From positions 1 to 56,680 of IMG/VR virus record IMGVR_UViG_3300022930_000002: a DNA stretch of 56,680 bases, one strand, 5' to 3'. Below the pieces are notes generated by a model. The model saw only the letters and a list, made by a program, of their open reading frames with translations, had not been told where the DNA came from and did no database searches. Origin of the DNA: a virus. Shown one piece after another: positions 1 through 56,680 of this stretch. The position numbers were made by a program, and so were the translations under genes. Numbering within the stretch: the stretch's first letter is position 1; every line of letters starts with the position of its first letter.

Positions 1-127
1 TTTGATTTTAAATCCTTTCTGGGTGCCAGAATCATCCATTTTAAATACCGCCTCACCTTCCAATCCATTCTCCAACTGCATATCTATTGCCAGATAAGAA
101 AGTATCCTAATAGTTTCTGTATGCTTA
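1..127. repeat. Terminal direct repeat, identical to 56554-56680 (assembly overlap of a circular or circularly permuted genome)
   Basis: TTTGATTTTAAATCCTTTCTGGGTGCC...TTTCTGTATGCTTA read at both ends of the window. Confidence 0.95.
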
Positions 128-237
128 CTTAATCGTTCGTTTTTCTCACCTCGGATTAGTTTTCTATCTAACATGAAAGTTGCTTCATTACTACAAGCCC
201 ATCCAACATTAAAATCTATGATTACACTACCTTGCAT
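1..237 (-). CDS. 5' part of a wrap-around ORF (114 aa when joined to 56446-56553); neck/tail-completion position
   Basis: ATG at 237-235 overlaps stop of ORF 237-653 (TAATG). The frame runs off the left edge and continues through the terminal repeat into ORF 56446-56634. Confidence 0.7.
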   Translation of the reverse strand, partial: MQGSVIIDFNVGWACSNEATFMLDRKLIRGEKNERLSKHTETIRILSYLAIDMQLENGLEGEAVFKMDDSGTQKGFKIK

Positions 238-653
238 TAGTCAACGTTATTTACCCAATATTGAAATGTTAAAACTCTACGTTCTATACTTTGTGAAGAA
301 GTCTCAGCATCTAAATCTCTACTATCTATCAATCGGACTTCTTTATTGATGAATCCTGGAATTGCTATTTCAGCTAAGACAATTTCATTTATCTGTTCTT
401 CCAGATCATCAACAATTTCAGGTTTAGAATATCCGGGCTCCAAAATAGATATAATGTCAATTACGATAGTACACAACCATTCAAAACCATCCTTATCTTC
501 AGCAGTAGTATTCTTACTCTGAGATGTGATGAGGACATATTTTTTAGGAATAGGTTTTGTGTCTTTAGGTACTTTCTTAGCCCAAACAGAAGCTCCAATT
601 CCGGCCAGTGCCGTTATGTGTGCTGTTCTTATGTATTTATTTGGATTTTTCAC
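237..653 (-). CDS. hypothetical structural protein (neck / tail-terminator position), GTG start
   Basis: ORF track; no internal Met; translationally coupled to downstream gene; sits between head-completion genes and tail tube gene. Confidence 0.65.
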   Translation of the reverse strand: MKNPNKYIRTAHITALAGIGASVWAKKVPKDTKPIPKKYVLITSQSKNTTAEDKDGFEWLCTIVIDIISILEPGYSKPEIVDDLEEQINEIVLAEIAIPGFINKEVRLIDSRDLDAETSSQSIERRVLTFQYWVNNVD

Positions 654-672
654 AGAACAAATATAATCTTTT

Positions 673-978
673 CTATACTAAACAAGCTATTCTGGATAAT
701 AATTGCTTCGTACCGTCAGACTGAAAAGGAGTGGACAAAGATACAACTATCTTTTTTTCTTCTATAGATCGCAGACAAACCTTACAATTCATTGCTTTGC
801 CAACTTCATATTTTATTACACAATCCAATATATCATTCACCTGCGGTAGTTCTCCGGAGGCATAATAATTTTTGGCTACAAATACCGTTTGTCGTTTCAC
901 ATCTCCTTTAAAATCCATATCGACATGGTTTGAACATACGAAACTATCTGAAGAAAGAAGGAATATACCGGTGATCAT
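673..978 (-). CDS. hypothetical protein with signal/lipoprotein-like N-terminus (moron-like)
   Basis: MITGIFLLSSDSFVC hydrophobic leader ending in Cys; ORF track. Confidence 0.55.
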   Translation of the reverse strand: MITGIFLLSSDSFVCSNHVDMDFKGDVKRQTVFVAKNYYASGELPQVNDILDCVIKYEVGKAMNCKVCLRSIEEKKIVVSLSTPFQSDGTKQLLSRIACLV

Positions 979-1002
979 AAAAATAAAAGTATAAAAATAA
1001 TT

Positions 1003-1033
1003 TTGTTTTTTAAAATAAGAGTTTGTATGTTTG
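1003..1033 (+). promoter_or_regulatory. Bacteroidota-type promoter (TTG-N20-TATGTTTG) ahead of leader ORF and tRNA cluster
   Basis: TTG at 1003-1005 and TATGTTTG at 1026-1033 match the -33 TTG / -7 TAnnTTTG consensus. Confidence 0.55.
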
Positions 1034-1058
1034 TGGTCCCGAACAACGGGTAATTATT

Positions 1059-1127
1059 ATGAAAAATTTAAACCTACATCGCCAACCGCAACTTCTTGAT
1101 TATAGTCGAGGTGGTACTGGTATGTAA
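1059..1127 (+). CDS. 22-codon leader-like ORF MKNLNLHRQPQLLDYSRGGTGM with 8 consecutive CNN codons
   Basis: Hand translation: ATG AAA AAT TTA AAC CTA CAT CGC CAA CCG CAA CTT CTT GAT TAT AGT CGA GGT GGT ACT GGT ATG TAA. Confidence 0.45.
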   Translation: MKNLNLHRQPQLLDYSRGGTGM

Positions 1128-1150
1128 AATTAAAATACAAAATACTTGAA

Positions 1151-1183
1151 CCCGCTTAGACTAAAAATCTAAGCGGGTTTTTT
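1151..1183 (+). terminator. intrinsic terminator between leader ORF and tRNA cluster
   Basis: CCCGCTTAG-N9-CTAAGCGGG hairpin followed by TTTTTT. Confidence 0.7.
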
Positions 1184-1190
1184 GTTATAT

Positions 1191-1265
1191 CGGGTTGCGA
1201 TCCATGTGGTGTGGTTACCCGCCTTGGAAGCGGGATTATTGCAGGTTCAACTCCTGTCAGCCCGA
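1191..1265 (+). tRNA. tRNA-Pro (anticodon UGG)
   Basis: Hand-folded cloverleaf. Acceptor CGGGTTG/CAGCCCG, anticodon stem CCCGC/GCGGG, loop CTTGGAA, T arm GCAGG-TTCAACT-CCTGT. A37; C at position 8 is atypical. Confidence 0.7.
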
Positions 1266-1331
1266 CGAGATAGAGACTGTTACCAATTCATAGGAGTGAA
1301 TGCGCTACGAAGCTTAGAATTGGATTTATAT

Positions 1332-1404
1332 TTTAGAGTAGTGTAGTTGGTTAACACATCAGATTTTGACTCTGATAGCGCAAGTTCGATCCTTGTCTCT
1401 AAAA
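1332..1404 (+). tRNA. tRNA-Gln (anticodon UUG)
   Basis: Acceptor TTTAGAG/CTCTAAA, D stem GTGT/ACAC, anticodon stem TCAGA/TCTGA, loop TTTTGAC, T loop TTCGATC. Confidence 0.8.
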
Positions 1405-1405
1405 C

Positions 1406-1478
1406 GGTGATTCTGTCCGTAATGTAACGGAGTCGGTCTGTGAAACCGATTATGAGGGTTCAAGTCCCTCGTTTCACA
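1406..1478 (+). tRNA. tRNA-His (anticodon GUG) with extra 5' G(-1)
   Basis: D stem TCCG/CGGA, anticodon stem TCGGT/ACCGA, loop CTGTGAA, T arm GAGGG-TTCAAGT-CCCTC. Acceptor GTGATTC/GTTTCAC has two U-U mismatches. Confidence 0.6.
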
Positions 1479-1483
1479 CTAAT

Positions 1484-1555
1484 ATTTCTGTAGGTCAATG
1501 GATAGACTGCGGGGCTACGAACCTCGATATGAGGGTTCGAATCCTTCCAGAAATA
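1484..1555 (+). tRNA. tRNA-Arg (anticodon ACG)
   Basis: Acceptor ATTTCTG/CAGAAAT, anticodon stem CGGGG/CCTCG, loop CTACGAA, T loop TTCGAAT. Confidence 0.8.
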
Positions 1556-1561
1556 CAAAAT

Positions 1562-1635
1562 GCCGGAGTGATGCAACTGGGAGACATTTCTGTCTTAGAA
1601 ACAGAATTTTGTGAGTTCGAATCTCACCTCCGGTA
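1562..1635 (+). tRNA. tRNA with anticodon UAG (CUN decoder, Leu-like) but short 5-nt variable loop
   Basis: Acceptor GCCGGAG/CTCCGGT, anticodon stem TCTGT/ACAGA, loop CTTAGAA, variable ATTTT, T arm GTGAG-TTCGAAT-CTCAC, A73. 74 nt in total. Confidence 0.65.
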
Positions 1636-1636
1636 C

Positions 1637-2056
1637 TTATTTATTAAAATCATTTGAAACCTTTTGGAGTTCTTCTTCAATATTAGGAATCAAAGAAGCC
1701 TGGTGTTTAAATAAAGCAGGAAACAAAAAGGGTCTGGGACCGGTATGCCCTTTTCCATTGACAAAAAATTCCCTCGTGTATGCTTCGTATCCTGGAGGAG
1801 CCTGCGTTAACGGTCCAGTTCCAAACTCCTGATATGGGGCATATTTTGCACTGGCAAACACATACGTTACTCCTGGCTTCTGCTCAGTGCCGATTGATCC
1901 GGCAAGTAATCCTTGATCTCGCGGTACATTTGCTTTGGCATCGGCTTCAATCAATTTAGCTGTCTTAAGGATACCGCGATCTACAGCAGCTTCACTATGT
2001 TTACGCAAATCCTTAAGTGCTCTTTTCACTTGATTGAGTCCTTTAATCTTAGCCAT
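1637..2056 (-). CDS. HK97 gp10-like neck/tail component
   Basis: MAKIKGL..VKRALKDL start and KYAPYQEFGTG motif typical of the HK97 gp10 family; position after head-closure gene. Confidence 0.75.
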   Translation of the reverse strand: MAKIKGLNQVKRALKDLRKHSEAAVDRGILKTAKLIEADAKANVPRDQGLLAGSIGTEQKPGVTYVFASAKYAPYQEFGTGPLTQAPPGYEAYTREFFVNGKGHTGPRPFLFPALFKHQASLIPNIEEELQKVSNDFNK

Positions 2057-2735
2057 TGCTGAGTTTTATAATATGAGTAGTACTTGCACTATAAGGTATA
2101 GCAACTTGCATTTGGTAGAATTTATAAAGGTTATCCCCAACTAGCACTTCGGTCATTAAATATTCACTGGTAACATCTTCTTCAGAATCCTCGTCGATCA
2201 CACTTACCAAACTAGTTTGAACAGGGATGGCAATTGCAAAATTAGTTTTTCCAGTTACCGGAAGAATAATATCTTCAGTTGTAAAAGCTAAAGGTGTCAA
2301 AGTTATAGGGTCAGTAATTATTTGGTTTGAAGTGCCTACATAAATGACATTTGGAACTACAACCGTGTCGGGTTTTTCATGCTTTATGCACAATAATTTG
2401 ACATAATGTGGGATATTATCAACATAATCGATTGCTCGTAATACATACCAGATATCGTCGCAAACCAGATTCATATCCTTCTCCGGTTGAAAAGTTTTAC
2501 TGTATCGCATTATGAAAAACTTATCATCATTCAAAATACTTGCTCCGGCATTAATCTCTAGCTGATTACCATCGCGTACATCGAGCATAATTGCTTTGCA
2601 CGTATAAACGTGCACCAAACTCAGATCACTTCCTCCTGAGCTATCCGGAGTAGAAATTTGCTTATGAAAAGTTACTGTAGACCTAAATCTTCCAGGATCA
2701 TAATTCGACTTGTTATTAAAAGGTCTCTTATTCAT
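2049..2735 (-). CDS. head-tail adaptor / head closure protein with C-terminal extension
   Basis: N-terminal R..STVTF...DSSGG....FFIMRY pattern of the phage head-tail joining family; overlaps neighbours. Confidence 0.65.
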   Translation of the reverse strand: MNKRPFNNKSNYDPGRFRSTVTFHKQISTPDSSGGSDLSLVHVYTCKAIMLDVRDGNQLEINAGASILNDDKFFIMRYSKTFQPEKDMNLVCDDIWYVLRAIDYVDNIPHYVKLLCIKHEKPDTVVVPNVIYVGTSNQIITDPITLTPLAFTTEDIILPVTGKTNFAIAIPVQTSLVSVIDEDSEEDVTSEYLMTEVLVGDNLYKFYQMQVAIPYSASTTHIIKLSNG

Positions 2736-3193
2736 TATACAAGGTTTCTTCTATACTTGTTAATCATCACCTGAAAATCCTGCGGTAAAGAAGCAGTGTA
2801 GATGTCTCTATTTTCATAAAGGTAAGTCAGCATTTTATAGGCAACTTCAACTAGCATTCCTGGAATATCTTCTAGGTTTTCATAGCCAAGAGTCATCTTT
2901 ACATATGACCCTATTGGGGCATCAATGTAGGTATTAAAAACACCTTGACGAGTTTTATATGATACTGCTTGATCCTCAGAATTTTGAACAGAAACAATTT
3001 TCATTGGAAAGAATTTCAGGCCGTATCCATAACATGGTATTTGAACTGTTTTTTCCTTTTCGACTAAAGAATGGCCTGTGTATATTTCTACAAAATTGAT
3101 TGCACTTTCAATCAGCCGTTTCAGATCAGATGTGTCTGGGGCCGATAACCAGTTTTTTGCCTGATCTACAGTGATGATGTCTATTGCTTCCAT
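2735..3193 (-). CDS. head-tail connector (gp6-like)
   Basis: TVDQAKNWL...LKRLIESAINFVEIYTG pattern typical of gp6-like connectors; follows capsid gene. Confidence 0.7.
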   Translation of the reverse strand: MEAIDIITVDQAKNWLSAPDTSDLKRLIESAINFVEIYTGHSLVEKEKTVQIPCYGYGLKFFPMKIVSVQNSEDQAVSYKTRQGVFNTYIDAPIGSYVKMTLGYENLEDIPGMLVEVAYKMLTYLYENRDIYTASLPQDFQVMINKYRRNLV

Positions 3194-3222
3194 AAAGATA
3201 AAGGTATATAAAAATTTTTACA

Positions 3223-3253
3223 AAAATAAAAAACCCCGATTCACATCGAGGTT
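3223..3253 (-). terminator. intrinsic terminator after capsid gene
   Basis: Minus strand AACCTCGAT-GTGA-ATCGGGGTT hairpin followed by a T-rich run. Confidence 0.65.
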
Positions 3254-3277
3254 TTAAACAATAAAGACAAACTATTA

Positions 3278-4567
3278 CTATGAAGTACCGTTCAAGTCAA
3301 ACTTAACAAAGCTTTCAGGGAAGAAGCAAGCAAGTGCTACTCGCGCCTCGATGAGCAAAGTTGTAAGATTATAGGTAAAATTTTTGTCATGTTCGTTCGA
3401 AGTACGAATTGTCATCGCTTTCTTCTGGAACAAACGTGCCCCCCTACGGAAATCACCAGTGATACCTTCGCCTGGGTAGAAGATAGAGTGTTGGTAGATT
3501 GGCACCCCACCTAGCAATAACGTTCCACCAACGGTAGAAGTGATTGGGTAAGTGTACTCCAAAGTTGTACCTTTGTTGATCAATAACTCCATATAATCTT
3601 CAGGAGATACGAAAATCGCATCGGTTGCACGAAGATTTCTACGCACCTGGCATAGACCGGCTGCCAATTTATCCCAGTTGTTTGAGATATCAGTTACCGA
3701 ACCTTTTGGAAGCATCAAGTCACGTGCCCATACAGACATTAAACCTGACAACTCATCCGGAGTTGCAGCAGCTCCTAAACCTTTGAATACCTGACGAGTT
3801 TCCTCATCCATGTATGCTTTAGGCAATTCTTCAGCTAAGAAGTCACGAGCACCTACAACATCCTCTAAAAATTCGTCCTGAACTGTTAACCAACCTGCGA
3901 TTTTAATAACTGGTGCCGATACTGGCTCAGAGTTATAATCGATTTGTGGTTTCTCAGTTCCCGCATCTACTGATCCGATTGAACCTTCTTTTTTTGTGAA
4001 CTGCACATACTTGATCATGTCTGAAGAAGTAGGACTTACAGGGATGATATTACGGGCTTGAACTACCTCATGCTCGATTCCTACTGGAGAAACAAATTGA
4101 GGGTTAACTGTGCCTGCTGTAACACCCATAACGCCAACAGCTTTTACGTTAACATTCGCTAGTTCTGCTTTGAAGGTAGCTTTATTCTGAGTAAAGTTTT
4201 CCAACATAGTTTCACCTTCTTTTGTAGAGAAGAAGTCAAAGATTTCACCTTGCAACGTTTTAAGGGTCGCGCCAGTTTCATTTGCTTTAATCCTTTTCAT
4301 CTCAGCCAAAGCTTCTTCTACTTGCTCGTCGCGAGTTTTCAATTGAAGTTCAAAAGCAGCCTTTTGAGCATCCAAAAGTTTCTGAAATTCTTCAGCGGTT
4401 TCTTTTTTTGCAGCTTCTACCGCTTTAGCAGCAGCTTTTTCACCTGCTTCAGCCCCGATACGCTCGGCTTCTGATTTTTCAAAGTCTCTTTTTTTATCAA
4501 GATACTTTTCTTGTTCGTAATCACTCATTGCTGCAACCTCAGCAGGAGATTTATAAGTAAATGTCAT
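3278..4567 (-). CDS. major capsid protein, HK97 fold, with N-terminal coiled-coil delta domain
   Basis: 429 aa; Glu/Lys/Ala-rich helical first ~100 aa; directly downstream of the prohead protease. Confidence 0.85.
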   Translation of the reverse strand: MTFTYKSPAEVAAMSDYEQEKYLDKKRDFEKSEAERIGAEAGEKAAAKAVEAAKKETAEEFQKLLDAQKAAFELQLKTRDEQVEEALAEMKRIKANETGATLKTLQGEIFDFFSTKEGETMLENFTQNKATFKAELANVNVKAVGVMGVTAGTVNPQFVSPVGIEHEVVQARNIIPVSPTSSDMIKYVQFTKKEGSIGSVDAGTEKPQIDYNSEPVSAPVIKIAGWLTVQDEFLEDVVGARDFLAEELPKAYMDEETRQVFKGLGAAATPDELSGLMSVWARDLMLPKGSVTDISNNWDKLAAGLCQVRRNLRATDAIFVSPEDYMELLINKGTTLEYTYPITSTVGGTLLLGGVPIYQHSIFYPGEGITGDFRRGARLFQKKAMTIRTSNEHDKNFTYNLTTLLIEARVALACFFPESFVKFDLNGTS

Positions 4568-4573
4568 AATGTT

Positions 4574-5428
4574 TTACATTAAGTGGTTAATTATTAAACT
4601 TTTCTTTTTAGCTAAACTGTCTGCTGACGGGTCTTGCGTTTGGGTTATTACTTGACTGCCTTTTAGCGGGTCATTTTTATCTTCTACACTTGTTAATACA
4701 GGTGTTACATCATTTGATCCATAAAGAACCGCAGAACCTTCTTTCCAGATGGCTGCTTCAAGTACTGCCCAGAAATATCCGGCTTCCTCAGCATCTTCTT
4801 TATTAGCTACATTGCTGTAATACTGTAACCAGTTTGAGTATTCTTCTTTATAATATGGTGATTGATCGTTTATACAAAGTTTCATGCGGATATATCTCAT
4901 CCGGATAGAATTTTGTAAAGCTCTCTTAGCCATAATAGCTTTAATCGCTTCGGCATTACCATCTTCAGTTAATTTAACTTTAAATATTAATGCCTGAGTA
5001 GTTCCAGTATAATCACGACCTAATTCTGTCCAGTTCATGGTTTTAACCATTGGCTCAACATCTTCAGGATAAGCAATTACTTTCCCAATCTCCAAATCAT
5101 GATTTATAATATAATAAATCTTATTTTTCTGATCACTCACTGACACATTCCATATGTCATCGATATGCACATCTCCGTGACTGTCTAAGTAATTTGTAGT
5201 ATTAATAACGGGAAACACGTAATCCCCCATTTTAATTTCTACCTCACTTGTATCACCTTCAGCTTTTTCAGTGTTAGACTTAACGGCCATAACACGCATA
5301 TCTAACCAATCTGTAAATTTAATTACACTCTTTTTGCTGTCAATAATAAGGTTCTTGTTAGCCTTCAATGCTTTATACATTTCAGACTTGTTACGGAAAT
5401 CCTTTTTTAAATCTTTGCAGAAGATCAT
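4574..5428 (-). CDS. prohead serine protease (HK97 / S78 type)
   Basis: LDSHGDVH and INHD motifs; gene order protease then capsid. Confidence 0.75.
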   Translation of the reverse strand: MIFCKDLKKDFRNKSEMYKALKANKNLIIDSKKSVIKFTDWLDMRVMAVKSNTEKAEGDTSEVEIKMGDYVFPVINTTNYLDSHGDVHIDDIWNVSVSDQKNKIYYIINHDLEIGKVIAYPEDVEPMVKTMNWTELGRDYTGTTQALIFKVKLTEDGNAEAIKAIMAKRALQNSIRMRYIRMKLCINDQSPYYKEEYSNWLQYYSNVANKEDAEEAGYFWAVLEAAIWKEGSAVLYGSNDVTPVLTSVEDKNDPLKGSQVITQTQDPSADSLAKKKSLIINHLM

Positions 5429-5431
5429 GCG

Positions 5432-5566
5432 TTATTTTTTAACTGGTTTATCGATGCCATTCAGTTTTTTGTCAATAGAGGCTTTAATTTCAGGACTAAA
5501 CTGTTTCTTACCAAGATCAGTTAGTTCCTTTTTAGTAGCCTCCGATTTACTTTTGTCTGAGTTCAT
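5432..5566 (-). CDS. small basic protein (44 aa), trimmed from ORF 5432-5764
   Basis: Internal ATG at 5566 (MNSDKSKSEATKK...). The longer ORF would run antisense through the plus-strand RHH gene and both promoters. Confidence 0.45.
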   Translation of the reverse strand: MNSDKSKSEATKKELTDLGKKQFSPEIKASIDKKLNGIDKPVKK

Positions 5567-5647
5567 AGGTGTAAAAATAGAGCAATTAAAAACAAAAAAA
5601 TTATTTGCTATTGTATCCGAGATTCTAAATGTGTTACTTTGTGTTAT

Positions 5648-5800
5648 ATGAAAGGAAATAAAATCCAGGTAACACTTCCTGATGCCAGTGTCGAAAAGTT
5701 TGATGCTCAGGCAAAAAAGCAAGGTAGGTCCTATTCTAATCTTGCCAAAAAATATATAATTCAAGGTTTAATTAAAGACGAAGAAAAGGAGAAAAAATAA
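5648..5800 (+). CDS. ribbon-helix-helix (CopG/Arc-like) DNA-binding protein, 50 aa
   Basis: Hand translation MKGNKIQVTLPDASVEKFDAQAKKQGRSYSNLAKKYIIQGLIKDEEKEKK has a beta-strand then two-helix pattern; its stop overlaps the next ATG. Confidence 0.65.
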   Translation: MKGNKIQVTLPDASVEKFDAQAKKQGRSYSNLAKKYIIQGLIKDEEKEKK

Positions 5801-6039
5801 TGGGAATGTTTGATACAGTGATTTTTAAATGTAAAAATGAAGATTGTACCGGAATATTACAGGCTCAATCTAAATCAGGTAAATGTGATCTTTATACTTT
5901 TAATAGAAAAGAAGTTCCATTAGCTGTTTCTGCCGATCTTATTGATAGTTGTATTACTTGCTCGGCTTGCAATACTAAATATTTCATAAGAAGTAAAGTA
6001 CAAACTGTAGAACTTAAACTAGTAAGATATGCAGAGTAG
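5800..6039 (+). CDS. small zinc-ribbon protein
   Basis: CKNEDC ... CSAC cysteine pairs; coupled to flanking genes. Confidence 0.6.
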   Translation: MGMFDTVIFKCKNEDCTGILQAQSKSGKCDLYTFNRKEVPLAVSADLIDSCITCSACNTKYFIRSKVQTVELKLVRYAE

Positions 6040-7384
6040 AATTAAAATTGCAATTACTACTCATAACAGATATGAAGTATTTAAAAAATCCTTTGAGATG
6101 TGGAATAAGTTTCTACCCAAAGGAGCTGAGATCATCGTAGTTGACGATGGGTCTAGCGAACCAGTTGCCGAAGCTAATTTCAGATTTGCTGAAGCTCAGG
6201 GGATATCTGTAGCTAAGAATAAATGTTTTGAATTAATGGGTGAAGCAGATTTCTATTTTTTAGTAGATGATGATGTTTACCCAATTACTAAAAACTGGTT
6301 TAAGCCATATGTAGAATCTGGAATAAATCATTTATGCCTGGGTTTCGATACTTTTTCAAATGGCAATAAAAACGGCCATACTTTAGTCAAGTCTGATAAG
6401 CATTTCAATTACTGGAAAGAGCCTTGCGGTCTGATGATGATGTTCACGCCAATTTGCCTGGAAAAGGCCGGAGGGATGGATACTAGATATAAATTGTGGG
6501 GTGGTGAACACCAACAACTGAGTCAACGAATACACAATCTAGGTTTAACACCATATCCCTTTATGGATGTTAAAGAAGGCCTTAAAATGTTTTATTGCTA
6601 TGATCAGGATCAATCATCTCCCAGAAGTGTTGATGCCAATACAAGACGTAGGGCATGGTCTCAAAACAGACAACTTTTAATCAGAGATGTAACCAGTCAA
6701 TCTTATATTCCTTTTAAACCTCTGGAAGATGTTTACATTACAACTCTTTTTAATCACATCGTGGACCCGCAGCGAGGGGAAAAGTGGAATGCTGATGAAA
6801 GTGTTTTAGATGCCTTGGTCAACTCTTTAAAAGGAAAACCATTAATTGTCTTAACTGATTCTTTCGAAGGTAGTGATGGGAATACAACCTACATTACAGT
6901 AAAAACTACCTGCAACAATCCATATTGGCAAAGATGGCTTTCAATCAAAGAACATTTGGAATCTCATCGTTACAATAAAGTTTTTATCTGCGATGGCGCA
7001 GACGTAGTTTTAATGCGTGATCCTTTTCCACATCTACAGCCTGGTAAATTATATCTGGGTGATGAACAATCCCAGATCATAAGAAACCAGTGGATAATGC
7101 GTAATCATCCTGCTCAGGTCTACCAAAAAATGTATAGTATCGGTGCCACGTGGAGATTATTAAACGCAGGCTTATGTGGGGGGTATCAAGACATCGTTTT
7201 ACGTTTTGTAACTCTTATGGCTGCTCACTACACAGAGCATGGTAAAAACGACTACACAGATATGGCCGGCTTTAATTTCATTGCCTATCTTCATTTTAAA
7301 AATTCAATAGTAAACGGTAAACAAGTTAATAACGCTTTTAAATCTTACAAGGATAATGGTGTATGTTGGTTTTTACATAAGTAA
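6029..7384 (+). CDS. two-domain glycosyltransferase (N-terminal GT2-like GT-A fold)
   Basis: IAITTHNR..IIVVDDGSSEP..FLVDDDV motifs. The C-terminal half has a second nucleotide-sugar-transferase-like segment (FICDGADV). Confidence 0.7.
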   Translation: MQSRIKIAITTHNRYEVFKKSFEMWNKFLPKGAEIIVVDDGSSEPVAEANFRFAEAQGISVAKNKCFELMGEADFYFLVDDDVYPITKNWFKPYVESGINHLCLGFDTFSNGNKNGHTLVKSDKHFNYWKEPCGLMMMFTPICLEKAGGMDTRYKLWGGEHQQLSQRIHNLGLTPYPFMDVKEGLKMFYCYDQDQSSPRSVDANTRRRAWSQNRQLLIRDVTSQSYIPFKPLEDVYITTLFNHIVDPQRGEKWNADESVLDALVNSLKGKPLIVLTDSFEGSDGNTTYITVKTTCNNPYWQRWLSIKEHLESHRYNKVFICDGADVVLMRDPFPHLQPGKLYLGDEQSQIIRNQWIMRNHPAQVYQKMYSIGATWRLLNAGLCGGYQDIVLRFVTLMAAHYTEHGKNDYTDMAGFNFIAYLHFKNSIVNGKQVNNAFKSYKDNGVCWFLHK

Positions 7385-7386
7385 TC

Positions 7387-8023
7387 ATGGAACCTTTAGC
7401 TTACATTTATAAAATAACTAACCCAAAAAGGTAAAATTTATATTGGTAGAACTAATAATATTCGTATTAGAAAGTATAAATACAAAAATCTTAATTGCAA
7501 AACTCAGGTTAAACTTTATAACAGTATCAAAAAGTATGGGTGGAATCTTCATAAGTTTGAAATTATAGAGACTCTACTTGATTTAGATATAGTAAAAGAT
7601 CGAGAAATATTTTGGATTCAAGAACTGAAATCTAATTTTTGCAAATATCCAGAATTAGATAATTTAAATTTAACAGATGGGGGTGAAGGTATTCATGGTT
7701 ATAAGCATACTGAAGAATATAAAAACGTAATGAGTTTAAGACTTTCTAATGGGAAACACCATAGTATTGGTAGAAAACTAACTACAAATCAAAAAACTGA
7801 TATAAGTTTAGGTTTATTGAATTACTATAAAAACATTCCTAAAAAATCTAAACCGTTTAAAATATCTCAAATAAGGATTGTATTTAATACCTCATCTGGA
7901 ATTTATTATGAAGGAGTTCACGATGCCGTTAAATGCACTAATTTAGACTATCAAAAATTTTATAGAATGTTAATTGGTAAAATAAAAAATAAAACAGATT
8001 TTATACTTTGCAATAAAAATTAA
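7387..8023 (+). CDS. GIY-YIG homing endonuclease with NUMOD-like tail, interrupted by a +1 frame change at the A5 run 7425-7429
   Basis: MEPLAYIYKITNPK (frame 1) stops at 7432. Frame 2 continues GKIYIGRTNN...FWIQEL...GGEG into ORF 7730-8023. Confidence 0.75.
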
Positions 8024-8025
8024 TT

Positions 8026-8262
8026 ATGGAAAATTTAGTACCGAGATTACAATACAAAGTTGAACTTACTAGAGTTCACAACAAGAATACTGCGCCAGTT
8101 GGTAAAATATTTTTAGTAGTTCACGTTAAGCAACGCACAAAAAAAGGGTTCAACAATTATAAAAAATCATTTGCTGTTTTACTGGGTACTCCGGAGGACA
8201 GATTAAATGAAATGTCTCAATCCATGATCGATCAGATCAAAAAACAATTTTCTCTAACATAA
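8026..8262 (+). CDS. hypothetical protein
   Basis: ORF track; tightly packed between the HEG and the second glycosyltransferase. Confidence 0.6.
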   Translation: MENLVPRLQYKVELTRVHNKNTAPVGKIFLVVHVKQRTKKGFNNYKKSFAVLLGTPEDRLNEMSQSMIDQIKKQFSLT

Positions 8263-8816
8263 TGGCTATCCATTACATCCAACCTTATAGCACTGCCAAA
8301 AATATTGGTGGTGCTATTAATTTGGCCATTGAAAGTTTAGTTACTACCGACGATGATTGGATCGTACTTTTAGATCACGATGTAATGTTTCTCCGGCCAG
8401 ATAGTAAATTTCAACTCGAGCAGATTCTTAATGCAGATCATAATTTTGCTATTTTAAGTTGTATGACAAATAGGCTAGCTGATCGAGAGCTTCTAGTTCC
8501 TGGAATGTTTGAGGAAACTGATATCTTGAAACATATTGAAATTGCAAATGCTTACCATAAAACTCACTACGGTAAAGTCAGTCCGACCAGAAAAAACTTA
8601 GCTGCAATGGTCCTGTGTTTCAAAATAGATACTTGGAGATTTCTGGGTAGGTTTGTGGAGAACTCTTTAAAGTTTGATTCCACTTTTTGTATAAGAGCTA
8701 AGAACTCTGGACTAAATTTGGGTATAATTATTGGCATTTATGTTTTCCATTTATACCGGATGGGTCAGCCAGGAGAAGCAAGAAAAAATTATGCGCATTT
8801 ATTAAATGAAAATTAG
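8262..8816 (+). CDS. glycosyltransferase, GT2-like
   Basis: YS.AKNIGGAINLAIE..DDDWIVLLDHDVMF (DxD) pattern. Confidence 0.65.
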   Translation: MAIHYIQPYSTAKNIGGAINLAIESLVTTDDDWIVLLDHDVMFLRPDSKFQLEQILNADHNFAILSCMTNRLADRELLVPGMFEETDILKHIEIANAYHKTHYGKVSPTRKNLAAMVLCFKIDTWRFLGRFVENSLKFDSTFCIRAKNSGLNLGIIIGIYVFHLYRMGQPGEARKNYAHLLNEN

Positions 8817-8854
8817 TATATTCGCATCATTGTTTCGTAAACGGTGTTTTTTAA

Positions 8855-8887
8855 ACCGCAGGAGTTTTAGCTTTCTTCTGCGGTTTT
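8855..8887. terminator. bidirectional terminator between convergent glycosyltransferase and portal genes
   Basis: CCGCAGGAG-N10-CTTCTGCGG hairpin followed by TTTTT. Confidence 0.6.
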
Positions 8888-8891
8888 TCTT

Positions 8892-10325
8892 TTACACCTG
8901 TGATCCATCTTCCTGACTAGAATTATCTGTCTCTCCGGCAGTACTGGTTGTCAAAGTTTTACCTTCCAACACATCACTCATCAAAACATAATTTTTAGAG
9001 ATATAAATCTCATCCATACCAGGTTGGTTCAACTTACCAAAACCGATTACTTCTCTTTTCTCATTCGGAGTAAGGAAGAAAGCTTTTTCCATCCATTCTG
9101 AAACAGTTTTAACATCTTCAGAAAGCTCAGGTAAGCTCATGTAATCTATCACGATGATATATTCCTCACCATCCATCAAATACGGTGTACAAATGAAATC
9201 TGTAAGACCTTCAGCGACTTTATCTGCTACCGGAGATACGCCATCATAGATCAATTGCTTCTTTGCTGTAGAGACATTGTTGTATGTAGAGCTTTCCAGA
9301 CTTCTAAAGTATAATGGCACCTTGTATCCACGATAAACATCGTCAGATTTAGCATTTACTATCTTCAAAAGCTCCAAATCAGATGAATTAAGCCCTATTT
9401 CAGTAAAATCAAGAGGAATAGAGGCTGGAATCAATCTTTCAAGAGGACCGTTGCCAGTATGGGCCATAATAAGGGTTTCCTTAAGACCTTCCTGTTGATC
9501 GGTGCCAAACTCATCTTCTACATTTTTAGGTGAAATAAAGCCTAATTTACCCCCATTTTTCATCTGTTTATCAGCCTGTTTATCACCATTTTTGATGATA
9601 TCCATCGAATATAAGTACGGACGAATAGGAGACATACCATAAAGGTGTGTTCCAAAGGGAGAATAACGCAAATTCAGCATTTTTAAGTGCTTTATCTGCC
9701 TTGCGGGGTATTCTTGTTGTGAAGATGATCCCCAGTTCAAAAAATAGCGTAATACGGGGTTATCTGTGCCTCCACTGATGATTTTCATCTCATCTGGCAT
9801 CACAAACATCTCAGACCATTTTTTATCGTTTATTTGAGTGCCCGCATTACCATAAATGAATGTATTTCCCGTTATAAGTAGTTGAGCTACCATTAATTCG
9901 ATAAAATCATCCCCAGTCATATTTGGATTAGGCTTTTTAAGCAACTTATCGATTCTATCTACCTTTACTTCTTCAAGTACGGTATTTTTCATCTTCATTG
10001 CTTTGGCCCTATCCATCATATTGTCGGATCGGGAGAGATTCTTGTACATTTTATAGCCTTCAGAATCTTTGACTCTGTAAACAATACGGGGAGATTGTTT
10101 GATTTTATTTGCGATCAGAGTCACACACTCATAGACTGCACCTATCGTTTCAAACGAATTTACATAGTCGTGATGGTCCGGATCAATGATTACCTGGCCA
10201 TTGTTAAGAAAGCTGAATACGGAGCGATTATACGCAGTAAGTGCTGCGGACTTAACCAGTTTAACGGCAAGATCATTCGCTGCACTTTCAATATCTTTCT
10301 TGAATATTTGTTTAAAAAGTCCCAT
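8892..10325 (-). CDS. portal protein
   Basis: 477 aa, immediately downstream of the large terminase; size and position typical; acidic C-terminus. Confidence 0.8.
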   Translation of the reverse strand: MGLFKQIFKKDIESAANDLAVKLVKSAALTAYNRSVFSFLNNGQVIIDPDHHDYVNSFETIGAVYECVTLIANKIKQSPRIVYRVKDSEGYKMYKNLSRSDNMMDRAKAMKMKNTVLEEVKVDRIDKLLKKPNPNMTGDDFIELMVAQLLITGNTFIYGNAGTQINDKKWSEMFVMPDEMKIISGGTDNPVLRYFLNWGSSSQQEYPARQIKHLKMLNLRYSPFGTHLYGMSPIRPYLYSMDIIKNGDKQADKQMKNGGKLGFISPKNVEDEFGTDQQEGLKETLIMAHTGNGPLERLIPASIPLDFTEIGLNSSDLELLKIVNAKSDDVYRGYKVPLYFRSLESSTYNNVSTAKKQLIYDGVSPVADKVAEGLTDFICTPYLMDGEEYIIVIDYMSLPELSEDVKTVSEWMEKAFFLTPNEKREVIGFGKLNQPGMDEIYISKNYVLMSDVLEGKTLTTSTAGETDNSSQEDGSQV

Positions 10326-10347
10326 ATTCTATCAAATGTAATTATTT

Positions 10348-11706
10348 TTATATTAAGTCGCTCACATCGTAGTCAGCATCAACCAGTTCCTCTGGTTTTA
10401 GAACCGTGAACGATTCTGTTTTACTAACGGCTTCTACTATTTTTGCTTTTATATCTTCAACTTTAGGTTTGCTTCCCCATCCGAAACTGGCCTTACGTTT
10501 TTTCTTACCTATAGACATCATTTCGTGATATCTGAATCCATCAATCGCGTGATCAAAACCTCCGGCAGGCTTATTAAGTTTCACTCCATTTTTATCTACA
10601 TCCCACGAGTACTGGCGCAGCTCTTTGATAAGCTCCACACTTCGCGAGGTGATAAGATAATCCTGCTGTTGCATAATTTGAACTCCATACATTATGGAAT
10701 CTTTACCCTTCATTACCGGATGAATATTTACATCAGCTTTCTTGATCTCAGCTATGGATTTAGGTTCGGCACTATCAGCATAAACGATTGGCGGGGTATC
10801 TCCGGTTTTCAATACATCCACTATGGCACTGTTGAGCAGCCCAGTTTTATAACATCTTAAATCCGCAATTCTTTTGCTTCCGTAAATGTAAATATCAACT
10901 ACAGCAGTAGGGTCATTGGTGTACCCAAAATCCAGACCAGAACCTACAAATACAGCTCCTTCAGGGATATCTGGTATAATCTCCCAGTTTCCAAAAATAA
11001 CTCCTTCTAAAGAGCCTAATAAGCCGAGACCGTATACTTTCCACCAGTTTGCCCAGAACTTATTCTTGATATTCTTTTCATCGTGAATATTTCCTTCCGG
11101 ATCAATAAATCCTTTATCCCTGGACTTCTCAATCTCTCGTTTAATGGAGTCCGGCAGGCCTTCATTGTCTTTATAAGTAAGAGTAAGCCATTCGGTATCT
11201 TCATCCTCTTTACACTCTGTATAAGCCCAAAATTCGTTTGATGGGTTAAAATCGAGCCAGATATATTTCGAAGTACGGATGGCAAGCTGATGATAAGTTT
11301 CGAAAGTTAAGTTGTTACACTCATTGACATACAGAATATGTCTACGGGGACCCCTTACTTTATCTTCCTGGTCAGCAGAGAAGAACTCGATATAAGAACC
11401 ATTACTGAAAGTGTAGGTTAGCTGAGTTTTATTATAATTCTCATCAATGTACCTACCCGTAAGCTTCATTATTTTTAAAAAATCCTTTAATGCCCCTTTC
11501 CTTAAATGGGGGACCGACTCTGAGACAATGGATATCTCAGTCATTGGATTTTTAATGGCCTCGTCGATCAGCAAGGGGATGATACCAAATGTTTTACCCG
11601 CACTGGAACCACCTGGAATAACCCTTGTGCGCTTCTTTAGCTTCCGCAGCTTTTTGATAGCTGTGGTATAAACAAATCCATCTATGGCCGATACTGCTTG
11701 CTGCAT
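10348..11706 (-). CDS. terL: terminase large subunit (ATG at 11706; ORF track extends to a TTG at 11715)
   Basis: Walker A-like PGGSSAGKTF, Walker B-like ILYVNE, C-terminal nuclease-like ADSAEPKSI. Confidence 0.85.
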   Translation of the reverse strand: MQQAVSAIDGFVYTTAIKKLRKLKKRTRVIPGGSSAGKTFGIIPLLIDEAIKNPMTEISIVSESVPHLRKGALKDFLKIMKLTGRYIDENYNKTQLTYTFSNGSYIEFFSADQEDKVRGPRRHILYVNECNNLTFETYHQLAIRTSKYIWLDFNPSNEFWAYTECKEDEDTEWLTLTYKDNEGLPDSIKREIEKSRDKGFIDPEGNIHDEKNIKNKFWANWWKVYGLGLLGSLEGVIFGNWEIIPDIPEGAVFVGSGLDFGYTNDPTAVVDIYIYGSKRIADLRCYKTGLLNSAIVDVLKTGDTPPIVYADSAEPKSIAEIKKADVNIHPVMKGKDSIMYGVQIMQQQDYLITSRSVELIKELRQYSWDVDKNGVKLNKPAGGFDHAIDGFRYHEMMSIGKKKRKASFGWGSKPKVEDIKAKIVEAVSKTESFTVLKPEELVDADYDVSDLI

Positions 11707-11721
11707 ACGAACCAAAGATAA

Positions 11722-11749
11722 ATAAAAAAGCCAACACTAGTATGTTGGC
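11722..11749 (-). terminator. intrinsic terminator
   Basis: Minus strand GCCAACA-loop-TGTTGGC hairpin followed by TTTTTT. Confidence 0.55.
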
Positions 11750-11757
11750 CATTTATT

Positions 11758-11961
11758 CTACTTCAGATCAATTAATTTTTTAAATAATATCTTGGGGTTC
11801 AAGGAATGGTAATTGGTCCACCATCCGGTAAAGGGTACAACCCAATACATGATTCCGTAGCCGGTCAATCTGTTATCCGTTTTCTCTTTGTAGACTCGGA
11901 TAAAGAATATCTGAATTATAAAATTCAATACTGCCAGTTTTGTAATATCGTACTTTCTCAT
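11758..11961 (-). CDS. small membrane protein
   Basis: ORF track; hydrophobic segment LAVLNFIIQIFFI. Confidence 0.5.
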   Translation of the reverse strand: MRKYDITKLAVLNFIIQIFFIRVYKEKTDNRLTGYGIMYWVVPFTGWWTNYHSLNPKILFKKLIDLK

Positions 11962-11962
11962 T

Positions 11963-12103
11963 TTATTTGTCTCTAGGTGGAAATACTTTTAAAGGTTTTT
12001 GCTTATCCCATTTTTCCTTAAGCTTTTCAAGGTAGGTCTTGCGGATGCCTGCTCGGGTAGCGATGGCTGCTTTAACTGTTGCTGTCTTTAGCGTTACTTT
12101 CAT
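11963..12103 (-). CDS. possible 46-aa basic protein
   Basis: Hand translation MKVTLKTATVKAAIATRAGIRKTYLEKLKEKWDKQKPLKVFPPRDK; overlaps the end of ORF 12072-12380 by 32 nt. Confidence 0.3.
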   Translation of the reverse strand: MKVTLKTATVKAAIATRAGIRKTYLEKLKEKWDKQKPLKVFPPRDK

Positions 12104-12380
12104 TTTTGGGGAAATATTTTTCAGGATTATATTCTACTAATTCGATTTCTGTTCCCCAGGAACTTTGCCCATCGGGAGTGATATAGTGCGTTTCTCCATT
12201 CAAATAAGCTAAATTTTTATTACAGCAGAATACCAACATATTAGCCAGTTTCAATGCCTCAGCTTTATTGGCAGGAGAACCTACAATTTGTAACCCCCAC
12301 CAGATGTCAACTCCGTTGGATAATTTTATAGAACCGACTTCTTCTGACTCGGGACTAAGTTCTGTTATTTCTACTTTCAT
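12072..12380 (-). CDS. hypothetical protein
   Basis: ORF track; overlapping stop/start with upstream gene. Confidence 0.6.
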   Translation of the reverse strand: MKVEITELSPESEEVGSIKLSNGVDIWWGLQIVGSPANKAEALKLANMLVFCCNKNLAYLNGETHYITPDGQSSWGTEIELVEYNPEKYFPKNESNAKDSNS

Positions 12381-12571
12381 ACTCTGATCTCGTAATAATT
12401 ATTTTTCTTGTGATACCTGGACTCCTGATCTTTGATGATCTCCTTTACTCGGTAGCTGATGCCTTCGAAACAAACGGTAGTTCCATGAACTACTACTGAT
12501 GGGGTATGGAACGCGAAGAATCTCTGATCAACGTTATACCTGTGGGTTTTTAATGGTTTTAGATTTATCAT
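12377..12571 (-). CDS. hypothetical protein
   Basis: ORF track; 4-nt overlaps on both sides. Confidence 0.6.
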   Translation of the reverse strand: MINLKPLKTHRYNVDQRFFAFHTPSVVVHGTTVCFEGISYRVKEIIKDQESRYHKKNNYYEIRV

Positions 12572-13077
12572 TTTCGTAATGCTGTATGTTTCTCCACTTC
12601 CGGAAGTTGTTTTAGTTTTTCATAATCCCACCGGAAGCCTTTAAAGGAAAAATACCTTCCTATTCTTCGACACACTTTTTGTATGTTACTGTGTTTAGGG
12701 TCGGTGCCGATAGATATCGCTGCCTCTTTTACAGAAGGGAAGGATTGAATATACCTGCCCTTCAGATCGTACTGGTGAACTTCCTTAATATTAGGCATTG
12801 CATAAACCACATCAGGCTTGTCAACCGGATTGAACTTCTGCTTATGCCTCCTTAGATAATCGTGCACCTGGCTAAGTTTGAACCGCAGCGTTTCTTCAAG
12901 CTCCGTAGCAAGCATAAGTTTACTGGTATGTAGATTATTTACCAGATATTTGGACCCTATCAGTTCCTCACCTTCCTGGTTATGTAACACAAAACCATTC
13001 TCGTGCCGGCCCCGACAGGTTAGTTCCTCAATCGTAAACTGGGGAGTGATCCGATATCTTGTCTCACCTTTATTCAT
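12568..13077 (-). CDS. hypothetical protein with C-terminal NUMOD1/IENR1-like DNA-binding module
   Basis: FPSVKEAAISIG..NIQKVCRR...FKGFRWDY resembles the HTH module of phage homing nucleases; no nuclease motif seen. Confidence 0.5.
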   Translation of the reverse strand: MNKGETRYRITPQFTIEELTCRGRHENGFVLHNQEGEELIGSKYLVNNLHTSKLMLATELEETLRFKLSQVHDYLRRHKQKFNPVDKPDVVYAMPNIKEVHQYDLKGRYIQSFPSVKEAAISIGTDPKHSNIQKVCRRIGRYFSFKGFRWDYEKLKQLPEVEKHTALRK

Positions 13078-13246
13078 CGACTTTCAACAGTATTTTATTT
13101 GCTTCTTCCACTTGTTTAGGAGAGAAAGTTGCAGCGATGATGTCACGGCACAATTCTTTTCTTCTATACCGCAGGCTCGGATTGTTGCTCGGTCCTGGGA
13201 AATACTTCACTGCTATATCAAAAACTTTCTTTACTTTATCTTGCAT
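13070..13246 (-). CDS. hypothetical 58-aa protein
   Basis: Hand translation MQDKVKKVFDIAVKYFPGPSNNPSLRYRRKELCRDIIAATFSPKQVEEANKILLKVDE; ATGAATAA overlap with the next gene. Confidence 0.5.
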   Translation of the reverse strand: MQDKVKKVFDIAVKYFPGPSNNPSLRYRRKELCRDIIAATFSPKQVEEANKILLKVDE

Positions 13247-13960
13247 TTTTTATCAAATTTAAAAACACTGCTACACTAATTTTTAATTCTTCTAACGTCC
13301 CATTATTCTTGATCTCGTAATCGAAATTAGCATCATCAAGAGCCGTTTCAGATGGGTGCTGACAACTGATTTGGTATCGCGGTGGATTCTTAAAGTTATA
13401 CCTCCTTTAGCTTTAACAGCTTCCAGTTCGTTTTCGAACCGCATATCAGATATAATCCAATTTGGGTATATAGGCGGGTGTTTAGAAATATAAATGCCAT
13501 CCTTTAATTTCTCCCAACTGTATTCAGAACCATCGGATAATCTTCCTCTGTAATCTGCAAATAAAGCATTTACGTGGATATTTTTATGAATCACATCGCG
13601 CATTGCATCTGTGCCTAAAGCCTGTAAAAGCCAACGCATCGTAGGTTCGTATAAAACATATGCTTTCTTGGCAATTGGTCCCAATTTATAAAATTCAATA
13701 GGAGTTAATATTTTTCGTGAGCCTGTCGCTAGAAAAAAGTACTCATTGGAATAGAAACTCCACTCAGGACCAAGCTTCGAATCCTTCACTTCCTGCTTTT
13801 CTAAATCTTCGACAGGGATACCTGTCAATAACGAAACAATCTGTTTCAATTTACCCGCGAACTTTTTAACTTCCCAAGTTTTAGGCTGTATGTCCTGGAT
13901 CATCTGGGCTACGGTATCTTTGCCCGAGCCAATTTTACCTGAGATTGAAATTATGCTCAT
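13236..13960 (-). CDS. deoxynucleoside monophosphate kinase (T4 gp1-like), with an apparent -1 frame break near 13359-13400
   Basis: P-loop GKIGSGKDT at the N-terminus. The canonical C-terminus HPSETALDDANFDYEIKNNGTLEEL is only readable in the -1 frame and ends at 13236. Confidence 0.7.
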
Positions 13961-13978
13961 AGTTGTTTCTTTATTTGT

Positions 13979-14203
13979 TTAATATCCATTATTTTCTGTG
14001 TCAAATCCAGCCAACCACATTGGGTCTACAGTTAGTGGGATTGATATTTCTATTTTATTTCCTACAGTAACCGAAGCAAACCAATGCTTATCTTGTTTTT
14101 TCTTCACTACAAATAATCTAAAACCTTTGTATGTTTTATAAAACCCTTCAAATTCATCATCTGAATTTTCTATAAATCCTAAACCTAGCGCAGTTGCTTT
14201 CAT
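13979..14203 (-). CDS. hypothetical protein
   Basis: ORF track. Confidence 0.6.
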   Translation of the reverse strand: MKATALGLGFIENSDDEFEGFYKTYKGFRLFVVKKKQDKHWFASVTVGNKIEISIPLTVDPMWLAGFDTENNGY

Positions 14204-14403
14204 CTTTTTAATATTTCCTGTGCTTCCTTCAGCACGTTTGACTGGTAAACTTCTGTGTTGTAAAGGTCGGTAATCTGCGCCTGATATTTAGTAATATCTG
14301 CGTGACTTCCTAACAGCGAACGATACTTATCGTCGGCATAGGCGTGGTGCTTTCCGGAGAGTATAATCCAGAAAGCCCGCAGTGCCATTTTAAGCCTGGT
14401 CAT
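14200..14403 (-). CDS. hypothetical protein
   Basis: ORF track; overlaps neighbours. Confidence 0.55.
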   Translation of the reverse strand: MTRLKMALRAFWIILSGKHHAYADDKYRSLLGSHADITKYQAQITDLYNTEVYQSNVLKEAQEILKR

Positions 14404-15457
14404 CTTGTAAAGATTTAAATTTTTCCTCAGCTCTTAACAACCATTTCCCTTGAAAAAATATTGTAACACCATCATAGACAATTTCCATCCCTTTTTTAGT
14501 TACATACAATTGTTCTCGGGAACTTCCACAAATTAAAATCTTTTTATTTTTAACAATGAAATCTTCCGCAGCTTTTCTTGTTGAAAATATAGCATATTTT
14601 TCATTAGATAATTTATACTCAGATAATTTGAATTTATGTTTGTCTCCATCGGTTTTCTCAGATTGACCATGCCAATCCAATTTTAGATTTTCTCTTACTA
14701 CTACCCAGAAAAAATCTCCCTTGAACAGTTCAACACCATCTACAGATGTGATCAAAGGTTTCCTGTTTGCTTTAGCAATCCATTCTTCCGCAGCTTCAGG
14801 TGTAGAGAAAGCTTTATATTCTTCACCTCGAGTCAAAGGAGACATCCTAGAATTAACAGTGAATTTTCCTTTATACGCCCAATCCTTAAGTTTCACTACG
14901 TTGTAATACTGATCAACTGTATACAAGGGAACACCATCTTCAGAAGTCATCACAAATACTGGCGGGGTGATCCCTACTTCTTTGGCGAAGTCTGCGAAAG
15001 CAATTAATTCATATCCTTGTGCATCGTGGTTAAACTTATCCTTGAAAGATATTAAATTTGGAAATCCTCCAAAATCATCTAACTGACTTATTTTATAATA
15101 AGTTGGGATTCTACCGGTGCACCATCTCCATCCTTTACTTTCATAATGCTCCATCAGCAATTTAAACTCACGTTCATTGTTAACCTGGATCGCGCACATG
15201 CCAGTAAGAATAGATTGGGATGCAGCGCAATCGAAAGTAAAATCAAGAACAGGTTTCTCCAATATTTTAGCCCACCGGCCATACTCGTAAACGTAGTGCC
15301 CGTTTTCCGCATCAGTTATTGAATCGTAATCTTCAGGATTCAATTCAAATTTCCCAGATGAAGTATAAGTTCCACCATCGATAAAAGGTACGAATCTAAT
15401 CCCTTTGGGATAATTGTCGTAAGCGAGTTTTAGCAACTCATGTTTTTCCATTTTCAT
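14390..15457 (-). CDS. hypothetical protein with internal repeat
   Basis: Two copies of Y.(A/I)FST..AAE.(W/F)I..(A/N) motif (KAFSTPEAAEEWIAKAN / AIFSTRKAAEDFIVKNK). Confidence 0.65.
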   Translation of the reverse strand: MKMEKHELLKLAYDNYPKGIRFVPFIDGGTYTSSGKFELNPEDYDSITDAENGHYVYEYGRWAKILEKPVLDFTFDCAASQSILTGMCAIQVNNEREFKLLMEHYESKGWRWCTGRIPTYYKISQLDDFGGFPNLISFKDKFNHDAQGYELIAFADFAKEVGITPPVFVMTSEDGVPLYTVDQYYNVVKLKDWAYKGKFTVNSRMSPLTRGEEYKAFSTPEAAEEWIAKANRKPLITSVDGVELFKGDFFWVVVRENLKLDWHGQSEKTDGDKHKFKLSEYKLSNEKYAIFSTRKAAEDFIVKNKKILICGSSREQLYVTKKGMEIVYDGVTIFFQGKWLLRAEEKFKSLQDDQA

Positions 15458-15458
15458 A

Positions 15459-15680
15459 TTAGCTTTTTTCTTTACAAATTAATTTTGAACATTCCGAATA
15501 CATTCCCATATCCAGGGCGATGGTCTCAGCTACAGTTATAAATTTAATAGTGAAACCGGCATTAGATAAATCGGTGAAATCTTTTTCACTTGATTTACTT
15601 AAATGGTCCTTATGACAAGCTTTTACAAAACAGCCACATCTCTCACAAATTGCAACCTTACTTACTTTCTCGTTTTCCAT
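15459..15680 (-). CDS. Cys-rich small protein (zinc-binding candidate)
   Basis: CERCGCFVKACHKDH ... CSKLIC. Confidence 0.55.
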   Translation of the reverse strand: MENEKVSKVAICERCGCFVKACHKDHLSKSSEKDFTDLSNAGFTIKFITVAETIALDMGMYSECSKLICKEKS

Positions 15681-16126
15681 TATTTAAATTTACGGATTAA
15701 CGAATCAATGTCTACCTGCTCAAATTTATAATCTGATTCAAGTGTGTATAAATAATTTTTACGGAAGGCCTTATCAACTAATTCCATATCAATTCCTTCC
15801 CAATCAATATCCTTAAACGGTCGAAGAAAATAAATAGATTTTCCTGTAATGTTCTCTGCGATTGCTTTCTCCATCATCACGTCCATTACTACCACAGAGC
15901 CGGTGTATGATCCATATCCACATAGTGGGACCAGTGAAGTGTTGGCATAAATTTCATCTGCGGATTTTACTGCTTCCCAGGCAGGAACTCCATCATGCCA
16001 AGCAAATCCAACCACCTGGTCAAATGTAAAATCGCCTTGTATTCCTTTGGCAATTTCGATAGTATATTCAGCCGTACCAACCTCGTCATCCTGAATAACA
16101 TCGCTGTCAATAAATATTCTTTTCAT
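15680..16126 (-). CDS. hypothetical protein (start trimmed to the ATG at 16126)
   Basis: The ORF-track N-terminal extension to 16201 runs through a conserved promoter motif; MKRIFIDSD follows it. Confidence 0.6.
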   Translation of the reverse strand: MKRIFIDSDVIQDDEVGTAEYTIEIAKGIQGDFTFDQVVGFAWHDGVPAWEAVKSADEIYANTSLVPLCGYGSYTGSVVVMDVMMEKAIAENITGKSIYFLRPFKDIDWEGIDMELVDKAFRKNYLYTLESDYKFEQVDIDSLIRKFK

Positions 16127-16146
16127 AGCTTTTTTGTTTATGCCAT

Positions 16147-16197
16147 CAAATGTAAAAAGATAAAATGACATCCGCAAATATTTTGTAAATATTTTTT
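16147..16197 (-). promoter_or_regulatory. promoter of the AAAAATATTTACAAAATATTTG class (minus strand)
   Basis: Minus strand AAAAAATATTTACAAAATATTTG-N20-TACATTTG, 20 nt before the ATG at 16126. Confidence 0.6.
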
Positions 16198-16239
16198 CCA
16201 TATAGGTGAAAATTTGGGCAGAAAAATTTTAGGACCGGT

Positions 16240-16733
16240 CCCCCAGTATAGTATATTAAAAGTTTTTTATGGTAGTAAAGTGCTTTATCATCTCTTAAAC
16301 GTGTCTCCTGGGGTATTATTTAATTACTGTCAACAATTGCTTTAACTTAAAAATAGGCTAGAATTTCTGGGGGAAGGCCCCCTGGCCACCGGCCCCCAGG
16401 AGGCTATGCTTTATTTAATTTACAGGGTCTACGGTGCCCCAGGATCAACGATATATTTCAGCCCTGCTGCGGGTCCATCCGTAAAAGATAATTGTTTGTA
16501 GCTCCCCCTCGTTAAGTCGCTGATATTCTGGGGTTTAAACGGTATTTTATTTGTCTCATAATTAACATTATGTTAAGTACGATTTAAAATAGGTTGTTTT
16601 AGCCCCTCCCCTACCCTACCGGAATACTGATATATAAATAAAAAAGGACCTAAACATCCACATTGTTAGTGTGTGCTTAAGTCCTTAAATGTTTGGTTGA
16701 GGCCTGTTTTTGTAGCGTGGTTTTATTCTGGGG
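16240..16733. repeat. cluster of seven CTGGGG / CCCCAG motifs in a non-coding GC-rich patch next to terS (pac / TerS-binding candidate)
   Basis: CCCCCAG at 16240, 16393 and 16437 (CCCCAG). CTGGGG at 16308, 16367, 16528 and 16728. TTCTGGGG occurs 3 times. Confidence 0.5.
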
Positions 16734-17160
16734 TCGTTTCCTCGTTTATAGGATCATCGGTAAACAAGGGTTGTTCCTTGACCGTTTTAACCTCTTGTTT
16801 GTCTACAAGGCCGTTTAAACGTTGTGTAATGGAAGGATTATAAAGGCCTGCAAGCCCGCCCGCTATTTGATCTTGCCTAATTGCCCTGCGTATACGCGAA
16901 CAGACAGTCGTAAAATCTGAGTACCTATTATCAGTATTAGCAAAATAATCTCTTAACTCCCACGGCATACCATCAATACAAGCTACGTATTCTTCATAGC
17001 CTTCCATGGTTAACGCCCTTTCTTTCATCCTGTTAACGGGTATTGCATCCTTACCAACATAATCTACAATTATAAACGGGTCTGATTTAGTCTCATTTTT
17101 ATAATCTATAAACATATCCCAAAGTTGCTGCGGGTCCGTTACTAATTTATGCCTTCCCAT
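16723..17160 (-). CDS. terS: terminase small subunit
   Basis: MGRHKL..DP..LW..F..Y start, central ...PLTMEGY..., C-terminal QDQIAGGLAGLYNPSITQRLNG pattern typical of Terminase_2-type TerS. Confidence 0.65.
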   Translation of the reverse strand: MGRHKLVTDPQQLWDMFIDYKNETKSDPFIIVDYVGKDAIPVNRMKERALTMEGYEEYVACIDGMPWELRDYFANTDNRYSDFTTVCSRIRRAIRQDQIAGGLAGLYNPSITQRLNGLVDKQEVKTVKEQPLFTDDPINEETTPE

Positions 17161-17290
17161 ATCTTTAAATATTAAGTTATCAATACAACAAATATAAGGC
17201 CTTAATCAATAGAGCGTATATGTTATATAAACCCTAGGATATTGATTGATTAAGAAATTATGTTTTACCAGGAGGCCTCACAGTCTGCGA

Positions 17291-17307
17291 TGTTCACGAA
17301 CTGAACA
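17291..17307. promoter_or_regulatory. perfect dyad TGTTCA-N5-TGAACA (operator candidate)
   Basis: TGTTCACGAACTGAACA read in the divergent intergenic region. Confidence 0.35.
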
Positions 17308-17729
17308 CCTACCATGATAACATAATTAACTACCTGTGTTCCTTTAAACCACTTTAAAGCCCCATTATATATAAAAGTGTACAGGTAAAAACTGTAAAGA
17401 TGCAATAGTGTTTTACATTAAAAACTATATTAAAACTATATTAAAGTACCTTTTATACTAATATTCTATTACAGTAAACAAGGTAAACAGTATATATAAG
17501 ACTTGACATAGTATACTGTATATTTATAGTAGTACAGATATATACTGTACAATATTATAACACCTATAATATACTATATAAATATAGCTACATCTACTAC
17601 AGGCTTTAGAAAGTACCTGTACATTTGTTTACGGTAACTTATTTTTTATATTTTTCTTGTTTTATTCATATTAAAACAACACTTTTGTTGGAGAACACTA
17701 ATAAACCATTTATTTACATATTCAACATT

Positions 17730-18176
17730 ATGAAGTTTTTAAGCATGAAAAAGGTTGCAGAACTGGAAGGAACCGGTTTAACCAAATCACAAATTGCAAA
17801 GTATTTAGAAATTGATATATTCGATTTTTATAATTTCCTCCATAAACATAAAGGTAGAACGGGCACTTATCCTGTAGATGGTTCGCGTAAAAAAGAACCC
17901 GTTAAACCTAAACATGAATATCCAGAAAATAATGCTTTGGCTAACAAGTTAAAAACCAAATCAATTAAAGCTTTGGCTATTGAATTGAACGTACCATATG
18001 AGGCGTTAAGAGCACATATTAATAAACAGGGTATACGGTATGTTAGGAAAGCTACCCGAGTATCTAAAATCACTAATCCTAACAATGAGGGTTTTGTAGG
18101 ACCTGAGGCGGGAATTGATCTATTTAACAAGTTGATGAGTGATCCGACATCCGCAGTTAGTAGGCTAAAGAAGTAA
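17730..18176 (+). CDS. DNA-binding protein with two HTH-like segments (first early gene; start trimmed to the ATG at 17730)
   Basis: LTKSQIAKYLEIDIFDFYNFL and ALAIELNVPYEALRAHINKQGI; the upstream part of ORF 17625 lies in promoter DNA. Confidence 0.6.
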   Translation: MKFLSMKKVAELEGTGLTKSQIAKYLEIDIFDFYNFLHKHKGRTGTYPVDGSRKKEPVKPKHEYPENNALANKLKTKSIKALAIELNVPYEALRAHINKQGIRYVRKATRVSKITNPNNEGFVGPEAGIDLFNKLMSDPTSAVSRLKK

Positions 18177-18177
18177 A

Positions 18178-18238
18178 CACGTATAAATACGTGCTTTAAT
18201 AATACTTGACAATAATTAAAAATATTATATTACCTTTA
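18178..18238 (+). promoter_or_regulatory. early promoter copy 1 (dyad CACGTATAAATACGTG + CTTGACA-N22-TACCTTTA)
   Basis: One of three ~50-bp near-identical elements (see 19092 and 19730). Confidence 0.65.
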
Positions 18239-18258
18239 TATCAACAAACAACAAGGAC

Positions 18259-18393
18259 ATGAAAAAAGCTAAAATTCAAATCATTAACAACGCCATCGAG
18301 ACTTATAAAAAAGCTCCGGTTTTAGAAGCAATAATGCTTAGAGCAATATTGGGTTATACTTTCAAATCTTCTCACTTTGTAGCTTATAACTAA
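18259..18393 (+). CDS. hypothetical 44-aa protein
   Basis: Hand translation MKKAKIQIINNAIETYKKAPVLEAIMLRAILGYTFKSSHFVAYN, directly after the promoter. Confidence 0.45.
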   Translation: MKKAKIQIINNAIETYKKAPVLEAIMLRAILGYTFKSSHFVAYN

Positions 18394-18394
18394 A

Positions 18395-18538
18395 ATGATA
18401 AACACCTATGTAGTTACGGACCTTACCCGAGTAAATAACCAGAACATCATAATTGTTGCACGTTCTGAGAAAAGAGCAATTGAGATTGCTAAAACAGTCC
18501 ACGGAATTAAAAACCCTAGTAAAATAACATTAATCTAA
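18395..18538 (+). CDS. hypothetical 47-aa protein
   Basis: Hand translation MINTYVVTDLTRVNNQNIIIVARSEKRAIEIAKTVHGIKNPSKITLI. Confidence 0.45.
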   Translation: MINTYVVTDLTRVNNQNIIIVARSEKRAIEIAKTVHGIKNPSKITLI

Positions 18539-18545
18539 AAAAGCT

Positions 18546-18824
18546 ATGAATACAACAAAACACAACCCAGACTACAAATTAGCAGGAACTATTATTTTTA
18601 CAGGTTCTAACTTTATAGAACTTGTTTATGGTGAAACAAATGAAGGCCAAAATATAGGACTTGAAGCTTATTTTAAAAAAGAAAAGAATGGGCATTTCTA
18701 TACCTCTCGTAGATGGGATGAGGATTCTATACCAACAAAATATACAACTTTATTCTCTAGGTTGCAACACGAATGTTGGGAAAATTGCCCTGCCGGACAT
18801 AAATTAGAAGTAGAATTGTATTAA
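18546..18824 (+). CDS. hypothetical protein
   Basis: ORF track. Confidence 0.6.
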   Translation: MNTTKHNPDYKLAGTIIFTGSNFIELVYGETNEGQNIGLEAYFKKEKNGHFYTSRRWDEDSIPTKYTTLFSRLQHECWENCPAGHKLEVELY

Positions 18825-18871
18825 AAGAATCTATCCCGCTGCCAACCCAACACCTACAAAGGTTTGGGTTT

Positions 18872-19060
18872 GTGGTAGTAAAAAACCTAAACAATATGAA
18901 AACTCCTTTCTTTATCTTAGCTTTTATTTCTGCAATTATTTACCTACTGAGTCTGAATAATTTCTACATCACCAACACCATAGCAATTGTATTTATTGCA
19001 GTTTGGGTTTTATCCCTTTTGGACTGTAAAACATTAGCCCCCGACGACGAACGGTTTTAA
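18872..19060 (+). CDS. small membrane protein (probable ATG at 18896)
   Basis: Two hydrophobic segments FFILAFISAIIYLL and IAIVFIAVWVLSLL. Confidence 0.55.
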   Translation: MVVKNLNNMKTPFFILAFISAIIYLLSLNNFYITNTIAIVFIAVWVLSLLDCKTLAPDDERF

Positions 19061-19091
19061 TTTGCGTTAAATACGTGTTTTAAAAATAAAC

Positions 19092-19122
19092 TTGACAAAT
19101 ATTAAAAATATGCTTACCTTTA
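19092..19122 (+). promoter_or_regulatory. early promoter copy 2 (CTTGACA-N20-TACCTTTA)
   Basis: AATACGTGTTTTAAAAATAAACTTGACAAATATTAAAAATATGCTTACCTTTATATCAACAAACAA. Confidence 0.65.
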
Positions 19123-19193
19123 TATCAACAAACAAGGAATAAACCTTGGATGTTTTCCGGTTAGCTGCTACCGACCAACAAGACAGATTTAAA

Positions 19194-19721
19194 ATGAGAA
19201 CAGTAAGAACAAAAGTTTATTCTTTCGACGAATTAACAGAAGATGCAAAATTGACTGTAATAGGCAATCTATCAGACATTAACGTAAACTATGAATGGTG
19301 GGAGTCTACCTACGAAGATGCCAAAAACATCGGTTTAAAAATTACCAGTTTTGATATAGGTAGAGCGAGTATTTGCGAGGGTTCCCTTATCTGGGATGTG
19401 GCAGAAGTAACTAATGCAATTATAAAAGAACATGGTGAGACCTGCGCAACTTTTGAAACTGCAAAACAATATTTAACAGATTATAATAATTTAGTCGTTA
19501 AATATTCAGATGGTATTAAAACTGATATCGTGGCAGAAGGTAACGAATATGATTTTGACCAGGAGGCCGACGATTTAGACGCGAACTTTTTACAAAGTAT
19601 CTTAGAAGATTATAGAATGATCCTTTCTAAAGAATACGATTATTTGACAAGTTCAGAAGCCATAAAAGAGAGTATAGAAGCCAATTCTTATGAATTTTTA
19701 GAGAATGGAAATATATTTTAA
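19194..19721 (+). CDS. acidic hypothetical protein (start trimmed to the ATG at 19194; the ORF-track start is a TTG)
   Basis: MRTVRTKVYSFDELTEDAK...NYEWWESTYED; Asp/Glu-rich. Confidence 0.6.
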   Translation: MRTVRTKVYSFDELTEDAKLTVIGNLSDINVNYEWWESTYEDAKNIGLKITSFDIGRASICEGSLIWDVAEVTNAIIKEHGETCATFETAKQYLTDYNNLVVKYSDGIKTDIVAEGNEYDFDQEADDLDANFLQSILEDYRMILSKEYDYLTSSEAIKESIEANSYEFLENGNIF

Positions 19722-19729
19722 AATAATAC

Positions 19730-19759
19730 TTGACATTAATAAAAATATTCATATCTTTA
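19730..19759 (+). promoter_or_regulatory. early promoter copy 3 (CTTGACA-N19-TATCTTTA)
   Basis: AATAATACTTGACATTAATAAAAATATTCATATCTTTACATCACACAA. Confidence 0.6.
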
Positions 19760-19787
19760 CATCACACAATAACAAAAGCTAAATATC

Positions 19788-20108
19788 ATGAGAAAAATCA
19801 CCAAATCAGCAATCGCAGCATTTTTAAACGCAGAATTTTTTAAATTAGATAACACTATTGTAGAAGTACAACAGAATGTAACTATTTTAAAATTGTACAA
19901 TAACATTATAGCTTATAGATATAATGATCCTGAAAGAACCCTATATATTACCAACGCAGGATGGCAAAGTAACACTACTAAAGAACGTTTAAACGCTCTG
20001 CCTAATGTTTCAATCTCACAAAAGAAAGGTGTTTGGTATTTAAACGGCAAAGAATGGGATGGTAATTTAATTGATGTCACCGTTTCCACACTTAATCCTA
20101 TATGTTAG
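19788..20108 (+). CDS. hypothetical protein
   Basis: ORF track; followed by a terminator. Confidence 0.65.
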   Translation: MRKITKSAIAAFLNAEFFKLDNTIVEVQQNVTILKLYNNIIAYRYNDPERTLYITNAGWQSNTTKERLNALPNVSISQKKGVWYLNGKEWDGNLIDVTVSTLNPIC

Positions 20109-20127
20109 GAATCAATAAAATACAATA

Positions 20128-20155
20128 CCCTGCTAAATTCGTTTAGCGGGGTTTT
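20128..20155 (+). terminator. intrinsic terminator
   Basis: CCCTGCTAAA-TTCG-TTTAGCGGGG followed by TTTT. Confidence 0.7.
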
Positions 20156-20176
20156 AGTGGTATAAAGCTAAAAATT

Positions 20177-20875
20177 ATGAAAACTTACATCTTAACTAAA
20201 AACGATTCTTTCATCTGCTCGGGCACTGAAAATGATTGCTACCTTAAATTGCAGCGTGTACAGTCTCAGTCTGCGGACTGGGCTATTAAGTACGAAGGTT
20301 ACAAAGTAGAACCTTTAGAGGGGATGCACTGCGTTATTAAAGTAAATGCTTATGTGTTTGCTGATACTGGGAAAATGAAAGATTTTCTTAAGGTTAACGA
20401 GGGTAAAGTATTGAAAATTGACGAATCATATTATTTTGACAATCAATATAACGTGGAAGGTTTTAGGGTATTCGATACCATGGTAAGCGAAATGTTAAAC
20501 GATACCCGGGCCGGCAAAGGTTTGTGTAAATACTGCGGAAAGTTACACACTGAAAAAGTAGACGTTTGTACCAATAGAGCAGAATGTGCAAATTATGGTA
20601 TTAAATGGTTTACTCCTGATAATACATTTTTCTTGAAATATCCTAAAGGCCTTCCAATTCCAAAAGAAATGAAGGACGTTAAATTTGGCACTTATGAGTT
20701 ATCAACATATCCAAGTTTAGATTATTTCAGAATCAGAAACAACCGTAAAACTATAAACTTTAAATTTGATGGTACACACTTTTTTGTGCAGTCTATTGGA
20801 TGGAATCAGAGCAAAAAATTAGATATGCCTTCCAAAGATTTATCTAAATTAATCACTTTTTTAAACTCTTTATAA
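20177..20875 (+). CDS. hypothetical protein with Cys cluster
   Basis: CKYCGKLH...CTNRAEC. Confidence 0.65.
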   Translation: MKTYILTKNDSFICSGTENDCYLKLQRVQSQSADWAIKYEGYKVEPLEGMHCVIKVNAYVFADTGKMKDFLKVNEGKVLKIDESYYFDNQYNVEGFRVFDTMVSEMLNDTRAGKGLCKYCGKLHTEKVDVCTNRAECANYGIKWFTPDNTFFLKYPKGLPIPKEMKDVKFGTYELSTYPSLDYFRIRNNRKTINFKFDGTHFFVQSIGWNQSKKLDMPSKDLSKLITFLNSL

Positions 20876-20876
20876 T

Positions 20877-21152
20877 ATGAGAAACGATAATCTAGGCAGA
20901 GTAATAACTGCGACCAATTCAAAATTTGGTGCCCCAATGGGCAGAGCAAACAAAGGTAATTACCCCGTTACAATTACAAGTGGTAACAACGGCCGTATCT
21001 GTAAAAAACACCAAACTAAAGTGTATAATAAAAGAGTGGCTTTAATAGAAGGTTACGATATGGGCGGGGCTTATTGGGGCACAGGCTCAGAGTTAAGAGT
21101 TGAATTTACAGCAGATTTACAATATATAAATTTTTACAGATGCCAAAATTAA
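20877..21152 (+). CDS. hypothetical protein
   Basis: ORF track; GAPMGR...YDMGGAYWG motif. Confidence 0.6.
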   Translation: MRNDNLGRVITATNSKFGAPMGRANKGNYPVTITSGNNGRICKKHQTKVYNKRVALIEGYDMGGAYWGTGSELRVEFTADLQYINFYRCQN

Positions 21153-21286
21153 GAACTACAGAACCCATATATTTAAAAAGTCCTAAAGGCCTACAAAAGG
21201 TAGGTTATAGAGTTGTAGAAATTCTCACCAACAAAGCAGGCGATATATTACGCTCTCAAATTGTACGATCTAAAATTTATAAATAG
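21140..21286 (+). CDS. hypothetical 48-aa protein
   Basis: Hand translation MPKLRTTEPIYLKSPKGLQKVGYRVVEILTNKAGDILRSQIVRSKIYK. Confidence 0.4.
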   Translation: MPKLRTTEPIYLKSPKGLQKVGYRVVEILTNKAGDILRSQIVRSKIYK

Positions 21287-21289
21287 CAT

Positions 21290-21421
21290 ATGGAACAAAC
21301 AATAAATCTCGAATTAAAAGAGGGAATACTGCTAATAACAGGTAGTGAAAATTTAACCCCAGAAACGGCCGCAGCATTAATACAGTGGCTTCAGGAAAAT
21401 TACAACCCGCTACCAAAATAG
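21290..21421 (+). CDS. hypothetical 43-aa protein
   Basis: Hand translation MEQTINLELKEGILLITGSENLTPETAAALIQWLQENYNPLPK; its stop lies inside the terminator hairpin. Confidence 0.4.
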   Translation: MEQTINLELKEGILLITGSENLTPETAAALIQWLQENYNPLPK

Positions 21422-21430
21422 CGGGTTTTT
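21405..21430 (+). terminator. intrinsic terminator
   Basis: ACCCGCTA-CCAAAA-TAGCGGGT followed by TTTT. Confidence 0.7.
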
Positions 21431-21457
21431 CCGGTACACAATTAAAGCTAAAATATT

Positions 21458-21736
21458 ATGTATAATTCAACATCAATTGACCTTTTTATAAATAAGGTAA
21501 ACAAAGAAGCTGAACAGGCAGCACAGGCGGTATATGATAAATACCAAACTGAATTCGAACAAAGATTAAAAGCACAAATTAAAACAGGTGATACAATATT
21601 TTCAGGTATGGGCGCTGCCTTTATTAAGAACTCTAAAGGGGAATATGTAGGTGAAAAATTAAGCGCAGTAATTTGTGCTAATGAATATAATAGTTTAGCT
21701 GTTGGATTATTTACACCTGATAAATTATCTAAATAA
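21458..21736 (+). CDS. hypothetical protein
   Basis: ORF track. Confidence 0.6.
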   Translation: MYNSTSIDLFINKVNKEAEQAAQAVYDKYQTEFEQRLKAQIKTGDTIFSGMGAAFIKNSKGEYVGEKLSAVICANEYNSLAVGLFTPDKLSK

Positions 21737-21737
21737 T

Positions 21738-21959
21738 ATGGAATTCACATTAGTAATTACAGCGTTTTTAAGCCTGTTATTAGCACTTAAAAAGCATAGG
21801 CAAACCAAAGCATTAAAAGAAACTTTAGATTGGCAGATAGAGCGCAATATAGACCTATATAAAAAGAATCTGCAATTGTTTGCAATACTGAATAAAGACA
21901 ATCGAGAACTTAAGCAGAAAGTTATCAACGATTCGCAGAGATATAAAGAAACTTTATAG
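21738..21959 (+). CDS. small membrane-anchored coiled-coil protein (start trimmed to the ATG at 21738)
   Basis: MEFTLVITAFLSLLLAL followed by a charged helix. Confidence 0.55.
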   Translation: MEFTLVITAFLSLLLALKKHRQTKALKETLDWQIERNIDLYKKNLQLFAILNKDNRELKQKVINDSQRYKETL

Positions 21960-21964
21960 TAAAC

Positions 21965-21989
21965 AACCCGCCCTAACAAAGCGGGTTTT
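21965..21989 (+). terminator. intrinsic terminator
   Basis: AACCCGC-N9-GCGGGTT followed by TT. Confidence 0.6.
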
Positions 21990-22012
21990 ATAGGTATAAG
22001 ATAACAGGTAAT

Positions 22013-22285
22013 ATGAAAAAGCAAATATTTTATGGCATAACGTTTTATTTTGAAAACTTTAATCATCAAATGGATTCCGATTTATTAGGGGAAATATTAA
22101 GATCAAGGTTTATGAAAAATCACGGGGGCCAACAATATGAAAGAAGAAAATTAGCAGATTGGTTTAAGGATTGTTTTCCTTTTATTGATACAATAGTTTT
22201 ATATAAAGTTTCAGGACGTAAAAATGAACATGAAAGGGAATTTTCAGTTTCGGAATATATTATCTCAAAAGCATATTTAAAATAA
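22013..22285 (+). CDS. hypothetical protein
   Basis: ORF track. Confidence 0.55.
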   Translation: MKKQIFYGITFYFENFNHQMDSDLLGEILRSRFMKNHGGQQYERRKLADWFKDCFPFIDTIVLYKVSGRKNEHEREFSVSEYIISKAYLK

Positions 22286-22287
22286 TT

Positions 22288-22473
22288 ATGGCACGTAAAA
22301 ATAAAATAGTCGGGGCTATACCCAACGCAGGTAGAAAGAAACAGGAAACAACCCAAAGCGCAATATTAAATTTGCGTATATCGGAAACGGCAAGACAGGC
22401 ACTAAACAGCCTCCCCAGGATGGAACGTGGAAAATTAGTGGATCAATTGATCCGCGACCATTTTATGGTATAG
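22288..22473 (+). CDS. small RHH-like DNA-binding protein candidate
   Basis: SAILNLRISETARQALNSLPRMERGKLVDQLIRDHF has a strand then two-helix pattern; its stop codon lies in the first 17-bp repeat. Confidence 0.5.
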   Translation: MARKNKIVGAIPNAGRKKQETTQSAILNLRISETARQALNSLPRMERGKLVDQLIRDHFMV

Positions 22474-22536
22474 TATAAAAACAGCTATAGTATAAAAATA
22501 GCTATAGTATAAAAACAGGCATAGCATAAACAAGAC
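22469..22536 (+). repeat. tandem 17-bp repeat, 4 copies (TATAGTATAAAAACAGC consensus)
   Basis: TATAGTATAAAAACAGC / TATAGTATAAAAATAGC / TATAGTATAAAAACAGG / CATAGCATAAACAAGAC, head to tail. Confidence 0.9.
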
Positions 22537-22539
22537 AAA

Positions 22540-22791
22540 ATGAAAGCTAAATTATTGAAGAAATTCCGCAAACGGTTTGAAATTATCACCTTCGGAAAAA
22601 ACAGTCTGGCCCTCCTGGATCACAAAGATGAGAGGGTAATTTATAACATCGTTCCTGGTAGGCCAATACGATGTTTGAGCGATGCAATTGTGGTTGGAGT
22701 GTCTAAGTTAGAGATAGGTTTCTATCAGCACTTAGAATTTATCAAGACCAGAAGAAAAAGAATGTACCATTCACACTTAACTAAGAAATAA
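22540..22791 (+). CDS. hypothetical basic protein
   Basis: ORF track; lies between the two repeat arrays. Confidence 0.55.
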   Translation: MKAKLLKKFRKRFEIITFGKNSLALLDHKDERVIYNIVPGRPIRCLSDAIVVGVSKLEIGFYQHLEFIKTRRKRMYHSHLTKK

Positions 22792-22946
22792 TGAATACCG
22801 AATTGATCAATCGAATAGAGGAACTATTCCTGGAATTGCTTAAGTCCAAAACTGGATGGGGCAGGGTAGAAATTGCAGCAGCTTATAAAGAAGCTCAGAG
22901 GCAGGCCCTATTGGAGTTTGTTGATAAATATTATTCACCCCTATAG
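22791..22946 (+). CDS. hypothetical 51-aa protein
   Basis: Hand translation MNTELINRIEELFLELLKSKTGWGRVEIAAAYKEAQRQALLEFVDKYYSPL; TAATG coupling. Confidence 0.45.
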   Translation: MNTELINRIEELFLELLKSKTGWGRVEIAAAYKEAQRQALLEFVDKYYSPL

Positions 22947-22975
22947 CATAAAAACTGCCATAGCATAAAAAGCTA
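22942..22975 (+). repeat. second array of the same 17-bp repeat, 2 copies
   Basis: TATAGCATAAAAACTGC / CATAGCATAAAAAGCTA, ending 5 nt before the viperin ATG. Confidence 0.85.
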
Positions 22976-22980
22976 AGAAA

Positions 22981-23871
22981 ATGAAAAAGCATTTAGATTT
23001 TGATTGGAACAGATATTTAAACTGTCCACCCTCACAAAAGTTATTTGATCCGATGTTCGAAACGGTCTCCTTCCATATTGTAAAGCCTTGCAACATGAAA
23101 TGTAAATTCTGCTACGCCACATTTGATGACTTCCATGTTGGCCCGCAGATATCTCTGCTTGATGCCCAAACTGTCATACGTCGATTGAAGGAAGCAGGTA
23201 TGCAGAAGATCACTTTTGCCGGTGGCGAACCAATGCTATACAAACACCTGGACGAAATTATCAGGTACAGCAAGAAAATTGGACTGACCACTTCCATCAT
23301 CTCTAATGGATCACTAATGACTCCGGACTGGCTGCGGAAGATGAGACCATATTTGGATTGGATAGGAGTCTCCATTGACAGTTTGGATTATAGTACAAAC
23401 AAAGCTATTGGCCGGACCGCTAAAGGAGATGTAGAGTATTCAGAATTACTGTATAGTATAAAAACCCTAGGATATAAGCTGAAGATCAATACAGTGGTGA
23501 ACTCATACAACTGGCAGGAAGATTTTAATGAGCTTATCTACCTAGCCAAACCAGACAGATGGAAAGTGTTTCAGGCCCTACGTATCGAAGGACAGAATGA
23601 TCATCAGTTCGACGAGATTAAAGTTTCTGCTTTTCAATTTTCTGATTTTCTTTGGAGACATTCTAAGCAAACATCTATGGTTCCAGAAAATAATAAGAAG
23701 ATGACAGGCTCATATCTTTTAGTTGATCCACTGGGAAGGCTATTTGAGAACAGTTCTGGCAAGCATACGTATTCTTTACCGGTGCAGGATTCAAGTGTCG
23801 CAGAGTGCCTTAAACAGATCAATCTGGACAGATCAATGTTCATTAAACGTGGAGGACTGTACAAATGGTAG
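22981..23871 (+). CDS. viperin-like radical SAM enzyme (prokaryotic viperin, pVip-type)
   Basis: CNMKCKFC (CxxxCxxC), AGGEPM, IISNGS, VSIDS, KINTVVN, PDRWKVFQALRIEGQN, VPENNKKMTGSYLLVD, MFIKRGGLYKW-end. These are collinear with vertebrate viperin motifs. Confidence 0.85.
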   Translation: MKKHLDFDWNRYLNCPPSQKLFDPMFETVSFHIVKPCNMKCKFCYATFDDFHVGPQISLLDAQTVIRRLKEAGMQKITFAGGEPMLYKHLDEIIRYSKKIGLTTSIISNGSLMTPDWLRKMRPYLDWIGVSIDSLDYSTNKAIGRTAKGDVEYSELLYSIKTLGYKLKINTVVNSYNWQEDFNELIYLAKPDRWKVFQALRIEGQNDHQFDEIKVSAFQFSDFLWRHSKQTSMVPENNKKMTGSYLLVDPLGRLFENSSGKHTYSLPVQDSSVAECLKQINLDRSMFIKRGGLYKW

Positions 23872-24128
23872 TAAAACAAAATACCACTCTGGAAACAACT
23901 TTAATTTTCGGTGGAGGATGCCCTACTTTCTACTCTGAAGGAGTTATAAGAATGAATTGGGACCATAAAGAAATTACCCATGTAATTGTATCTACTCAAT
24001 TGTGCCCCGTTGTAGAAGGTATTATCCAAAATATAAATTGGATTTTTAAAAATAAAGGATGTGATCCAACTTTTAAAGTAATGGATTCTCTTATTGATAG
24101 CGCAAAAGTATTTTTTAAAGAGGTATGA
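23865..24128 (+). CDS. hypothetical protein translationally coupled to the viperin gene
   Basis: Its ATG overlaps the viperin stop (ATGGTAG). Confidence 0.55.
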   Translation: MVVKQNTTLETTLIFGGGCPTFYSEGVIRMNWDHKEITHVIVSTQLCPVVEGIIQNINWIFKNKGCDPTFKVMDSLIDSAKVFFKEV

Positions 24129-24328
24129 AACACAAAGCAAAATTTTGTCTGACTAATTACCATTGCGGTAATTGCGAGACCGGTGTAGTTCAAATCCACC
24201 AACAGATGAACAAAAGAAAAGAAGTAACCACCACTGTAAGTGGCTGCTTAGACTGCGGAAAAGACTATGGTATTCGACAGGCCAGTCAATTAGAAATCTA
24301 TAAAAGAGATGATATAGTCTGGGCATAA
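24125..24328 (+). CDS. small 4-Cys zinc-ribbon protein
   Basis: CGNCETG ... CLDCG; ATGA overlap with the upstream ORF. Confidence 0.55.
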   Translation: MKHKAKFCLTNYHCGNCETGVVQIHQQMNKRKEVTTTVSGCLDCGKDYGIRQASQLEIYKRDDIVWA

Positions 24329-24329
24329 A

Positions 24330-24378
24330 AAAAATATTTACAAAATATTTTGTTTCCTCAGAATAAGTTGTATATTTG
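24330..24378 (+). promoter_or_regulatory. promoter of the AAAAATATTTACAAAATATTTTG class
   Basis: AAAAATATTTACAAAATATTTTG-N18-TATATTTG. Confidence 0.65.
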
Positions 24379-24539
24379 AATAACGGTAGTCCAGTTACGA
24401 AAATGAAAGAAGCCAGATATTGAGGGCTTGCAACCGGACACAGCGAAGGCGATTACGCCAACAATACTTAGAAACCCGACTCCTACCAAGGATCGGGATT
24501 TCTAGGTGCCGGATGTTCGGCAATTAAATCTTAGCGGAT

Positions 24540-24875
24540 ATGAAAGAAGTAAAAATATTAGTTAGGGATTTTGACCCTGAAATTGATTTGCCTATACTAG
24601 AGTTATCTGTAAAAAAGTTTGCTTTAATAGGGAGTTTCGATAATTATAATAATGCTAAAGTGCATATATCAAAAGATAATCTAACTATTGATGCATACTG
24701 TGGCCGTATGGGTATTCAGTATTGTTTCGTTTCAAATACCGGATTTCAGTATGATGAAACAAAATTGTTCAGCATAAATGAAATTATTGATTTAGAAAAA
24801 ATATGTAAAAAATGTTTAAACAGTTTAAAAAAAAATAAAATAACATTCCCATCCCCGCTAAGTCGGATACTTTAG
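24540..24875 (+). CDS. hypothetical protein flanked by GC-rich structured RNA segments
   Basis: ORF track. Confidence 0.55.
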   Translation: MKEVKILVRDFDPEIDLPILELSVKKFALIGSFDNYNNAKVHISKDNLTIDAYCGRMGIQYCFVSNTGFQYDETKLFSINEIIDLEKICKKCLNSLKKNKITFPSPLSRIL

Positions 24876-24959
24876 CGTGACGCTCTTAGGGGCTCACGCT
24901 TTTCTAGGTGAGAGCGATTAATTTAGATAGCGGGAGGACACCAATCAAGAGCGACACGG

Positions 24960-25184
24960 ATGTGTAAACCTTTAAACCCTCCTGCTTCTTTTAAACTTAA
25001 GAACATGACAAGAATTATAATATTTATAGTGGCCTGCATAGCACTTCACTACTCCATAACTAATTTATACCAGGACAGCGATTTCATCGTATTGATCTGT
25101 CTACTGGTCCTGATCCTATCCCTTTACATGGTGTATTGGGTAGTAAAACCATCAATTAACAAATTAATTAAACACTTGAAGTAA
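24960..25184 (+). CDS. small two-TM membrane protein (probable ATG at 25005)
   Basis: MTRIIIFIVACIALHY and FIVLICLLVLILSLYMVYWVV. Confidence 0.55.
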   Translation: MCKPLNPPASFKLKNMTRIIIFIVACIALHYSITNLYQDSDFIVLICLLVLILSLYMVYWVVKPSINKLIKHLK

Positions 25185-25185
25185 A

Positions 25186-26031
25186 ATGGAAACAGCTCCT
25201 AAAAGACTCATCATTGGCGTGATCGCCATCGTCCTAGCATTAATCACATGGTGGATTCAACCCATGACCTACGAAAACATTGATGCCGGTAATGTCGGAA
25301 TCAAACCTTTACGGTTCTGATCGCGGTGTAGATAAAATTACAATCGTATCCGGTCGTGTCTGGTACAATACCTGGACAACCCGTATAGTGGAGTTCCCAA
25401 CATTTGTACAGAATGTAGATTACAAACCATTTGCAATTAACACAGTAGATGCAGCAAGGTTTGAGATTGATACTAAAATGCAGTATCGTGTATTATCTGA
25501 CTCAGTGCCTAAGATTTATACAACTTTCAGGTCCAACTTAGCAGACATCCAAGGTGAAGGTAGATATATTCAGACCGCAGTTTACGATGCCTTTAAAGCA
25601 ATTGTACCAAAATACACCTCAGACAGTTTAATGGCCAAGAGAGCACAGTTTGAAACTGAAGTAGAGATTGTATTGAAAGAAAGACTGGGATCACGTGGTA
25701 TCGTCTTAGAACAACTTACCTCGAACATTACCCCCCCCCTACATCTATGGCGCAGGCAATTGAGGCGAAGAATAGTTCGATCCAAGCAAAACTGGCAGCA
25801 GAAAATCAGGCTAAACAAGCTATAGCTGAGGCCAGTGTAATTAAAGCAAAAGCAGAAGGTGATGCAGCAGCGACATTAGTTCGTGCCAGAGCCGAGTCCG
25901 AAGCCAACCGATTGAAGCAGGCAACTCTTACACCGTTACTGGTAGAGATGGCCCGAATACAGAAATGGGATGGTGCATATCCCACAACAATAGCCGGAGG
26001 TGGTGCCGGATTCATGATGAACATGAAGTAA
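25186..26031 (+). CDS. SPFH / band-7 (prohibitin-stomatin) domain protein, split by two frame changes (about 25300-25310, and the C9 tract 25731-25739)
   Basis: Three collinear pieces: a TM anchor plus YENIDAGNVGIK, then NLYGSDRGVD...LEQLTSNITPP, then MAQAIEAKN..AEGDAAA...IQKWDG. Confidence 0.7.
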
Positions 26032-26052
26032 CCTAATTTTCCGTCAGATCAG

Positions 26053-26079
26053 CCCCAACACCGTAAATGGTTTGGGGTT
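26053..26079 (+). terminator. possible terminator
   Basis: CCCCAA-N13-TTGGGG followed by a weak T run. Confidence 0.4.
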
Positions 26080-26098
26080 CTGGCAGTAAAAAGCAATT

Positions 26099-26230
26099 AT
26101 GAAAACAGTTATAGTAGTAATCGCCCTTTACGTTCTGCTCGTCGTATCAGCCGTAATTTGGGCCAAACAGAGAGACCACCAAAGGTCCGTTACAGTTGAT
26201 GAGTTCGTAAACCATTCTGAGATAAAATAA
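26099..26230 (+). CDS. small single-TM protein, 43 aa
   Basis: Hand translation MKTVIVVIALYVLLVVSAVIWAKQRDHQRSVTVDEFVNHSEIK. Confidence 0.45.
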   Translation: MKTVIVVIALYVLLVVSAVIWAKQRDHQRSVTVDEFVNHSEIK

Positions 26231-26550
26231 TGGGACAGATCATTTATTTAGTAGTTGAAAATATACAAAACTCCGATTATGACTATTGGAGTTATGATGT
26301 AGTTACTGAAAACAAAAGTTATCATTTAACAGAAGAAGGAGCTAAAGCCAAGATCGCTGAATTAATAGCAGCCCAAGTTAGTTTAGTTAAAGACTGGACA
26401 GGAGATACCCCAGAAGAATTGGAGCGTAATAAAGAATTATTATCTAAGTATGAGAATAATCTTGTAACAATTGTAGTAGGGTCTGGAATGAATACTGTAC
26501 GAAGTGATTATCCTTGGTTTTTTATTGATCCCATAGAATTAGAAAACTAA
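26230..26550 (+). CDS. hypothetical protein
   Basis: ORF track; coupled on both sides. Confidence 0.6.
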   Translation: MGQIIYLVVENIQNSDYDYWSYDVVTENKSYHLTEEGAKAKIAELIAAQVSLVKDWTGDTPEELERNKELLSKYENNLVTIVVGSGMNTVRSDYPWFFIDPIELEN

Positions 26551-26551
26551 T

Positions 26552-27718
26552 ATGAAACAATACATAGACTTACTAAAAGCTATCGAAGCCCAGGGCACCG
26601 ATAAGCCTGCTGCCCGAGCAAATATGCCAGGCTCCCGATCACTATTCGGATACCAGTTCAGACATAATCTAGCTGATGGATTCCCATTACTTACCACTAA
26701 AAAGATGTACTGGAAAGGTATCGTAGCTGAATTGCTATGGTTCTTAAGAGGTGATACCAACATCAAATTTCTGGTGGATAATGGAGTCAACATCTGGAAT
26801 GGTGATGCTTACAATTTTTATCTTAAAAAATGTAAAGAAGTAGGAGTTACAGAACCATTGGAAATGGAGGGAGAATTTGGTTTTATAGCCCACATCAAAG
26901 CTTCCCAGTTACAACCTGGTACAAAAGTTTTAGCTCAGTCAGGATACCAATATGGTGATTGCGGATATCAATACGGTAAAGTGTGGACAAACTGGCAAGG
27001 AGAACCTTTTTTAGCAGGCAATACTTCTGGTGGAGATAACCATATTTACATTGATCAACCTTCCATCAATCAGATCACCAGAGTCATCCGGTCGTTACGC
27101 GAAACCCCAGAATCACGCAGACATATCGTTACCGCAGTTGATCCGGCTCACGACACAGACTTAGCCCTATATTGGTGCCATAGTATGTTTCAATTCAACT
27201 GTAGACCTCTTACACTTAATGAGAGGTACGAACTGTCCAACACAGGCTATATCCTGTTTGAGGATGAAAGTGATGAACTGGAATATAAGCAGATGCCGAA
27301 TATTTATGGTCCTGAAACTTTAACAGAAAGGATGGATTACTTTAATGTACCAAAATACTATTTGGATTGTCAGCTTTACCAGAGATCAGCCGATAGTATT
27401 TTAGGTGTGCCCTTTAATATTGCAAGTTATGCGCTACTTACCCATTTCATAGCTAAGATCGTTAACATGGTGCCAGGAGAGTTTATTCATAGTTTCGGAG
27501 ATGCCCACGTATATGACAACCATAAAGAAGCAATGGCAGAACAACTGAGCCGTACACCAACTGAGCTGCCAAAGTTAAATATAAATAGCCTGCCGTTCGA
27601 TTACCTGGAAGCAGGAGAAGATTGGGATAATTTCTTGTATGGTCTTAAAATAGAGGATTTTGAATTAATTGGATATAATCCTCAGCCTGCTATAAAAGCA
27701 GAACTTTCAACAGGATAA
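26552..27718 (+). CDS. thyA: thymidylate synthase (ThyA) family enzyme, divergent, with two ~50-aa insertions
   Basis: AELLWFLRGDTN, ESRRHIV, WCHSMFQF (catalytic Cys), QLYQRSAD..GVPFNIASYALL, GDAHVYDNH. The usual RTGTGT, SAWNP and PPCH motifs are altered. Confidence 0.8.
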   Translation: MKQYIDLLKAIEAQGTDKPAARANMPGSRSLFGYQFRHNLADGFPLLTTKKMYWKGIVAELLWFLRGDTNIKFLVDNGVNIWNGDAYNFYLKKCKEVGVTEPLEMEGEFGFIAHIKASQLQPGTKVLAQSGYQYGDCGYQYGKVWTNWQGEPFLAGNTSGGDNHIYIDQPSINQITRVIRSLRETPESRRHIVTAVDPAHDTDLALYWCHSMFQFNCRPLTLNERYELSNTGYILFEDESDELEYKQMPNIYGPETLTERMDYFNVPKYYLDCQLYQRSADSILGVPFNIASYALLTHFIAKIVNMVPGEFIHSFGDAHVYDNHKEAMAEQLSRTPTELPKLNINSLPFDYLEAGEDWDNFLYGLKIEDFELIGYNPQPAIKAELSTG

Positions 27719-27767
27719 AAAATATTTACAAAATATTTGCACAGGTCAGGATTTATTCTGACCTTTG
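27717..27767 (+). promoter_or_regulatory. promoter of the AAAAATATTTACAAAATATTTG class (weaker -7 box)
   Basis: AAAAATATTTACAAAATATTTG followed by a GGTCAGG..CTGACC hairpin and GACCTTTG. Confidence 0.45.
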
Positions 27768-27786
27768 TTGTATAACAAAAAAAGCT

Positions 27787-28209
27787 ATGAACGAATTACA
27801 ACAAAAACAGTTAGCCTTCTTGGAAGAAACGGTTAACCATTACAATTCTAATAACAGATGCTCTGAAGACGAATATGGTGTTAGTTGTAGATATTCCCCT
27901 ATTACCCTCGGACTTGAAGGTAAATCAGAAGGGTGTGCTATTGGTAGAAAACTTACTCCCGAACTGGCTAGAACTATTGATTTAAAATATGGAAGTGGTG
28001 GGGTAAAAACCGTAGTATCAGACTTACCACAAGAACTTATAGAATTAGAAATAGGTTTTTTACAAGACATTCAAGGATTGCACGATGCAGCTTCTAATTG
28101 GATAGAAACTGGTTTATCTCAAAGAGGACAAATTGAAGTTAATAAAATTAAAGAAAGCTATGGATTTATCGAAACTCCCACTACACATACAGAAGAAAAA
28201 AGGAAGTAA
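27787..28209 (+). CDS. hypothetical protein
   Basis: ORF track. Confidence 0.6.
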   Translation: MNELQQKQLAFLEETVNHYNSNNRCSEDEYGVSCRYSPITLGLEGKSEGCAIGRKLTPELARTIDLKYGSGGVKTVVSDLPQELIELEIGFLQDIQGLHDAASNWIETGLSQRGQIEVNKIKESYGFIETPTTHTEEKRK

Positions 28210-28265
28210 GGTCTGGTGGATAAACACTAAGACCGGAAAATATATTCATAAAGAAAATTTATATA

Positions 28266-28292
28266 AGTATCTCGATTGAGATACTTTTTTTT
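28266..28292 (+). terminator. intrinsic terminator
   Basis: AGTATCTC-GATT-GAGATACT followed by T8. Confidence 0.75.
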
Positions 28293-28320
28293 ATTTGTCA
28301 ACTTTTTACTATGTTTGTGT

Positions 28321-28950
28321 ATGATAAAAGATTTAGCAAATATAAAATTTGGAAAACTACAACCATTAACATATTACAGGAAAAATAATAGAACTTATTG
28401 GACTAGTAAATGTGAATGTGGAAATATTAAAGACATATTGAGTTCTAATTTAATAAGGGGTCTATCTAAAAGTTGTGGTTGTACCACTAATAAATCTTTA
28501 GAGCGACACCATTTACATGGTACTAAAATATACCAGTCTTGGAGAAGTATGAAGTCCAGATGCCACGCAAAACCTACAGAGAATCAATACGCAAACTACA
28601 CTGAAAGAGGCATAATGTACTGTGATAAATGGCGAAAATTCGAAGGTTTTTATTCTGATATGAGTGTAGACTACATAGAAGGCTACACAATAGAAAGAAA
28701 AAATGTCAACAAAGGATATGATCGAGATAACTGTATTTGGATTCCTAAAAGTGAACAAAATAAAAACAAAGTATCTACACCTAGATTCAATACCGTTTGG
28801 GGGTATATTACAATATCGGAAGCTGTTAAATTTTCAGGTCTGTCTCATGCAACAATAATTGGTAGACGAATTAGAGGTTGGAACGATGAAAAGATATTTA
28901 GTATAAATAAACCCTTATCAAAAGGACAACAAAAGAAAGCACATACCTAA
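28321..28950 (+). CDS. homing-endonuclease-like protein (Zn-ribbon + HNH-like core), paralog of 33792-34277; start trimmed to the ATG at 28321
   Basis: W.SKCECG...SCGC, Y.SW.SM..RC, then ERKNVNKGYDRDNCIWIPKSEQNKNK. The ORF-track extension overlaps the terminator. Confidence 0.5.
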   Translation: MIKDLANIKFGKLQPLTYYRKNNRTYWTSKCECGNIKDILSSNLIRGLSKSCGCTTNKSLERHHLHGTKIYQSWRSMKSRCHAKPTENQYANYTERGIMYCDKWRKFEGFYSDMSVDYIEGYTIERKNVNKGYDRDNCIWIPKSEQNKNKVSTPRFNTVWGYITISEAVKFSGLSHATIIGRRIRGWNDEKIFSINKPLSKGQQKKAHT

Positions 28951-30287
28951 AGTACGTGCTTTTTTAATGCAGTGATTAATTGATTTTGTGTAATGGTTTT
29001 TCCTTCTATTCGAGGCGCAACTACAAGTTCTTCTAAAGTGCCTTTAGCTATAAAAATCATATTAATGACAGATTTCTTCTGACCTTGTCGATCCAATCTA
29101 CCAACCGCCTGTAGATACAACTCTAAAGACCATGGAAGCCCCATCCAAAACATATGGTGCCCACCTTCAGCTAAATTCAATCCATGACCAATACTAGCCG
29201 GATGTGCAATAAGACATTTTATCTCGCCTCTATTCCACATATCAATCTCTTTCTCTGACTTAGGTATAATTCCTTCAGGAATGATCTTTTTAAGCCGTTC
29301 TAAGTCAGATTTGAATTGATAGAATATAATTACAGGCTCACCATTTAAAGCCTCGTATGCCTCAGCTATTGCATTCAATTTAGTATTATCTACAATGTGA
29401 TAATTTTTTTCGCTGTCGTAGCAAGCTCCGTTCGAAAACTGCAATAGTTTAGAATACAAAGCAGCAGCTGACAAAGGTGTAATTTCCTCTCCACTTAAAA
29501 GTTCTAAAGTTTCTTCCTTTTTAAACTTTTCGTAGGCTTCGTGGTTTTCTAAATCAACTAATCTCACAATATCCATTCTCGGAGGAAGATCAAGATAATC
29601 TTCAGCAGTCATCGAAATACAGATATCGCTGATCTTGTTATGGATGGTCTCTGCAACTCCTTCGCGGATCACGTAACCAAAACCGTTATAGTTGGCAATG
29701 AAATAGTTATTACGGTAGCCAGTTAGAGTTTTACCTAGTCGCTCTCCTTTATCCAGGAGAAACATCTGTGGCCAGAGATCGAGTAATGAGTTAGGAGCAG
29801 GTGTACCAGTCAGACCGATTGTTCTTCTCACATAGGGTAGAATTTTCTTCAGGGCCTTGAACCGCATTGAATTTCTATTCTTAAAAGAGGATAACTCATC
29901 AAGGATTAAGGCATCAAAAGGCCATTTCTTTTTATTCATCCAGAGCCATTCTACAAGCCAGTTTATATTATCTCTACTAATAACATATACGTCTGCCGGA
30001 GTCCTTAAGGCAATCAGTCGTTCTTTCTCAGTTCCAATGATCCTTGATATTTTAAGTATTTTGGTGTGATCCCATTTTTCAAGCTCTGCTTTCCAGGTCT
30101 GTTCTGCCACAAGTTTAGGAGCCACAATTAGTGGTCTCATAATTTCTGTACTCATTATCAGATATTCCAAAGCAGTAGCCGTAATAGAAGTTTTACCCAA
30201 TCCAAGACCTAGAAATAAAGCCGAATAGGGATGTTCTAAAATATGGTCGATGGCAGTTTTTTGGTAGTTATGTGGATTATATTTCAT
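28947..30287 (-). CDS. SNF2-family helicase
   Basis: YQ..AI..I, GLGLGKT (motif I), ILDELS (motif II), GTP..N, and a C-terminal helicase lobe with GLNL and GRLDRQGQ. Confidence 0.85.
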   Translation of the reverse strand: MKYNPHNYQKTAIDHILEHPYSALFLGLGLGKTSITATALEYLIMSTEIMRPLIVAPKLVAEQTWKAELEKWDHTKILKISRIIGTEKERLIALRTPADVYVISRDNINWLVEWLWMNKKKWPFDALILDELSSFKNRNSMRFKALKKILPYVRRTIGLTGTPAPNSLLDLWPQMFLLDKGERLGKTLTGYRNNYFIANYNGFGYVIREGVAETIHNKISDICISMTAEDYLDLPPRMDIVRLVDLENHEAYEKFKKEETLELLSGEEITPLSAAALYSKLLQFSNGACYDSEKNYHIVDNTKLNAIAEAYEALNGEPVIIFYQFKSDLERLKKIIPEGIIPKSEKEIDMWNRGEIKCLIAHPASIGHGLNLAEGGHHMFWMGLPWSLELYLQAVGRLDRQGQKKSVINMIFIAKGTLEELVVAPRIEGKTITQNQLITALKKHVL

Positions 30288-30293
30288 TCGATG

Positions 30294-30572
30294 TTAGATA
30301 AGTTCTAAGCATAATAAAAATTCGTTAAGTTGTTCTTCAGTGCCGATGGTATAAACTTTTATACCAAGCTTGCGAAGAATTTTATGGATTAAACGTTGTT
30401 GCGGAGAAAGACCATTCTTACCCCATTTAGTTTCAACAAAATAGATACGGCCTAAAGGCATAAAAATGATCCGATCAGGAACACCTTTAGTTTGGGGGGA
30501 AACCCATTTATAGCATTTCCCTCTCAAGGCTTCAATTTTACGCTTTAGTTTCGCCTCTAATTTTGCTTCCAT
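30294..30572 (-). CDS. VRR-NUC domain nuclease (start trimmed to M13 of the ORF track)
   Basis: GVPDRIIF..GRIYFVETKWGKNGLSPQQ pattern (D..E.K). Confidence 0.7.
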   Translation of the reverse strand: MEAKLEAKLKRKIEALRGKCYKWVSPQTKGVPDRIIFMPLGRIYFVETKWGKNGLSPQQRLIHKILRKLGIKVYTIGTEEQLNEFLLCLELI

Positions 30573-31381
30573 GATGAGAAAATATGTGCAATTACATCTA
30601 TGGTCCAACCATTCCCAAGCATCTTATATCTTTGGCAGTTTGAAACTGAATCGGTATAATTATCTGGAACTGTTTGAAGTCTCTCACATTCTAAAGGAGT
30701 AACTTTTCTGGGTAGATTTGTTTTTTTATCAAATACCATTTGACCTTGATTTTTAGTAAAATATTCACGTTTTGTAGTTCTACCGATTGAAGATATTATA
30801 CATCTACTTTTATCTCTATCAACATAAAAATCATCTGATATTATATCTTTTAATAAAATATTTCTGTCTTTAGGAATTTCTAAAGGAGCTATGTTAGTCC
30901 AATATATTCTTTTCCTGGTTTGAGCTGATACTAAAGCTGAATTAATTGCGATAGGTTCTACCCCAAGATATCCTGAAATAATATCCTGAGATTCCTTTTT
31001 CATCTTTACATTTTCTAATAAAAATTTAATCTCTGGATTAGTCTTTCTCAGTGTTTCTAAAAGCCTTACATACTCAAAAAACAGCTTACTTCTTGGGTCC
31101 TCAAAGTTCAATTGTTTACCCGCAAAGGAGAAGCCCTGACAAGGACTCCCCCCTATAAGAAGATCAATCTTAGGAAGTATCGCTTCAACCACAAAATCAT
31201 CCAAATCTACAACTGATCCCAGTTGAACTGTATTTGGGTAGTTGGATAGGGCTACTTTAATTGCATACTTATCTATTTCACTGGCGTAATATTCATTTAC
31301 TTTAATGCCTGATCTTTCTAATGCGATCTGCCCACAGGACATCCCATCAAAAAGACTTAAGACATTTATTCCGTTTTTCAT
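30557..31381 (-). CDS. DNA (cytosine-5)-methyltransferase, no cognate restriction gene seen
   Basis: LSLFDGMSCG (motif I), GGSPCQGFS (IV), FLLENV (VI), QRYKMLGNGWT (X). Confidence 0.85.
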   Translation of the reverse strand: MKNGINVLSLFDGMSCGQIALERSGIKVNEYYASEIDKYAIKVALSNYPNTVQLGSVVDLDDFVVEAILPKIDLLIGGSPCQGFSFAGKQLNFEDPRSKLFFEYVRLLETLRKTNPEIKFLLENVKMKKESQDIISGYLGVEPIAINSALVSAQTRKRIYWTNIAPLEIPKDRNILLKDIISDDFYVDRDKSRCIISSIGRTTKREYFTKNQGQMVFDKKTNLPRKVTPLECERLQTVPDNYTDSVSNCQRYKMLGNGWTIDVIAHIFSSWKQN

Positions 31382-33795
31382 ACTTTAGCTTTTTTACTTT
31401 CATTGACAATTGATTCGACTTTTACATAGGCACGTTGTCTACCATACGGACCAAAGTTTCTAACCGATGTAGATTTAACCCAACCAGGTATCTGAGCAAG
31501 CATCTGGTGTATGTATTTAGTATTTACACTAGTCATCTTACTAAAATCCTGTTCGAATAGCTCTGACCAGATTTCAGCTACGCAAACAGATACTCTTTCC
31601 TGAGTTCCAAAAGACATAATATCTTCTGTACTTCTAAGATATTGCCTGCGGAAAACTATACCCGATTTATTCCAATCTTCCGGAAGTGGTGTTTCAAGGA
31701 AACGTTCAACTATACCAACACGTTCTTCAGCTTCAGTATGGGCAGTCTGCATAGCAGTAGCCATAGCTTCCAATTCTTTGGATAGATACAATGGTTCGCC
31801 TTCATCAAATAAAACTTTAGCTTCAGCCCAGATTTGATCCACTGGCATTTCATCCCAGGATTTTGTTTTTCCCTCAATAAATCCATAAACGGTAACTGGC
31901 CAGAACCTACGGTTTCCCGTATAATCTTTTAGAAAAGAACTTTCATTGGTTGTGCCTACCAAAATACACTGTCGGGCAAAGTTCTCTGTTCTTCTACCAT
32001 AAGCTACTCTGAATTTATCAAAACGTTTAGAAACAAATTGCTTGATCTGTTCTACTTCAGACTTCTTAAATCCTGCTAATTCAGCAATCTCTATGATCCA
32101 GTTGCCTTGTAATTGTTCGAACGACTCTTTACCTTGAACAGTGGTAAAACTGTCTGAAAACCATTCTTTACCCAGATTATTGAAGAAAGTACTTTTGCGG
32201 ATACCCTGAGCACCTACAAGAGTAAGCACTGTGTCGTATTTTATCCCAGGAACATAGATTCTTGCTACCGCAGCAACTAAAGTTTTTAAGGTTACAGCTC
32301 TGACATAAGGGGTATCTTCAGCATTGAAATAATCAATCAATAAAGTTTCAAGTCTCTTTTTACCATCCCAAACTTGCGAACCCACATAATCCTGAATCGG
32401 GTGATAGCTATTTTTCATAGCTGCAATATTGATGGCATCGAAAGTTTTACCAGTATTGAAAATACCGTAAACACGTTCCACATAATGGCGCATTCCGGCA
32501 TCATCAGAATCTACAAATGGTCTGGCCTTCACAAAATAATCATCCCATGGCAGTTCGCCAACTATATAGATATTTCCTTCAAAACTATTGTACTTGATCT
32601 TACCTTTTATTAGTGGGTCATTGTTGATGACAAGCACAATGTTGTTAATGGTAGAATCATAAACCCCATTTTTATTAAGGTTCATTTTCTTTTTCCAGGC
32701 ATTATCATCAACTTCTTCAGCATTTTCTTCTTCTACATAATCGTCGAAAGCATCAAAAGCCTGAAGTTTAATTTCCTGTTTAACAGCATCAAGTTCACTC
32801 ACCCAAGCCTGCATTTCTTTGAAACTTTCAAGCTTGTTTATTGCTGCATCGCTATCCTTATCAAGATGCCCATATTTATGTATACGTACAAGATCAAAAG
32901 CATTGACCAGTTTACCGTGAATAGGATCACTGTTGTGGAAGGAATAAAAGAAAGTTCCATGCTCATATACGCGAACACCGGCAGAAGTAGACCCACGTGT
33001 GTAGGTCATATATTCTTCCTTATCGGTATATTCATAAAGTAGTTGATCATTATCTTTCAGAAATTCTTCTGCTGCCTCTACAGCATTATAAGCTCTACAG
33101 AAAGCACCAACTAATCCTGGCTTTTCAGTAGGATCACCCTGCTTTTTAAGATCACTACGGACCGTAATATCTTCATTGGAAGTCATTGGCCATGCAGACA
33201 TATCTTTCCAGTCAACATACGTGGCCAGAATATCATCAGCACATAATATTTCATTACTGTCCTGATGTCTGAAAAGATATTCTCCATCTGAGCTAACAGA
33301 AGGCCAATACATCAAACGCTGTGGTTGAAAAGTAGTACTATCGAAATAGGCCATACCTATGTCATCTGCGATTTTACGACCAATAGCTTCATATTCCTCT
33401 CTGCTAACTGGGCGATCCAAAGGAATAATTAATCTTAATCGCGGTGCATCTGGGCAGTGTTTGTGTGTAGTATAAGTTGCTGCTTTACATCCGTAAATAA
33501 AAGTAAAATCTTCCCAAGCATCAGTAGTACCAAAATCACTGTCTAAAGTGATCAACTGGCGATGAGTAACGTTTGTAACCGGAGTTCTTTTACCTCCGGC
33601 AAGATACCCTCCTACAAAACCACCAACGTCTTTTTTCTCAGCTTGAAAAACTTTTGAAGCATTGATGTATGTTGAGTATGTTTCTCCCGTAGGAACAGGT
33701 GTTTCTAGCTTTTTTAAAAACTCATCCCAGGACATTTTTTTATTTTTCCAAGTCTTAGTCCTACGACTTGCTGCTACTGCAATATCAAAAATCAT
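31378..33795 (-). CDS. primase-helicase (N-terminal primase-polymerase-like region + VirE-type P-loop)
   Basis: 805 aa; Walker A GAQGIRKST; Walker B-like WIIEIAEL; sits next to the DNA polymerase. Confidence 0.75.
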   Translation of the reverse strand: MIFDIAVAASRRTKTWKNKKMSWDEFLKKLETPVPTGETYSTYINASKVFQAEKKDVGGFVGGYLAGGKRTPVTNVTHRQLITLDSDFGTTDAWEDFTFIYGCKAATYTTHKHCPDAPRLRLIIPLDRPVSREEYEAIGRKIADDIGMAYFDSTTFQPQRLMYWPSVSSDGEYLFRHQDSNEILCADDILATYVDWKDMSAWPMTSNEDITVRSDLKKQGDPTEKPGLVGAFCRAYNAVEAAEEFLKDNDQLLYEYTDKEEYMTYTRGSTSAGVRVYEHGTFFYSFHNSDPIHGKLVNAFDLVRIHKYGHLDKDSDAAINKLESFKEMQAWVSELDAVKQEIKLQAFDAFDDYVEEENAEEVDDNAWKKKMNLNKNGVYDSTINNIVLVINNDPLIKGKIKYNSFEGNIYIVGELPWDDYFVKARPFVDSDDAGMRHYVERVYGIFNTGKTFDAINIAAMKNSYHPIQDYVGSQVWDGKKRLETLLIDYFNAEDTPYVRAVTLKTLVAAVARIYVPGIKYDTVLTLVGAQGIRKSTFFNNLGKEWFSDSFTTVQGKESFEQLQGNWIIEIAELAGFKKSEVEQIKQFVSKRFDKFRVAYGRRTENFARQCILVGTTNESSFLKDYTGNRRFWPVTVYGFIEGKTKSWDEMPVDQIWAEAKVLFDEGEPLYLSKELEAMATAMQTAHTEAEERVGIVERFLETPLPEDWNKSGIVFRRQYLRSTEDIMSFGTQERVSVCVAEIWSELFEQDFSKMTSVNTKYIHQMLAQIPGWVKSTSVRNFGPYGRQRAYVKVESIVNESKKAKV

Positions 33796-34277
33796 ATAGC
33801 TTTTTTATTAAGTGAATTTCTTTTGTTTTTATTTTGCTCCGATTTTGGTATCCAACAACAGTTCTCAGGTTCATAATTACCATTAACGTCAATACGCTCT
33901 ATAGTTAAACCCTCAACATGAGAAGGACCCATATCTTTATTAAATTCTTTAAACTCTAGCCAGGGAGTATGTACGGTTATGCCTCTACCACCATAGTGTT
34001 TAAATACTTGTGAATTAGGATTATTACACCTTTGTATCATGGAATGCCAACTATTGTAAATACCAGAACCCCACAGGCCATGTTTAGTAATAACTTTTGT
34101 GTTAATACACCCACAACTTGTAGTATGTTGTCTTTTTAAATTACTACCGAAAACAATCGTTTCTTTGCCACAATCACATTTACATAACCATTTAATGTGG
34201 CCGTTTGGACTGCGTGAATCAATAGATATAGCAGTAAGCATTCCTATCTTTATACTTGGTTCAATCTTTATTTTCAT
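33792..34277 (-). CDS. homing-endonuclease-like protein, paralog of 28321-28950, inserted between polymerase and primase genes
   Basis: WLCKCDCG...SCGC, YNSWHSMIQRC, YGGRGI, ERIDVNGNYEPENCCWIPKSEQNKNK. Confidence 0.5.
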   Translation of the reverse strand: MKIKIEPSIKIGMLTAISIDSRSPNGHIKWLCKCDCGKETIVFGSNLKRQHTTSCGCINTKVITKHGLWGSGIYNSWHSMIQRCNNPNSQVFKHYGGRGITVHTPWLEFKEFNKDMGPSHVEGLTIERIDVNGNYEPENCCWIPKSEQNKNKRNSLNKKAI

Positions 34278-34280
34278 AGT

Positions 34281-36398
34281 TTATTTATTATAACAATAAC
34301 TTTCCCCACCTTCGGCAGCCAGAGGTAGGCCTTCCATCCATGGTTGAGGTTTAACCATGAGTCTGTTCACTTCTGCCAAAGATGTAACATTATTTGGCAT
34401 TTCTGCTATAACTTCATCATGAACGTGAGAGCAAATTAAAATACCTACTTTATCGAGGTTAAGCATGGCATTAGCAAGGCAATCTCGGGCTATAGCTTGA
34501 CAAATATTCTCGACAAGTTTTCCCCCGTATGTGCTTGATTTCTCCCATTTTCGTGTAAATTGACTGATTGCCCAGAAAGTGATTCTTTCTGCTTCTTTAA
34601 GCTTTGTACCGATTTGTACCGTGATTTCATCGCCTTCTTCATCGATAATTGTATCGTAAATTGGCACCTTTCGCATATAGGTTTGAACCTCAGCTTTAGG
34701 AAACATTAGTGACCGACCGGATGGTAAAGTTAACAAAAGAGTACCGTTTTTCATACTAAAACTTATACCCTTCTCTCCAACTTTCACAAGACCCCCGAAC
34801 TTAATTGCCTTTTTAGCAGCAGCTTCGCAGGCTCTCCAAAAAGCTACAATGTTTGGATTTGCTTCTCTCCAATCCTTTACAAGCTGTGGTTGCTCTTTTT
34901 TCTTAAGGCCCATCTTCTCAGCTCCCATTCTTTCCAAAGCATCCGGCCCACCGCCATAGCCCAGAAGTAAAGCACCAATTTTGCCTTTTTGTCTTTCCTG
35001 CTTTGTAACATCTTCAATTGGTTTGTGCATCATCTTAGATGCTGTGGCTTCATATATTTTACCGTGAGTTCTAAATACTTCAAGTACCCATTCCTCACCT
35101 GCAATCCAGGCCAAAACCCTTGCTTCAATAGCTGAGAAATCTGAGATGATTAAACGTTTAAGCTTGTCACTAATAAAAGCAGTCCTTATTAACTGAGAAA
35201 GGATATTGGATAAACTACCAAATACCCACTCAATATTTTCAATGTCCTTTTCTTTTACAAGCTGCCGAGCAAGCATTAATTCTTCCAGAGAAAGTAAAAT
35301 ACGTGGTAAGTTTTGAACCTGTACTAATCTGCCGGCCCATCGCCACGTTCGTCCGGCACCACAGAACTGAAACAGTCCTCTCACACGATCCCCGACACCC
35401 GCAGCTTTGATCATGGCAACATACTTCTTTATGGAAGTTTTGCTCATTTCCTGCCGGATTTCAAGCACCCTTTTAACGGCATCTACATCATCTAAAACGT
35501 AATCCATTTCTCCGGCATTTACCTTTTCAAGTAAATCGTCGATGGTGCCTTTAGATAGACTGGTAGTTCCTTCAGATTCATCCTCACTATCAAAACTTGA
35601 TGCTTTAGAAACTGGCGCAGTAGATTTTGTCTTGGGTAGAATTAAGCCTTGATTTTCTAACCAGACTTTTAACTGGGCAACGCTATTTGGATTACTTAAT
35701 CCGGTTAAACGTTTGGCCTCTAAAGTCAATCGCTCTCTGAAAATAGCATCCAATTCGATGGCACAATTGGCAAGATCAATATCTACTTTCCAACCTCTTT
35801 TATTTATACGCTGATCTAGGCACCAGAGTTTGTGCTCGATCTCCGGAAGTTCTACCCAGTGTAAAGCATCACAAATGGCCTGCTCTGTGGCAACATCCTG
35901 TTTACAATATTCAATAAACTTAGCCCATTTTTCAGGAGCATGATGTGGAAGGTTTCTGGTTCTCCCCCCGTTAGCTTTAGTAGGTTTACACGGAATACAG
36001 AAATATCTGATCAGTGCTTTACCTTCGCTATCCTTTTTATCTGCGGTGCCCAGGGCTTTACTAGATTCATCCAGAGACATTGGATATCCTGCAATAGCAG
36101 ATAATACTGCACTGCAACGCCATTGCTCAGGAACAAGCTCTAAACCTAATGCCTGGGAAATATTACCCAACTCAAAGGAAGCATTATGGGCTGTCTTTCT
36201 AAATTCATAAGAAAGCATGGCATCTATTACATATTGAGGTATTTTCTCCCCAGAAAGTAAGTCGATACATTTTGGAGGTTCTTTATCAATAGAATATCCA
36301 AATAATATAATTTCTGATTTCTCTGCGTATTTATATGATCCCGCAGATTTTATATCCACCTCGCAAAAGGTTTCAATATCTATAGACATTTCTCTCAT
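34281..36398 (-). CDS. family A DNA polymerase with 3'-5' exonuclease domain
   Basis: Exo I SIDIETF; Pol motif A ISDFSAIEARVLAW; motif B RQKGKIGALLLGYGGG; motif C SHVHDEV. Confidence 0.9.
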   Translation of the reverse strand: MREMSIDIETFCEVDIKSAGSYKYAEKSEIILFGYSIDKEPPKCIDLLSGEKIPQYVIDAMLSYEFRKTAHNASFELGNISQALGLELVPEQWRCSAVLSAIAGYPMSLDESSKALGTADKKDSEGKALIRYFCIPCKPTKANGGRTRNLPHHAPEKWAKFIEYCKQDVATEQAICDALHWVELPEIEHKLWCLDQRINKRGWKVDIDLANCAIELDAIFRERLTLEAKRLTGLSNPNSVAQLKVWLENQGLILPKTKSTAPVSKASSFDSEDESEGTTSLSKGTIDDLLEKVNAGEMDYVLDDVDAVKRVLEIRQEMSKTSIKKYVAMIKAAGVGDRVRGLFQFCGAGRTWRWAGRLVQVQNLPRILLSLEELMLARQLVKEKDIENIEWVFGSLSNILSQLIRTAFISDKLKRLIISDFSAIEARVLAWIAGEEWVLEVFRTHGKIYEATASKMMHKPIEDVTKQERQKGKIGALLLGYGGGPDALERMGAEKMGLKKKEQPQLVKDWREANPNIVAFWRACEAAAKKAIKFGGLVKVGEKGISFSMKNGTLLLTLPSGRSLMFPKAEVQTYMRKVPIYDTIIDEEGDEITVQIGTKLKEAERITFWAISQFTRKWEKSSTYGGKLVENICQAIARDCLANAMLNLDKVGILICSHVHDEVIAEMPNNVTSLAEVNRLMVKPQPWMEGLPLAAEGGESYCYNK

Positions 36399-36718
36399 AT
36401 TAGACCACTCATATCATCATCAAATTCCAGTATTTCTACTTTCATAGGATGTTTGGATGTAATTTCTCTTAATTTCTTTCTGTACTCCTGCGATTTATAA
36501 GCAGGGTCTTTTGGGTCCTCAGTGGGCCTGAGCCATGTGGGTGGGTAAAAAGGACTGGGTTTATCCAAGTTCCTTATTAAAGGTAAAAGATGATCCTGGT
36601 GTTGCTCTCGTAAGTCTTGCAGGAATAATAGTGTGGTGTTGGGCTGCTCAAACTCCATAGTCTGATCCTTAAAGCCCGAAACTTTTATTCTAATCATTGC
36701 ATATAAGTGTTTGCACAA
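36395..36718 (-). CDS. hypothetical protein (start uncertain)
   Basis: ORF track; overlaps the polymerase start by 4 nt. Confidence 0.55.
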   Translation of the reverse strand: MCKHLYAMIRIKVSGFKDQTMEFEQPNTTLLFLQDLREQHQDHLLPLIRNLDKPSPFYPPTWLRPTEDPKDPAYKSQEYRKKLREITSKHPMKVEILEFDDDMSGLI

Positions 36719-36751
36719 AACTAGTAATTATAAGGCAAAATAAAAAACTTT

Positions 36752-36790
36752 AAAAAATATTTTGTTTTAATAAATTATGCTTTATATTTG
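36752..36790 (+). promoter_or_regulatory. promoter (AAAAAATATTTTG-N18-TATATTTG)
   Basis: TTG at 36762-36764 and TATATTTG at 36783-36790. Confidence 0.6.
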
Positions 36791-36812
36791 TGGCAGATAA
36801 AAATAACAGAAC

Positions 36813-37019
36813 ATGAGCAAACGAATTAACAGATCAAAATATAACTTCTCTCAATTACAGATGGGAGATAGTTTTATGGTTGATGCTTTGGACTTATATA
36901 GCATGAAGAACTCTTTGCGTTTTTATAATAAGCAGCACAACCAGAAGATAACTATTGCCACAGAAGATTTAGGTGAGGGTGTTTTAAAAGCAACAAGAGT
37001 TGCTGCTAAAATTAAGTAG
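36813..37019 (+). CDS. hypothetical protein
   Basis: ORF track. Confidence 0.55.
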   Translation: MSKRINRSKYNFSQLQMGDSFMVDALDLYSMKNSLRFYNKQHNQKITIATEDLGEGVLKATRVAAKIK

Positions 37020-37049
37020 AAAATTATCACCGTACTAAAGCTAAAATAA

Positions 37050-38072
37050 ATGGAATTTGATTTTACCAAAAGGCTAACTAAAAAGCGAAAACAAGAGTTT
37101 GCCGATTTAATGATAGGTTTATCTAAACTTATCGGATTCAAAGTATCTTCTAGGGGATGGGCATATATTATGGAGCAGAAAGGCTACATTAATAAAGACC
37201 AGTTTGATAGAGTTGCAGATGCAATCAACGATTGTAGAAAGCAAGGTTTCTTGCCGGTAGATTTTGTTGCTGAAGAAAAAGCCCGAGAATTTTCTGGGGT
37301 AGAGACTCCCGACGATAGAACTTTAGAATCTATCCTTAGATGGATGGTATCTGATGTCTTAACTGGACATAAATATTATATGCCAGATTGGTGGAACGGT
37401 GAACAATACTACATTCAAATGGTTGTAGAGAAAGTCGATTTAGTTTCTTTGTTTGAACCTATTTGCAGAGAGTATCACATACCAGTTGCCAATTCAAAAG
37501 GTTGGTCATCTATTTCTCAAAGAGCAGAATATGCTAGGAGATTTAGAGAAGCTGAAGATTTGGGATTACAATGTGTTTTACTTTATTGCGGAGATCACGA
37601 TCCAGATGGATTAAGAATATCTGAAACACTTCGAAGTAATTTAGAAGATGTTAAAGACGTTGTATTCGAAGATGGTAAAAGAGGGTATGATCCCCAGGAC
37701 CTTATTATTGATAGATTTGGATTGAACTATAATTTTATACTTGAAAATGGTTTCACCTGGATTGATAATTTAATTACAGGCTCGGGTAAAAATCTAGCCA
37801 GTCCTTCCCATCCAAATAACGGTATGCCTTATGTACAGGAATATTTAAAAGATGTTGGAGTAAGGAAGTGCGAGGCCAATGTGGTTGTAACCTTACCTGC
37901 GGTAGCTAAAAAGCTCTGTACTGAAGCCATTGAAAAATATGTTGGTGATGGTGCTCTCGAGCGTTTCAGAATTAAAACTACTGAGATTCAGGAGCAATAC
38001 GAAGAACTACTTGAACAGTATGAAATTAAAGAACCTATCCAACGTATTCTTGATGAGATAGACGAAGAATAA
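37050..38072 (+). CDS. Toprim-domain protein resembling Topo VI-A / Spo11 / JetD C-terminal region
   Basis: IQMVVEKVDL (Toprim Glu) followed by LLYCGDHDPDGLRI (DxD); N-terminal RGWAYIME possible 5Y-CAP Tyr. Confidence 0.5.
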   Translation: MEFDFTKRLTKKRKQEFADLMIGLSKLIGFKVSSRGWAYIMEQKGYINKDQFDRVADAINDCRKQGFLPVDFVAEEKAREFSGVETPDDRTLESILRWMVSDVLTGHKYYMPDWWNGEQYYIQMVVEKVDLVSLFEPICREYHIPVANSKGWSSISQRAEYARRFREAEDLGLQCVLLYCGDHDPDGLRISETLRSNLEDVKDVVFEDGKRGYDPQDLIIDRFGLNYNFILENGFTWIDNLITGSGKNLASPSHPNNGMPYVQEYLKDVGVRKCEANVVVTLPAVAKKLCTEAIEKYVGDGALERFRIKTTEIQEQYEELLEQYEIKEPIQRILDEIDEE

Positions 38073-38259
38073 ACAAGTCCTGCGAGTGGGAATCCGCGAA
38101 GTGCAGGCAAGAAATAAAACACACATTAAAGCCTGAGAAAGTGTTAATTGTAGTATCTGAATGTGTCGTCAGCCGGAGTGTTCTGGATGAGCTACAGCCA
38201 CCTGTTTACGTAACGCGACGCGATAAGTAAACAAGCCCCTGAATGTGTGTTTTTAATAT

Positions 38260-38333
38260 TGCGAGGTACATCAGTTGGCTAGATGGTCCGGCTCATATCC
38301 GGAATGGCGAGAGTTCGAGTCTCTCCCTCGCAA
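38260..38333 (+). tRNA. tRNA with anticodon CAU (elongator Met or Ile2)
   Basis: Acceptor TGCGAGG/CCTCGCA, D stem CATC/GATG, anticodon stem TCCGG/CCGGA, loop CTCATAT, T arm GAGAG-TTCGAGT-CTCTC. Confidence 0.8.
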
Positions 38334-38401
38334 CGAACAAGTGCATTGACATTTTAGTGAAGTTAGTTCGGACGAGGGTTCGACTCCCTCCACCTCCACC
38401 A
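38334..38401 (+). ncRNA. ssrA: tmRNA-like acceptor piece (3' half of a tRNA-Ala-like domain, encoded CCA)
   Basis: GGAC-GAGGG-TTCGACT-CCCTC-CACCTCC-A-CCA; its 5' end ACAAGTGCA is complementary to the 3' end of the coding piece. Confidence 0.6.
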
Positions 38402-38468
38402 ATGTTAAGGGTAGTTACTTAACGCTAAAGAAAAGGATTGATTGATGATCGCCTTTTCTAAACCTAAT

Positions 38469-38610
38469 GGGGGTGCCTGGTTTTGACGTATTAATAAGTA
38501 GGTAAAGTAGAGTGTTTGTTTAAATTCAACTGGCAAAGTTGTAAAAATGTTCAGTCCATCGCTAAGAGCGGTAGCCTAAACAGTCCGCAGGGAACTAAAT
38601 CCCTGCACTT
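38469..38610 (+). ncRNA. ssrA: tmRNA-like coding piece (5' acceptor strand GGGGGTG, D-loop analogue CCTGGTTTTGAC, candidate tag frame ending AVA-TAA, 3' hairpin)
   Basis: GGGGGTG pairs with CACCTCC (38391-38397), giving G3:U70. An open frame at 38511-38576 stops at TAA 38577. Hairpin GCAGGGA-ACTAAA-TCCCTGC. Confidence 0.55.
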
Positions 38611-38683
38611 GTATCCTTAGCTCAGTTGGTAGAGCAGCGCACTCATACTGCGTAGGTCGTCTGTTCGAGTCAGGCAGGGTACA
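38611..38683 (+). tRNA. second tRNA with anticodon CAU (Met or Ile2)
   Basis: Acceptor GTATCCT/AGGGTAC, D arm GCTC-AGTTGGTA-GAGC, anticodon stem GCGCA/TGCGT, loop CTCATAC, T loop TTCGAGT. Confidence 0.85.
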
Positions 38684-38691
38684 CAATTAAT

Positions 38692-38713
38692 AAAACAGTT
38701 AAACAGTAAAATC
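38692..38713 (+). promoter_or_regulatory. conserved 5' leader motif AAAACAGTTAAACAGTAAAATC (copy 1)
   Basis: Near-identical to 41642-41671, in both cases just before an ATG. Confidence 0.5.
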
Positions 38714-38722
38714 GAAAAACAG

Positions 38723-39331
38723 ATGCAAAAAGTAAAATTTGAGGCCCCGACCGGAGCCGAACTAAGACAGCAAATGTTAGACTTCTTAGGCCTTGATGGT
38801 ACAAATACCATTAGACAGGAAGGTCTGGCAGTAACACACAGCCGTATTGTGGAACTTGCTAAATCAGCAGTAAATGACCCACTTCCTACACCAACTCCTG
38901 AGCCTGAAACGCCAACACAGGAAGCTGTGCCAGAGACTACTACAACAACTCGCAAACGTAGGAGTAAAGCTGAAATTGAAGCAGACAAAGCACCAGAAAC
39001 CCCAGTAGAAAAAACTGAAGAAGAATTAAATGCAGAGGCAACTGGTTCTGAATCAACAGAGGATACTCCTGCCGACGATACTGGTATGACCGAAACTCTA
39101 GCACAAGACAATGCTGAAGCCAACAAAGAAACTAAACCGGCTGAATCTGAGATCACTCGTCCTTTCTTAACTGAGATCGTTTTGGCTAAAGGTAGAGAAG
39201 GTAAAAAACCTTTAATGTTAGCCATCTTTGCTGACTTCGTTCAAGCTGATGGAACCACAAAGGTTTCCGGACTTCCGAACCTTGATCCAAAAGATTACGA
39301 AGCTTTCTACGCAAAAGTTAAGGATTTGTAG
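38723..39331 (+). CDS. acidic Thr/Glu-rich hypothetical protein
   Basis: ORF track; chosen over the mirror-image antisense ORF 38617-39225. Confidence 0.65.
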   Translation: MQKVKFEAPTGAELRQQMLDFLGLDGTNTIRQEGLAVTHSRIVELAKSAVNDPLPTPTPEPETPTQEAVPETTTTTRKRRSKAEIEADKAPETPVEKTEEELNAEATGSESTEDTPADDTGMTETLAQDNAEANKETKPAESEITRPFLTEIVLAKGREGKKPLMLAIFADFVQADGTTKVSGLPNLDPKDYEAFYAKVKDL

Positions 39332-39334
39332 CAG

Positions 39335-40513
39335 ATGTCAGGCCACGCAAAACTCTCGCCATCCTCCGCTAGTAGGTGGATGGCTTGCACTAAGTCTCCG
39401 GACTTAGAATCTAATTTTCCTAATACTACCAGTAGTTTTGCTGAAGAAGGCACGTTGGCTCATGCAATTTGTGAGGATATGCTACGTCTGGAACATAACC
39501 AGATAACTGAAAAACAGTATGAGAAGCAAATGAAATCTCATAGGAAAAGCCAATATTATAACGAAGAAATGTTACAGTATTGCCAGGACTATGTTGATTT
39601 TGTAAACTTGTCAGCTTGCGAACCAGGTGCTTTTATTTTCATCGAACAACGTCTTGATATGACTAATTATGTTCCTGAAGGTTTTGGTACTGGGGATGCT
39701 TTAGTGATCTGGCCATGGATGAAAAAACTTAAGTTCTTTGATTTAAAATATGGAAAAGGAGTTAAAGTCTCAGCATTAAATAACACACAACTTAAGTTGT
39801 ATGCACTTGGAGCCTTAAACGATTACGGACACATATTCGAGATTGAAGAAATTGAAGTTAATATCTTCCAACCACGTTTAGATGGATCATCTACCTGGAA
39901 CATTTCAGTAGCGGACCTGTTAGAATGGGCTGAAGCAGAACTTAAACCTAGGGCACTTTTAGCTTGGAATGGAGAAGGAGAGTATAAAGCAGGAGAGCAC
40001 TGTAGATTCTGTAAAGCAAAAGCACAGTGCCGAGCTTTAGCAGAATACAATCTAAGTCTTGCGGAGATGGCTTTTAAAGACCCCGATCTGTTAGAAATGG
40101 ATGAGATTGCTGATGTACTTTCCAAAGAAGATTTATTTAAGAATTGGATCGAAGCAGTAAAAGGTTATGCTTATGCGCAGGCTGTAGAGGGTGAGAAAAT
40201 TCCAGGATACAAGTTGGTCCACGGAAAATCTACTAGGGTCTACAGTGATCCTTTGAAAGTGGAAGAAGTGTTAAAGAAAAACGGTCATACCGATATCTAC
40301 ACCAAACCTGCTCTAGTTGGAATCACTGAGCTATCCAAACGTATTGGTAAAGTTAATTTTGCTAACGTAGTAGAACCTTTACTAATTAAGCCAGATGGCA
40401 AAGCAACACTGGTAGTAGAGTCCGATAAGAGACCGGAGATGTTAACGGCTCACGCAGCAGCTAATGCTTTTGACGATGAGTTTATTGATGACGATGCAAG
40501 CGATTTAGTATAA
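39335..40513 (+). CDS. PD-(D/E)XK exonuclease, DUF2800 / Cas4-like
   Basis: HAKLSPSSASRWMACTKSP start, GTGDALVI..DLKYGKG nuclease core, C-terminal CRFCKAKAQC. Confidence 0.75.
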   Translation: MSGHAKLSPSSASRWMACTKSPDLESNFPNTTSSFAEEGTLAHAICEDMLRLEHNQITEKQYEKQMKSHRKSQYYNEEMLQYCQDYVDFVNLSACEPGAFIFIEQRLDMTNYVPEGFGTGDALVIWPWMKKLKFFDLKYGKGVKVSALNNTQLKLYALGALNDYGHIFEIEEIEVNIFQPRLDGSSTWNISVADLLEWAEAELKPRALLAWNGEGEYKAGEHCRFCKAKAQCRALAEYNLSLAEMAFKDPDLLEMDEIADVLSKEDLFKNWIEAVKGYAYAQAVEGEKIPGYKLVHGKSTRVYSDPLKVEEVLKKNGHTDIYTKPALVGITELSKRIGKVNFANVVEPLLIKPDGKATLVVESDKRPEMLTAHAAANAFDDEFIDDDASDLV

Positions 40514-41025
40514 TGGAGATTTGGAAAGACATATCTGGTTTCGAAGGATTATATCAAATAAGTAATTTTGGTAATGTAAAATCATTTGATAGAAAGTACC
40601 CCAATAAATTAACAGGAGGTTTTTCAGTTAGAAAAGGTCAAATGTTAAAAACTTGGGTATCTAAAGGATATGTAAGAGTGGGTTTGTGTCTTAATGGAAA
40701 ACATAGATTTTATGCGGTTCATCGCTTAGTAGCTATAGCTTTCTTAGTCGCTATACCTGGTAAAAATATAGTTAATCATATTGATGCAAACCCTTTAAAT
40801 AACCACTATACTAATCTTGAATGGTGTACTCAAAAAGAAAACATCCATCACCAATTAAACATTACAAAAATAATACCTAATAGGTCAAAATTAATTTTAG
40901 ATAAAGACACAGGTTTTATTTTTGATAGTGCAAAAGAAGCCCATAACTCCAATAACATTTCAGTAAAAGAAGGTGCTTTTAGACTTAGATTATTTAATCC
41001 AAAATACAGATTTTGTTACATATGA
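40513..41025 (+). CDS. HNH homing endonuclease with NUMOD4-type N-terminus
   Basis: EIWKDISGFEGLYQISNFGNVKS, VHRLVAIAF, NHIDANPLNNHYTNLEW.TQKEN. Confidence 0.8.
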   Translation: MEIWKDISGFEGLYQISNFGNVKSFDRKYPNKLTGGFSVRKGQMLKTWVSKGYVRVGLCLNGKHRFYAVHRLVAIAFLVAIPGKNIVNHIDANPLNNHYTNLEWCTQKENIHHQLNITKIIPNRSKLILDKDTGFIFDSAKEAHNSNNISVKEGAFRLRLFNPKYRFCYI

Positions 41026-41621
41026 AAAAGTATTTGGTATTTGATTGCGAAACAAACGGTCTACCTGTTACCTTTCTCACAAGAATGAGCGACACAAGTA
41101 ACTGGCCACGTATTACTCAGTTGGCCTGGGAACTTTGTTGGGAAGATGGAACTACCATTCAACAGATGTGTGAGATTATACAGCCAGACAATTGGGTGGT
41201 ACCAAAAACAGAGTTCTTTATCAAGCAAGGAATATCAACAGAATTATGTTTAGATGAAGGTGTCCCAATGAGCAGTATGCTCCCATATTTTATAGAGGAC
41301 TTACATCAGGCTGATCTATTGATTGCCCACAATATGAGTTTTGATTTACCGGTTATTAATTGCGAAATGTTTCGTTATAAAATATACCCAGAAAAGAAAA
41401 CTCCTAAGTTCTGCACTAAACTTGCAACAACACCCGTATGTAAACTGGCCAGTTTTCATCTCGGGAAATATAAGTGGCCATCATTAGAGGAAGCTTATCA
41501 ATACTTCTTTGGTAAAATGCCTGAAGGGGCACACAGAGCAGATTTTGATGTTTGGGCTTGCAAAATGGTAACATTAGAATTGAAAAAATTAAATTTAGTA
41601 AACCCGCAGGGTAACACGTAA
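41022..41621 (+). CDS. DnaQ-like 3'-5' exonuclease (ATG at 41022; the ORF track starts at a TTG at 41013)
   Basis: Exo I VFDCETNG, Exo II IAHNMSFDLPV, Exo III HRADFDV. Confidence 0.8.
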   Translation: MKKYLVFDCETNGLPVTFLTRMSDTSNWPRITQLAWELCWEDGTTIQQMCEIIQPDNWVVPKTEFFIKQGISTELCLDEGVPMSSMLPYFIEDLHQADLLIAHNMSFDLPVINCEMFRYKIYPEKKTPKFCTKLATTPVCKLASFHLGKYKWPSLEEAYQYFFGKMPEGAHRADFDVWACKMVTLELKKLNLVNPQGNT

Positions 41622-41641
41622 AATGGTTATCTTAGCTAATT

Positions 41642-41671
41642 AAAACAGTTAAACAGTAAAACAGTAAAATC
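41642..41671 (+). promoter_or_regulatory. conserved 5' leader motif AAAACAGTTAAACAGTAAAACAGTAAAATC (copy 2)
   Basis: See 38692-38713. Confidence 0.5.
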
Positions 41672-42229
41672 ATGAAAAGTACAACAATCACAACAGGAAA
41701 AGTAAGATTAAGCTATTTCAATGGCTTCGTACCGAAAGCAGCACCAGGTGCAACAACAGAGCAGTATGGTACTTCCATCTTGATCCCTAAATCGGATGAG
41801 AAAACAGTTAACCTGATTAAGGAAGCTATCAATGATGCGAAGATCGCAGGTCTGGCCAAACTTGGTTTCACGGACATTAAAAAAGTTCCGGTTACTATGA
41901 AACAACCATTGCGTGATGGTGATTTAGAGAAACCTGGGGACCCATTGTATGAAGGTATGTATTTCCTTAATGCCAACAACAAAAAGAAACCTGGTATTGT
42001 AGACCGTAACAGACAGGCTATTCTCGATCCAGATGCAATTTGGTCAGGATGTTATGCACGTGTTAACCTTACATTCTATGCTTTCGCTGTAGAAGGTAAC
42101 AAAGGTGTCGCTGCTGCACTTAACCACATTCAGTTAATTGCTGAAGGTGAGGCATTGGATGGAAGAATCTCAGCAGATGAAGCATTCGGTGATGATGAGG
42201 ATTTTGACGATATGGATGGAATGGTGTAA
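41672..42229 (+). CDS. DUF2815-type ssDNA-binding-like protein
   Basis: TGKVRLSYFNGFVPK start and acidic tail DDEDFDDMDGMV; co-occurs with a DUF2800 nuclease and PolA. Confidence 0.7.
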   Translation: MKSTTITTGKVRLSYFNGFVPKAAPGATTEQYGTSILIPKSDEKTVNLIKEAINDAKIAGLAKLGFTDIKKVPVTMKQPLRDGDLEKPGDPLYEGMYFLNANNKKKPGIVDRNRQAILDPDAIWSGCYARVNLTFYAFAVEGNKGVAAALNHIQLIAEGEALDGRISADEAFGDDEDFDDMDGMV

Positions 42230-42261
42230 CCCTTCTCCCGAGTAAGTTACACTTCTCCAAA

Positions 42262-42288
42262 AGCTCCCTAGAAATAGGGGGCTTTTTT
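42262..42288 (+). terminator. intrinsic terminator
   Basis: AGCTCCCTA-GAAA-TAGGGGGCT followed by TTTTT. Confidence 0.75.
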
Positions 42289-42293
42289 ATTAT

Positions 42294-42343
42294 AAAAAAT
42301 ATTTACAAAATATTTTGTTTTATCAAAAGTAACCGTATCTTTG
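42294..42343 (+). promoter_or_regulatory. promoter of the AAAAATATTTACAAAATATTTTG class
   Basis: AAAAAATATTTACAAAATATTTTG-N18-TATCTTTG. Confidence 0.65.
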
Positions 42344-42363
42344 AAATACAAAACAACGAAACA

Positions 42364-42654
42364 ATGAAAAAGATAATTTTACATAAGGAAGAAGAAAAGA
42401 TAGTCCTTATCCACACATTAATGGGTGTGGAAATCGTAGCTTATCGCTGCCCAAATTCTACATCTGTTTGCGTTCTAACGAAATTACTAGAATGTAAATG
42501 GGGCTTTATTAATCTATCTGGGTCCAACTCCAAGCCAACTTTTGTTGGAAATAACTTCGATAGTGCTGTCAGATTAGCCTGCGCTTGTAGGGATGTTAAA
42601 GTTTTTTCTAGCCAGGATGATTTAATTTCATCTGTTTATAACAAAAAGTTCTAA
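42364..42654 (+). CDS. hypothetical protein
   Basis: ORF track. Confidence 0.6.
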   Translation: MKKIILHKEEEKIVLIHTLMGVEIVAYRCPNSTSVCVLTKLLECKWGFINLSGSNSKPTFVGNNFDSAVRLACACRDVKVFSSQDDLISSVYNKKF

Positions 42655-42833
42655 TGGTAGAAGAAACACTTAAAAAGCTTGAAACCATCAAAGCTAAGAA
42701 ACTGAAAGTGGAAGTATCCAAAGCGAATTATCTTCCTCTATCCGATGCCTTAAGAAAGGCTAATTACGTGTTCGACGTAAAAATGTCATCATCTAAAATA
42801 AATTTTATCATAATAACAAATTGGAAAAAGTAA
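42654..42833 (+). CDS. hypothetical 59-aa protein
   Basis: Hand translation MVEETLKKLETIKAKKLKVEVSKANYLPLSDALRKANYVFDVKMSSSKINFIIITNWKK; coupled at both ends. Confidence 0.45.
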   Translation: MVEETLKKLETIKAKKLKVEVSKANYLPLSDALRKANYVFDVKMSSSKINFIIITNWKK

Positions 42834-43219
42834 TGAAAACAGAAGCACAAACATTTTTAGCCGAAAACGGCCTGGCTATCGCAGCCGACATCAATTTCGC
42901 AGTAAGAGTTGCCCATGGTCTTGCAAAAGATGCAGGATGGCACGACAAACCACGTGAGATAGGAACTATGCTTTGCCTAATCCACTCTGAAATCTCAGAA
43001 GCTATGGAAGGTAGCCGTAAAGATTTAATGGATGACAAACTACCTGAGCGTAAAATGTTCGAAGTAGAACTGGCAGATGCAGTGATCCGTATTTTTGATC
43101 TGGCCGGCAGAGAAGGTCTTGATCTTGGTAATGCTATTTATGAGAAGCTACTCTACAATCAGATCAGACCAGATCATAAGAAAGAAGCTAGGGAAGCTGA
43201 AGGTGGTAAACAATTCTAA
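42833..43219 (+). CDS. mazG: MazG-like all-alpha nucleoside triphosphate pyrophosphohydrolase (ATG at 42833)
   Basis: LIHSEISEAMEG ... EVELADAVIRIFDLA metal-binding helices. Confidence 0.75.
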   Translation: MKTEAQTFLAENGLAIAADINFAVRVAHGLAKDAGWHDKPREIGTMLCLIHSEISEAMEGSRKDLMDDKLPERKMFEVELADAVIRIFDLAGREGLDLGNAIYEKLLYNQIRPDHKKEAREAEGGKQF

Positions 43220-43221
43220 CC

Positions 43222-43575
43222 ATGAAGCTGAACTTCAACATAATCCACATGAGAGCTGTAAAACCTGCAATGGGTGCTTTCGGTGCGGAGCTTATAGCTA
43301 CTATGATCATCAATAATCACGATCACGTGAAACACTGCTATGGTCTCACTGTTGAAATTCCGGAAGGGTACGTAGGTATCCTTCTTCCTTCACCTAATAT
43401 TGTGGATAAAATAGAAAAAGTAGCAAATCTTGGGGTTTACACCTCAGCAGATAATCGCAAAGAATTATCTGCTATCTTTACTTTACCAGATGATATGGTT
43501 CATGATTTTTACCAGGAAGGGGAAGTATCAGCAATTCTAATTGTCGTACCATTTTTAAAATACGAAATCGCATAA
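43222..43575 (+). CDS. dUTPase-fold protein with degenerate catalytic motifs
   Basis: GAFGAELIAT (motif 1-like), EIPEGYVGILLPSPN (motif 2 region lacks Arg-Ser), EGEVSAILIVVP (motif 4-like); no motif 3 or 5. Confidence 0.4.
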   Translation: MKLNFNIIHMRAVKPAMGAFGAELIATMIINNHDHVKHCYGLTVEIPEGYVGILLPSPNIVDKIEKVANLGVYTSADNRKELSAIFTLPDDMVHDFYQEGEVSAILIVVPFLKYEIA

Positions 43576-43588
43576 AAAAAATAATATC

Positions 43589-44050
43589 ATGAAAAATTTA
43601 AGATCAATATTCGGATTTTTGTTAGTGCTGACCATTTTGTTTTCCTGTAGACAAGAACCATCAGCAGAATTAGGTTGGAATGGAACTGAGAAAGTAGTAA
43701 AAATAACCGACCAGAATGGTCAGCAGTTTTTAATGAACTACTTGCTTTATCAATCTCTATTTAACAATGGAGGATATAACAACGTAATTCACCACTACCA
43801 CTCAGCCCCCAGTAGATACACAGCATATACCTCTAAAAGCTTTAGAGCTTCAAAAGTACAGCCTACATCTACTAAAGGATTCAATACCAATTTTAGGAAG
43901 GTAGAAGCCAGACGATCAACCTTAAACAGGGCCAGATCACAATATTCAGGTTCTAAATCATCTGGATCAAGTTTCTTTAAGAAATCAAGTCCTTCGCGGA
44001 GTAGTTGGAGCAGGTCAAGTTCCAGTCGATCAAGCAGCCGTAGACGTTAA
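43589..44050 (+). CDS. lipoprotein with Ser/Arg-rich tail
   Basis: MKNLRSIFGFLLVLTILFSC lipobox-like leader; C-terminal SSSRSSSRRR. Confidence 0.6.
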   Translation: MKNLRSIFGFLLVLTILFSCRQEPSAELGWNGTEKVVKITDQNGQQFLMNYLLYQSLFNNGGYNNVIHHYHSAPSRYTAYTSKSFRASKVQPTSTKGFNTNFRKVEARRSTLNRARSQYSGSKSSGSSFFKKSSPSRSSWSRSSSSRSSSRRR

Positions 44051-44051
44051 T

Positions 44052-44090
44052 AAAAAACCCCAGAAGAAATAATCTCCTGGGGTTTTTTTT
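44052..44090. terminator. bidirectional terminator between convergent gene blocks
   Basis: A6-CCCCAG...CTGGGG-T8. Confidence 0.75.
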
Positions 44091-44721
44091 ATCTTGTTAC
44101 ACCGTATATGACAGCACCACCGACGATGGCTCCGGCCCAGTACTTCCAATTCTTGGGCTTCTTATCTGGTTTAACATAAAAACTATTCAGCTCAGTCACT
44201 TTCACATATGGGTTCGAATGCTTGGCTATAAGACGATAATCTGGTCCAAGTGAATACTTCACCTTATCCCATGCTACAAGTCCCATAGAAGTGCTATCTG
44301 GCTTTGATACGATGTCAGCTTGATAGAACTCATTTACAATAGTTGCTTTGCGTATTCCTTCTTTCTTTTCTACCGTATCCGGAGGAAGATTCTTAACTAC
44401 AGTATCGATTCTGTACTCTGTATTTGTAATAATACCTACTGTAGCCTTTTTACTTTTCTTCAGATCATAAAGTTCTTTATCCTTCTCAGCTAAAAAATCT
44501 GTCAACTGGCCGTTTGAGGCAACATAGGTCTGCTTGCTATATTCTAACTCACCAGTCTTTTTATTTAATTCTACTTTCAAAGTATCTTGGGCAGCTTTCT
44601 CCAAACTGATCTGATCTTTTAATTTATCTTCCTGGCTTCTATGGCAACCCTCCCGAGTGGCCAGTATAAATATTAACAGGATGATCACCCCGAGTAATAT
44701 ATTAGTTTTTGATATTTTCAT
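44089..44721 (-). CDS. spanin-like lysis protein (N-terminal TM + coiled coil)
   Basis: ILLGVIILLIFILA TM then a heptad-rich region; last gene of the lysis block. Confidence 0.5.
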   Translation of the reverse strand: MKISKTNILLGVIILLIFILATREGCHRSQEDKLKDQISLEKAAQDTLKVELNKKTGELEYSKQTYVASNGQLTDFLAEKDKELYDLKKSKKATVGIITNTEYRIDTVVKNLPPDTVEKKEGIRKATIVNEFYQADIVSKPDSTSMGLVAWDKVKYSLGPDYRLIAKHSNPYVKVTELNSFYVKPDKKPKNWKYWAGAIVGGAVIYGVTR

Positions 44722-44998
44722 CTTTTATGGGTGTTACGGGTTCTGTAATTATTGTTGTGCTTTCTGGCGTGATCTCCGTGGTAGTCTTTTGATCGACGAT
44801 AGGTGTTTTATGAGAAGCACCAAAGTACACCCCAAATATACCTCCTAGTATCGTTCCTCCAATCAGTCCAATGATCAGCGTTAATATCTCTTTTTCCTGT
44901 CCCCAGTTGCGTAGGATGTAATAAATAAAGAAAGCGGTACATACACTCCAAAAATAAGAAAGGATAGCCCTTGGAGTAAGATTCTCTGGTGTTAACAT
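44702..44998 (-). CDS. holin candidate (two TM)
   Basis: AILSYFWSVCTAFFIYYIL and LTLIIGLIGGTILGGIFGVYF; overlaps the endolysin stop. Confidence 0.55.
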   Translation of the reverse strand: MLTPENLTPRAILSYFWSVCTAFFIYYILRNWGQEKEILTLIIGLIGGTILGGIFGVYFGASHKTPIVDQKTTTEITPESTTIITEPVTPIKDENIKN

Positions 44999-45579
44999 AC
45001 TTTGTAAGGTTTAAGTCTACTTAACCAACTATTAAGGAATTGAAGCTGATTGCCAGTCGCGATGGATCGGTAGAAAGCTTCCCTTCTTTTGTTGAAATTA
45101 TCGTAAACAAGTTTCTGATTAAGAGTATTGATCGCATCAATAGTTTTCATACCAATGTTTCCATCTACAAGCAATTTTACTAGGGTTGTGTCATTAGCTG
45201 CACGTTGTAGGAACTGAGCTGCCCTTCCAGTACCGGAGTTCACACCAAAATCATATACACTGTTAGCTAACTGCTGATCAGCGAAAGCATCAAGTTTGTT
45301 AACATCCCAGAAATTTTGTTTGTAAAATGCTGATACCAGAGTATGTACTGGTTCTGTAGGAACTTTAGCTGAAGCATTGACCCATTGGGCCAGAGATAGT
45401 TTCTTATCAGATTTGGCCCAGTCTGCTTTATACTTATCGATGAACTTCCATCCAGGCCATGCTCCCCAGAAATTACGGGCTATGCCTGCATATGTTTCTC
45501 CACCTCTATCTGCCTTGTTGTTTGCGTAGCCGCCTTCGTTTCGTCCGGTTATAGCCTCTGCTGTTTCGAATTTTGCCAT
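44992..45579 (-). CDS. endolysin, GH108 N-acetylmuramidase with PG-binding C-terminus
   Basis: GRNEGGYANNKADRGGETYAGI matches the GH108 EGGY..DPGG.T..GI signature. Confidence 0.8.
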   Translation of the reverse strand: MAKFETAEAITGRNEGGYANNKADRGGETYAGIARNFWGAWPGWKFIDKYKADWAKSDKKLSLAQWVNASAKVPTEPVHTLVSAFYKQNFWDVNKLDAFADQQLANSVYDFGVNSGTGRAAQFLQRAANDTTLVKLLVDGNIGMKTIDAINTLNQKLVYDNFNKRREAFYRSIATGNQLQFLNSWLSRLKPYKVC

Positions 45580-45618
45580 GATAGTTGTTTTTTAAAACAA
45601 ATATATGGAAAATATTTA

Positions 45619-45975
45619 CTAGGCGTATTTTTGCTTAAAAAACCATCTGTAACTAAGTAAGATGCCAGTCCACAGTAAAACATTTACATAGATAGAATTT
45701 TCGGGCCTCATTAACATCCGACCTTCACTAAACGGGTGGATAAGAAGTAAAATAGTTGGGCATAATCCTACGATAAGTAAAATGCACCAGTGATATATTT
45801 TGTGGTATTTTAACCACGATCTGTATTCTTTGTTACCCCTAAACCAGGCATTAATAGTGATATAATAAATCCCTTTATTTTTATACCTCGCATCGCAAAC
45901 AAATCTTGTTGCCAGATAAACAAGTCCGATCATTAAACAAAGCAATACGTAGCCTGTAAATTGTTCTGCGGTCAT
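45619..45975 (-). CDS. multi-TM membrane protein
   Basis: ORF track; three hydrophobic segments; ATGA overlap. Confidence 0.6.
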   Translation of the reverse strand: MTAEQFTGYVLLCLMIGLVYLATRFVCDARYKNKGIYYITINAWFRGNKEYRSWLKYHKIYHWCILLIVGLCPTILLLIHPFSEGRMLMRPENSIYVNVLLWTGILLSYRWFFKQKYA

Positions 45976-46409
45976 AATTTAGTCTCTTTATCATCTGTGG
46001 GTGCAGATGGGTTAACAACAGTTTCACTAGCAAGAAACTTGCCTAGTTTGGCTCTTAACCAATCTTTTATAGTTTGTTTTCCGATATTTTCTAATTGAGC
46101 CACCATAAAAGCTGCGAATAGTGAATTTAAAAAAAGATAAATTTCAAAACCTCTTTTATAGTTAAATTCTCTCCAAAATAATATCGCTACAAAACACCAC
46201 GTTATAGTACAGATTGAATGCCACATAGTAACTGGCCAGGTGAGCTTGTGTCGTTTATTCTCCATACCAAGTCTGAGCACAAAACCCAGAACAATGCAGA
46301 GAAGATACCAAAGAAGAAGTGCAGGATCAGCTATAACAAATGGCATTGCCACTGCATTTAAAACTAGAAAATCCCCTAGTGCGAGTACCGTTTTCATTAC
46401 CACGTTCAT
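45972..46409 (-). CDS. multi-TM membrane protein
   Basis: ORF track; four hydrophobic segments. Confidence 0.6.
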   Translation of the reverse strand: MNVVMKTVLALGDFLVLNAVAMPFVIADPALLLWYLLCIVLGFVLRLGMENKRHKLTWPVTMWHSICTITWCFVAILFWREFNYKRGFEIYLFLNSLFAAFMVAQLENIGKQTIKDWLRAKLGKFLASETVVNPSAPTDDKETKL

Positions 46410-46744
46410 CCTTTTTTAAATCCACAGTGAATCAATAATACTACAAAGCTTATGGCGGTAAACACGTTGAACAAATCTGTCCTTTCATAAACCAGAGCTT
46501 TCTCCAAATATAAACAGAAGCCTGTGTATATAAGCCTACAAATAGTAAGCCACATAGAGAACTGCAAGAATAGCGACTCCTTTTCTGTAACGTCTGCGGG
46601 GTGATATTGGAAATAACACAACACTGATATAAAACCAAGCGTTGTAAACATCCCGAAAAAGTAAAGATACTTAGTGCCCTCGAAAGGATACCAAGCATAC
46701 AGTATCGTGAACAGACAGTAAAGGAAACAAGTCGCTATCTTCAT
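46406..46744 (-). CDS. multi-TM membrane protein
   Basis: ORF track; three or four hydrophobic segments. Confidence 0.6.
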   Translation of the reverse strand: MKIATCFLYCLFTILYAWYPFEGTKYLYFFGMFTTLGFISVLCYFQYHPADVTEKESLFLQFSMWLTICRLIYTGFCLYLEKALVYERTDLFNVFTAISFVVLLIHCGFKKG

Positions 46745-46745
46745 T

Positions 46746-46895
46746 TTAATTTTGATCTTCAGTATCCTCGGAAATTTCTGTATCCGGTGCTACTTTTGGT
46801 TTAATCGGGTCTTTGACAACTCCGGAGGGTAAGCACTGTCCGCTTTCCGAATCGCATCTGAATCCTGCCTGGCAATCACTGTTAGTTACACACAT
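46746..46895 (-). CDS. small Cys-rich acidic protein, 49 aa
   Basis: Hand translation MCVTNSDCQAGFRCDSESGQCLPSGVVKDPIKPKVAPDTEISEDTEDQN. Confidence 0.4.
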   Translation of the reverse strand: MCVTNSDCQAGFRCDSESGQCLPSGVVKDPIKPKVAPDTEISEDTEDQN

Positions 46896-46957
46896 AATAT
46901 TAAGTTTTATCAAATGTAATAAAATAATCTAGGTGCTTTATATTAGTGTATGATATT

Positions 46958-49651
46958 TTATATTTTAAGAAAATCCATATTTATTATGGAGATGTTCCCT
47001 TTCATTTGAGTGATATCGTGTTTTCTCCTATCTTCCGTAAACATATAAAACAACGATCCTTTAAATTCACAAACAGACATATAGTGACTTGCGGCATCTG
47101 TTTTTATATTTTGAGTGTCCAATATTGCCAAAGTTGCTTGATCTATTACTGATATACCTACTCCACTCCTGATTACAGTTCCCCAAGTTGTAACATTATT
47201 AGGGGAGTTATAAACTGCATAAAGTTTAGAGTTGTAATAAAATAAGAACGGCCTAGAGTACACCTGATTGTTTAATTCTGTAGAGACTGTCCAAGTATCG
47301 GTTGTAATATCATATAGGTATAAATTATACCTGTTGTTCCCTTTTATGAACACATAAATTTTCTGACCAATTACTTTAAGGGCACCCTCCCATACACTCA
47401 AATAAGTTAATGGGGGCATAGATACAAAATCCCAAGTTATACCGTCAGAGCTTTTCATGATTGCCCCTTGGAAGCCGTTGCCATTTGTTTGTAATGATGC
47501 CATATAAACCCAATAGAAGCCCCCTGAGAAATCTATCCTACCTGAAAATATAGGATATGTTCCTGCATCTGTTCCTGTTCTGGATGATAACCTATCAACC
47601 ATTACAGAAATATTTGTTACTGACATTACCTCTGTGTATTGTGTACCACCGAAAGTGTACCTTAAAAAGAGATTTTGTATTGAGTTATCAAATTGCAAAG
47701 TTGTTTTATTAAAGTTTCTGCTACAATATCTAGTGCCAAAAGCATCATTTTGATTGTTACCAACCATTATGTATTGAACAACTGTAGATTTAATTATTAA
47801 TGTTGGATCATATGGAGATATACCCTTTGCAGTCCATGAACCAACAACATCATTAAACTTTAATGCCACGAACCTGTCCCTTTGACTAAAATCACAAGGA
47901 TTAATTCTCAATAATGCGCAATAGATGTCACCATTTAAAGCATTTTCAGTATATGATGTCTCGCTGCAATAATATGATGCCCAAAGATATCCTCCCTCAC
48001 TTAAATTATCCTCCAATACTGTAGAGCAATGTGCAAGTTTTTCATTCTTCCAGTCTGATACTACTGTCGCACTTTTAAGAGTTGCGACTCCCTGAGATCT
48101 GTCTTTTAAATAATCATTTTGATATGGTGATTTTAATCTAGTCACCAATTTAAAACCAACATTGGGCAAATCAGATATTAATAGATTACCTCCTGCTGTT
48201 ATTCTTAGTGAAATTTTAACGAACCTAGTTAAAGCATTGAAACTTGTTTTTGCTGCTGTTAAAAATGAAGTAAACTCTAAGACCGATCCATCTGCTGCAA
48301 ATTGCGTAACAAGAAATCCATATCCAGTATTTACGGACATACTCTCTATATTCATAACCGGCAATTTTTCGGGAGTTGATAACTTAGTTAAATCTATTGC
48401 CTCAAATGCTCCTGTTGCGGCTGTGAATCGAATATTTTCCCAATTAATATAAGATGAGTCATTATATAGAGAATTACTTAAAGATGCAACCGCAGCAACA
48501 TTTACATTTACTTTATTACTAATCAATGTAAGATCATCATAAGACGATATTCTAATCCAATTTGCATCAGCAATAAAATTGGAAGATGTTTCAAATTCAT
48601 TTCCAATGTATTGCTCAATCTTAATTATACCATTTTTAACGAATGAAGCTATTAAACCTTTCCTCCTATATTGTTTAGGAATTGCTGTTCTTTCAGAACC
48701 ATATAGGATCAAAGTATCAATGGATAACCAATAATCTAAAACGGTCCAATTTGTTACTATGTCACTATCTCTAAAAGCAATGGTATCCCATGATCTCGCT
48801 GATTTCTCATAGGTTATAATCAACCCAAATTTCCTTATCTCCGTAGGGACTGCGCGGCAAGCCGTATCAAACGTATAGTATGCACCTCCGGAAAGGGGAA
48901 CTTCAGTGGTTACATTAAAAACTGCTTTTGAATTTCTATTATAGAATAATGGTCTAAACCATTTAACAGAAACTCCTGGTACTTCTGTAGCTAAGGTATT
49001 GGCATTAGCTTGCCATACTTCACCATCTTTTATTACTTGCGATCCTGAAGTAAAGGTTGTGGCAGTCCAAGTAATCATGTTTGCCGTACCTGCCGTACCT
49101 TGACTTCCTTGACTTCCTCTATAATCTACCGCACTTGCAATTGGAGTAACCAAACCACTAGAACCTACATATTGGCCTATTCCTGCGGTTGGTTTAGTTC
49201 CAGTACCCCCTACATAATCGACCAGTTGCTGAACTATTCTATTCCCATCAGCGACAGCAGCATATACGGGGCTCCATCCACTTGGCCCTGTTGGTACCGC
49301 TATAGAACTTAAATATGACCATGTAGTACCATCCCAACCTAAAATGTTAAAAGTATTGGTAGTTACTATATTTCCACCTGTTGTTTGAGTATAAGTTCCT
49401 GGTCCTACGAATCCAATACCACTATCCAGAGTTGTAGGATTAGGTAACACCGTTCCAGATATTCCTATAAACGGAGATGAACCTAAATCAGCAACATATG
49501 GAGTTATATAATCTACAAGTCCTTGTATGTTTATTTTATACAAAACTCCATCAAGTCCGCAATGAGCAAAATAGTTTTGGAGTGTTAAAGCTAAATCTGG
49601 AAGTTCAGTTACTTTTTTTATTTCTACTAAGGTTGAAACGGTAGATGACAT
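46958..49651 (-). CDS. tail fibre / receptor-binding protein with possible C-terminal beta-propeller
   Basis: 897 aa after the distal tail genes; GSQGSQGTAGTA stretch; Asp-box-like SSDGITW near the C-terminus. Confidence 0.7.
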   Translation of the reverse strand: MSSTVSTLVEIKKVTELPDLALTLQNYFAHCGLDGVLYKINIQGLVDYITPYVADLGSSPFIGISGTVLPNPTTLDSGIGFVGPGTYTQTTGGNIVTTNTFNILGWDGTTWSYLSSIAVPTGPSGWSPVYAAVADGNRIVQQLVDYVGGTGTKPTAGIGQYVGSSGLVTPIASAVDYRGSQGSQGTAGTANMITWTATTFTSGSQVIKDGEVWQANANTLATEVPGVSVKWFRPLFYNRNSKAVFNVTTEVPLSGGAYYTFDTACRAVPTEIRKFGLIITYEKSARSWDTIAFRDSDIVTNWTVLDYWLSIDTLILYGSERTAIPKQYRRKGLIASFVKNGIIKIEQYIGNEFETSSNFIADANWIRISSYDDLTLISNKVNVNVAAVASLSNSLYNDSSYINWENIRFTAATGAFEAIDLTKLSTPEKLPVMNIESMSVNTGYGFLVTQFAADGSVLEFTSFLTAAKTSFNALTRFVKISLRITAGGNLLISDLPNVGFKLVTRLKSPYQNDYLKDRSQGVATLKSATVVSDWKNEKLAHCSTVLEDNLSEGGYLWASYYCSETSYTENALNGDIYCALLRINPCDFSQRDRFVALKFNDVVGSWTAKGISPYDPTLIIKSTVVQYIMVGNNQNDAFGTRYCSRNFNKTTLQFDNSIQNLFLRYTFGGTQYTEVMSVTNISVMVDRLSSRTGTDAGTYPIFSGRIDFSGGFYWVYMASLQTNGNGFQGAIMKSSDGITWDFVSMPPLTYLSVWEGALKVIGQKIYVFIKGNNRYNLYLYDITTDTWTVSTELNNQVYSRPFLFYYNSKLYAVYNSPNNVTTWGTVIRSGVGISVIDQATLAILDTQNIKTDAASHYMSVCEFKGSLFYMFTEDRRKHDITQMKGNISIINMDFLKI

Positions 49652-49708
49652 AATATTATAATTTTAAAACAAATATAGTTTGATTTATGAAAAATTCAAG
49701 GTATCCTA

Positions 49709-50218
49709 TTAATTATCGTAATTACTACTCACTATAAAATTTTCATTACCATCTTCTAAAATAGTATCATCGTTTAAAGTTGCTGAAATAGCATAAACAA
49801 TATTGTCGTTTATAGCAATTGTAAAAGGCCCACTACCCTGTAAAATCGTATTCCAATTTGCTAAACTATTTACACTTCCAGATATACTGCCACTTTGAAC
49901 ATATACCTGGCCCCTAATTATAAAATTTGGTAAATCTAATCTTTTAGTGGAAAATTCAATGTCCATTTTTTCACCAGTTATAAACGCATTTAGTATAGTA
50001 TTTATTCCTGTACCGGCCATACGTAATAACATCGCGGCATTTACATTTACGTTCCAAGACCTTAATCCTGGTATAAAATCTTTCCATCTACCTGAAGCGA
50101 TTGAACTTACAGCTCTCATATCAGTTTCAAAATTAAGTTCGCAAGATATTTCACAAGAAATAAACTCATTTTTAATTTTAACTCCTAAAAGATTTCCGGA
50201 CATTTTATTATTTGCCAT
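49709..50218 (-). CDS. tail-tube-like paralog (distal tail component)
   Basis: MANNKMSGNLLGVKIKNEFISCEISCELNFE aligns with MASNKVPGSIIGVRFGGVWLSCQTDATLNLT of 55992-56456. Confidence 0.6.
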   Translation of the reverse strand: MANNKMSGNLLGVKIKNEFISCEISCELNFETDMRAVSSIASGRWKDFIPGLRSWNVNVNAAMLLRMAGTGINTILNAFITGEKMDIEFSTKRLDLPNFIIRGQVYVQSGSISGSVNSLANWNTILQGSGPFTIAINDNIVYAISATLNDDTILEDGNENFIVSSNYDN

Positions 50219-50222
50219 GTGC

Positions 50223-52121
50223 CTAGTTACTTAACTTAGTTTGATCATTTTTACCATAGTGTTTAGTTGTAATAGCTGTCCCATCATTTCGTATTTCTAC
50301 TAAAGTCAAATTGATGGTATTTGTTTCTGTATTCCAACTAGATTTTAAAGGTAAGAATTTTTTATCACCTAGTGTTTGAATGGTGTATATTTCAGTGTAT
50401 TTATAGTTTTCCGCGTACATGGATAAATCCATAACAAGAGAGGATTTATATTTATTTCGAAGTATGGCATGGCTTGTCATTTCTGTCAAAGTGACTCCTG
50501 ATATCTTAGGGTCCGAGAAGAACTTTTCAAGTCCTGAATTACTAAATTCAGTCATGAAATTCGACACATAAAAACCATTATGGGAACTACTTATCTTTAA
50601 ATTAATTTCATCTTTTCCTGTGTTTTTTGAATCAGTGTACTCTGATTCATATACATCGTTGTTACTTCCAACGTTGATGTATATATCGTCATACACTACA
50701 ACTCTACCCGCAGGTATTTGAAAACCCACATATATTTTAGGCTCATTCTGTCTTTCAATAGGAATATCCGTTGGTAAGGGCATTATAATATCCTGTTTTG
50801 AGTTAAAATCTACCTGAGCAACATCTCCTAATTTCAAAGCCGCAATAGTTATGGTTATAGAAGTAGAGGTTGTAGTCCAGAAACCAAACTCATTTAAGTA
50901 ATATTCTACCCCGCCCGCATCATATCTTACTGTTACCTCAAACGGTGTCGAATCCCACACAATAAAACCATCCGAATCAGTGACAGCCCCATTTATGATA
51001 GAAAATTTAAAACCAAAATTTATGTAACTATACAATACATCCGTGTCGATCGGGAGGTAGCCGGCTATCAATTGAAATACTTTACCAGTTGTTGGGATTG
51101 GGTTGGATATTTTTACGGCTGATCCTGCGGCATCGCTCAGACTTCCTACGGATTCTACCGCAGCCCCCGCAGCGTTCCAATATATTGGAGAGTTAAATAC
51201 CCCATCCACTATGTCCATATTTCCATTTGGAAGAATGTTATCCCTCTGATCCTGTTCATATGTGGTAATCACGGTTTTCACTCCTGGATTAACCATCAAT
51301 ATTGCATTTTCTTCTATAAATCTGTAATCATAGGAATCATCACCCCCGATGGTTTTTAAAACATTAACTGGGGGATATGGTATGTCAGAATCCCAGTTTA
51401 CATTCAAAATACCTGTGGCGACATCATTTATCCTCCATAAGTGCCATTCACCTTCTGACTGTACAATTCTGGACTGCATACTTCGAAGAAATCCTTCTAA
51501 GATATACATACAACTTTTATAGTTCCCGTTATAATCCGTAAATCCTTCACCACGGGGAGACCATTGTACCGATCCAATATACACATCTTCTCCTGGATAT
51601 GCATCATTTGTCATATCATTAACCCAGTATATTGGGAGTTCTATCCCTAAATTACTTTCTGAAAATAATATTTGTTTGAAAAAGTTAAGCGGTATTCTTC
51701 CTCCTGGAAGATTATTGTGGGTATACGGTATCCCTTCTAACAACATCAATCCATCAGTGGCGTTTAATGTTAAACTGAAAGGAGCTGCCGTAAAGGATTG
51801 TTGAATTCCATCCGGTATAAGATATCCTTTAAATTTAAGTTGTCCTTCAATGTAGAATTCCACTTTAAATTCCATAGAACTAGCTTCTTGCAGTTCTAAA
51901 ATATCTAAGGGATAACTTTCTTCTTGTTCAACTGAAATGGTAGCCTTGGTGTTTATTATAGGCTCATATGGATCATCACTGCACTCTCGTTGTATTATGC
52001 AAGCTGCATCTCCCGTTCCTCTGATCGGTATGATATCCCCTGCATAGTCATCATGCAGTATGTCTACTGTGCATAATCTATCAAAGTAATTTCTGTAACT
52101 TACCCTATATTTAACTCCCAT
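50223..52121 (-). CDS. distal tail / baseplate hub protein
   Basis: 632 aa immediately after the tape measure gene, overlapping its stop. Confidence 0.6.
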   Translation of the reverse strand: MGVKYRVSYRNYFDRLCTVDILHDDYAGDIIPIRGTGDAACIIQRECSDDPYEPIINTKATISVEQEESYPLDILELQEASSMEFKVEFYIEGQLKFKGYLIPDGIQQSFTAAPFSLTLNATDGLMLLEGIPYTHNNLPGGRIPLNFFKQILFSESNLGIELPIYWVNDMTNDAYPGEDVYIGSVQWSPRGEGFTDYNGNYKSCMYILEGFLRSMQSRIVQSEGEWHLWRINDVATGILNVNWDSDIPYPPVNVLKTIGGDDSYDYRFIEENAILMVNPGVKTVITTYEQDQRDNILPNGNMDIVDGVFNSPIYWNAAGAAVESVGSLSDAAGSAVKISNPIPTTGKVFQLIAGYLPIDTDVLYSYINFGFKFSIINGAVTDSDGFIVWDSTPFEVTVRYDAGGVEYYLNEFGFWTTTSTSITITIAALKLGDVAQVDFNSKQDIIMPLPTDIPIERQNEPKIYVGFQIPAGRVVVYDDIYINVGSNNDVYESEYTDSKNTGKDEINLKISSSHNGFYVSNFMTEFSNSGLEKFFSDPKISGVTLTEMTSHAILRNKYKSSLVMDLSMYAENYKYTEIYTIQTLGDKKFLPLKSSWNTETNTINLTLVEIRNDGTAITTKHYGKNDQTKLSN

Positions 52122-55100
52122 TATGTACCTCTTTTTCTAGACCTGTTCGCCCTGTCCAAAGTTACTAATAAATCCTGACCAGAAATTTTTGTTGTCAATT
52201 GCCCAAATTCATTAACTTCTACCCCAGTCACTACTCCATTGGTAGTCATCCTACCGATGATAGATGCTGTATATGCTAATGCATTTTGACGTTCCAATAA
52301 TTTGGTTTGTTTTTGCTGCTCCGCTAATTGCGCCTTTTCAAGTTCTTCTTGTTTACGTGCTTTACTTGCTCCAAAAATACCACCTAAAGCTCCCGCTATA
52401 CCTCCGACAACCGCACCAATTGCGGTACCTAGTCCAGGTATTACCGATCCTATTATCGCTCCGGTAGCCGCACCTTTTAACGCTCCACCCGTACCTTGAC
52501 CCAATGTACTGGTTTTTTTAGTAGCCCCTGAAACCACGCCTCCCAATAAAGCGGCCCCGCCCGCTAAATTTTGTTGAGACTCAGACATACTTTGGAAAGC
52601 CTTATCCATTATGGCTGTAAGTTTCTTTTGAAATATGTTAAGAAAAACATCATTCAAAGAATCCGTTAAACTTTTGGCTAAATCTCCAATAATAGCAGAA
52701 AAACTTTGATCTGCCTGCTGATTTATATTAGATAAAATCCTGAAAAAATCACTACCAAATTTAGCTACTCCACGAGAAAGCTCTTTTCCAAAGCCTCCAT
52801 CTTTAGCCTGATCTGCTTTAGCTGTCATTCCTTGCGTAGCTGCATTCTGCGTAAGATTTAAAGCTGCCTGAGCCATAGGATCATTTGCGTAAAGTTTTCT
52901 TAATTCATCAAAATATTCTGTGACAACTTTAAGTCTTTTTTGCAATTCTTCTTCTATTTTTCTACTGGCTTTGGCTGTTCCATTCTCATTTTGGGTAAAA
53001 GATTTATCAGTAATAGTTTGTATTTTGTTAACTAATTTATCCTGAGCTTCAATTCTTTTCTTCTCATATTTTTCATTTACACCCTCGATTTGAGCTTGCT
53101 TACCCTGTTCTATACCTACAAGTATTTCAGCATTCCCCTTGGCTTTAATTACTTCATCGTCGTACCACTTGTAGATTTTTAACAAATCCTTTTCTCGTGA
53201 CTCAGCCGCGACAATACCACTTTCATTACGGATTCTCTGGATTTCCTCATTTACACGAGTTTCTTCCCCGATTAAAGCCATGGTGACTTCTTTCGATTCA
53301 TTGATCTGTGCCTGGTTACGGAGGGTCTCTATTTGAGATAAATCTGCTCCTTTTTTACGGGATGCCGCAGTTATATCTTCATTTAGATTAACATACTTTT
53401 GACGTATTTTTTCAATCTGAAGATCAATACCTTCGTATCCGGCCAGATCAGCCTGATCAGTAGTTCTGTCAACTTTCGGAGTAATAGTATCCCTGAAAGT
53501 TTTTTCTTTTTTAGGTTTATCCGGTTTGTTTAAATCTACCAAAGTTCCACCTTTAGCTAATTGTTTTATAGCTGCATCTTGTAATCTATTATTTTCAGCA
53601 GATAATAAATTACTGTCTGTTTTAAGATCATTCTGTTGTTTTATTAAACCGTTTATAGTCTTTTGATTTCCTTTTATTCTTTCAGAATATCCGGCAGCAG
53701 CTTGTCCTGAAGTATTAGCCGCATCTGCTGCTTGCCCTTCCAGTTGAGTTTGCCTTAATCTAGCTTTAGTTTCCTGATCCTGAAGTTTAGCTAATTTATT
53801 TTCATTTTCTAACTGGCGTTCTGCATTTTTAGTGATAAGATTAACAGCAGCTCTTGCTTTACCTGAAGCTATAATACTATCTGTTAATTCACTATATGCT
53901 TTACGTGTAGATAATGCTGCCTTTTCCTCAAATTTAAGAAAGACCTCTGGTTGAAGTTGTTTCAACTGCTCATATGCTTCCTTTCTTTCTTTTAGGGGAA
54001 GATTGGAGTCCTGATAAACTTTATACAAAATTCTCAATTGATTCAACTCTTCAACAGAAGATTTGGCCCCTGCCAGTTGTGCACGTTCTACACCCTTAAG
54101 AGTTTCTATGTATTCTTTAGTTCCTCCATTTAGCTCATCCTGTTTTCTTTTAGCGTTCTGTTGAGCCTGCTGATAAAAAATGTACCCCGCTACTAAAGCG
54201 GATATCGCGATAGTTACACCTCCAAATCCTGTGAATAATCCTGCTAATGAAGCTCTAGCAACATTTGCTGAAGTAGCTACCCCACCATTGGCTACAATTG
54301 CCGCTCTTGTCTGGGCTATATATTGCGGTATTACCTCTACGAGTCGGGTAATGTTGTTTCCAATGGCACCAAAGTTATTGGCCGCAAAAGGGGCATCTTG
54401 GATGATACGACCAAACTCTAGGCCTACGGCATTATACCCCCCAGATAATCTTCTAGCTGCATTTGCTGCACTATTAGCTGATGTTGTTAAAGATGTACCT
54501 GTAGCTATGCCCAAAGCTCTTAAACGAGCTAATTCAGCTTGCGCAGCCTGAAGCCTGATATTGTATTGTACAATTCCCCGTTCATCAGTCGCTCCTGATA
54601 TTGCAGTTCTTAACCTTTTAATCTTAGCTTCTAAATCAGGTATAATCCTGCCAGTTGCTTGATACTGACTATTTACACTGGCCACAGCACTTGCTGCATT
54701 ATTTGCCAAAGTATTATTTAAAGAGTCAATATTTGCTTTAAGGGAGGTGATCTTCCCATCCATGGGATTTAACCCATTGGCTAGAAGTTTACTGATAGCT
54801 GCTTCATAGGCGGCAATCTGTGCTTTCTGATTTTTAACACTGTCTCCAAATATCTGAGCATTACCTGTCAGTACAGTGATTTTACTGTTAAGACTATCAA
54901 GAATAGCGATAGTTTGCTGACTCTGAAAAGCCGTGCTACCTTGAATGGCGGCAGTAGTATATTCTCGTATTTTTCCGGTAACGGCTGTTAAAGCCCCTCC
55001 GGTTGCATTTAGGGTATTTACATCAGTAGCTCGGAATAAATCAATTTTTAGGTTGTCAGCCGTTCTTTGGAGATTTTCTAATATACCAAAAGCCCGATTA

Positions 55101-55153
55101 GCTGCTTGATCTAATCCAGATGCACTACCTCCTATTTCGACTTCTAATCTCAT
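52121..55153 (-). CDS. tape measure protein
   Basis: 1010 aa, long Ala/Gln/Lys coiled coils, Gly-rich hydrophobic segment GGALKGAATGAIIGSVIPGLGTAIGAVVGGIAGALGGIFGA. Confidence 0.9.
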   Translation of the reverse strand: MRLEVEIGGSASGLDQAANRAFGILENLQRTADNLKIDLFRATDVNTLNATGGALTAVTGKIREYTTAAIQGSTAFQSQQTIAILDSLNSKITVLTGNAQIFGDSVKNQKAQIAAYEAAISKLLANGLNPMDGKITSLKANIDSLNNTLANNAASAVASVNSQYQATGRIIPDLEAKIKRLRTAISGATDERGIVQYNIRLQAAQAELARLRALGIATGTSLTTSANSAANAARRLSGGYNAVGLEFGRIIQDAPFAANNFGAIGNNITRLVEVIPQYIAQTRAAIVANGGVATSANVARASLAGLFTGFGGVTIAISALVAGYIFYQQAQQNAKRKQDELNGGTKEYIETLKGVERAQLAGAKSSVEELNQLRILYKVYQDSNLPLKERKEAYEQLKQLQPEVFLKFEEKAALSTRKAYSELTDSIIASGKARAAVNLITKNAERQLENENKLAKLQDQETKARLRQTQLEGQAADAANTSGQAAAGYSERIKGNQKTINGLIKQQNDLKTDSNLLSAENNRLQDAAIKQLAKGGTLVDLNKPDKPKKEKTFRDTITPKVDRTTDQADLAGYEGIDLQIEKIRQKYVNLNEDITAASRKKGADLSQIETLRNQAQINESKEVTMALIGEETRVNEEIQRIRNESGIVAAESREKDLLKIYKWYDDEVIKAKGNAEILVGIEQGKQAQIEGVNEKYEKKRIEAQDKLVNKIQTITDKSFTQNENGTAKASRKIEEELQKRLKVVTEYFDELRKLYANDPMAQAALNLTQNAATQGMTAKADQAKDGGFGKELSRGVAKFGSDFFRILSNINQQADQSFSAIIGDLAKSLTDSLNDVFLNIFQKKLTAIMDKAFQSMSESQQNLAGGAALLGGVVSGATKKTSTLGQGTGGALKGAATGAIIGSVIPGLGTAIGAVVGGIAGALGGIFGASKARKQEELEKAQLAEQQKQTKLLERQNALAYTASIIGRMTTNGVVTGVEVNEFGQLTTKISGQDLLVTLDRANRSRKRGT

Positions 55154-55410
55154 TCAAATTCATTTAAAAGCTGTTTAGCTTGATCAAGTGTTTTAATCAT
55201 TTTCTTAACGCCTTCAGAATCTTGTGGCAGAGGCCAGATATCCTGTGGTTTTAAGAACTCTGAAGCACCCATCCCACTGAAACTGGCTATGTAACTCATC
55301 AGATGGCGGGTTCTATCCCACTCTCTATTTTGATTGTTGATATAGCCGGTCAACATGAGATTAAAATGTTTTAAAGTCAGTTTCCTGACTTCATGTGGTT
55401 TTAAACCCAT
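55150..55410 (-). CDS. tail assembly chaperone, T portion (expressed as a G-T fusion by -1 frameshift)
   Basis: The -1 frame from the A9 run is open into this ORF (KVTLGKIITLCYEMGLKPHE...). Confidence 0.7.
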   Translation of the reverse strand: MGLKPHEVRKLTLKHFNLMLTGYINNQNREWDRTRHLMSYIASFSGMGASEFLKPQDIWPLPQDSEGVKKMIKTLDQAKQLLNEFE

Positions 55411-55424
55411 CTCATAACAAAGTG

Positions 55425-55829
55425 TTATGATTTTACCGAGCGTGACTTTTTTTTTACACCTGGTGTTTCCGTTGCAGGAATATTTTCAACTTCTAAAAAT
55501 AAGTGGTCAGCCATTGTCTTACCAAAGTACCGCGAACTTTTGAAATCGTCGATCACCAACTTAAATTGACCTTCATCCCAAGAATCCATCTCTTTCTGAA
55601 GTGCCTTATAGGAAACTTCAAAATCATCATATGCACTTTCTAAATTAGCACCATTTTTAAGTGCAGATAAAATCAAAGTGGTAAGATATTTTATCTGATC
55701 CTTTCCAGGAGTAATAACTTTTTCTAAACCATCAATTTCACAGTCTAAGGTGTCACAGAATATTTCTAAACACCCCATGCCCCACGAAAGTGGGTAGTCT
55801 TTATTGTTTATCGTTAAGGTCATCTTCAA
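55425..55829 (-). CDS. tail assembly chaperone G
   Basis: 134 aa between the tube and tape measure genes; ends PGVKKKSRSVKS just after the slippery run. Confidence 0.75.
   Translation of the reverse strand: MKMTLTINNKDYPLSWGMGCLEIFCDTLDCEIDGLEKVITPGKDQIKYLTTLILSALKNGANLESAYDDFEVSYKALQKEMDSWDEGQFKLVIDDFKSSRYFGKTMADHLFLEVENIPATETPGVKKKSRSVKS
55447..55455 (-). promoter_or_regulatory. -1 programmed frameshift slippery site (GGT GTA AAA AAA AAG)
   Basis: T9 on the plus strand equals A9 in the mRNA, containing A AAA AAG; located 20 nt before the G stop. Confidence 0.7.
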
Positions 55830-55980
55830 TTAGTTTTCTAGCTTGTGCTTCAGTCGGTTTTTTTGTCCTTTTAACGATGAGACTTCCTCTCACGAAAGAA
55901 CATAGGCAAGCGGAAGGCTTGATATAATGAATAACAAACCTTCCTTTACCAAAATCATTTATCCCTTTGATTTCTATCAT
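55801..55980 (-). CDS. possible 59-aa protein between tube and chaperone genes
   Basis: Hand translation MIEIKGINDFGKGRFVIHYIKPSACLCSFVRGSLIVKRTKKPTEAQARKLIEDDLNDKQ; overlaps the G start by 29 nt. Confidence 0.35.
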   Translation of the reverse strand: MIEIKGINDFGKGRFVIHYIKPSACLCSFVRGSLIVKRTKKPTEAQARKLIEDDLNDKQ

Positions 55981-55991
55981 AACCGGAGTTA

Positions 55992-56456
55992 TTAAGAAGT
56001 TACAAGGACTTTTTCGTAGGCTAATGGGCCATTACCTACAACAGTTGTATCAGTTGTTGCTGTTCCAGTTGCAGGGCCGTTCATAGTAAAGCCGGTGATG
56101 ATTCCTGATCCTGAATAAACAAAATCATAATCAGACTTAACTTGTCCAGGTCTTGACATGAACTCTACTTCCACTTCCACATCACCGTCGATAATTAAAT
56201 TACCAATGTCCGGATTTGAAGCAGCTAAACTGTTGCGCATCAGGTTTTGACTGAAATCTATTGACCAATCTCTGCTATCAACGCTTCTCTCTACCCAGGA
56301 AATGTCTCCTGCAACTGAATCACCCTCATCAGGTTTACACGAATCTTCTTCGGTTACGTTAACAGTTAAGTTCAACGTTGCATCAGTCTGACAAGACAGC
56401 CACACACCGCCAAATCTTACACCGATAATGCTGCCAGGTACTTTGTTACTTGCCAT
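55992..56456 (-). CDS. major tail tube protein
   Basis: 154 aa, upstream of the chaperones and tape measure; Thr/Gly-rich C-terminus. Confidence 0.75.
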   Translation of the reverse strand: MASNKVPGSIIGVRFGGVWLSCQTDATLNLTVNVTEEDSCKPDEGDSVAGDISWVERSVDSRDWSIDFSQNLMRNSLAASNPDIGNLIIDGDVEVEVEFMSRPGQVKSDYDFVYSGSGIITGFTMNGPATGTATTDTTVVGNGPLAYEKVLVTS

Positions 56457-56680
56457 AATTATATCCTCCTTTTATTTTTTTTGTGATTAATTTTGTATCT
56501 TCTATATGTTGTAAAACCTCTAATATCGCCATTTCTTCTGTAAGTCCAACTAGTTTGATTTTAAATCCTTTCTGGGTGCCAGAATCATCCATTTTAAATA
56601 CCGCCTCACCTTCCAATCCATTCTCCAACTGCATATCTATTGCCAGATAAGAAAGTATCCTAATAGTTTCTGTATGCTTA
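56446..56680 (-). CDS. 3' part of the wrap-around ORF that starts at 237 (bases 56554-56680 duplicate 1-127)
   Basis: The frame is open to the right edge. The ORF-track entry 56446-56634 begins at an internal Met. Confidence 0.7.
   Translation of the reverse strand, partial: KHTETIRILSYLAIDMQLENGLEGEAVFKMDDSGTQKGFKIKLVGLTEEMAILEVLQHIEDTKLITKKIKGGYNYGK
56554..56680. repeat. terminal direct repeat, second copy of 1-127
   Basis: Exact 127-nt identity by eye. Confidence 0.95.

What the first reader, a model, noticed from the sequence alone, without database searches (positions are those of the whole stretch)
1003..1635. tRNA cluster that decodes exactly the CNN codon row, preceded by a CNN-run leader ORF and a terminator
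The five tRNAs have anticodons UGG, UUG, GUG, ACG and UAG. All carry G36, so together they read Pro CCN, Gln CAR, His CAY, Arg CGN and Leu CUN, which is the whole C-first row and nothing else. Upstream lies a promoter-like TTG-N20-TATGTTTG, then a 22-codon ORF. Codons 6-13 of that ORF are CTA CAT CGC CAA CCG CAA CTT CTT, with a further CGA later. These are eight consecutive CNN codons spelling exactly those five amino acids (LHRQPQLL). A strong hairpin plus T6 terminator (1151-1183) then sits 8 nt before the first tRNA. Such a codon run seems very unlikely by chance in this visibly AT-rich genome (not quantified). The layout resembles leader-peptide attenuation, here apparently sensing the decoding capacity that the downstream genes supply. 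All five tRNAs have A37, whereas bacterial tRNA-Pro and tRNA-Leu(CUN) normally carry G37 (m1G37, TrmD). Caveat: I could not find a convincing antiterminator helix by eye, and the stop codon lies 23 nt before the hairpin.
Basis: partly seen in the sequence, partly recalled or inferred. Interest (0 to 1): 0.85.

Follow-up and report, generated by a model that had tools for sequence, protein, structure and literature searches.

The report
Leader-peptide attenuator controlling phage tRNA genes
A phage tRNA gene cluster is preceded by a tiny "checklist" gene whose codons are exactly those read by the tRNAs downstream, followed by a transcription stop signal, so the phage most likely makes these tRNAs only when the cell runs short of them; the design recurs in at least 16 units from 10 flavobacterial-type phages and I found no published description of it.

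Summary
It comprises five tRNAs (Pro-UGG, Gln-UUG, His-GUG, Arg-ACG, Leu-UAG), a Bacteroidota-type promoter, a 22-codon ORF with eight consecutive CNN codons, and a strong terminator 7 nt before tRNA-Pro.

The interpretation, leader-peptide attenuation that senses the decoding capacity the operon supplies, is strongly supported by comparison. I found the same layout (promoter, short ORF, terminator, tRNA block) in 16 units. They come from Cellulophaga phages phi19:1 and phi38:1/Calle, Maribacter phage Panino, and six metagenomic or IMG/VR contigs.

- **Codon match:** each leader lists the codons of its own block; 90 of 91 tRNAs are represented.
- **Covariation:** Glu codons appear only where tRNA-Glu is present. 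CUN codons vanish where tRNA-Leu(UAG) has moved to another block. Arg is CGH before tRNA-Arg(ACG) and AGA before tRNA-Arg(UCU).
- **Antiterminator:** Bases 1103-1114 pair with 1152-1163. An equivalent helix beats shuffled controls in 15/15 units (combined p = 2e-15).

Nothing here was tested experimentally. The mechanism class is textbook; tRNA genes as the target, multi-amino-acid checklist leaders and the phage setting appear new.

The parts
1002..1033 (+). Bacteroidota-type promoter: -33 TTTG (1002-1005), 20-nt spacer, -7 box TATGTTTG (1026-1033). The predicted transcription start is about 1039-1042 (inferred).
   Evidence: Read from the sequence. Only 5 TTTG-N17-21-TAnnTTTG composites lie on the + strand of the window. 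A TAnnTTTG-type -7 box or a one-base variant (TATATTTG, TATATTTA, TAATTTTG, TATCTTTG, TAACTTTG) was read upstream of most leaders in the relatives, but not checked for every unit. No further TAnnTTTG lies between 1034 and 1200, so the tRNAs have no separate promoter of this type.
1059..1127 (+). Leader ORF: 22 codons plus TAA, MKNLNLHRQPQLLDYSRGGTGM*.
   Evidence: It starts ATG AAA, as most leaders of the family do. Nine of 21 codons are cognate to the five downstream tRNAs, against a background of 13.8%.
1074..1097 (+). Regulatory run: CTA CAT CGC CAA CCG CAA CTT CTT (L H R Q P Q L L). Every one of the five downstream tRNAs has at least one codon here.
   Evidence: P = 1e-5 for a run of 8 or more cognate codons in simulated leaders.
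1075..1089 (+). Region 1: the 5' strand of the 1:2 hairpin. It overlaps the regulatory codons.
   Evidence: It is paired in the minimum-energy and centroid structures of the leader, together with the terminator (z = -4.86, 0 of 200 shuffles fold as well).
1103..1126 (+). Region 2: a G-rich 3' part of the ORF. Bases 1103-1114 (TAGTCGAGGTGG) form the antiterminator strand. Bases 1111-1126 pair with region 1.
   Evidence: It ends 12 nt before the end of the stop codon, so a ribosome at the stop would cover it.
1152..1163 (+). Region 3: CCGCTTAGACTA, the terminator 5' arm plus part of the loop. It pairs with 1103-1114 to form the antiterminator (11 of 12 positions, two G-U pairs, one mismatch).
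   Evidence: -15.0 kcal/mol; 4 of 200 shuffles fold as well. (duplex -13.9 kcal/mol against a shuffle mean of -8.9; the cognate upstream region ranks first of 15 for this arm).
1148..1183 (+). Intrinsic terminator: arms 1148-1160 and 1168-1180, 7-nt loop, T6 run at 1178-1183.
   Evidence: -19.2 kcal/mol. It lies 7 nt upstream of tRNA-Pro.
1191..1266 (+). tRNA-Pro (UGG), anticodon loop CUUGGAA (A37).
   Evidence: About 84% identical to the unannotated tRNA-Pro of Cellulophaga phage phi19:1.
1332..1405 (+). tRNA-Gln (UUG).
1407..1479 (+). tRNA-His (GUG).
1484..1556 (+). tRNA-Arg (ACG).
1562..1636 (+). tRNA-Leu (UAG), anticodon loop CUUAGAA (A37).

Best explanation
The region is a self-contained, autoregulated tRNA operon controlled by ribosome-mediated (leader-peptide) transcription attenuation.

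Proposed steps:
1. Transcription starts at the Bacteroidota-type promoter (1002-1033).
2. A ribosome translates the 22-codon leader (1059-1127) while RNA polymerase approaches the terminator (1148-1183).
3. If charged tRNAs for CUN, CAY, CGH, CAR and CCN codons are plentiful, the ribosome runs to the stop codon. There it covers the G-rich region 2 (1103-1126). The terminator hairpin forms and transcription stops 7 nt before tRNA-Pro.
4. If any of these decoders is scarce, the ribosome stalls inside the run 1074-1097. Region 2 stays free and pairs with the terminator's 5' arm (1103-1114 with 1152-1163). Polymerase reads on into Pro-Gln-His-Arg-Leu.
5. The new tRNAs relieve the stall, which closes a negative feedback loop.
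6. Without any translation, the window's region 1 pairs with region 2 and termination again prevails, as in the trp attenuator.

What is shown and what is inferred:
- Shown by sequence and computation: all the parts, the three alternative helices, and the family-wide matching of leader codons to the tRNAs of the same block.
- Inferred: translation of the ORF, coupling of ribosome and polymerase, the direction of the switch, and the physiological trigger. The likely triggers are loss of host tRNAs during infection, for example through tRNA-targeting defence nucleases or host shut-off, or late-infection demand.
For: (1) All parts are present at the stated coordinates.

(2) The same layout occurs in 16 units:
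- Cellulophaga phage phi19:1 (one unit).
- Cellulophaga phage phi38:1, identical in Calle_1 (three units).
- Maribacter phage Panino (two units).
- IMG/VR contigs L135 and L131 (one unit each).
- Metagenome contigs L218 (two units), L221, L222 (partial) and L223 (three units).
- Sources.

(3) Codon to tRNA correspondence:
- 90 of 91 tRNAs in 14 complete units have a cognate codon in their own leader.
- Cognate runs of up to 24 codons have simulated P values from 7e-2 down to below 5e-6.
- The chance of all tRNAs being represented is 0.0007-0.35 per unit.
- In the cross-matrix of the first eight units, class C leaders have 0 of 15 codons cognate to class A or B blocks beyond chance, and the reverse also holds.

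(4) Covariation when the tRNA content changes:
- Glu codons occur in the run of the 4 leaders whose block has tRNA-Glu and in none of the 5 whose block lacks it (Fisher p = 0.008, computed by hand).
- In L223 the Leu tRNAs sit in the Ser/Tyr block. That block's leader is rich in Leu, Ser and Tyr, while the Pro-His-Arg-Gln leader has no CUN in its run.
- Arg is CGH in 10 of 12 cases in class C leaders and AGA in 4 of 4 in class A leaders. The phage's own genes use 60% AGR.
- The order of residues in the run is shuffled between relatives. This argues for a set of codons rather than a functional peptide.

(5) RNA switch:
- With a ribosome masked on the regulatory codons, the minimum-energy fold pairs an upstream G-rich segment with the terminator 5' arm in all 8 units tested. 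With the ribosome at the stop, the terminator forms.
- For 15 units the pairing beats dinucleotide shuffles every time (each fraction at or below 0.044; Fisher p = 2e-15; mean z = -3.2).
- The cognate segment is the best partner of 15 for 8 terminator arms, although the arm sequences differ widely.
- In most units region 2 ends 1-31 nt before the end of the stop codon.

(6) The window leader folds far better than shuffles (z = -4.86).

(7) There is no promoter motif between the leader and the tRNAs.
Against: - No experimental evidence of any kind: no transcription start, no terminated RNA, no proof the ORF is translated.
- Each tRNA is represented by only 1-3 codons, whereas classical attenuators use repeated codons to gain sensitivity.
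- It is not known whether transcription and translation are coupled tightly enough in Flavobacteriia.
- The window's antiterminator is only modestly better than chance on its own (4 of 200 shuffles; 0.042).
- In several relatives the antiterminator forms even without a ribosome, so the logic with no translation differs between units.
- Some tRNAs counted in phi38:1, L223 and L218 were detected only at a relaxed ARAGORN threshold (Trp, Cys, Ile-UAU, Tyr in L223 and L218) or read by eye (Ala-like, Tyr-like, Leu-UAG-like).
- Units from related phages are not independent. The combined p-values treat them as if they were, and so overstate significance.
- TTA codons occur near the start of three leaders whose blocks lack tRNA-Leu(UAA) (window, L221, L223 unit 3).
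- Lys is the one tRNA with no codon in its own leader (L223 unit 1).
Confidence: 0.8

Rival explanations
1. Coincidence. The CNN run is a chance feature of an untranslated spacer. The hairpin is an ordinary, possibly bidirectional, terminator that insulates the antisense-inserted tRNA cassette from the surrounding late genes.
For: One other CNN run of 8 or more codons exists elsewhere in the window. The finding was made post hoc. The hairpin also scores as terminator-like on the minus strand. The tRNA cassette lies antisense between minus-strand connector genes.
Against: The same ORF-terminator-tRNA layout recurs in 16 units, and leader codons track each block's tRNAs. For the window alone, P = 1e-5 for the run and 0.008 for all five tRNAs being represented. 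A terminator placed between a promoter and its only genes makes no sense unless it is conditional.
Confidence: 0.02
2. The small ORFs encode a family of functional micro-proteins, for example a regulator or toxin, that happens to sit before tRNA blocks. The terminator merely ends that gene, and the tRNAs arise from leaky read-through.
For: GenBank annotates several of them as hypothetical proteins: Panino CDS0063, and phi38:1 gp066 and gp070. The C-terminal parts show some similarity, for example GR(D)..YG.D.
Against: - The peptide sequence is not conserved. The residue order in the run is shuffled, and three classes of leaders have unrelated composition.
- Composition follows the tRNA set down to synonymous codons (CGH against AGA; TCN plus AGY; CTN against TTR).
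- The conserved 3' part coincides with the RNA segment complementary to each unit's own terminator arm. That explains the similarity at the RNA level.
Confidence: 0.05
3. It is an attenuator, but it reads something broader than the supply of these particular tRNAs. Candidates are amino-acid starvation, overall translation capacity, or infection timing. On this view the match to the block's tRNAs matters only loosely, or the switch works in the opposite sense.
For: - A ribosome senses charged tRNA. Amino-acid shortage or aminoacyl-tRNA synthetase failure would therefore give the same stall.
- In several relatives the antiterminator is the default fold without a ribosome. Any block of translation initiation would then switch the tRNAs on.
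- Single codons per tRNA give low specificity.
Against: Isoacceptor-level codon choice (Arg CGH against AGA) and 90 of 91 tRNAs represented are not needed for a general sensor. The position of region 2 next to the stop codon fits the classical sense of the switch.
Confidence: 0.12

Closest known systems
Leader-peptide transcription attenuators of amino-acid biosynthetic operons (trpL, hisL, leuL, thrL, ilvL, pheL; general mechanism as summarised in PMC1183508)
   Same: A short leader ORF with regulatory codons sits close to the promoter. An intrinsic terminator lies before the regulated genes. The 1:2, 2:3 and 3:4 helices are mutually exclusive, and region 2 sits next to the stop codon. The readout is ribosome speed at the regulatory codons.
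   Different: - The regulated genes are tRNA genes, not biosynthetic enzymes. The product feeds back directly on the sensor.
- The regulatory codons form a checklist of 4-15 different tRNA specificities, mostly one to three codons each, rather than a run of one or two amino acids.
- The element is carried by phages of Bacteroidota-type hosts.
- The sequence does not reach the threshold of any Rfam leader family (Trp_leader 22.8 bits against a gathering score of 41).
pheST (pheM) leader-peptide attenuator of E. coli phenylalanyl-tRNA synthetase (from my own knowledge, not checked here)
   Same: Leader-peptide attenuation controls a component of the decoding apparatus according to the availability of charged cognate tRNA.
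   Different: It controls a synthetase, uses a single amino acid, and is cellular. It does not regulate tRNA genes.
T-box riboswitches
   Same: They couple the state of a specific tRNA to read-through of a terminator upstream of translation-related genes.
   Different: A T-box binds uncharged tRNA directly, with no ORF or ribosome involved. No T-box match was found in the region. T-boxes occur mainly in Firmicutes (from my own knowledge).
Phage tRNA clusters viewed as codon compensation or as counter-defence against tRNA-targeting nucleases (PMC10264068, PMC11555353)
   Same: Clustered phage tRNA genes. The anticodon loops differ from the bacterial norm, here A37 in Pro and Leu(CUN) tRNAs. The plausible role is to replace host tRNAs that are lost or limiting.
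   Different: PMC10264068 contains none of the words leader, attenuat-, terminator or promoter. PMC11555353 was seen only as title and abstract, which describe evasion of defences, not regulation of tRNA expression. Here the tRNA genes appear to be switched on only on demand.

Membership tests
Ribosome-mediated (leader-peptide) transcription attenuator | A short ORF with a start codon lies shortly downstream of a promoter and upstream of the regulated genes. | tested here: met
   Promoter at 1002-1033, ORF at 1059-1127. The same arrangement is seen in the 15 other units; L222's leader is cut at the contig end.
Ribosome-mediated (leader-peptide) transcription attenuator | Regulatory codons are cognate to the product of the regulated genes and enriched beyond chance. 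| tested here: met
   Window: a run of 8 cognate codons (P = 1e-5) and all 5 tRNAs represented (P = 0.008). Family: 90 of 91 tRNAs represented. The cross-matrix of the first eight units is block-specific.
Ribosome-mediated (leader-peptide) transcription attenuator | An intrinsic terminator lies between the leader ORF and the regulated genes. | tested here: met
   Hairpin at 1148-1180 plus T6 run, -19.2 kcal/mol, 7 nt before tRNA-Pro. Terminators of -11.8 to -24.4 kcal/mol occur in all the units.
Ribosome-mediated (leader-peptide) transcription attenuator | An alternative antiterminator helix sequesters the 5' arm of the terminator. | tested here: met
   Bases 1103-1114 pair with 1152-1163. The pairing is better than shuffles in 15 of 15 units, Fisher p = 2e-15, and it co-varies with the arm sequence. 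The window's own significance is modest (0.02-0.04).
Ribosome-mediated (leader-peptide) transcription attenuator | The geometry lets a ribosome at the stop codon block the antiterminator, while a ribosome stalled at the regulatory codons permits it. | tested here: met
   In most units region 2 ends 1-31 nt before the end of the stop codon (12 nt in the window). Masking experiments in silico give the expected folds. The footprint sizes are assumed, not measured.
Ribosome-mediated (leader-peptide) transcription attenuator | The leader is translated, and read-through responds to the supply of charged tRNA in vivo. | not testable with these tools
   Needs ribosome profiling, term-seq and reporter assays in a Cellulophaga or Flavobacterium host.
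Curated Rfam leader families (Trp_leader RF00513, L10_leader RF00557 and others) | A covariance-model score at or above the gathering threshold. | tested here: not met
   The best scores are 22.8-31.4 bits against thresholds of 41-60, and all span the terminator.
T-box riboswitch | A specifier loop and T-box motif that match the Rfam T-box model. | tested here: not met
   No T-box match at E-values up to 5 in 600-2200.

The most novel reading that the evidence does not exclude
Phages of marine Flavobacteriia, and probably other Bacteroidota, split their tRNA arrays into separately autoregulated blocks.

- Each block is headed by a checklist leader peptide that reads out, isoacceptor by isoacceptor, whether the infected cell can still decode the codons that block serves.
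- The blocks roughly follow rows of the genetic code. The CNN row is the block present in this window, the UNN row forms a second block, and the ANN and GNN rows form a third.
- The system would act as an on-demand counter-measure to host tRNA depletion, for example by tRNA-cleaving defence nucleases.
- The tRNAs it releases have non-canonical anticodon loops (A37 instead of the G37 that TrmD methylates in Pro and Leu-CUN tRNAs). These may escape both the nucleases and the dependence on host modification.

This would be the first case of tRNA genes controlled by leader-peptide attenuation. It would also be a natural multi-input sensor of tRNA availability.
Probability: 0.35. Interest if true: 0.95.

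Novelty: new variant of a known kind. Interest (0 to 1): 0.88.

Why it matters
- **A new regulatory arrangement.** How and when phage tRNA genes are expressed is largely unknown. They are usually treated as constitutive add-ons for codon compensation or counter-defence. A leader-peptide attenuator in front of tRNA genes would make their product regulate its own synthesis through the ribosome, giving direct homeostasis of decoding capacity. To my knowledge, and in seven full-text literature searches, this has not been described for any tRNA operon.
- **Experimentally tractable.** The checklist leaders covary with the tRNA content of each block, which makes a clear and testable rule. Cultured relatives exist for experiments (Cellulophaga phages phi38:1 and phi19:1, Maribacter phage Panino).
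- **Better annotation.** The rule helps define tRNA operon boundaries. It points to missed non-canonical tRNAs and to leader ORFs now annotated as hypothetical proteins.
- **Link to phage defence.** It gives a way to test whether phage tRNAs are induced by host tRNA-targeting immunity.
- **A possible tool.** It offers a compact natural part for sensing the availability of specific tRNAs.

Tried and rejected
- **Rfam scan of 600-2200 at a permissive E-value.** Only sub-threshold hits to unrelated leaders and sRNAs, all driven by the terminator. Not a member of any curated family.
- **Close relatives of the window phage through its flanking genes.**
  - The Neck1-like protein found 61 IMG/VR loci, at most 42% identical. 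None of the 60 scanned carries a tRNA.
  - ORF 673-978 found nothing.
  - So the flanks gave no direct conservation test of the leader. The tRNA unit looks like an inserted cassette.
- **Megablast of 20 kb of the window against GenBank phages.** No match.
- **Exact or strict DNA patterns in IMG/VR.** The terminator and two tRNA-Pro patterns recovered only phi19:1 itself or nothing. The promoter 17-mer and two leader patterns gave mostly chance hits, plus L135, L131, phi38:1 and Calle.
- **Genome collection of 185,579 species.** The phage-type tRNA-Pro is absent. A class C leader signature gave 18 chance hits, none followed by a tRNA block. No cellular copy was detected at this stringency.
- **Decayed tRNA-Glu hypothesis.** I tested whether the 65-nt spacer between tRNA-Pro and tRNA-Gln is a decayed tRNA-Glu. 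There was no significant similarity to the Glu tRNAs of L218 or Panino, and only a weak 12-point local match to phi38:1's. Rejected.
- **Other Bacteroidota phage tRNA arrays.** An automatic scan found no unit in the crAss-like IAS virus, cr60_1 or Bacteroides phage BI-TP1. The design is therefore not universal.
- **The tRNA-Met and tmRNA cluster at 38.2 kb in the window.** It has no leader or terminator unit.
- **RNA-seq data for phi38:1.** The supplementary files of PMC5335546 are not held. The main text mentions only host tRNA genes.
- **Alignment-based pair counting.** The MAFFT alignment of the eight class C leaders is good over the ORF but unreliable over the spacer and terminator. I used per-unit duplex energies with shuffles and a cross-matrix instead.
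Full report

ARAGORN finds five + strand tRNA genes: Pro-UGG 1191-1266, Gln-UUG 1332-1405, His-GUG 1407-1479, Arg-ACG 1484-1556 and Leu-UAG 1562-1636. All five reach the Rfam tRNA threshold.

Upstream, the sequence shows the following:
- TTTG at 1002-1005, 20 nt, then TATGTTTG at 1026-1033. This is the -33/-7 (TAnnTTTG) promoter type of Bacteroidota (the consensus is from my own knowledge).
- An ATG ORF at 1059-1127, MKNLNLHRQPQLLDYSRGGTGM*.
- Codons 6-13 are CTA CAT CGC CAA CCG CAA CTT CTT.
- A 13-bp hairpin at 1148-1180 (-19.2 kcal/mol) running into a T6 tract at 1178-1183, 7 nt before tRNA-Pro.

Chance is an unlikely explanation.
- The window is 37% G+C, and C-first codons are 14% of the codons in its long ORFs.
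- Runs of 8 or more CNN codons occur only twice in all six frames.
- In 200,000 random 21-codon leaders drawn from the phage's own codon usage, a cognate run of 8 or more occurred with P = 1e-5. All five tRNAs were represented with P = 0.008.

A37 in all five tRNAs is confirmed. One nuance: an ACG (inosine) anticodon should not read CGG, so 15 of the 16 CNN codons are covered.

**2. Surroundings.**

The window is a novel tailed phage with HK97-type morphogenesis genes.
- The tRNA unit lies antisense between minus-strand connector genes. The Neck1/tail-completion gene is at 1637-2056. An unassigned ORF is at 673-978. The tail terminator gene is at 237-653.
- The portal protein is only about 27% identical to those of Cellulophaga and Flavobacterium phages. 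Megablast finds nothing in GenBank phages.
- The Neck1 homologue found 61 IMG/VR loci, and none of the 60 scanned has tRNAs at this position. The unit therefore behaves as an inserted cassette with its own promoter.

**3. The decisive evidence comes from other phages.**

Weak DNA similarity of the tRNAs led to Cellulophaga phages phi19:1 and phi38:1/phi40:1 and to Maribacter phage Panino. Reading those loci showed the same layout each time: a TAnnTTTG-type promoter, a short ATG ORF, a G+C-rich hairpin with a T-tract, then a tRNA block.

Further scans added:
- two more units in phi38:1 (identical in Calle_1) and a second unit in Panino;
- IMG/VR contig L135;
- metagenome contigs L218 (two units), L221, L222 (leader cut by the contig end) and L223 (three units);
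- an independent 33% G+C IMG/VR contig, L131.

That makes 16 units in 10 genomes or contigs.

Leaders and their blocks:

| Unit | Leader peptide | tRNAs downstream |
|---|---|---|
| window | MKNLNLHRQPQLLDYSRGGTGM | Pro Gln His Arg Leu(UAG) |
| phi19:1 | MNNNTIHIQRLPQPKRFGEFAVYGSDGLIG | Pro Gln His Leu Arg |
| L221 | MKLKALHIQSLRQPTNIGKDKGM | Pro Gln His Leu Arg |
| L222 (partial) | ..HTRQPQPQILFEE | Pro Gln His Leu Arg |
| L223 unit 3 | MKTLRHTQPQRNLDYLRW | Pro His Arg Gln |
| Panino unit 1 | MKTQRLHQELEQPTNIGRDFYGVDGY | Pro Glu Gln His Leu(UAG) Leu(UAA) Arg |
| L135 | MKTKRLHLEQLEQPIIFGRDKYVM | Pro Glu Gln His Leu(UAG) Leu(UAA) Arg |
| L218 unit 1 | MKTRLLHLEQPQSNFGGVSFCDIVEF | Pro Glu Gln His Leu(UAG) Leu(UAA) Arg |
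| phi38:1 unit C | MNVTLLHQEPLEQLRLPSRVPYYGIDELS | Pro Glu Gln His Leu(UAG) Leu(UAA) Arg |
| Panino unit 2 | MRAATGIAIIGRTKDKPLGRISVL | Ala Lys Ile Gly (Asp, Thr, Val, Met further on) |
| phi38:1 unit A | MKTIMNIATDIRTKGVKLLGRSRVL | (Ala-like) Lys Ile Gly Met Asp Thr Val Arg(UCU) Ile(UAU) |
| L223 unit 1 | MRTIINIGTWNCGTEADFVFGATCSGMNDS | Phe Thr Met Ser Ile Asn Asp Gly Cys Met Ala Trp Val Lys Arg(UCU) Glu |
| phi38:1 unit B | MKTNMTYNNFSWYSNCSFSSYNVERLYLS | (Tyr-like) Ser Ser Asn Trp Phe Cys |
| L218 unit 2 | MKLFNYSYSCFNSWLFESGKTGV | Tyr Ser Ser ... (locus ends) |
| L223 unit 2 | MKRVNLYSSYLSLSLTSVEANLLYG | Ser Ser Tyr Leu Leu |
| L131 | MKQNSKHNVTNLPINVGQTWFTIKGQDCRKFRVLNKM | Asn Lys Trp Thr Ile Pro Phe Gly |

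**4. Statistics of the correspondence.**

- With standard wobble rules, 90 of 91 tRNAs in the 14 complete units scored (L222 is partial, and L131 was found later) have at least one cognate codon in their own leader. The exception is Lys in L223 unit 1.
- Cognate runs reach 8-24 codons in most units, with simulated P from 7e-2 down to below 5e-6.
- In the cross-matrix of the first eight units, class C leaders score 7-12 of 15 codons against class C blocks. They score 0-5 against class A or B blocks. Class A and B leaders score 0 against class C.

Changes in tRNA content are mirrored in the leaders.
- Glu codons sit in the run of the four leaders whose block has tRNA-Glu and in none of the five without it (Fisher p = 0.008, computed by hand).
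- In L223 the Leu tRNAs have moved to the Ser/Tyr block. That block's leader is Leu/Ser/Tyr-rich, while the Pro-His-Arg-Gln leader lacks CUN in its run.
- The match holds at the level of synonymous codons. Arg is CGH in 10 of 12 cases in class C leaders (tRNA-Arg ACG) and AGA in 4 of 4 cases in class A leaders (tRNA-Arg UCU). The phage's genes use 60% AGR.
- Class B leaders carry both TCN and AGY Ser codons, matching two Ser tRNAs.
- The residue order within the runs is shuffled between relatives. Examples are LHRQPQLL, HIQRLPQP, QRLHQELEQP and RLHLEQLEQP.

What is conserved is therefore a set of codons, not a peptide.

**5. The RNA switch.**

In the window, the full leader folds into a hairpin that pairs the regulatory codons (1075-1089) with 1111-1126, plus the terminator (-38.6 kcal/mol, z = -4.86, 0 of 200 shuffles).

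If the first 36 nt of the ORF are masked, as by a stalled ribosome, and the terminator's 3' arm is not yet made, the fold changes. The minimum-energy structure then pairs TAGTCGAGGTGG (1103-1114) with CCGCTTAGACTA (1152-1163). With a ribosome placed at the stop codon, region 2 is covered and the terminator forms.

The same three-state behaviour is seen in the relatives. Over 15 units, an upstream segment complementary to the terminator's 5' arm is found every time.
- Each unit is better than dinucleotide shuffles (fractions 0-0.044).
- Fisher's combined p is 2e-15 and the mean z is -3.2.
- In most units the segment ends 1-31 nt before the end of the stop codon.
- The terminator arms differ widely: CCGCTTAGAC, GCTCTCTAG, CCCATTCC, CCCTTCC, GCCCCTTTGG, AACCCTGGACT. 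Even so, the cognate upstream region is the best partner of all 15 for 8 arms. This is covariation between region 2 and the terminator.
- In L131, region 2 (AAGTTCAGGGTT) is almost a copy of the terminator's 3' arm.

**6. Most likely mechanism.**

This is a classical ribosome-mediated attenuator, with the general logic summarised in PMC1183508. Here it is wired to tRNA genes.
- Fast translation of the checklist leads to termination.
- A stall at any hungry codon leads to antitermination, so more of exactly those tRNAs are made.

That gives negative feedback on decoding capacity. The parts and the alternative helices are shown by computation. Translation, coupling, the sense of the switch and the trigger are inferred.

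A plausible trigger is depletion of host tRNAs during infection. tRNA-cleaving defence systems and phage tRNAs that evade them are documented (PMC10264068, PMC11555353). PMC10264068 contains none of the words attenuat-, leader, terminator or promoter; PMC11555353 was seen only as title and abstract.

**7. Weak points.**
- There are no experimental data.
- Only 1-3 codons are present per tRNA.
- It is unknown whether transcription and translation are coupled in Flavobacteriia.
- The window's own antiterminator has modest significance.
- Several tRNAs in the larger arrays were called only at a relaxed threshold or read by eye.
- The units share ancestry, so the combined p-values overstate independence.

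**8. Comparison with what is known, and novelty.**
- The element works like trp, his or thr-type attenuators. It meets every sequence-level criterion of that class (see the membership table).
- It is not a member of any curated Rfam leader family or of the T-box family.
- The closest functional analogue I know is the pheST (pheM) attenuator, which controls a synthetase (from memory).
- Seven full-text searches found no description of leader-peptide control of tRNA genes, in phages or in cells. The phi38:1 transcriptome paper does not mention it. The library is incomplete, so prior description cannot be excluded.
- In GenBank the leader ORFs are 'hypothetical proteins' or unannotated. Some tRNAs of these blocks are unannotated or overlapped by spurious CDSs.
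- No cellular copy was found in 185,579 species genomes with two patterns.
- Three gut Bacteroidales phage tRNA arrays lack the unit.

I rate it a new variant of a known kind. The mechanism is textbook. The target, the multi-input checklist leader and the phage context are new.

**9. About the 'CNN row'.**

The row is real for this window, but it is one block of a larger scheme. Pro, Gln, His and Arg(ACG) always travel together. Leu(UAG), Leu(UAA) and Glu join or leave this block. In the larger arrays other blocks hold mostly UNN decoders (Tyr, Ser, Phe, Cys, Trp, plus Asn) or ANN and GNN decoders. Whether this reflects function, for example shared position-37 chemistry, or simply descent of the cassette cannot be decided here.

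Noticed in passing
window 38260-38684: A permuted (two-piece) tmRNA gene lies at 38341-38579 (Rfam RF04321, 57 bits against a gathering score of 47). It sits between two tRNA-Met(CAU) genes at 38260-38334 and 38611-38684. ARAGORN did not call it. Maribacter phage Panino has the same kind of gene inside its tRNA array (L063 4357-4565). This cluster has no leader or terminator unit.
   Followed up: partly
window 1267-1331: The 65-nt spacer between tRNA-Pro and tRNA-Gln is not a decayed tRNA-Glu. It is closely similar by eye (identity not computed) to the spacer at the same place in metagenome contig L221. It contains a conserved 7-bp inverted repeat, CCAATTC...GAATTGG. It could be a processing hairpin or a small RNA.
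   Followed up: partly
window 1191-1636, and all related units: All 9 tRNA-Pro(UGG) and all 8 tRNA-Leu(UAG) genes of the family have A37. Bacterial Pro and Leu(CUN) tRNAs normally have G37, which TrmD methylates (from my own knowledge). This phage-type tRNA-Pro anticodon arm is absent from 185,579 species genomes. It may mean independence from TrmD or escape from anticodon nucleases. Neither idea was tested.
   Followed up: partly
window 673-2056: The tRNA cassette is inserted antisense inside the minus-strand connector and tail gene cluster. No Bacteroidota -7 box was found on the minus strand between 950 and 1700. Genes 673-978 and 237-653 must therefore be reached by transcription running antisense through the tRNAs and the hairpin. 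The hairpin also looks terminator-like on the minus strand.
   Followed up: partly
L066 (KC821614 phi38:1), L063 (PP540027 Panino), L062 (KC821607 phi19:1): Annotation problems in public records.
- Leader ORFs are annotated as hypothetical proteins with over-long N-termini (phi38:1 gp066 and gp070; Panino CDS0063).
- phi38:1 gp071 is a spurious CDS that overlaps tRNA-Pro and tRNA-Glu.
- tRNA-Pro of phi19:1 is unannotated.
- Several tRNA-like genes in phi38:1 are missed by default tRNA finders (Ala-like about 3409-3495, Tyr-like about 4925-5015, Leu-UAG-like 6540-6623, Trp, Cys, Ile-UAU).
   Followed up: partly
L066, L063, L218, L223: In the larger arrays the attenuator-headed blocks roughly follow the first codon letter. 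One block holds UNN decoders plus Asn and Ser(AGY). One holds CNN decoders plus Glu and Leu(UUR). One holds ANN and GNN decoders. L223 mixes them differently, and its leaders change accordingly.
   Followed up: partly
L131 12433-12565: An ORF beginning MLTTQRTSHPQLLVNFG... resembles a class C leader. It runs up to a tRNA-Leu(UAG) without a recognisable terminator, and the contig ends soon after. It may be a degenerate or variant unit.
   Followed up: no
L223 (reverse-complement orientation) 5843-5961: A Glu-rich small ORF (MRTESEHTDTESDE...) runs directly into tRNA-Glu, with no terminator between them. It may be chance or a different kind of coupling.
   Followed up: no

Follow-up and report, generated by a model that had tools for sequence, protein, structure and literature searches.

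Organisation of the locus

The window analysed here is the whole stretch of 56,680 nt held as IMG/VR virus record IMGVR_UViG_3300022930_000002. Its ends share an exact 127 nt repeat, indicating a circular assembly, and the genome is therefore complete at about 56,553 bp. Encoded within it are a terminase, portal, major head protein, tail proteins, a family A DNA polymerase (PolA) and a primase–helicase, the replisome being of the T7 type; overall this has the look of a virulent, siphovirus-like phage, whose host is probably a member of the Bacteroidota. Neither an integrase nor an RNA polymerase is recognisable in the complete genome, although there is some chance that a divergent RNA polymerase exists; the 897 aa ORF at 46958–49651 has no annotation. 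A DNA methyltransferase is also encoded, in addition to the nucleotide and sugar enzymes listed in Table 1. A comparison with cultured phages for DNA relatives, near or distant, matched the ThyA gene alone.

The gene of interest, a viperin homologue (pVip), lies within a tightly packed unit of small genes that runs from orf90 to zn67. A likely terminator precedes the first of these, and the unit therefore begins after this hairpin. Annotation agrees with a preliminary description of this DNA: pVip has small + strand genes around it, and the phage encodes no RNA polymerase that could be recognised. An Rfam search over 21900–24700 returned nothing meaningful.

Table 1. Features of the pVip locus and of other genes discussed in the text (window coordinates)
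Feature	Position	Strand	Remarks
Likely terminator of the preceding unit	21965–21987	+	G+C-rich hairpin with palindromic stem, then TTTTAT; AACCCGCCCTAACAAAGCGGGTTTTAT
orf90, 90 aa ORF	22013–22285	+	First gene of the unit; no family match
61 aa basic protein, candidate DNA-binding regulator	22288–22473	+	Homologues directly upstream of motif arrays
Array 1, four 17 bp units	22469–22536	+	TATAGTATAAAAACAGC three times, then CATAGCATAAACAAGAC
orf83, 83 aa ORF	22540–22791	+	Conserved; 52 % identity in L121, two copies in L008
51 aa ORF	22791–22946	+	No homologues in relatives; TAG stop (22944–22946) within first unit of array 2
Array 2, two 17 bp units	22942–22975	+	Ends 5 nt before the ATG at 22981
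pVip, predicted radical-SAM NTP 3′-deoxy-3′,4′-didehydro synthase	22981–23871	+	296 aa
Internal motif copy in pVip ORF	23389–23401	+	TATAGTACAAACA; core at 23390
Internal motif copy in pVip ORF	23452–23464	+	TATAGTATAAAAA; core at 23453
87 aa ORF	23865–24128	+	Overlaps pVip by 7 nt (ATGGTAG)
zn67, 67 aa ORF	24125–24328	+	Two CxxC pairs, Zn-ribbon-like; 4 nt overlap (ATGA) with 87 aa ORF
ThyA homologue with insertion	26552–27718		388 aa
dNMP kinase	13292–13960		
Two glycosyltransferases	6029–7384 and 8262–8816		

The preliminary description had grouped pVip and the two genes downstream of it as a cassette. For the phage clade described below, the + strand ORFs within 4 kb of pVip were clustered over 21 distinct loci, and no neighbour family proved common to more than three of them. 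The 87 aa ORF has no homologue among the loci compared here. Homologues of the 67 aa ORF, by comparison, are found at 64–84 % identity, and in the related phages L139–L141 they occur without pVip, without the 87 aa ORF and without the repeat motif. The 67 aa Zn-ribbon is thus a gene of the phage lineage and not a partner of pVip, and because of this the cassette does not stand as a unit. No kinase adjoins pVip in the window, and the sister phage L121 has no pVip at all. We conclude that pVip stands alone, an accessory gene whose slot is variable. It resembles in this respect the anti-phage hotspots of phages such as P2/P4 (PMC9122126), in which accessory genes likewise occupy a variable slot between conserved genes and are present in some relatives and missing in others. 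It differs from them in that the window genome looks virulent, and in that pVip is packed closely amongst early genes of the same orientation, without a lysogeny-associated position.

The 17 bp repeats and their motif

Two arrays (4 + 2 copies) at exact 17 bp spacing had been described, and the unit starts bear this out (22469, 22486, 22503 and 22520 in array 1, with a degenerate fourth unit; 22942 and 22959 in array 2). As also noted previously, array 1 starts in the stop codon of the 61 aa ORF, the TAG at 22471–22473 falling within the first unit, and it finishes 3 nt before the orf83 ATG. TRF reports 22469–22530 with a period of 17 and 3.6 copies. The shared motif is a 13 nt, sense-strand element, [CT]ATAG[CT]A[CT]AAA[AC]A, which lies 0–9 nt 5′ of several start codons. 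That the repeats are non-random is evident from the core ATAGYAYAAAMA, of which the window has nine copies where 0.30 would be expected, a number that none of 100 shuffles reached. Eight of the nine copies lie within 22470–23464, all on the + strand, and the remaining + strand copy, at 49788, is inside a − strand tail gene. Two copies within the pVip ORF had been overlooked in the preliminary description.

L008, L121 and L122 encode homologues of the 61 aa protein at 54–78 % identity, and three further clusters have them too; in these three named phages the motif again lies 3′ of the gene and is thus conserved in relatives. In L121 it follows the 61 aa homologue and precedes an HNH gene and an orf83 homologue; as this phage has no pVip, a control element specific to pVip is not what the repeats represent. 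Exact phasing is likewise peculiar to the window, where copies are spaced at 17/17/17, as against 29/16/29 in L008 and 23/63/33 in L121. Judged by this distribution, the repeats are a putative regulatory motif of the phage lineage and not of pVip in particular. When IMG/VR was scanned for pairs of motif copies 3–20 nt apart, 26 matches were obtained; these were for the most part giant-virus or large contigs rich in A+T, and none encodes any protein of this locus.

Several functional assignments were considered for the repeats and rejected. As host promoters they find no backing, with 59 sigma-70-type pairs against 52 expected and none beyond chance; nor does any Bacteroidota-type TTTG/TAnnTTTG pair overlap them, the sole nearby full match (24349–24378) lying downstream of the unit. 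A replication origin is equally unsuitable, since GC skew tracks the coding strand and no extremum falls at 22.5 kb.

We suggest that the arrays may be cis-regulatory sites, either operators or phage-specific promoters, of the early unit, for which the 61 aa protein would be the obvious candidate ligand. Small basic protein genes followed by short direct-repeat arrays that overlap the starts of downstream genes are likewise found with omega of pSM19035, ParR/parC and Arc/Mnt. The window repeats differ from those systems in having one orientation, in occurring also within a coding region and in a spacing that varies between relatives. Moreover, an RHH fold is not detectable in the 61 aa protein. 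Its sequence pattern alone (LNLRIS, helix, helix) fits RHH, the label it had been given, but this finds no support from Pfam, NCBIfam, PADLOC, PDB profile, AF2, Foldseek or hhalign analyses: Pfam, NCBIfam, the PDB profile search and Foldseek returned no match, the AF2 model (pLDDT 69) has three helices and no strand, and hhalign aligned the protein to an RHH-like ORF of L007 with E=0.011 and a probability of 4 %.

The absence of a detected DNA-binding fold also feeds a different account of the repeats, which we rate as a real possibility that falls somewhat short of an even chance. Rather than operators for the 61 aa protein, the motif copies would be phage-specific promoters from which mRNAs with short leaders or none are made, or RNA-level elements of translation initiation, whose position recalls that of T4 RegA/RegB targets, and the 17 bp array would be a mere local tandem duplication. 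Consistent with this, exact copies in arrays or pVip genes are all on the sense strand (window, L008, L121 and L122), the last copy of each array lies 0–9 nt from an ATG, spacing is not conserved between phages, and the TAG[CT]AT within the motif resembles a −10 hexamer. Against it, the repeats match neither the Bacteroidota −33/−7 consensus nor a sigma-70 −35/−10 pair, and three copies (two in the window, one in L008) lie within pVip coding sequence, far from start codons. Furthermore, the motif co-occurs strictly with the 61 aa gene, being absent where that gene is absent, namely from L139–L141, and also from 20 other pVip loci.

Family identity and active site of pVip

Viperins belong to textbook antiviral immunity from bacteria to humans, and are described as cellular effectors, being the enzymes by which cells normally make antiviral chain-terminator nucleotides. 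ORF 22981–23871 is a genuine full-length member of the viperin/pVip family. It scores 292.1 bits on NCBIfam NF038283, thereby passing the curated equivalog cut-off of 180, and 266–288 bits on the PADLOC pVip models. All of the motifs previously named for it were located, with CNMKCKFC at residues 37–44, AGGEPM at 80–85, SNGS at 108–111, RWKVFQALRIEGQN and VPENNKKMTGSYLLVD, and with KRGGLYKW as the C-terminus. The claim of collinearity with viperin also withstands scrutiny, as residues 28–296 align to mouse viperin (chain residues 31–309 of the crystallised construct) with E=1.5e-50, through to the KRGG.Y.W end. The predicted structure agrees with the viperin fold, a partial β–α barrel that a viperin-specific C-terminal extension closes: the AF2 model (pLDDT 81) matches viperin structures at a TM of about 0.8, with Foldseek ranks 1–30 all being viperins (TM 0.73–0.81) and the best other radical-SAM enzymes at ≤0.65. 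MoaA (GTP 3′,8-cyclase), with which the radical-SAM core is common, is the next non-viperin family at 73 bits against a cut-off of 284; with a PDB E-value of 5e-9, compared with 1e-50 for viperin, and a TM of 0.5–0.57, it can be dismissed, and other radical-SAM clades are ruled out by scores and fold.

In comparison with vertebrate viperin (RSAD2; PDB 5VSL, 6Q2P), pVip is about 36 % identical over the catalytic domain, with identical cluster and SAM motifs, but is without the ER-targeting N-terminal helix. Its own N-terminal 24 residues are disordered in the AF2 model and absent from most homologues (query coverage 92 %), which typically begin at the equivalent of Met-25; this residue, at 23053, is a candidate alternative start.

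The enzyme is apparently catalytically intact. The cluster cysteines of the CxxxCxxC motif (C37, C41 and C44) and G81-G82-E83 are invariant across 35 homologues. The same holds, in alignment A1 of 35 homologues, for K76, R145, K168, R193, K195, Y245 and R290, which align respectively to K120, R194, K220, R245, K247, Y302 and R347 of mouse viperin, residues that we take to be its triphosphate ligands. An N-phi-H triad before the cluster loop and a Phe after the third Cys presumably constitute a further viperin motif. Here F31 and H32 are present and S30 replaces the Asn; at this position, equivalent to mouse N77, Ser occurs in 47/47 members of the phage clade, whereas Asn is found in 97 % of 78 cellular pVips. 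In 96 % of the phage clade Tyr (Y45) takes the place of the Phe, and further substitutions in that clade are C to Y at position 87 and D to E at position 256. Due to these clade-wide changes, the chemistry or substrate could differ from that of other viperins. In the β8-loop, N257 and H262 stand where mouse viperin has Cys314 and Lys319. An Asn at the Cys314 position has been described as giving a ‘promiscuous’ pocket (Shomar preprint, bioRxiv 10.1101/2023.09.13.557418), not a CTP-selective one as in the vertebrate enzyme. The product is therefore likely, on the strength of this residue, to be a mixture of ddhCTP, ddhUTP and ddhGTP.

A clade of pVips found in phages

A new finding is the placement of ORF 22981–23871 in a discrete clade of pVips, for which phages are the only carriers seen in this analysis. 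Members share 55–71 % identity with one another and ≤51 % with the 78 cellular pVips, a gap between 57 and 50 % setting the clade apart, and neighbour-joining (NJ) recovers it in 200/200 bootstrap replicates. All contexts that could be annotated are phage genomes (L007, L008, L009/10, L011, L012/13, the P0113 contig, L120, L137/138 and 13 IMG/VR contigs). Amongst GTDB species-representative genomes, two of 80 pVip matches fall within the clade, and L014, the one of these that was annotated, sits on a phage-like contig. The nearest cellular relatives are pVips of Bacteroidota (Lacinutrix mariniflava, 45 %; Neolewinella persica, 43 %).

Cellular pVips (NF038283, PADLOC pVip) are alike in length, in radical-SAM and C-terminal motifs, in predicted fold, in conserved triphosphate ligands and in forming a single-gene system. 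They are typically located in defence islands or beside a nucleotide kinase, whereas the window gene resides in a complete phage genome with no adjacent kinase. Clade pVips are, by contrast, phage-borne, and where their neighbours can be named they share a strand with early genes and with genes of recombination and replication. They are also set apart by sequence, forming a separate clade with the exchanges on either side of the cluster loop given above. No pVip was detected in cultured phages among 50,697 GenBank records. A search of the full-text literature found no published study of phage-encoded viperins and a single passing annotation remark, which may be because none of those cultured phages carries the gene.

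Proposed role and competing explanations

The evidence favours use of pVip during lytic growth. The best explanation of its presence, and one that we infer with about equal measures of confidence and doubt, is that it poisons competitor phages with ddhNTPs during infection. In the course of lytic infection the enzyme, with SAM and its [4Fe–4S] cluster, would turn NTPs into 3′-deoxy-3′,4′-didehydro-NTPs, whilst transcription of the window phage would depend on the multisubunit RNA polymerase of the host. That T7 RNA polymerase is selectively sensitive to such products is well established (PMC9642334). Host-type multisubunit RNA polymerase has been reported to be far less sensitive than single-subunit phage polymerases. 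A phage relying on the former would therefore suffer little, and ddhNTPs would mainly cripple phages bringing their own polymerases. The targets would thus be co-infecting or superinfecting phages of that kind, and pVip would be a weapon in virus–virus competition as opposed to cellular defence. The products could nevertheless harm the primase of the window phage itself, or its host-dependent transcription. In addition, the pVip-bearing phages L137/138, of about 113 kb, contain giant unannotated ORFs that could hide a divergent polymerase, which would weaken the argument that a phage with no RNA polymerase of its own is therefore immune.

Since an apparently intact viperin is found in a separate branch seen here only in phages, it appears that certain viruses have turned this antiviral weapon to their own use; a branch so coherent and conserved implies that viruses deploy chain-terminator nucleotides. 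At least one phage of the clade has neither a recognisable integrase nor a recognisable polymerase of its own, raising the questions of whether ddhNTPs mediate virus–virus competition, how a phage lacking a polymerase withstands the poison that it makes and whether the product has targets beyond viral RNA polymerases. For enzymology, the clade offers a natural set of viperin variants with Asn exchanged for Ser in a conserved triad.

It is conceivable, albeit unlikely, that the clade comprises no anti-phage weapons but enzymes of viral take-over or counter-immunity, which would block nucleotide-based immune signalling or polymerases of the host, or feed hypermodification of phage nucleic acid. 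Such a view would build on the Asn to Ser change in the triad, the Phe to Tyr change after the cluster and the lytic-operon position, and the product would be either 3′-deoxy-didehydro nucleotides or a different dehydrated nucleotide. Slightly less probable still is a role in counter-defence or host take-over in its specific form, by which 3′-deoxy NTP analogues poison host enzymes that need a 3′-OH. Candidate targets would be the cyclic-nucleotide immune synthases of CBASS, Pycsar and type III CRISPR (Cas10), the reverse transcriptases or primases of defence systems, or else transcription by the host during a chosen stage. The position of pVip amongst early lytic, recombination and replication genes in all of the annotated contexts, temperate phages included, fits this, as does a phage-restricted, conserved clade; both suit a function that serves the phage's own infection and not a lysogen. 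This reading is, however, purely inferential; no match to an anti-defence family was found, and known pVip products reportedly leave host RNA polymerase unharmed. We know of no example of a viperin acting in counter-defence, and ddhATP, which would be needed against cOA or cGAMP synthesis, is not to our knowledge a product of these enzymes.

We regard it as improbable that pVip is defence cargo of the prophage type, benefiting a lysogen by excluding phages, with the window phage having inherited the gene from temperate relatives. Several clade members do occur in integrase-bearing phages (L009, L011 and L012), phage-encoded defence hotspots are well known, and the GC3 of pVip (44 %) is somewhat over that of core genes (28–39 %). 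The complete window genome is, however, without an integrase, no canonical host promoter precedes pVip, and in the temperate relatives the gene lies within a long rightward early operon, several kb from repressor and integrase and not next to either of these or to an attachment site.

Quite improbable, finally, is a biosynthetic role, with pVip supplying a dehydrated nucleotide or nucleotide-sugar for modification of phage nucleic acid. Its partners would be a ThyA-like enzyme, a dNMP kinase and two glycosyltransferases, all of which, along with a DNA methyltransferase, the window genome does possess. A preprint on the glycosylation of phage DNA has a one-sentence annotation note that glycosyltransferase and ThyS/5mYOX loci often contain annotated pVips (bioRxiv 10.1101/2023.12.21.572611), and the substitutions at and near the N-phi-H position could signal a changed substrate. 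This association does not hold over the clade, however, as its 21 loci have no conserved neighbour of any kind and most pVip-bearing phages examined have no ThyA or glycosyltransferase within 10 kb. Within the window itself, pVip (23 kb) is not adjacent to the glycosyltransferases (6–9 kb), and the sister phage L121 has kept its ThyA-like gene without pVip. Moreover, every residue that aligns with a mouse triphosphate ligand is retained, which argues for an NTP substrate.

Viperin identity, active site and start codon

The window phage encodes an intact enzyme of the viperin family that belongs to a phage-only clade, is co-oriented with early genes and stands without a partner gene. The 296 aa ORF in question is almost certainly a prokaryotic viperin (pVip), scoring 292 bits against the NCBIfam model NF038283 ('viperin family antiviral radical SAM protein'; cut-off 180) and 266–288 bits against three PADLOC pVip models, whilst MoaA, the top non-viperin model, reaches 73 bits. 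A PDB sequence search aligns mouse viperin with residues 28–296 (E=1.5e-50, as against 5e-9 for MoaA), bearing out the preliminary description, which had called the ORF collinear with viperin and proposed that family placement and predicted structure be checked. An AF2 model built from an alignment of 35 homologues (mean pLDDT 81; residues 1–24 disordered) returns viperins only amongst its 30 top PDB structure matches (TM 0.73–0.81), with the next radical-SAM enzymes at ≤0.65. By bit score, E-value and TM score alike, MoaA or another radical-SAM identity is ruled out. Neither the cluster cysteines nor the GGE motif varies amongst pVip homologues, and the same holds for the residues aligned to the triphosphate ligands of mouse viperin, as reportedly listed by Fenwick et al. 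2020.

The specificity determinants of the beta8 loop are C314 and K319 in mouse viperin, and an Asn at the first of these positions denotes a 'promiscuous' pocket typical of prokaryotes (Shomar preprint, bioRxiv 10.1101/2023.09.13.557418). The corresponding residues here are N257 and H262, and because N257 matches the promiscuous-pocket criterion the product spectrum is, as read from the sequence, probably mixed. Most homologues begin at the residue corresponding to Met25; in P0002, at the related locus L008, the frame is open further upstream. The 24-residue N-terminal extension may be translated, a reading favoured by the A-rich surroundings of ATG 22981, immediately 3′ of the second repeat array; a start at Met25 would give a form of 272 aa. 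At L008 (1286–2413) the frame is open for 101 codons 5′ of the conserved Met, with a copy of the repeat motif just before that Met, so that either an upstream ORF has been fused to the gene or the start has been over-called.

A phage-restricted clade

Every one of the best 120 database matches of the pVip is 59–68 % identical, and the clade comprises at least 120 members, counted as clusters at 90 % identity. A search of 185,579 species-representative genomes gives just two loci at 62–63 % identity, the remaining matches being ≤49 % identical and mostly from Bacteroidota. Alignment of 126 sequences (47 clade members, 78 cellular pVips and mouse viperin) reveals an identity gap, from 57 to 50 %, that separates the clade from other pVips, and in an NJ tree its 47 members are monophyletic in 200/200 bootstraps. 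Relative to cellular pVips the clade has several fixed substitutions. Most notable is the replacement by Ser (S30 here) of the Asn at the mouse N77 position; further ones are Phe to Tyr (Y45) after the third cluster Cys, Cys to Tyr at 87 and Asp to Glu at 256.

All annotatable contexts of clade pVips are phage. The locus L007 encodes NinG together with an amidase endolysin and a domain of tail-fibre chaperones; L120 has ERF, NinB, NinG and DnaB; and a Chitinophagaceae 'MAG' contig (P0113) has a terminase, ERF and NinG. L009/10, L011 and L012/13 are phages with an integrase, in which the pVip lies several kb inside a rightward early operon, and in contigs L137 and L138 (113,360 and 112,080 nt) it lies within a module made up of DnaB, primase, Sak4 and ExoVIII genes. 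Clade pVips occur on thirteen IMG/VR contigs, and no pVip was found amongst 50,697 records of cultured phages. The 'cassette' of the preliminary description does not hold as a unit, as 21 distinct clade loci have no conserved neighbour in common. Within the window phage's own lineage the pVip is accessory, since the relative L121 has other genes in its place within a shared gene order (helicase 80 %, 61 aa gene 78 %, ThyA-like gene 61 %, orf83 52 %).

Two features of individual loci may be added. The module of L137 and L138 is adjoined by unannotated giant ORFs of 1,491 and >1,287 aa, which may encode structural proteins or else a divergent polymerase. In L007, a divergently transcribed 65 aa ORF with a clear RHH-like sequence pattern lies directly upstream of the pVip (1654–1851, −), and an unrelated 55 aa 4-Cys ORF lies downstream (3012–3179, +).

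Both the viperin enzyme family and phages carrying defence genes are already known. What appears to be new is a discrete pVip clade observed only in phages, its placement amongst early and replication genes, including those of a complete integrase-less genome, and a substitution fixed within a conserved triad close to the active site. In the literature searched, the only earlier mention found of pVips in phage genomes is in a survey of phage hypermodification loci (bioRxiv 10.1101/2023.12.21.572611).

The phage genome

The ends of the window (1–127 and 56554–56680) form an exact direct repeat of 127 nt, and therefore the contig is a circular, complete assembly of ~56,553 bp; the database contig of the pVip protein itself is 56,694 nt. 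PHROG and Pfam matches include large terminase, portal, major head protein, head–tail connectors, major tail proteins, a tape-measure-like protein and an endolysin. A T7-type replisome is encoded (PolA with a separate exonuclease subunit, a gp2.5-like SSB and a VirE/primase-helicase), together with a DUF2800 nuclease. Accessory genes are those for two glycosyltransferases, a dNMP kinase, a 388 aa ThyA homologue and a DNA methyltransferase. The unannotated 897 aa ORF of the tail module has no PDB or Pfam match.

Amongst cultured phages even the nearest relatives are distant: the primase-helicase shares 47 % identity with its counterpart in Bacteroides fragilis phages, and the best match of the capsid protein amongst cultured phages is only 24 % identical. 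A host within Bacteroidota is probable; relatives of the pVip are found in Chitinophagaceae and Bacteroidota MAG contigs, and also in phages carrying Bacteroidota-type integrases.

The genome has seven tRNA genes, two of which flank a match to the Rfam permuted tmRNA that ARAGORN does not call and that may represent a phage-borne two-piece tmRNA-like gene. A second short tandem repeat family, TAAAACAG, is present in the + strand replication-gene block.

Features of the window phage genome
Feature	Coordinates	Strand	Remarks
tRNA cluster	1191–1636	+	Pro-TGG, Gln-TTG, His-GTG, Arg-ACG, Leu-TAG
Glycosyltransferases, two	6029–7384, 8262–8816
Two HNH endonuclease genes and NUMOD1-domain ORF	33792–34277, 40513–41025, 12568–13077
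dNMP kinase	13292–13960
Gene unit with pVip	21965–24328	+	Single unit, genes tightly packed
Hairpin-plus-T terminator	21965–21987		Precedes unit
orf90	22013–22285	+	First gene of unit
61 aa basic ORF	22288–22473	+	After orf90
Array 1	22469–22536	+	Four 17 bp units
orf83	22540–22791	+
orf51	22791–22946	+
Array 2	22942–22975	+	Two 17 bp units
pVip	22981–23871	+	296 aa
87 aa ORF		+	7 nt overlap with pVip ORF
67 aa ORF		+	Two CxxC pairs; 4 nt overlap with 87 aa ORF
SPFH/Band-7 gene	25186–26031	+	Frames 25186–25320, 25280–25825, 25747–26031
ThyA homologue	26552–27718		Extended to 388 aa by an insertion; catalytic Cys and PFNIASY Asn kept
DNA methyltransferase	30557–31381
PolA polymerase	34281–36398	−	Separate from exonuclease subunit
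tRNA-Met genes, two	38260–38334, 38611–38684		Flank RF04321 match
RF04321 match	38341–38579	+	57 bits (gathering score 47)
TAAAACAG repeats	38691–38722, 41641–41669	+	~4 copies each
Exonuclease subunit	41013–41621	+	Strand opposite to PolA

Likely role

No integrase or RNA polymerase match was found amongst window ORFs of ≥150 aa, in agreement, at that length, with the earlier statement that the phage has no polymerase of its own; it would be transcribed by the host polymerase. Bacteroidota are commonly infected by phages that bring their own polymerases, Crassvirales being one example. Work of Bernheim from 2021 is said to have found that pVip products stop T7 RNA polymerase-dependent expression and spare that dependent on the host polymerase. 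This selective block is restated in PMC9642334. ddhNTPs made by the phage pVip during infection would hamper competitor phages that have their own polymerases. Because pVip products block T7 RNA polymerase but not the host polymerase, which the phage would use, interference with such competitors is the most economical role, although we regard it as an even call.

The enzyme could instead serve counter-defence or take-over, which is unlikely. A role as lysogen-protective cargo is more doubtful still. The ThyA-like, kinase, glycosyltransferase and methyltransferase genes are a set typical of phages with hydroxymethyl-pyrimidine-based DNA hypermodification, and a biosynthetic role tied to the first three is the least probable.

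The pVip gene unit and its repeats

Coordinates and motifs in the preliminary description all proved correct on re-reading of the sequence. Array 1 is recovered by TRF (period 17, 3.6 copies), and the motif core, ATAGYAYAAAMA, is found at nine places in the window, where 0.30 would be expected. All but one of these copies lie inside 22470–23464, including two within the pVip ORF (23390 and 23453) that had previously been overlooked; the remaining one, at 49788, is inside a − strand tail gene, all nine being on the + strand. The motif recurs downstream of the homologue of the 61 aa gene in three relatives. In L008, four copies lie between two orf83 paralogues; each of the two start codons that come next, amongst them the Met25-equivalent one of the pVip, has a copy right in front of it, and the pVip itself contains one. 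In L121, four follow the 61 aa gene, including one ahead of an HNH gene, one ahead of orf83 and one beyond these; and in L122, the first copy is 13 nt past the gene, near the contig end. All exact copies in these arrays and pVip genes are on the sense strand, and the final copy of each array is 0–9 nt from an ATG.

The repeats are thus conserved as a motif, but their 17 bp spacing is not, varying amongst relatives; the exact phasing looks like local tandem duplication. As dedicated control of the pVip they do not stand, for the motif is present in L121, which has no pVip, and is not found in the other pVip loci. Nor is it found in the more distant relative L139, also without the 61 aa gene, and it fits neither the −33/−7 consensus of Bacteroidota nor a sigma-70 pair. 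We conclude that the motif is a cis-regulatory element of the window phage lineage, coupled to the 61 aa protein, which may act as an operator, a promoter or an RNA element. The sequence pattern of that protein is compatible with the RHH assignment made earlier, but no search or structure model run supports the fold.

The degenerate motif-like TATAGGTATAAGATAACAGG (21990–22010), located after the terminator and ahead of the orf90 ATG, may be one more upstream copy, the seventh, carrying a 1 nt insertion. The sole full match to a Bacteroidota-type promoter in the scanned + strand block (~16–29.5 kb) is at 24349–24378 (TTTG, 18 nt, TATATTTG). It is followed by a 160 nt non-coding stretch (region 24349–24540, +) with an unusually stable fold (−49.4 kcal/mol, z=−3.9), which may be an sRNA or the structured leader of a 111 aa ORF. 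The SPFH/Band-7 gene is apparently broken into three overlapping frames, perhaps through frameshifts, decay into a pseudogene or errors of assembly.

Follow-up and report, generated by a model that had tools for sequence, protein, structure and literature searches.

Organisation of the ssrA locus

The window, that is, the whole 56,680-nt stretch of viral DNA that was analysed (IMG/VR record IMGVR_UViG_3300022930_000002), contains a circularly permuted ssrA gene at 38334-38610, directly adjoined on each side by a tRNA(CAU) gene identified with both ARAGORN and Rfam; all the features described below are on the plus strand. The upstream tRNA(CAU) (38260-38334; Rfam tRNA, 61.1 bits) is of the elongator type, with a U1-A72 pair and without the initiator GGG/CCC anticodon stem in its sequence; its CCA is not encoded, CGA coming directly after the discriminator A at 38333. 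The downstream tRNA(CAU) (38611-38684) scored 63.8 bits with the same model. The intervening gene matched RF04321, the Rfam model tmRNA_permuted, at 38341-38579, entirely between the two tRNA genes, with 57.0 bits vs a gathering score of 47 and an E value of 1.7e-8, computed over the whole window.

Regarding the gene order, the acceptor (3′) piece (38335-38401) comes first, followed by an intervening sequence (IVS; 67 nt, 38402-38468) and by the coding (5′) piece (38469-38610), with a predicted RNA of 67 + 142 nt, about 209 nt in total. The acceptor piece, of about 67 nt, is delimited by the RF04321 alignment, by covariation and by the 3′ part of RF00023 (model positions 305-374), which scored 43.4 bits on 38335-38401. 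It is composed of the P2c 5′ strand AACAAGUGC (38336-44), the P2b strand (38351-58), the P2a strand GUUAGUUC (38362-69), GGAC (38370-73), the T-arm GAGGG/UUCGACU/CCCUC (38374-90), the acceptor 3′ strand CACCUCC (38391-97), the discriminator A (38398) and an encoded CCA (38399-401). The IVS, which is predicted to be removed on maturation, folds into a hairpin of 6 bp (38404-38423) and a second one of 8 bp (AGAAAAGG/CCUUUUCU, 38429-38459); the latter is kept, along with its loop AUUGAUUGAUGAUCG, in three relatives (L014, L128 and L138).

As for the coding piece (142 nt), defined by sequence, RF04321 and the P2 duplexes, it starts with the acceptor 5′ strand GGGGGUG (38469-75), which forms 7 bp with CACCUCC, ahead of the discriminator A38398; this tRNA-like domain has both the Ala identity pair G3·U70 and A73. 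Then follow the D-loop analogue CCUGGUUUUGAC (38476-87), the strands P2a (38488-95), P2b (38501-08) and P2c (GUGUUUGUU, 38512-20), the single-stranded UAAAUUCAACU 3′ of P2c, and the tag frame (38532-38579), which opens with a GGC (Gly) resume codon, has 15 codons, GKVVKMFSPSLRAVA, and closes with UAA (38577-79). The piece terminates with a 7-bp hairpin after the stop codon (GCAGGGA/UCCCUGC, 38587-38606), analogous to helix 5 and backed by covariation, and with ACUU, after which the next tRNA begins.

This layout agrees with the sequence-only reading that preceded the analysis, which had placed GGAC, the T-arm, CACCTCC, A and CCA at 38370-38401, and the 5′ end at 38469-38487, where GGGGGTGCCTGGTTTTGAC is found, 67 nt downstream of the acceptor half. 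The GGGGGTG/CACCTCC pairing with G3·U70 and A73, and the tRNA genes flanking both pieces at predicted processing sites, are also borne out: among the relatives, the acceptor stem covaries, the pair and A73 are invariant, and the spacing to the tRNAs is conserved. The tag frame required a correction, as it ends with GKVVKMFSPSLRAVA and the TAA at 38579 ahead of the 7-bp hairpin, but it starts at the GGC at 38532 and not at 38511. Finally, the two tools suggested for checking the gene gave different answers: RF04321 was above its threshold, whereas ARAGORN made no tmRNA call in the window with default settings and, with lowered thresholds, called a tmRNA with wrong boundaries and a nonsense tag, AKSKI.

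Family of relatives, covariation and tag

The window gene belongs to a large, uncharacterised phage family, with at least 21 close and at least 54 broader relatives (unique sequences) in viral and metagenome contigs. A pattern that leaves permutation optional retrieved 36 loci. Every one of them was permuted, and the acceptor strands, which occurred in eight sequence versions, were always perfectly complementary; across the family, neither G3·U70 nor A73 varied. The order acceptor, IVS, coding occurred in 21 of 21 unique close relatives, the IVS length across the family ranged from 16 to 266 nt, and the permuted order was present in 60 of the 119 Bacteroidota-type 5′ ends sampled from viral contigs. 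Covariation was assessed on 18 unique sequences for the T-arm, P1 and the post-stop hairpin: 95.1% of the positions were paired, with compensatory changes in 13 of 18 pairs, a level matched by none of 500 shuffles, and slid registers gave 44-60% pairing. In the acceptor stem and T-arm, all cells (100%) were paired and 7 of the 12 pairs had compensatory changes; over the 18 sequences, such changes were also seen in all six counted pairs of the post-stop hairpin. Together with the RF04321 score, this covariation upholds the initial claim of a permuted two-piece ssrA gene.

The position of the neighbouring genes is also regular: upstream tRNAs, of differing identities, leave 33-38 nt between their end and GGAC, and the start of the downstream tRNAs lies 140-144 nt from G1, with the same downstream spacing in L156 (31 nt after the stop), in the phage Panino (ACUU, then tRNA-Thr) and in three further contigs. 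Most of the at least 54 unique relatives are located outside tRNA arrays. Stand-alone members are preceded by TAnnTTTG, 4 nt and AGUUC and followed by a T-run terminator; the post-stop hairpin in other members carries a T-run and is terminator-like. In the window, no promoter-like or terminator-like site adjoins the ssrA gene. The Bacteroidota −7 box TAnnTTTG occurs 86 times in the whole window against 76 ± 9 expected, a count that is uninformative as such; the box is informative only by its placement upstream of the stand-alone members.

Homology searches based on BLAST are too insensitive for a permuted tmRNA of this family: BLASTN searches of 50,697 phage records with the window locus, L148 and the Panino locus gave only tRNA matches or Panino itself. 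Megablast with the 16 kb around the locus yielded no related isolate, and the search for related loci with the downstream 202-aa ORF led to one weak locus, of no use. Scanning genome contigs for the permuted junction as an exact pattern uncovered no permuted gene in a bacterial genome; the only matches were two one-piece Bacteroidota tmRNAs, with a TCCACCA in front of each by chance, and a fortuitous one in a coding region.

The inter-piece helix P2 is long and interrupted; one side of it comes from the 5′ region of the acceptor piece, the other from the part of the coding piece that follows the D-loop analogue. Over the family, cognate P2 duplexes had a mean of −13.4 kcal/mol vs −9.0 kcal/mol for non-cognate ones (permutation p = 5e-5). 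In the window itself P2 is weak, with a U·U mismatch in P2a and a P2c of −6.5 kcal/mol that includes G·U pairs, and its cognate partner is beaten by four non-cognate partners; the single-sequence minimum-free-energy fold of the window RNA recovered P1, the T-arm, the IVS hairpins and the post-stop hairpin, and not P2. A different pairing of the new ends had been proposed at the outset, between ACAAGTGCA (38337-45) and TGCACTTGT (38604-12): this 9-bp complement exists and is statistically unusual, being reached in 6 of 5000 shuffles, but it is specific to the window and is absent from 17 of 17 other unique family members, so that conservation of a terminal helix was rejected. The 5′ strand of this complement also pairs with 38512-38520 in the conserved distal P2 helix, and the two helices compete.

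Pseudoknot 1 matters in E. coli tmRNA. The window RNA has no room for PK1 (before the tag) or PK2-4 (after the tag), which are typical and not universal tmRNA features: P2c is followed by the resume codon after only 11 nt, and the stop codon by the next tRNA after only 31 nt; likewise, the PK1-side hairpin of RF04321 is deleted in the window alignment. In the window, 63 nt separate G1 from the resume codon, vs 96-99 nt in one-piece Bacteroidota tmRNAs and 76-110 nt in the other viral permuted tmRNAs sampled.

As for the tag, the relatives conserve a 15-residue theme, GK..(M/L)..P.LRAVA, and their homologous tags include GKVVQMFSPSLRAVA, GKTFEMFHAPLRAVA and GKTINFSNAPLRAVA; the conservation is at the amino-acid level, with synonymous differences between members. 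It should be noted that LRAVA is in part built into the search pattern behind the 36 loci, which makes its conservation among them partly circular; as a check on this bias, a fresh sample was picked by the 5′ end only, without reference to the tag, and it displayed the same theme with more variation, as in ..LRMVA, ..LKAAA and VRQFA. The window tag ends with AVA, vs the usual LAA; to our knowledge, a tag ending with AVA instead of LAA is not a proven degron. Like host tmRNAs, the family retains the A-rich ..AAC(N) context 5′ of the resume codon.

Comparison with known tmRNAs and the host phylum

Two-piece tmRNAs are a textbook case of gene permutation, recognised in three bacterial lineages and in mitochondria, and copies in phages are known. 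The bacterial ones occur in Alphaproteobacteria, a betaproteobacterial lineage and Cyanobacteria (Keiler 2000; Sharkady & Williams 2004, both as cited in PMC11915505), and Rfam provides RF01849, RF01850 and RF01851 for these lineages, next to the generic RF04321. The window gene shares with these types the acceptor-IVS-coding order, the joining of the pieces by P1 and P2, G3·U70 and a tRNA-type processing. Unlike them, it is not reached by any lineage-specific model at the gathering level, all three staying below the 43.4-bit partial match of RF00023 that displaces them in the window; similarly, the Panino homologue scored 29.9 vs 50 with the alphaproteobacterial model and 30.2 vs 70 with the cyanobacterial one, only the tRNA-like domain being covered. 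Further differences are the D-loop analogue, UGGUUUUGAC in the window vs UGGUUUCGAC in the three types, and the tag: the window has a Gly resume codon, a GK...LRAVA tag and no pseudoknots, while the alphaproteobacterial, betaproteobacterial and cyanobacterial types have Ala and AND...ALAA. Moreover, the family is found in phages whose host phylum has a one-piece tmRNA. For Bacteroidota genomes, the tmRNA database of 97,179 sequences (PMC11915505) does contain permuted entries, 18 of the alpha, 23 of the beta and 7 of the cyano type, some of which may be prophage copies of the window family.

That a permuted tmRNA in a phage would be new, as the sequence-only reading implied, does not hold: rearranged tmRNA genes are already known in phages, with permuted genes published for the Methylophilales phage Melnitz, pelagimyophages and Caulobacter phages (PMC9004378), and a homologue of the window gene is annotated as ssrA in Panino (PP540027; PMC11590407). 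The window gene resembles those of PMC9004378 in being a permuted ssrA of lytic phages with no integrase nearby; a role in maintaining or exploiting host translation was proposed for them (PMC9004378). Those genes are of the alphaproteobacterial type, unlike the window gene, and there is no glutamine riboswitch in the window; the other viral permuted tmRNAs sampled have AND..ALAA tags, also unlike that of the window.

Cultured Maribacter phage Panino (PP540027) has the homologue wedged between tRNA-Asp and tRNA-Thr, with the same permuted order, GGGGGUG/CACCUCC acceptor, P2 pairing and post-stop hairpin followed by ACUU and a tRNA; its tag starts with GKV..., as in the window family. Unlike in the window, the tag ends with VRQFA, the gene does not encode CCA and the IVS has about 40 nt. 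In GenBank, the ssrA feature (27557..27889) overlaps with both tRNAs, and the gene was treated only as a possible attachment-site compensation, with no mention of a permuted or two-piece form (PMC11590407).

One-piece Bacteroidota tmRNAs were represented by L125 (Prolixibacteraceae), L127 (a Bacteroidetes MAG), L166 and L167 (human gut). The window gene has in common with them the 5′ end GGGGNUGANUGG(U/A)UUUGAC(A/G)GC, the (U/C)UGGC(G/A)A resume context with Gly as first codon, and GUUUGGACG before the T-arm, in line with the Bacteroidota-like 5′ end noted in the sequence-only reading and with the comparison to host-clade ssrA that it had suggested; on this sequence evidence, a Bacteroidota type can be assigned to both the tRNA-like domain and the context of the resume codon. 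Unlike the window gene, these tmRNAs have the standard gene order, 370-400 nt, pseudoknots and the resume codon at nt 96-99; CCA is usually not encoded, and their tags are GENNYALAA and GDNYSYRLAA. Finally, reduced tmRNAs are on record, namely the permuted tmRNA of jakobid mitochondria and the tmRNA-like RNA of mycobacteriophage DS6A (PMC11915505); the window RNA resembles them in its extreme reduction and loss of pseudoknots, but they are without a tag frame, whereas the window family keeps a conserved one.

Four lines of evidence support Bacteroidota as the probable host phylum of the phage: a Shine-Dalgarno-like 4-mer precedes only 3 of 56 ORFs; the best terminase matches are Flavobacterium phages (52% identity, E = 2e-123); UGGUUUUGACAGC, the CUGGC resume context and GUUUGGACG are common to the window gene and one-piece Bacteroidota tmRNAs; and the homologue in Maribacter phage Panino scored 62.2 bits. 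The Pfam scan of the phage covered 41 ORFs, namely all those of at least 130 aa and about half of the 86 listed ORFs of at least 80 aa; among these 41, neither an integrase nor SmpB was found.

Proposed function and competing explanations

Taken together, the data argue that 38334-38610 is a functional, phage-encoded permuted ssrA gene making a minimal two-piece tmRNA, with a probability of roughly 0.8. In the proposed mechanism, the gene is probably co-transcribed with its neighbours, given that no promoter-like or terminator-like site adjoins it. RNase Z, cutting after the CCA-less upstream tRNA, would make the 5′ end of the acceptor piece, while RNase P cuts before G38469 and at the 5′ end of the downstream tRNA would free the 142-nt coding piece; 3′ trimming would lay bare the encoded CCA end, and the two pieces would be held together through P1 and P2. 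The RNA would be charged by the host AlaRS and delivered to stalled ribosomes by host SmpB and EF-Tu, translation would restart at GGC, and A-GKVVKMFSPSLRAVA would be appended. The likely benefit is that ribosomes are kept free during mRNA degradation or cleavage in the infected cell, and the fate of rescued proteins may differ between the phage-specific tag and the host tag GENNYALAA.

An unlikely alternative, and the one that fares best, is that of a decoy or inhibitor: a tRNA-like RNA, charged or bound by SmpB, that blocks host trans-translation with its tag frame untranslated. The absence of all pseudoknots and the very short RNA would fit this role, phages might benefit from blocking the tagging of their own proteins, and there is a precedent in the tmRNA-like RNA of DS6A, devoid of a CDS and reported to block host trans-translation (cited in PMC11915505). 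A pure decoy, however, does not need the mRNA part, whereas divergent members keep the tag frame, the Gly resume codon, the stop and the next hairpin through synonymous change, and retain the A-rich ..AAC(N) before the resume codon as host tmRNAs do.

Far less probable is a pseudogene in decay, or a tRNA-like arrangement arisen by chance within a tRNA array. In tRNA clusters, such as that of phi4:1, permuted calls by ARAGORN can indeed be false, and the program's lowered-threshold call for the window has a nonsense tag; against this, the Rfam match is above the gathering score and entirely between the tRNAs, the structure is backed by covariation statistics, and at least 54 unique relatives exist, the majority of them outside tRNA arrays. 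The least probable explanation, also named beforehand as one that could undo the claim, is an integration-site remnant, with the 3′ half as an attP copy of the 3′ end of host ssrA and the 5′ half as an unrelated or captured fragment, non-functional as tmRNA: tmRNA genes are common integration targets, phages often have ssrA 3′ fragments (PMC9004378, PMC11590407) and RF00023 matches the 3′ half alone (43.4 bits), but it was rejected because the full two-part gene is present and no integrase was found in the 41 scanned ORFs (all those of at least 130 aa), while every relative has both halves in the same order, the acceptor strands covary across a gap of 16-266 nt, the tag frame is conserved and the acceptor sequence is unlike those of the recovered one-piece Bacteroidota genes.

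A wider interpretation can be put forward tentatively, at somewhat less than even odds: the family may represent a further independent ssrA permutation, derived from a Bacteroidota-type one-piece tmRNA and confined to Bacteroidota phages, that is, with its two pieces of about 209 nt in total, among the shortest tmRNAs to encode a tag, works without pseudoknots and has a phage tag (GK...P.LRAVA) redirecting rescued proteins rather than copying the host degron. Such a family would add a phage-borne lineage from a phylum with one-piece tmRNA, with every pseudoknot gone and the tag conserved; if it functions, it would offer a natural minimal tmRNA, useful for structure-function work on what trans-translation needs. 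A tag unlike that of the host suggests that, beyond tRNA supply, phages also adjust protein quality control. Maribacter phage Panino with M. halichondriae is a cultivable system, which makes the question directly testable.

As a last point, Cellulophaga phage phi4:1 is the sole Bacteroidetes phage marked 'Permuted' in Table S1 of PMC9004378. Considered here as a precedent, it was rejected: the call overlaps tRNA-Tyr, tRNA-Ser and tRNA-Asn, has no Rfam support and is an ARAGORN artefact. Since ARAGORN misses the window gene and makes false permuted calls in phage tRNA arrays, published phage tmRNA counts are unreliable in both directions.

Identity and anatomy of the gene

Regarding its identity, we consider the locus a real, probably functional, permuted ssrA gene, at a probability of roughly 0.8, and we infer that it has a biological role during infection. 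All the elements quoted by the sequence-only reading, which had proposed a permuted tmRNA gene between two tRNA(CAU) genes, are present at the locus, and both tRNAs (38260-38334 and 38611-38684) were found by ARAGORN and Rfam. A permuted covariance model, of the kind it had named as a check, is RF04321 (tmRNA_permuted, Rfam 15), which fits 38341-38579 (+) over the full model length; its 57.0 bits exceed the gathering threshold of 47, and E is 1.7e-8 when the whole window is searched. With the standard tmRNA model, the match is confined to the 3' tRNA-like part (38335-38401, 43.4 bits), and none of the lineage-specific permuted models (alpha, beta, cyano) reached its threshold in the window. 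ARAGORN, also named as a check, reported no tmRNA with default settings; at lowered thresholds it called the gene, but with a nonsense tag.

The acceptor piece (38335-38401) comprises the 5' strand of P2c (38336-44, AACAAGUGC), one strand each of P2b (38351-58) and P2a (38362-69, GUUAGUUC), GGAC (38370-73), the T-arm (38374-90), the acceptor 3' strand CACCUCC (38391-97), the discriminator A (38398) and an encoded CCA (38399-401). An intervening sequence with two hairpins (IVS, 38402-38468) separates it from the coding piece (38469-38610), which holds the acceptor 5' strand GGGGGUG (38469-75), giving G3·U70, the D-loop analogue (38476-87, CCUGGUUUUGAC), the P2a, P2b and P2c partners (38488-95, 38501-08 and 38512-20), an 11-nt single-stranded spacer (38521-31), the tag (38532-38576, GKVVKMFSPSLRAVA) with its resume codon GGC at 38532, the UAA stop codon (38577-79), a 7-bp post-stop hairpin (38587-38606) and the spacer ACUU (38607-10) ahead of the downstream tRNA. 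From these boundaries, the mature RNA would measure ~67 + 142 nt.

Space for pseudoknot 1 is absent; G1 lies 63 nt from the resume codon, an interval that spans 96-99 nt in Bacteroidota tmRNAs of the one-piece type and 76-110 nt in the other permuted tmRNAs sampled from viruses. Pseudoknots 2-4 cannot fit either: from the stop codon to the next tRNA there are only 31 nt. One-piece tmRNAs taken from a Prolixibacteraceae genome, a Bacteroidetes MAG and two gut contigs and the permuted phage family have in common UGG(U/A)UUUGAC(A/G)GC, the Gly resume context (U/C)UGGC(G/A)A, GUUUGGACG and the absence of encoded CCA.

Within the IVS, the hairpin at 38429-38459 (8 bp, AGAAAAGG/CCUUUUCU) has a loop, AUUGAUUGAUGAUCG, in which every frame contains UGA. 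Three compared loci (L014, L128, L138) carry this hairpin almost unchanged, though the rest of the IVS is highly variable, and a role in processing or regulation is possible.

Relatives, covariation and RNA ends

Scanning IMG/VR with the acceptor junction alone gave at least 120 matches, mostly genuine permuted tmRNAs, so that permuted ssrA is common in viral contigs. A second pattern, combining the 5' end and tag of the window gene without demanding permutation, retrieved 15 viral and 21 metagenome loci, equal to 21 unique sequences, all 21 in permuted order. The two acceptor strands, each located independently of the other, are perfectly complementary in eight versions (GGGGGUG, GGGGAUG, GGGGUAG, GGGGCUG, GGGGUCG, GGGGGCG, GGGCUCG and GGGGUUG), and G3·U70 and A73 are invariant across the relatives. 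The T-arm, the acceptor stem P1 and the post-stop hairpin are 95.1% paired in an 18-sequence alignment, with compensatory changes in 13 of their 18 pairs; none of 500 shuffles reached these values, and slid registers gave 44-60% pairing. P2, the interrupted helix joining the pieces, requires indels and was missed by RNAalifold; assessed sequence by sequence, its duplex is present in every member, with a stability of -13.4 kcal/mol for cognate versus -9.0 kcal/mol for non-cognate partners (permutation p = 5e-5).

Since the LRAVA ending of the tag was partly imposed by the search pattern, sampling was repeated with a 5'-end-only pattern (n = 119), yielding 60 permuted, 42 standard one-piece and 17 undetermined cases. 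The 54 unique permuted sequences have their stop codon mostly ~103-111 nt from G1 and display the tag theme GK(V/T)I.(M/L)...P.(L)R(A/M)(V/T/S/A)A. The standard gene occurs in ~42/119 viral contigs having a Bacteroidota-type tmRNA 5' end (loci L170-L278), where it may be either a copy borne by the phage or the host ssrA at a prophage end.

The sequence-only reading had also paired the new ends of the two pieces. The 9-bp complement (38337-45/38604-12) exists, at -13 to -14 kcal/mol and a chance level of 6 in 5000 shuffles, but has no counterpart in the 17 other unique members (0/17), where the longest complements are 3-7 bp (-1.3 to -6.7 kcal/mol). Its 5' strand is used by the conserved distal P2 helix, and its 3' strand overlaps three post-stop hairpin bases and two tRNA bases; this helix is treated as window-specific or coincidental.

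As for the ends, the upstream tRNA terminates 33-38 nt before GGAC in the window, in loci L156, L138 and L135, in Maribacter phage Panino and in further contigs, and its identity varies across members (Met, Ser, Tyr, Asp, Cys, Ala); in tRNA-flanked members, the downstream tRNA begins 31 nt past the stop codon, 140-144 nt from G1. Stand-alone members (L130, L149, L143/L155, L160) have TAnnTTTG, 4 nt and AGUUC at the corresponding place on the 5' side, and their post-stop hairpin is followed by a T-run. Comparison of the two layouts indicates the same ends, made by tRNA processing or by transcription start/termination. RNase Z cleaves after the tRNA discriminator, and CCA is not encoded in the upstream tRNA of the window; a cut at this point would release the acceptor piece, while RNase P would make two cuts, one just 5' of G38469 and one ahead of the downstream tRNA. 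Neither a sigma-70-like promoter nor a terminator-like site was found adjoining the tRNA-tmRNA cluster, and a TATATTTG box lies at 36783 (+), ahead of the upstream ORF, which makes co-transcription of the cluster with its neighbours plausible.

The motif TAAACAAG(T/C)CC occurs at 38070-38084 and 38228-38242, both ends of a 187-nt non-coding stretch upstream of the cluster; the window has 10 copies of TAAACAAG on its + strand and 4 on its - strand, and AACAAG is the start of the acceptor piece. Upstream of the tmRNA of the closest relative, L014, positions 225-297 are tRNA-like, with good acceptor, D and T arms and a broken anticodon stem; uncalled by ARAGORN, this may be a decayed tRNA retained solely as a processing signal.

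Precedent and the Panino homologue

The sequence-only reading had implied that a permuted tmRNA in a phage would be novel; this was already published, with 53 two-piece tmRNAs called by ARAGORN in isolated phages, most of them marine (PMC9004378), and the phenomenon is not new. RF04321 and three bacterial permuted clades have been described in a paper that also lists 79 tmRNAs from phages and, for Bacteroidota genomes, a small number of permuted entries (PMC11915505). The novelty lies in the variant, which is Bacteroidota-type, minimal, restricted to phages within the sampling and equipped with its own conserved tag. In the literature covered, an incomplete set that makes the absence weak evidence, no permuted lineage of Bacteroidota type and free of pseudoknots was found described.

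The sole Bacteroidetes phage listed as permuted is Cellulophaga phage phi4:1, a false positive carried in Table S1 (PMC9004378): its "permuted tmRNA" (NC_021788, 40920-41581) covers tRNA-Tyr, tRNA-Ser and tRNA-Asn, lacks Rfam support and is an artefact of ARAGORN.

A homologue is present in the cultured phage Panino, whose host belongs to Flavobacteriaceae, between tRNA-Asp and tRNA-Thr; RF04321 scores it at 62.2 bits, and the alpha and cyano models give only 29.9 (threshold 50) and 30.2 (threshold 70), respectively. Its tag is GKVMNVSFAPTVRQFA, and its ACUU-tRNA junction is the same as in the window. The Panino paper mentions one ssrA gene, solely as possible attachment-site compensation (PMC11590407). 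In GenBank (PP540027), the tmRNA feature (27557-27889) overlaps both tRNAs and contains an opposite-strand "hypothetical protein" CDS; the actual gene is 27583-27827.

The phage genome

A complete siphovirus-like genome makes up the window; positions 1-127 recur identically as the last 127 nt (56554-56680), so the assembly is circularly closed and the genome measures ~56,553 bp. Logan run SRR7968061 has the same contig (56,576 bp). Among the products of the phage genome are an HK97-type capsid protein, portal, large terminase, tail tube and GH108 lysin, a family A DNA polymerase, VapE primase, SNF2 helicase and DUF2800 nuclease, and also a thymidylate synthase, a radical SAM protein and a C5 methylase. 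A scan of 41 ORFs (all those of at least 130 aa, of 86 of at least 80 aa) revealed neither integrase nor SmpB.

Scarce Shine-Dalgarno sequences and A-rich upstream regions are a known Bacteroidota pattern; here, a Shine-Dalgarno-like 4-mer precedes 3 of 56 ORFs, below the 10% background, and upstream regions are A-rich. The terminase best matches those of Flavobacterium psychrophilum phages (52% identity, E = 2e-123).

The thymidylate synthase ORF (26552-27718 (+), 388 aa) matches Pfam in two stretches, which suggests an insertion of ~100 residues within ThyA. Two homing-endonuclease-like genes are free-standing: 40513-41025 (+), with NUMOD4 and HNH_3 domains, flanked by the genes for the DUF2800 nuclease and an RNase T-like exonuclease, and 12568-13077 (-), a NUMOD1 protein. 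A second tRNA array (1191-1636) reads Pro(TGG), Gln(TTG), His(GTG), Arg(ACG) and Leu(TAG), an order resembling the array starts of phi4:1 and Panino (Pro, Glu, Gln, His, Leu, Leu, Arg) and suggesting a tRNA cassette common to Bacteroidota phages.
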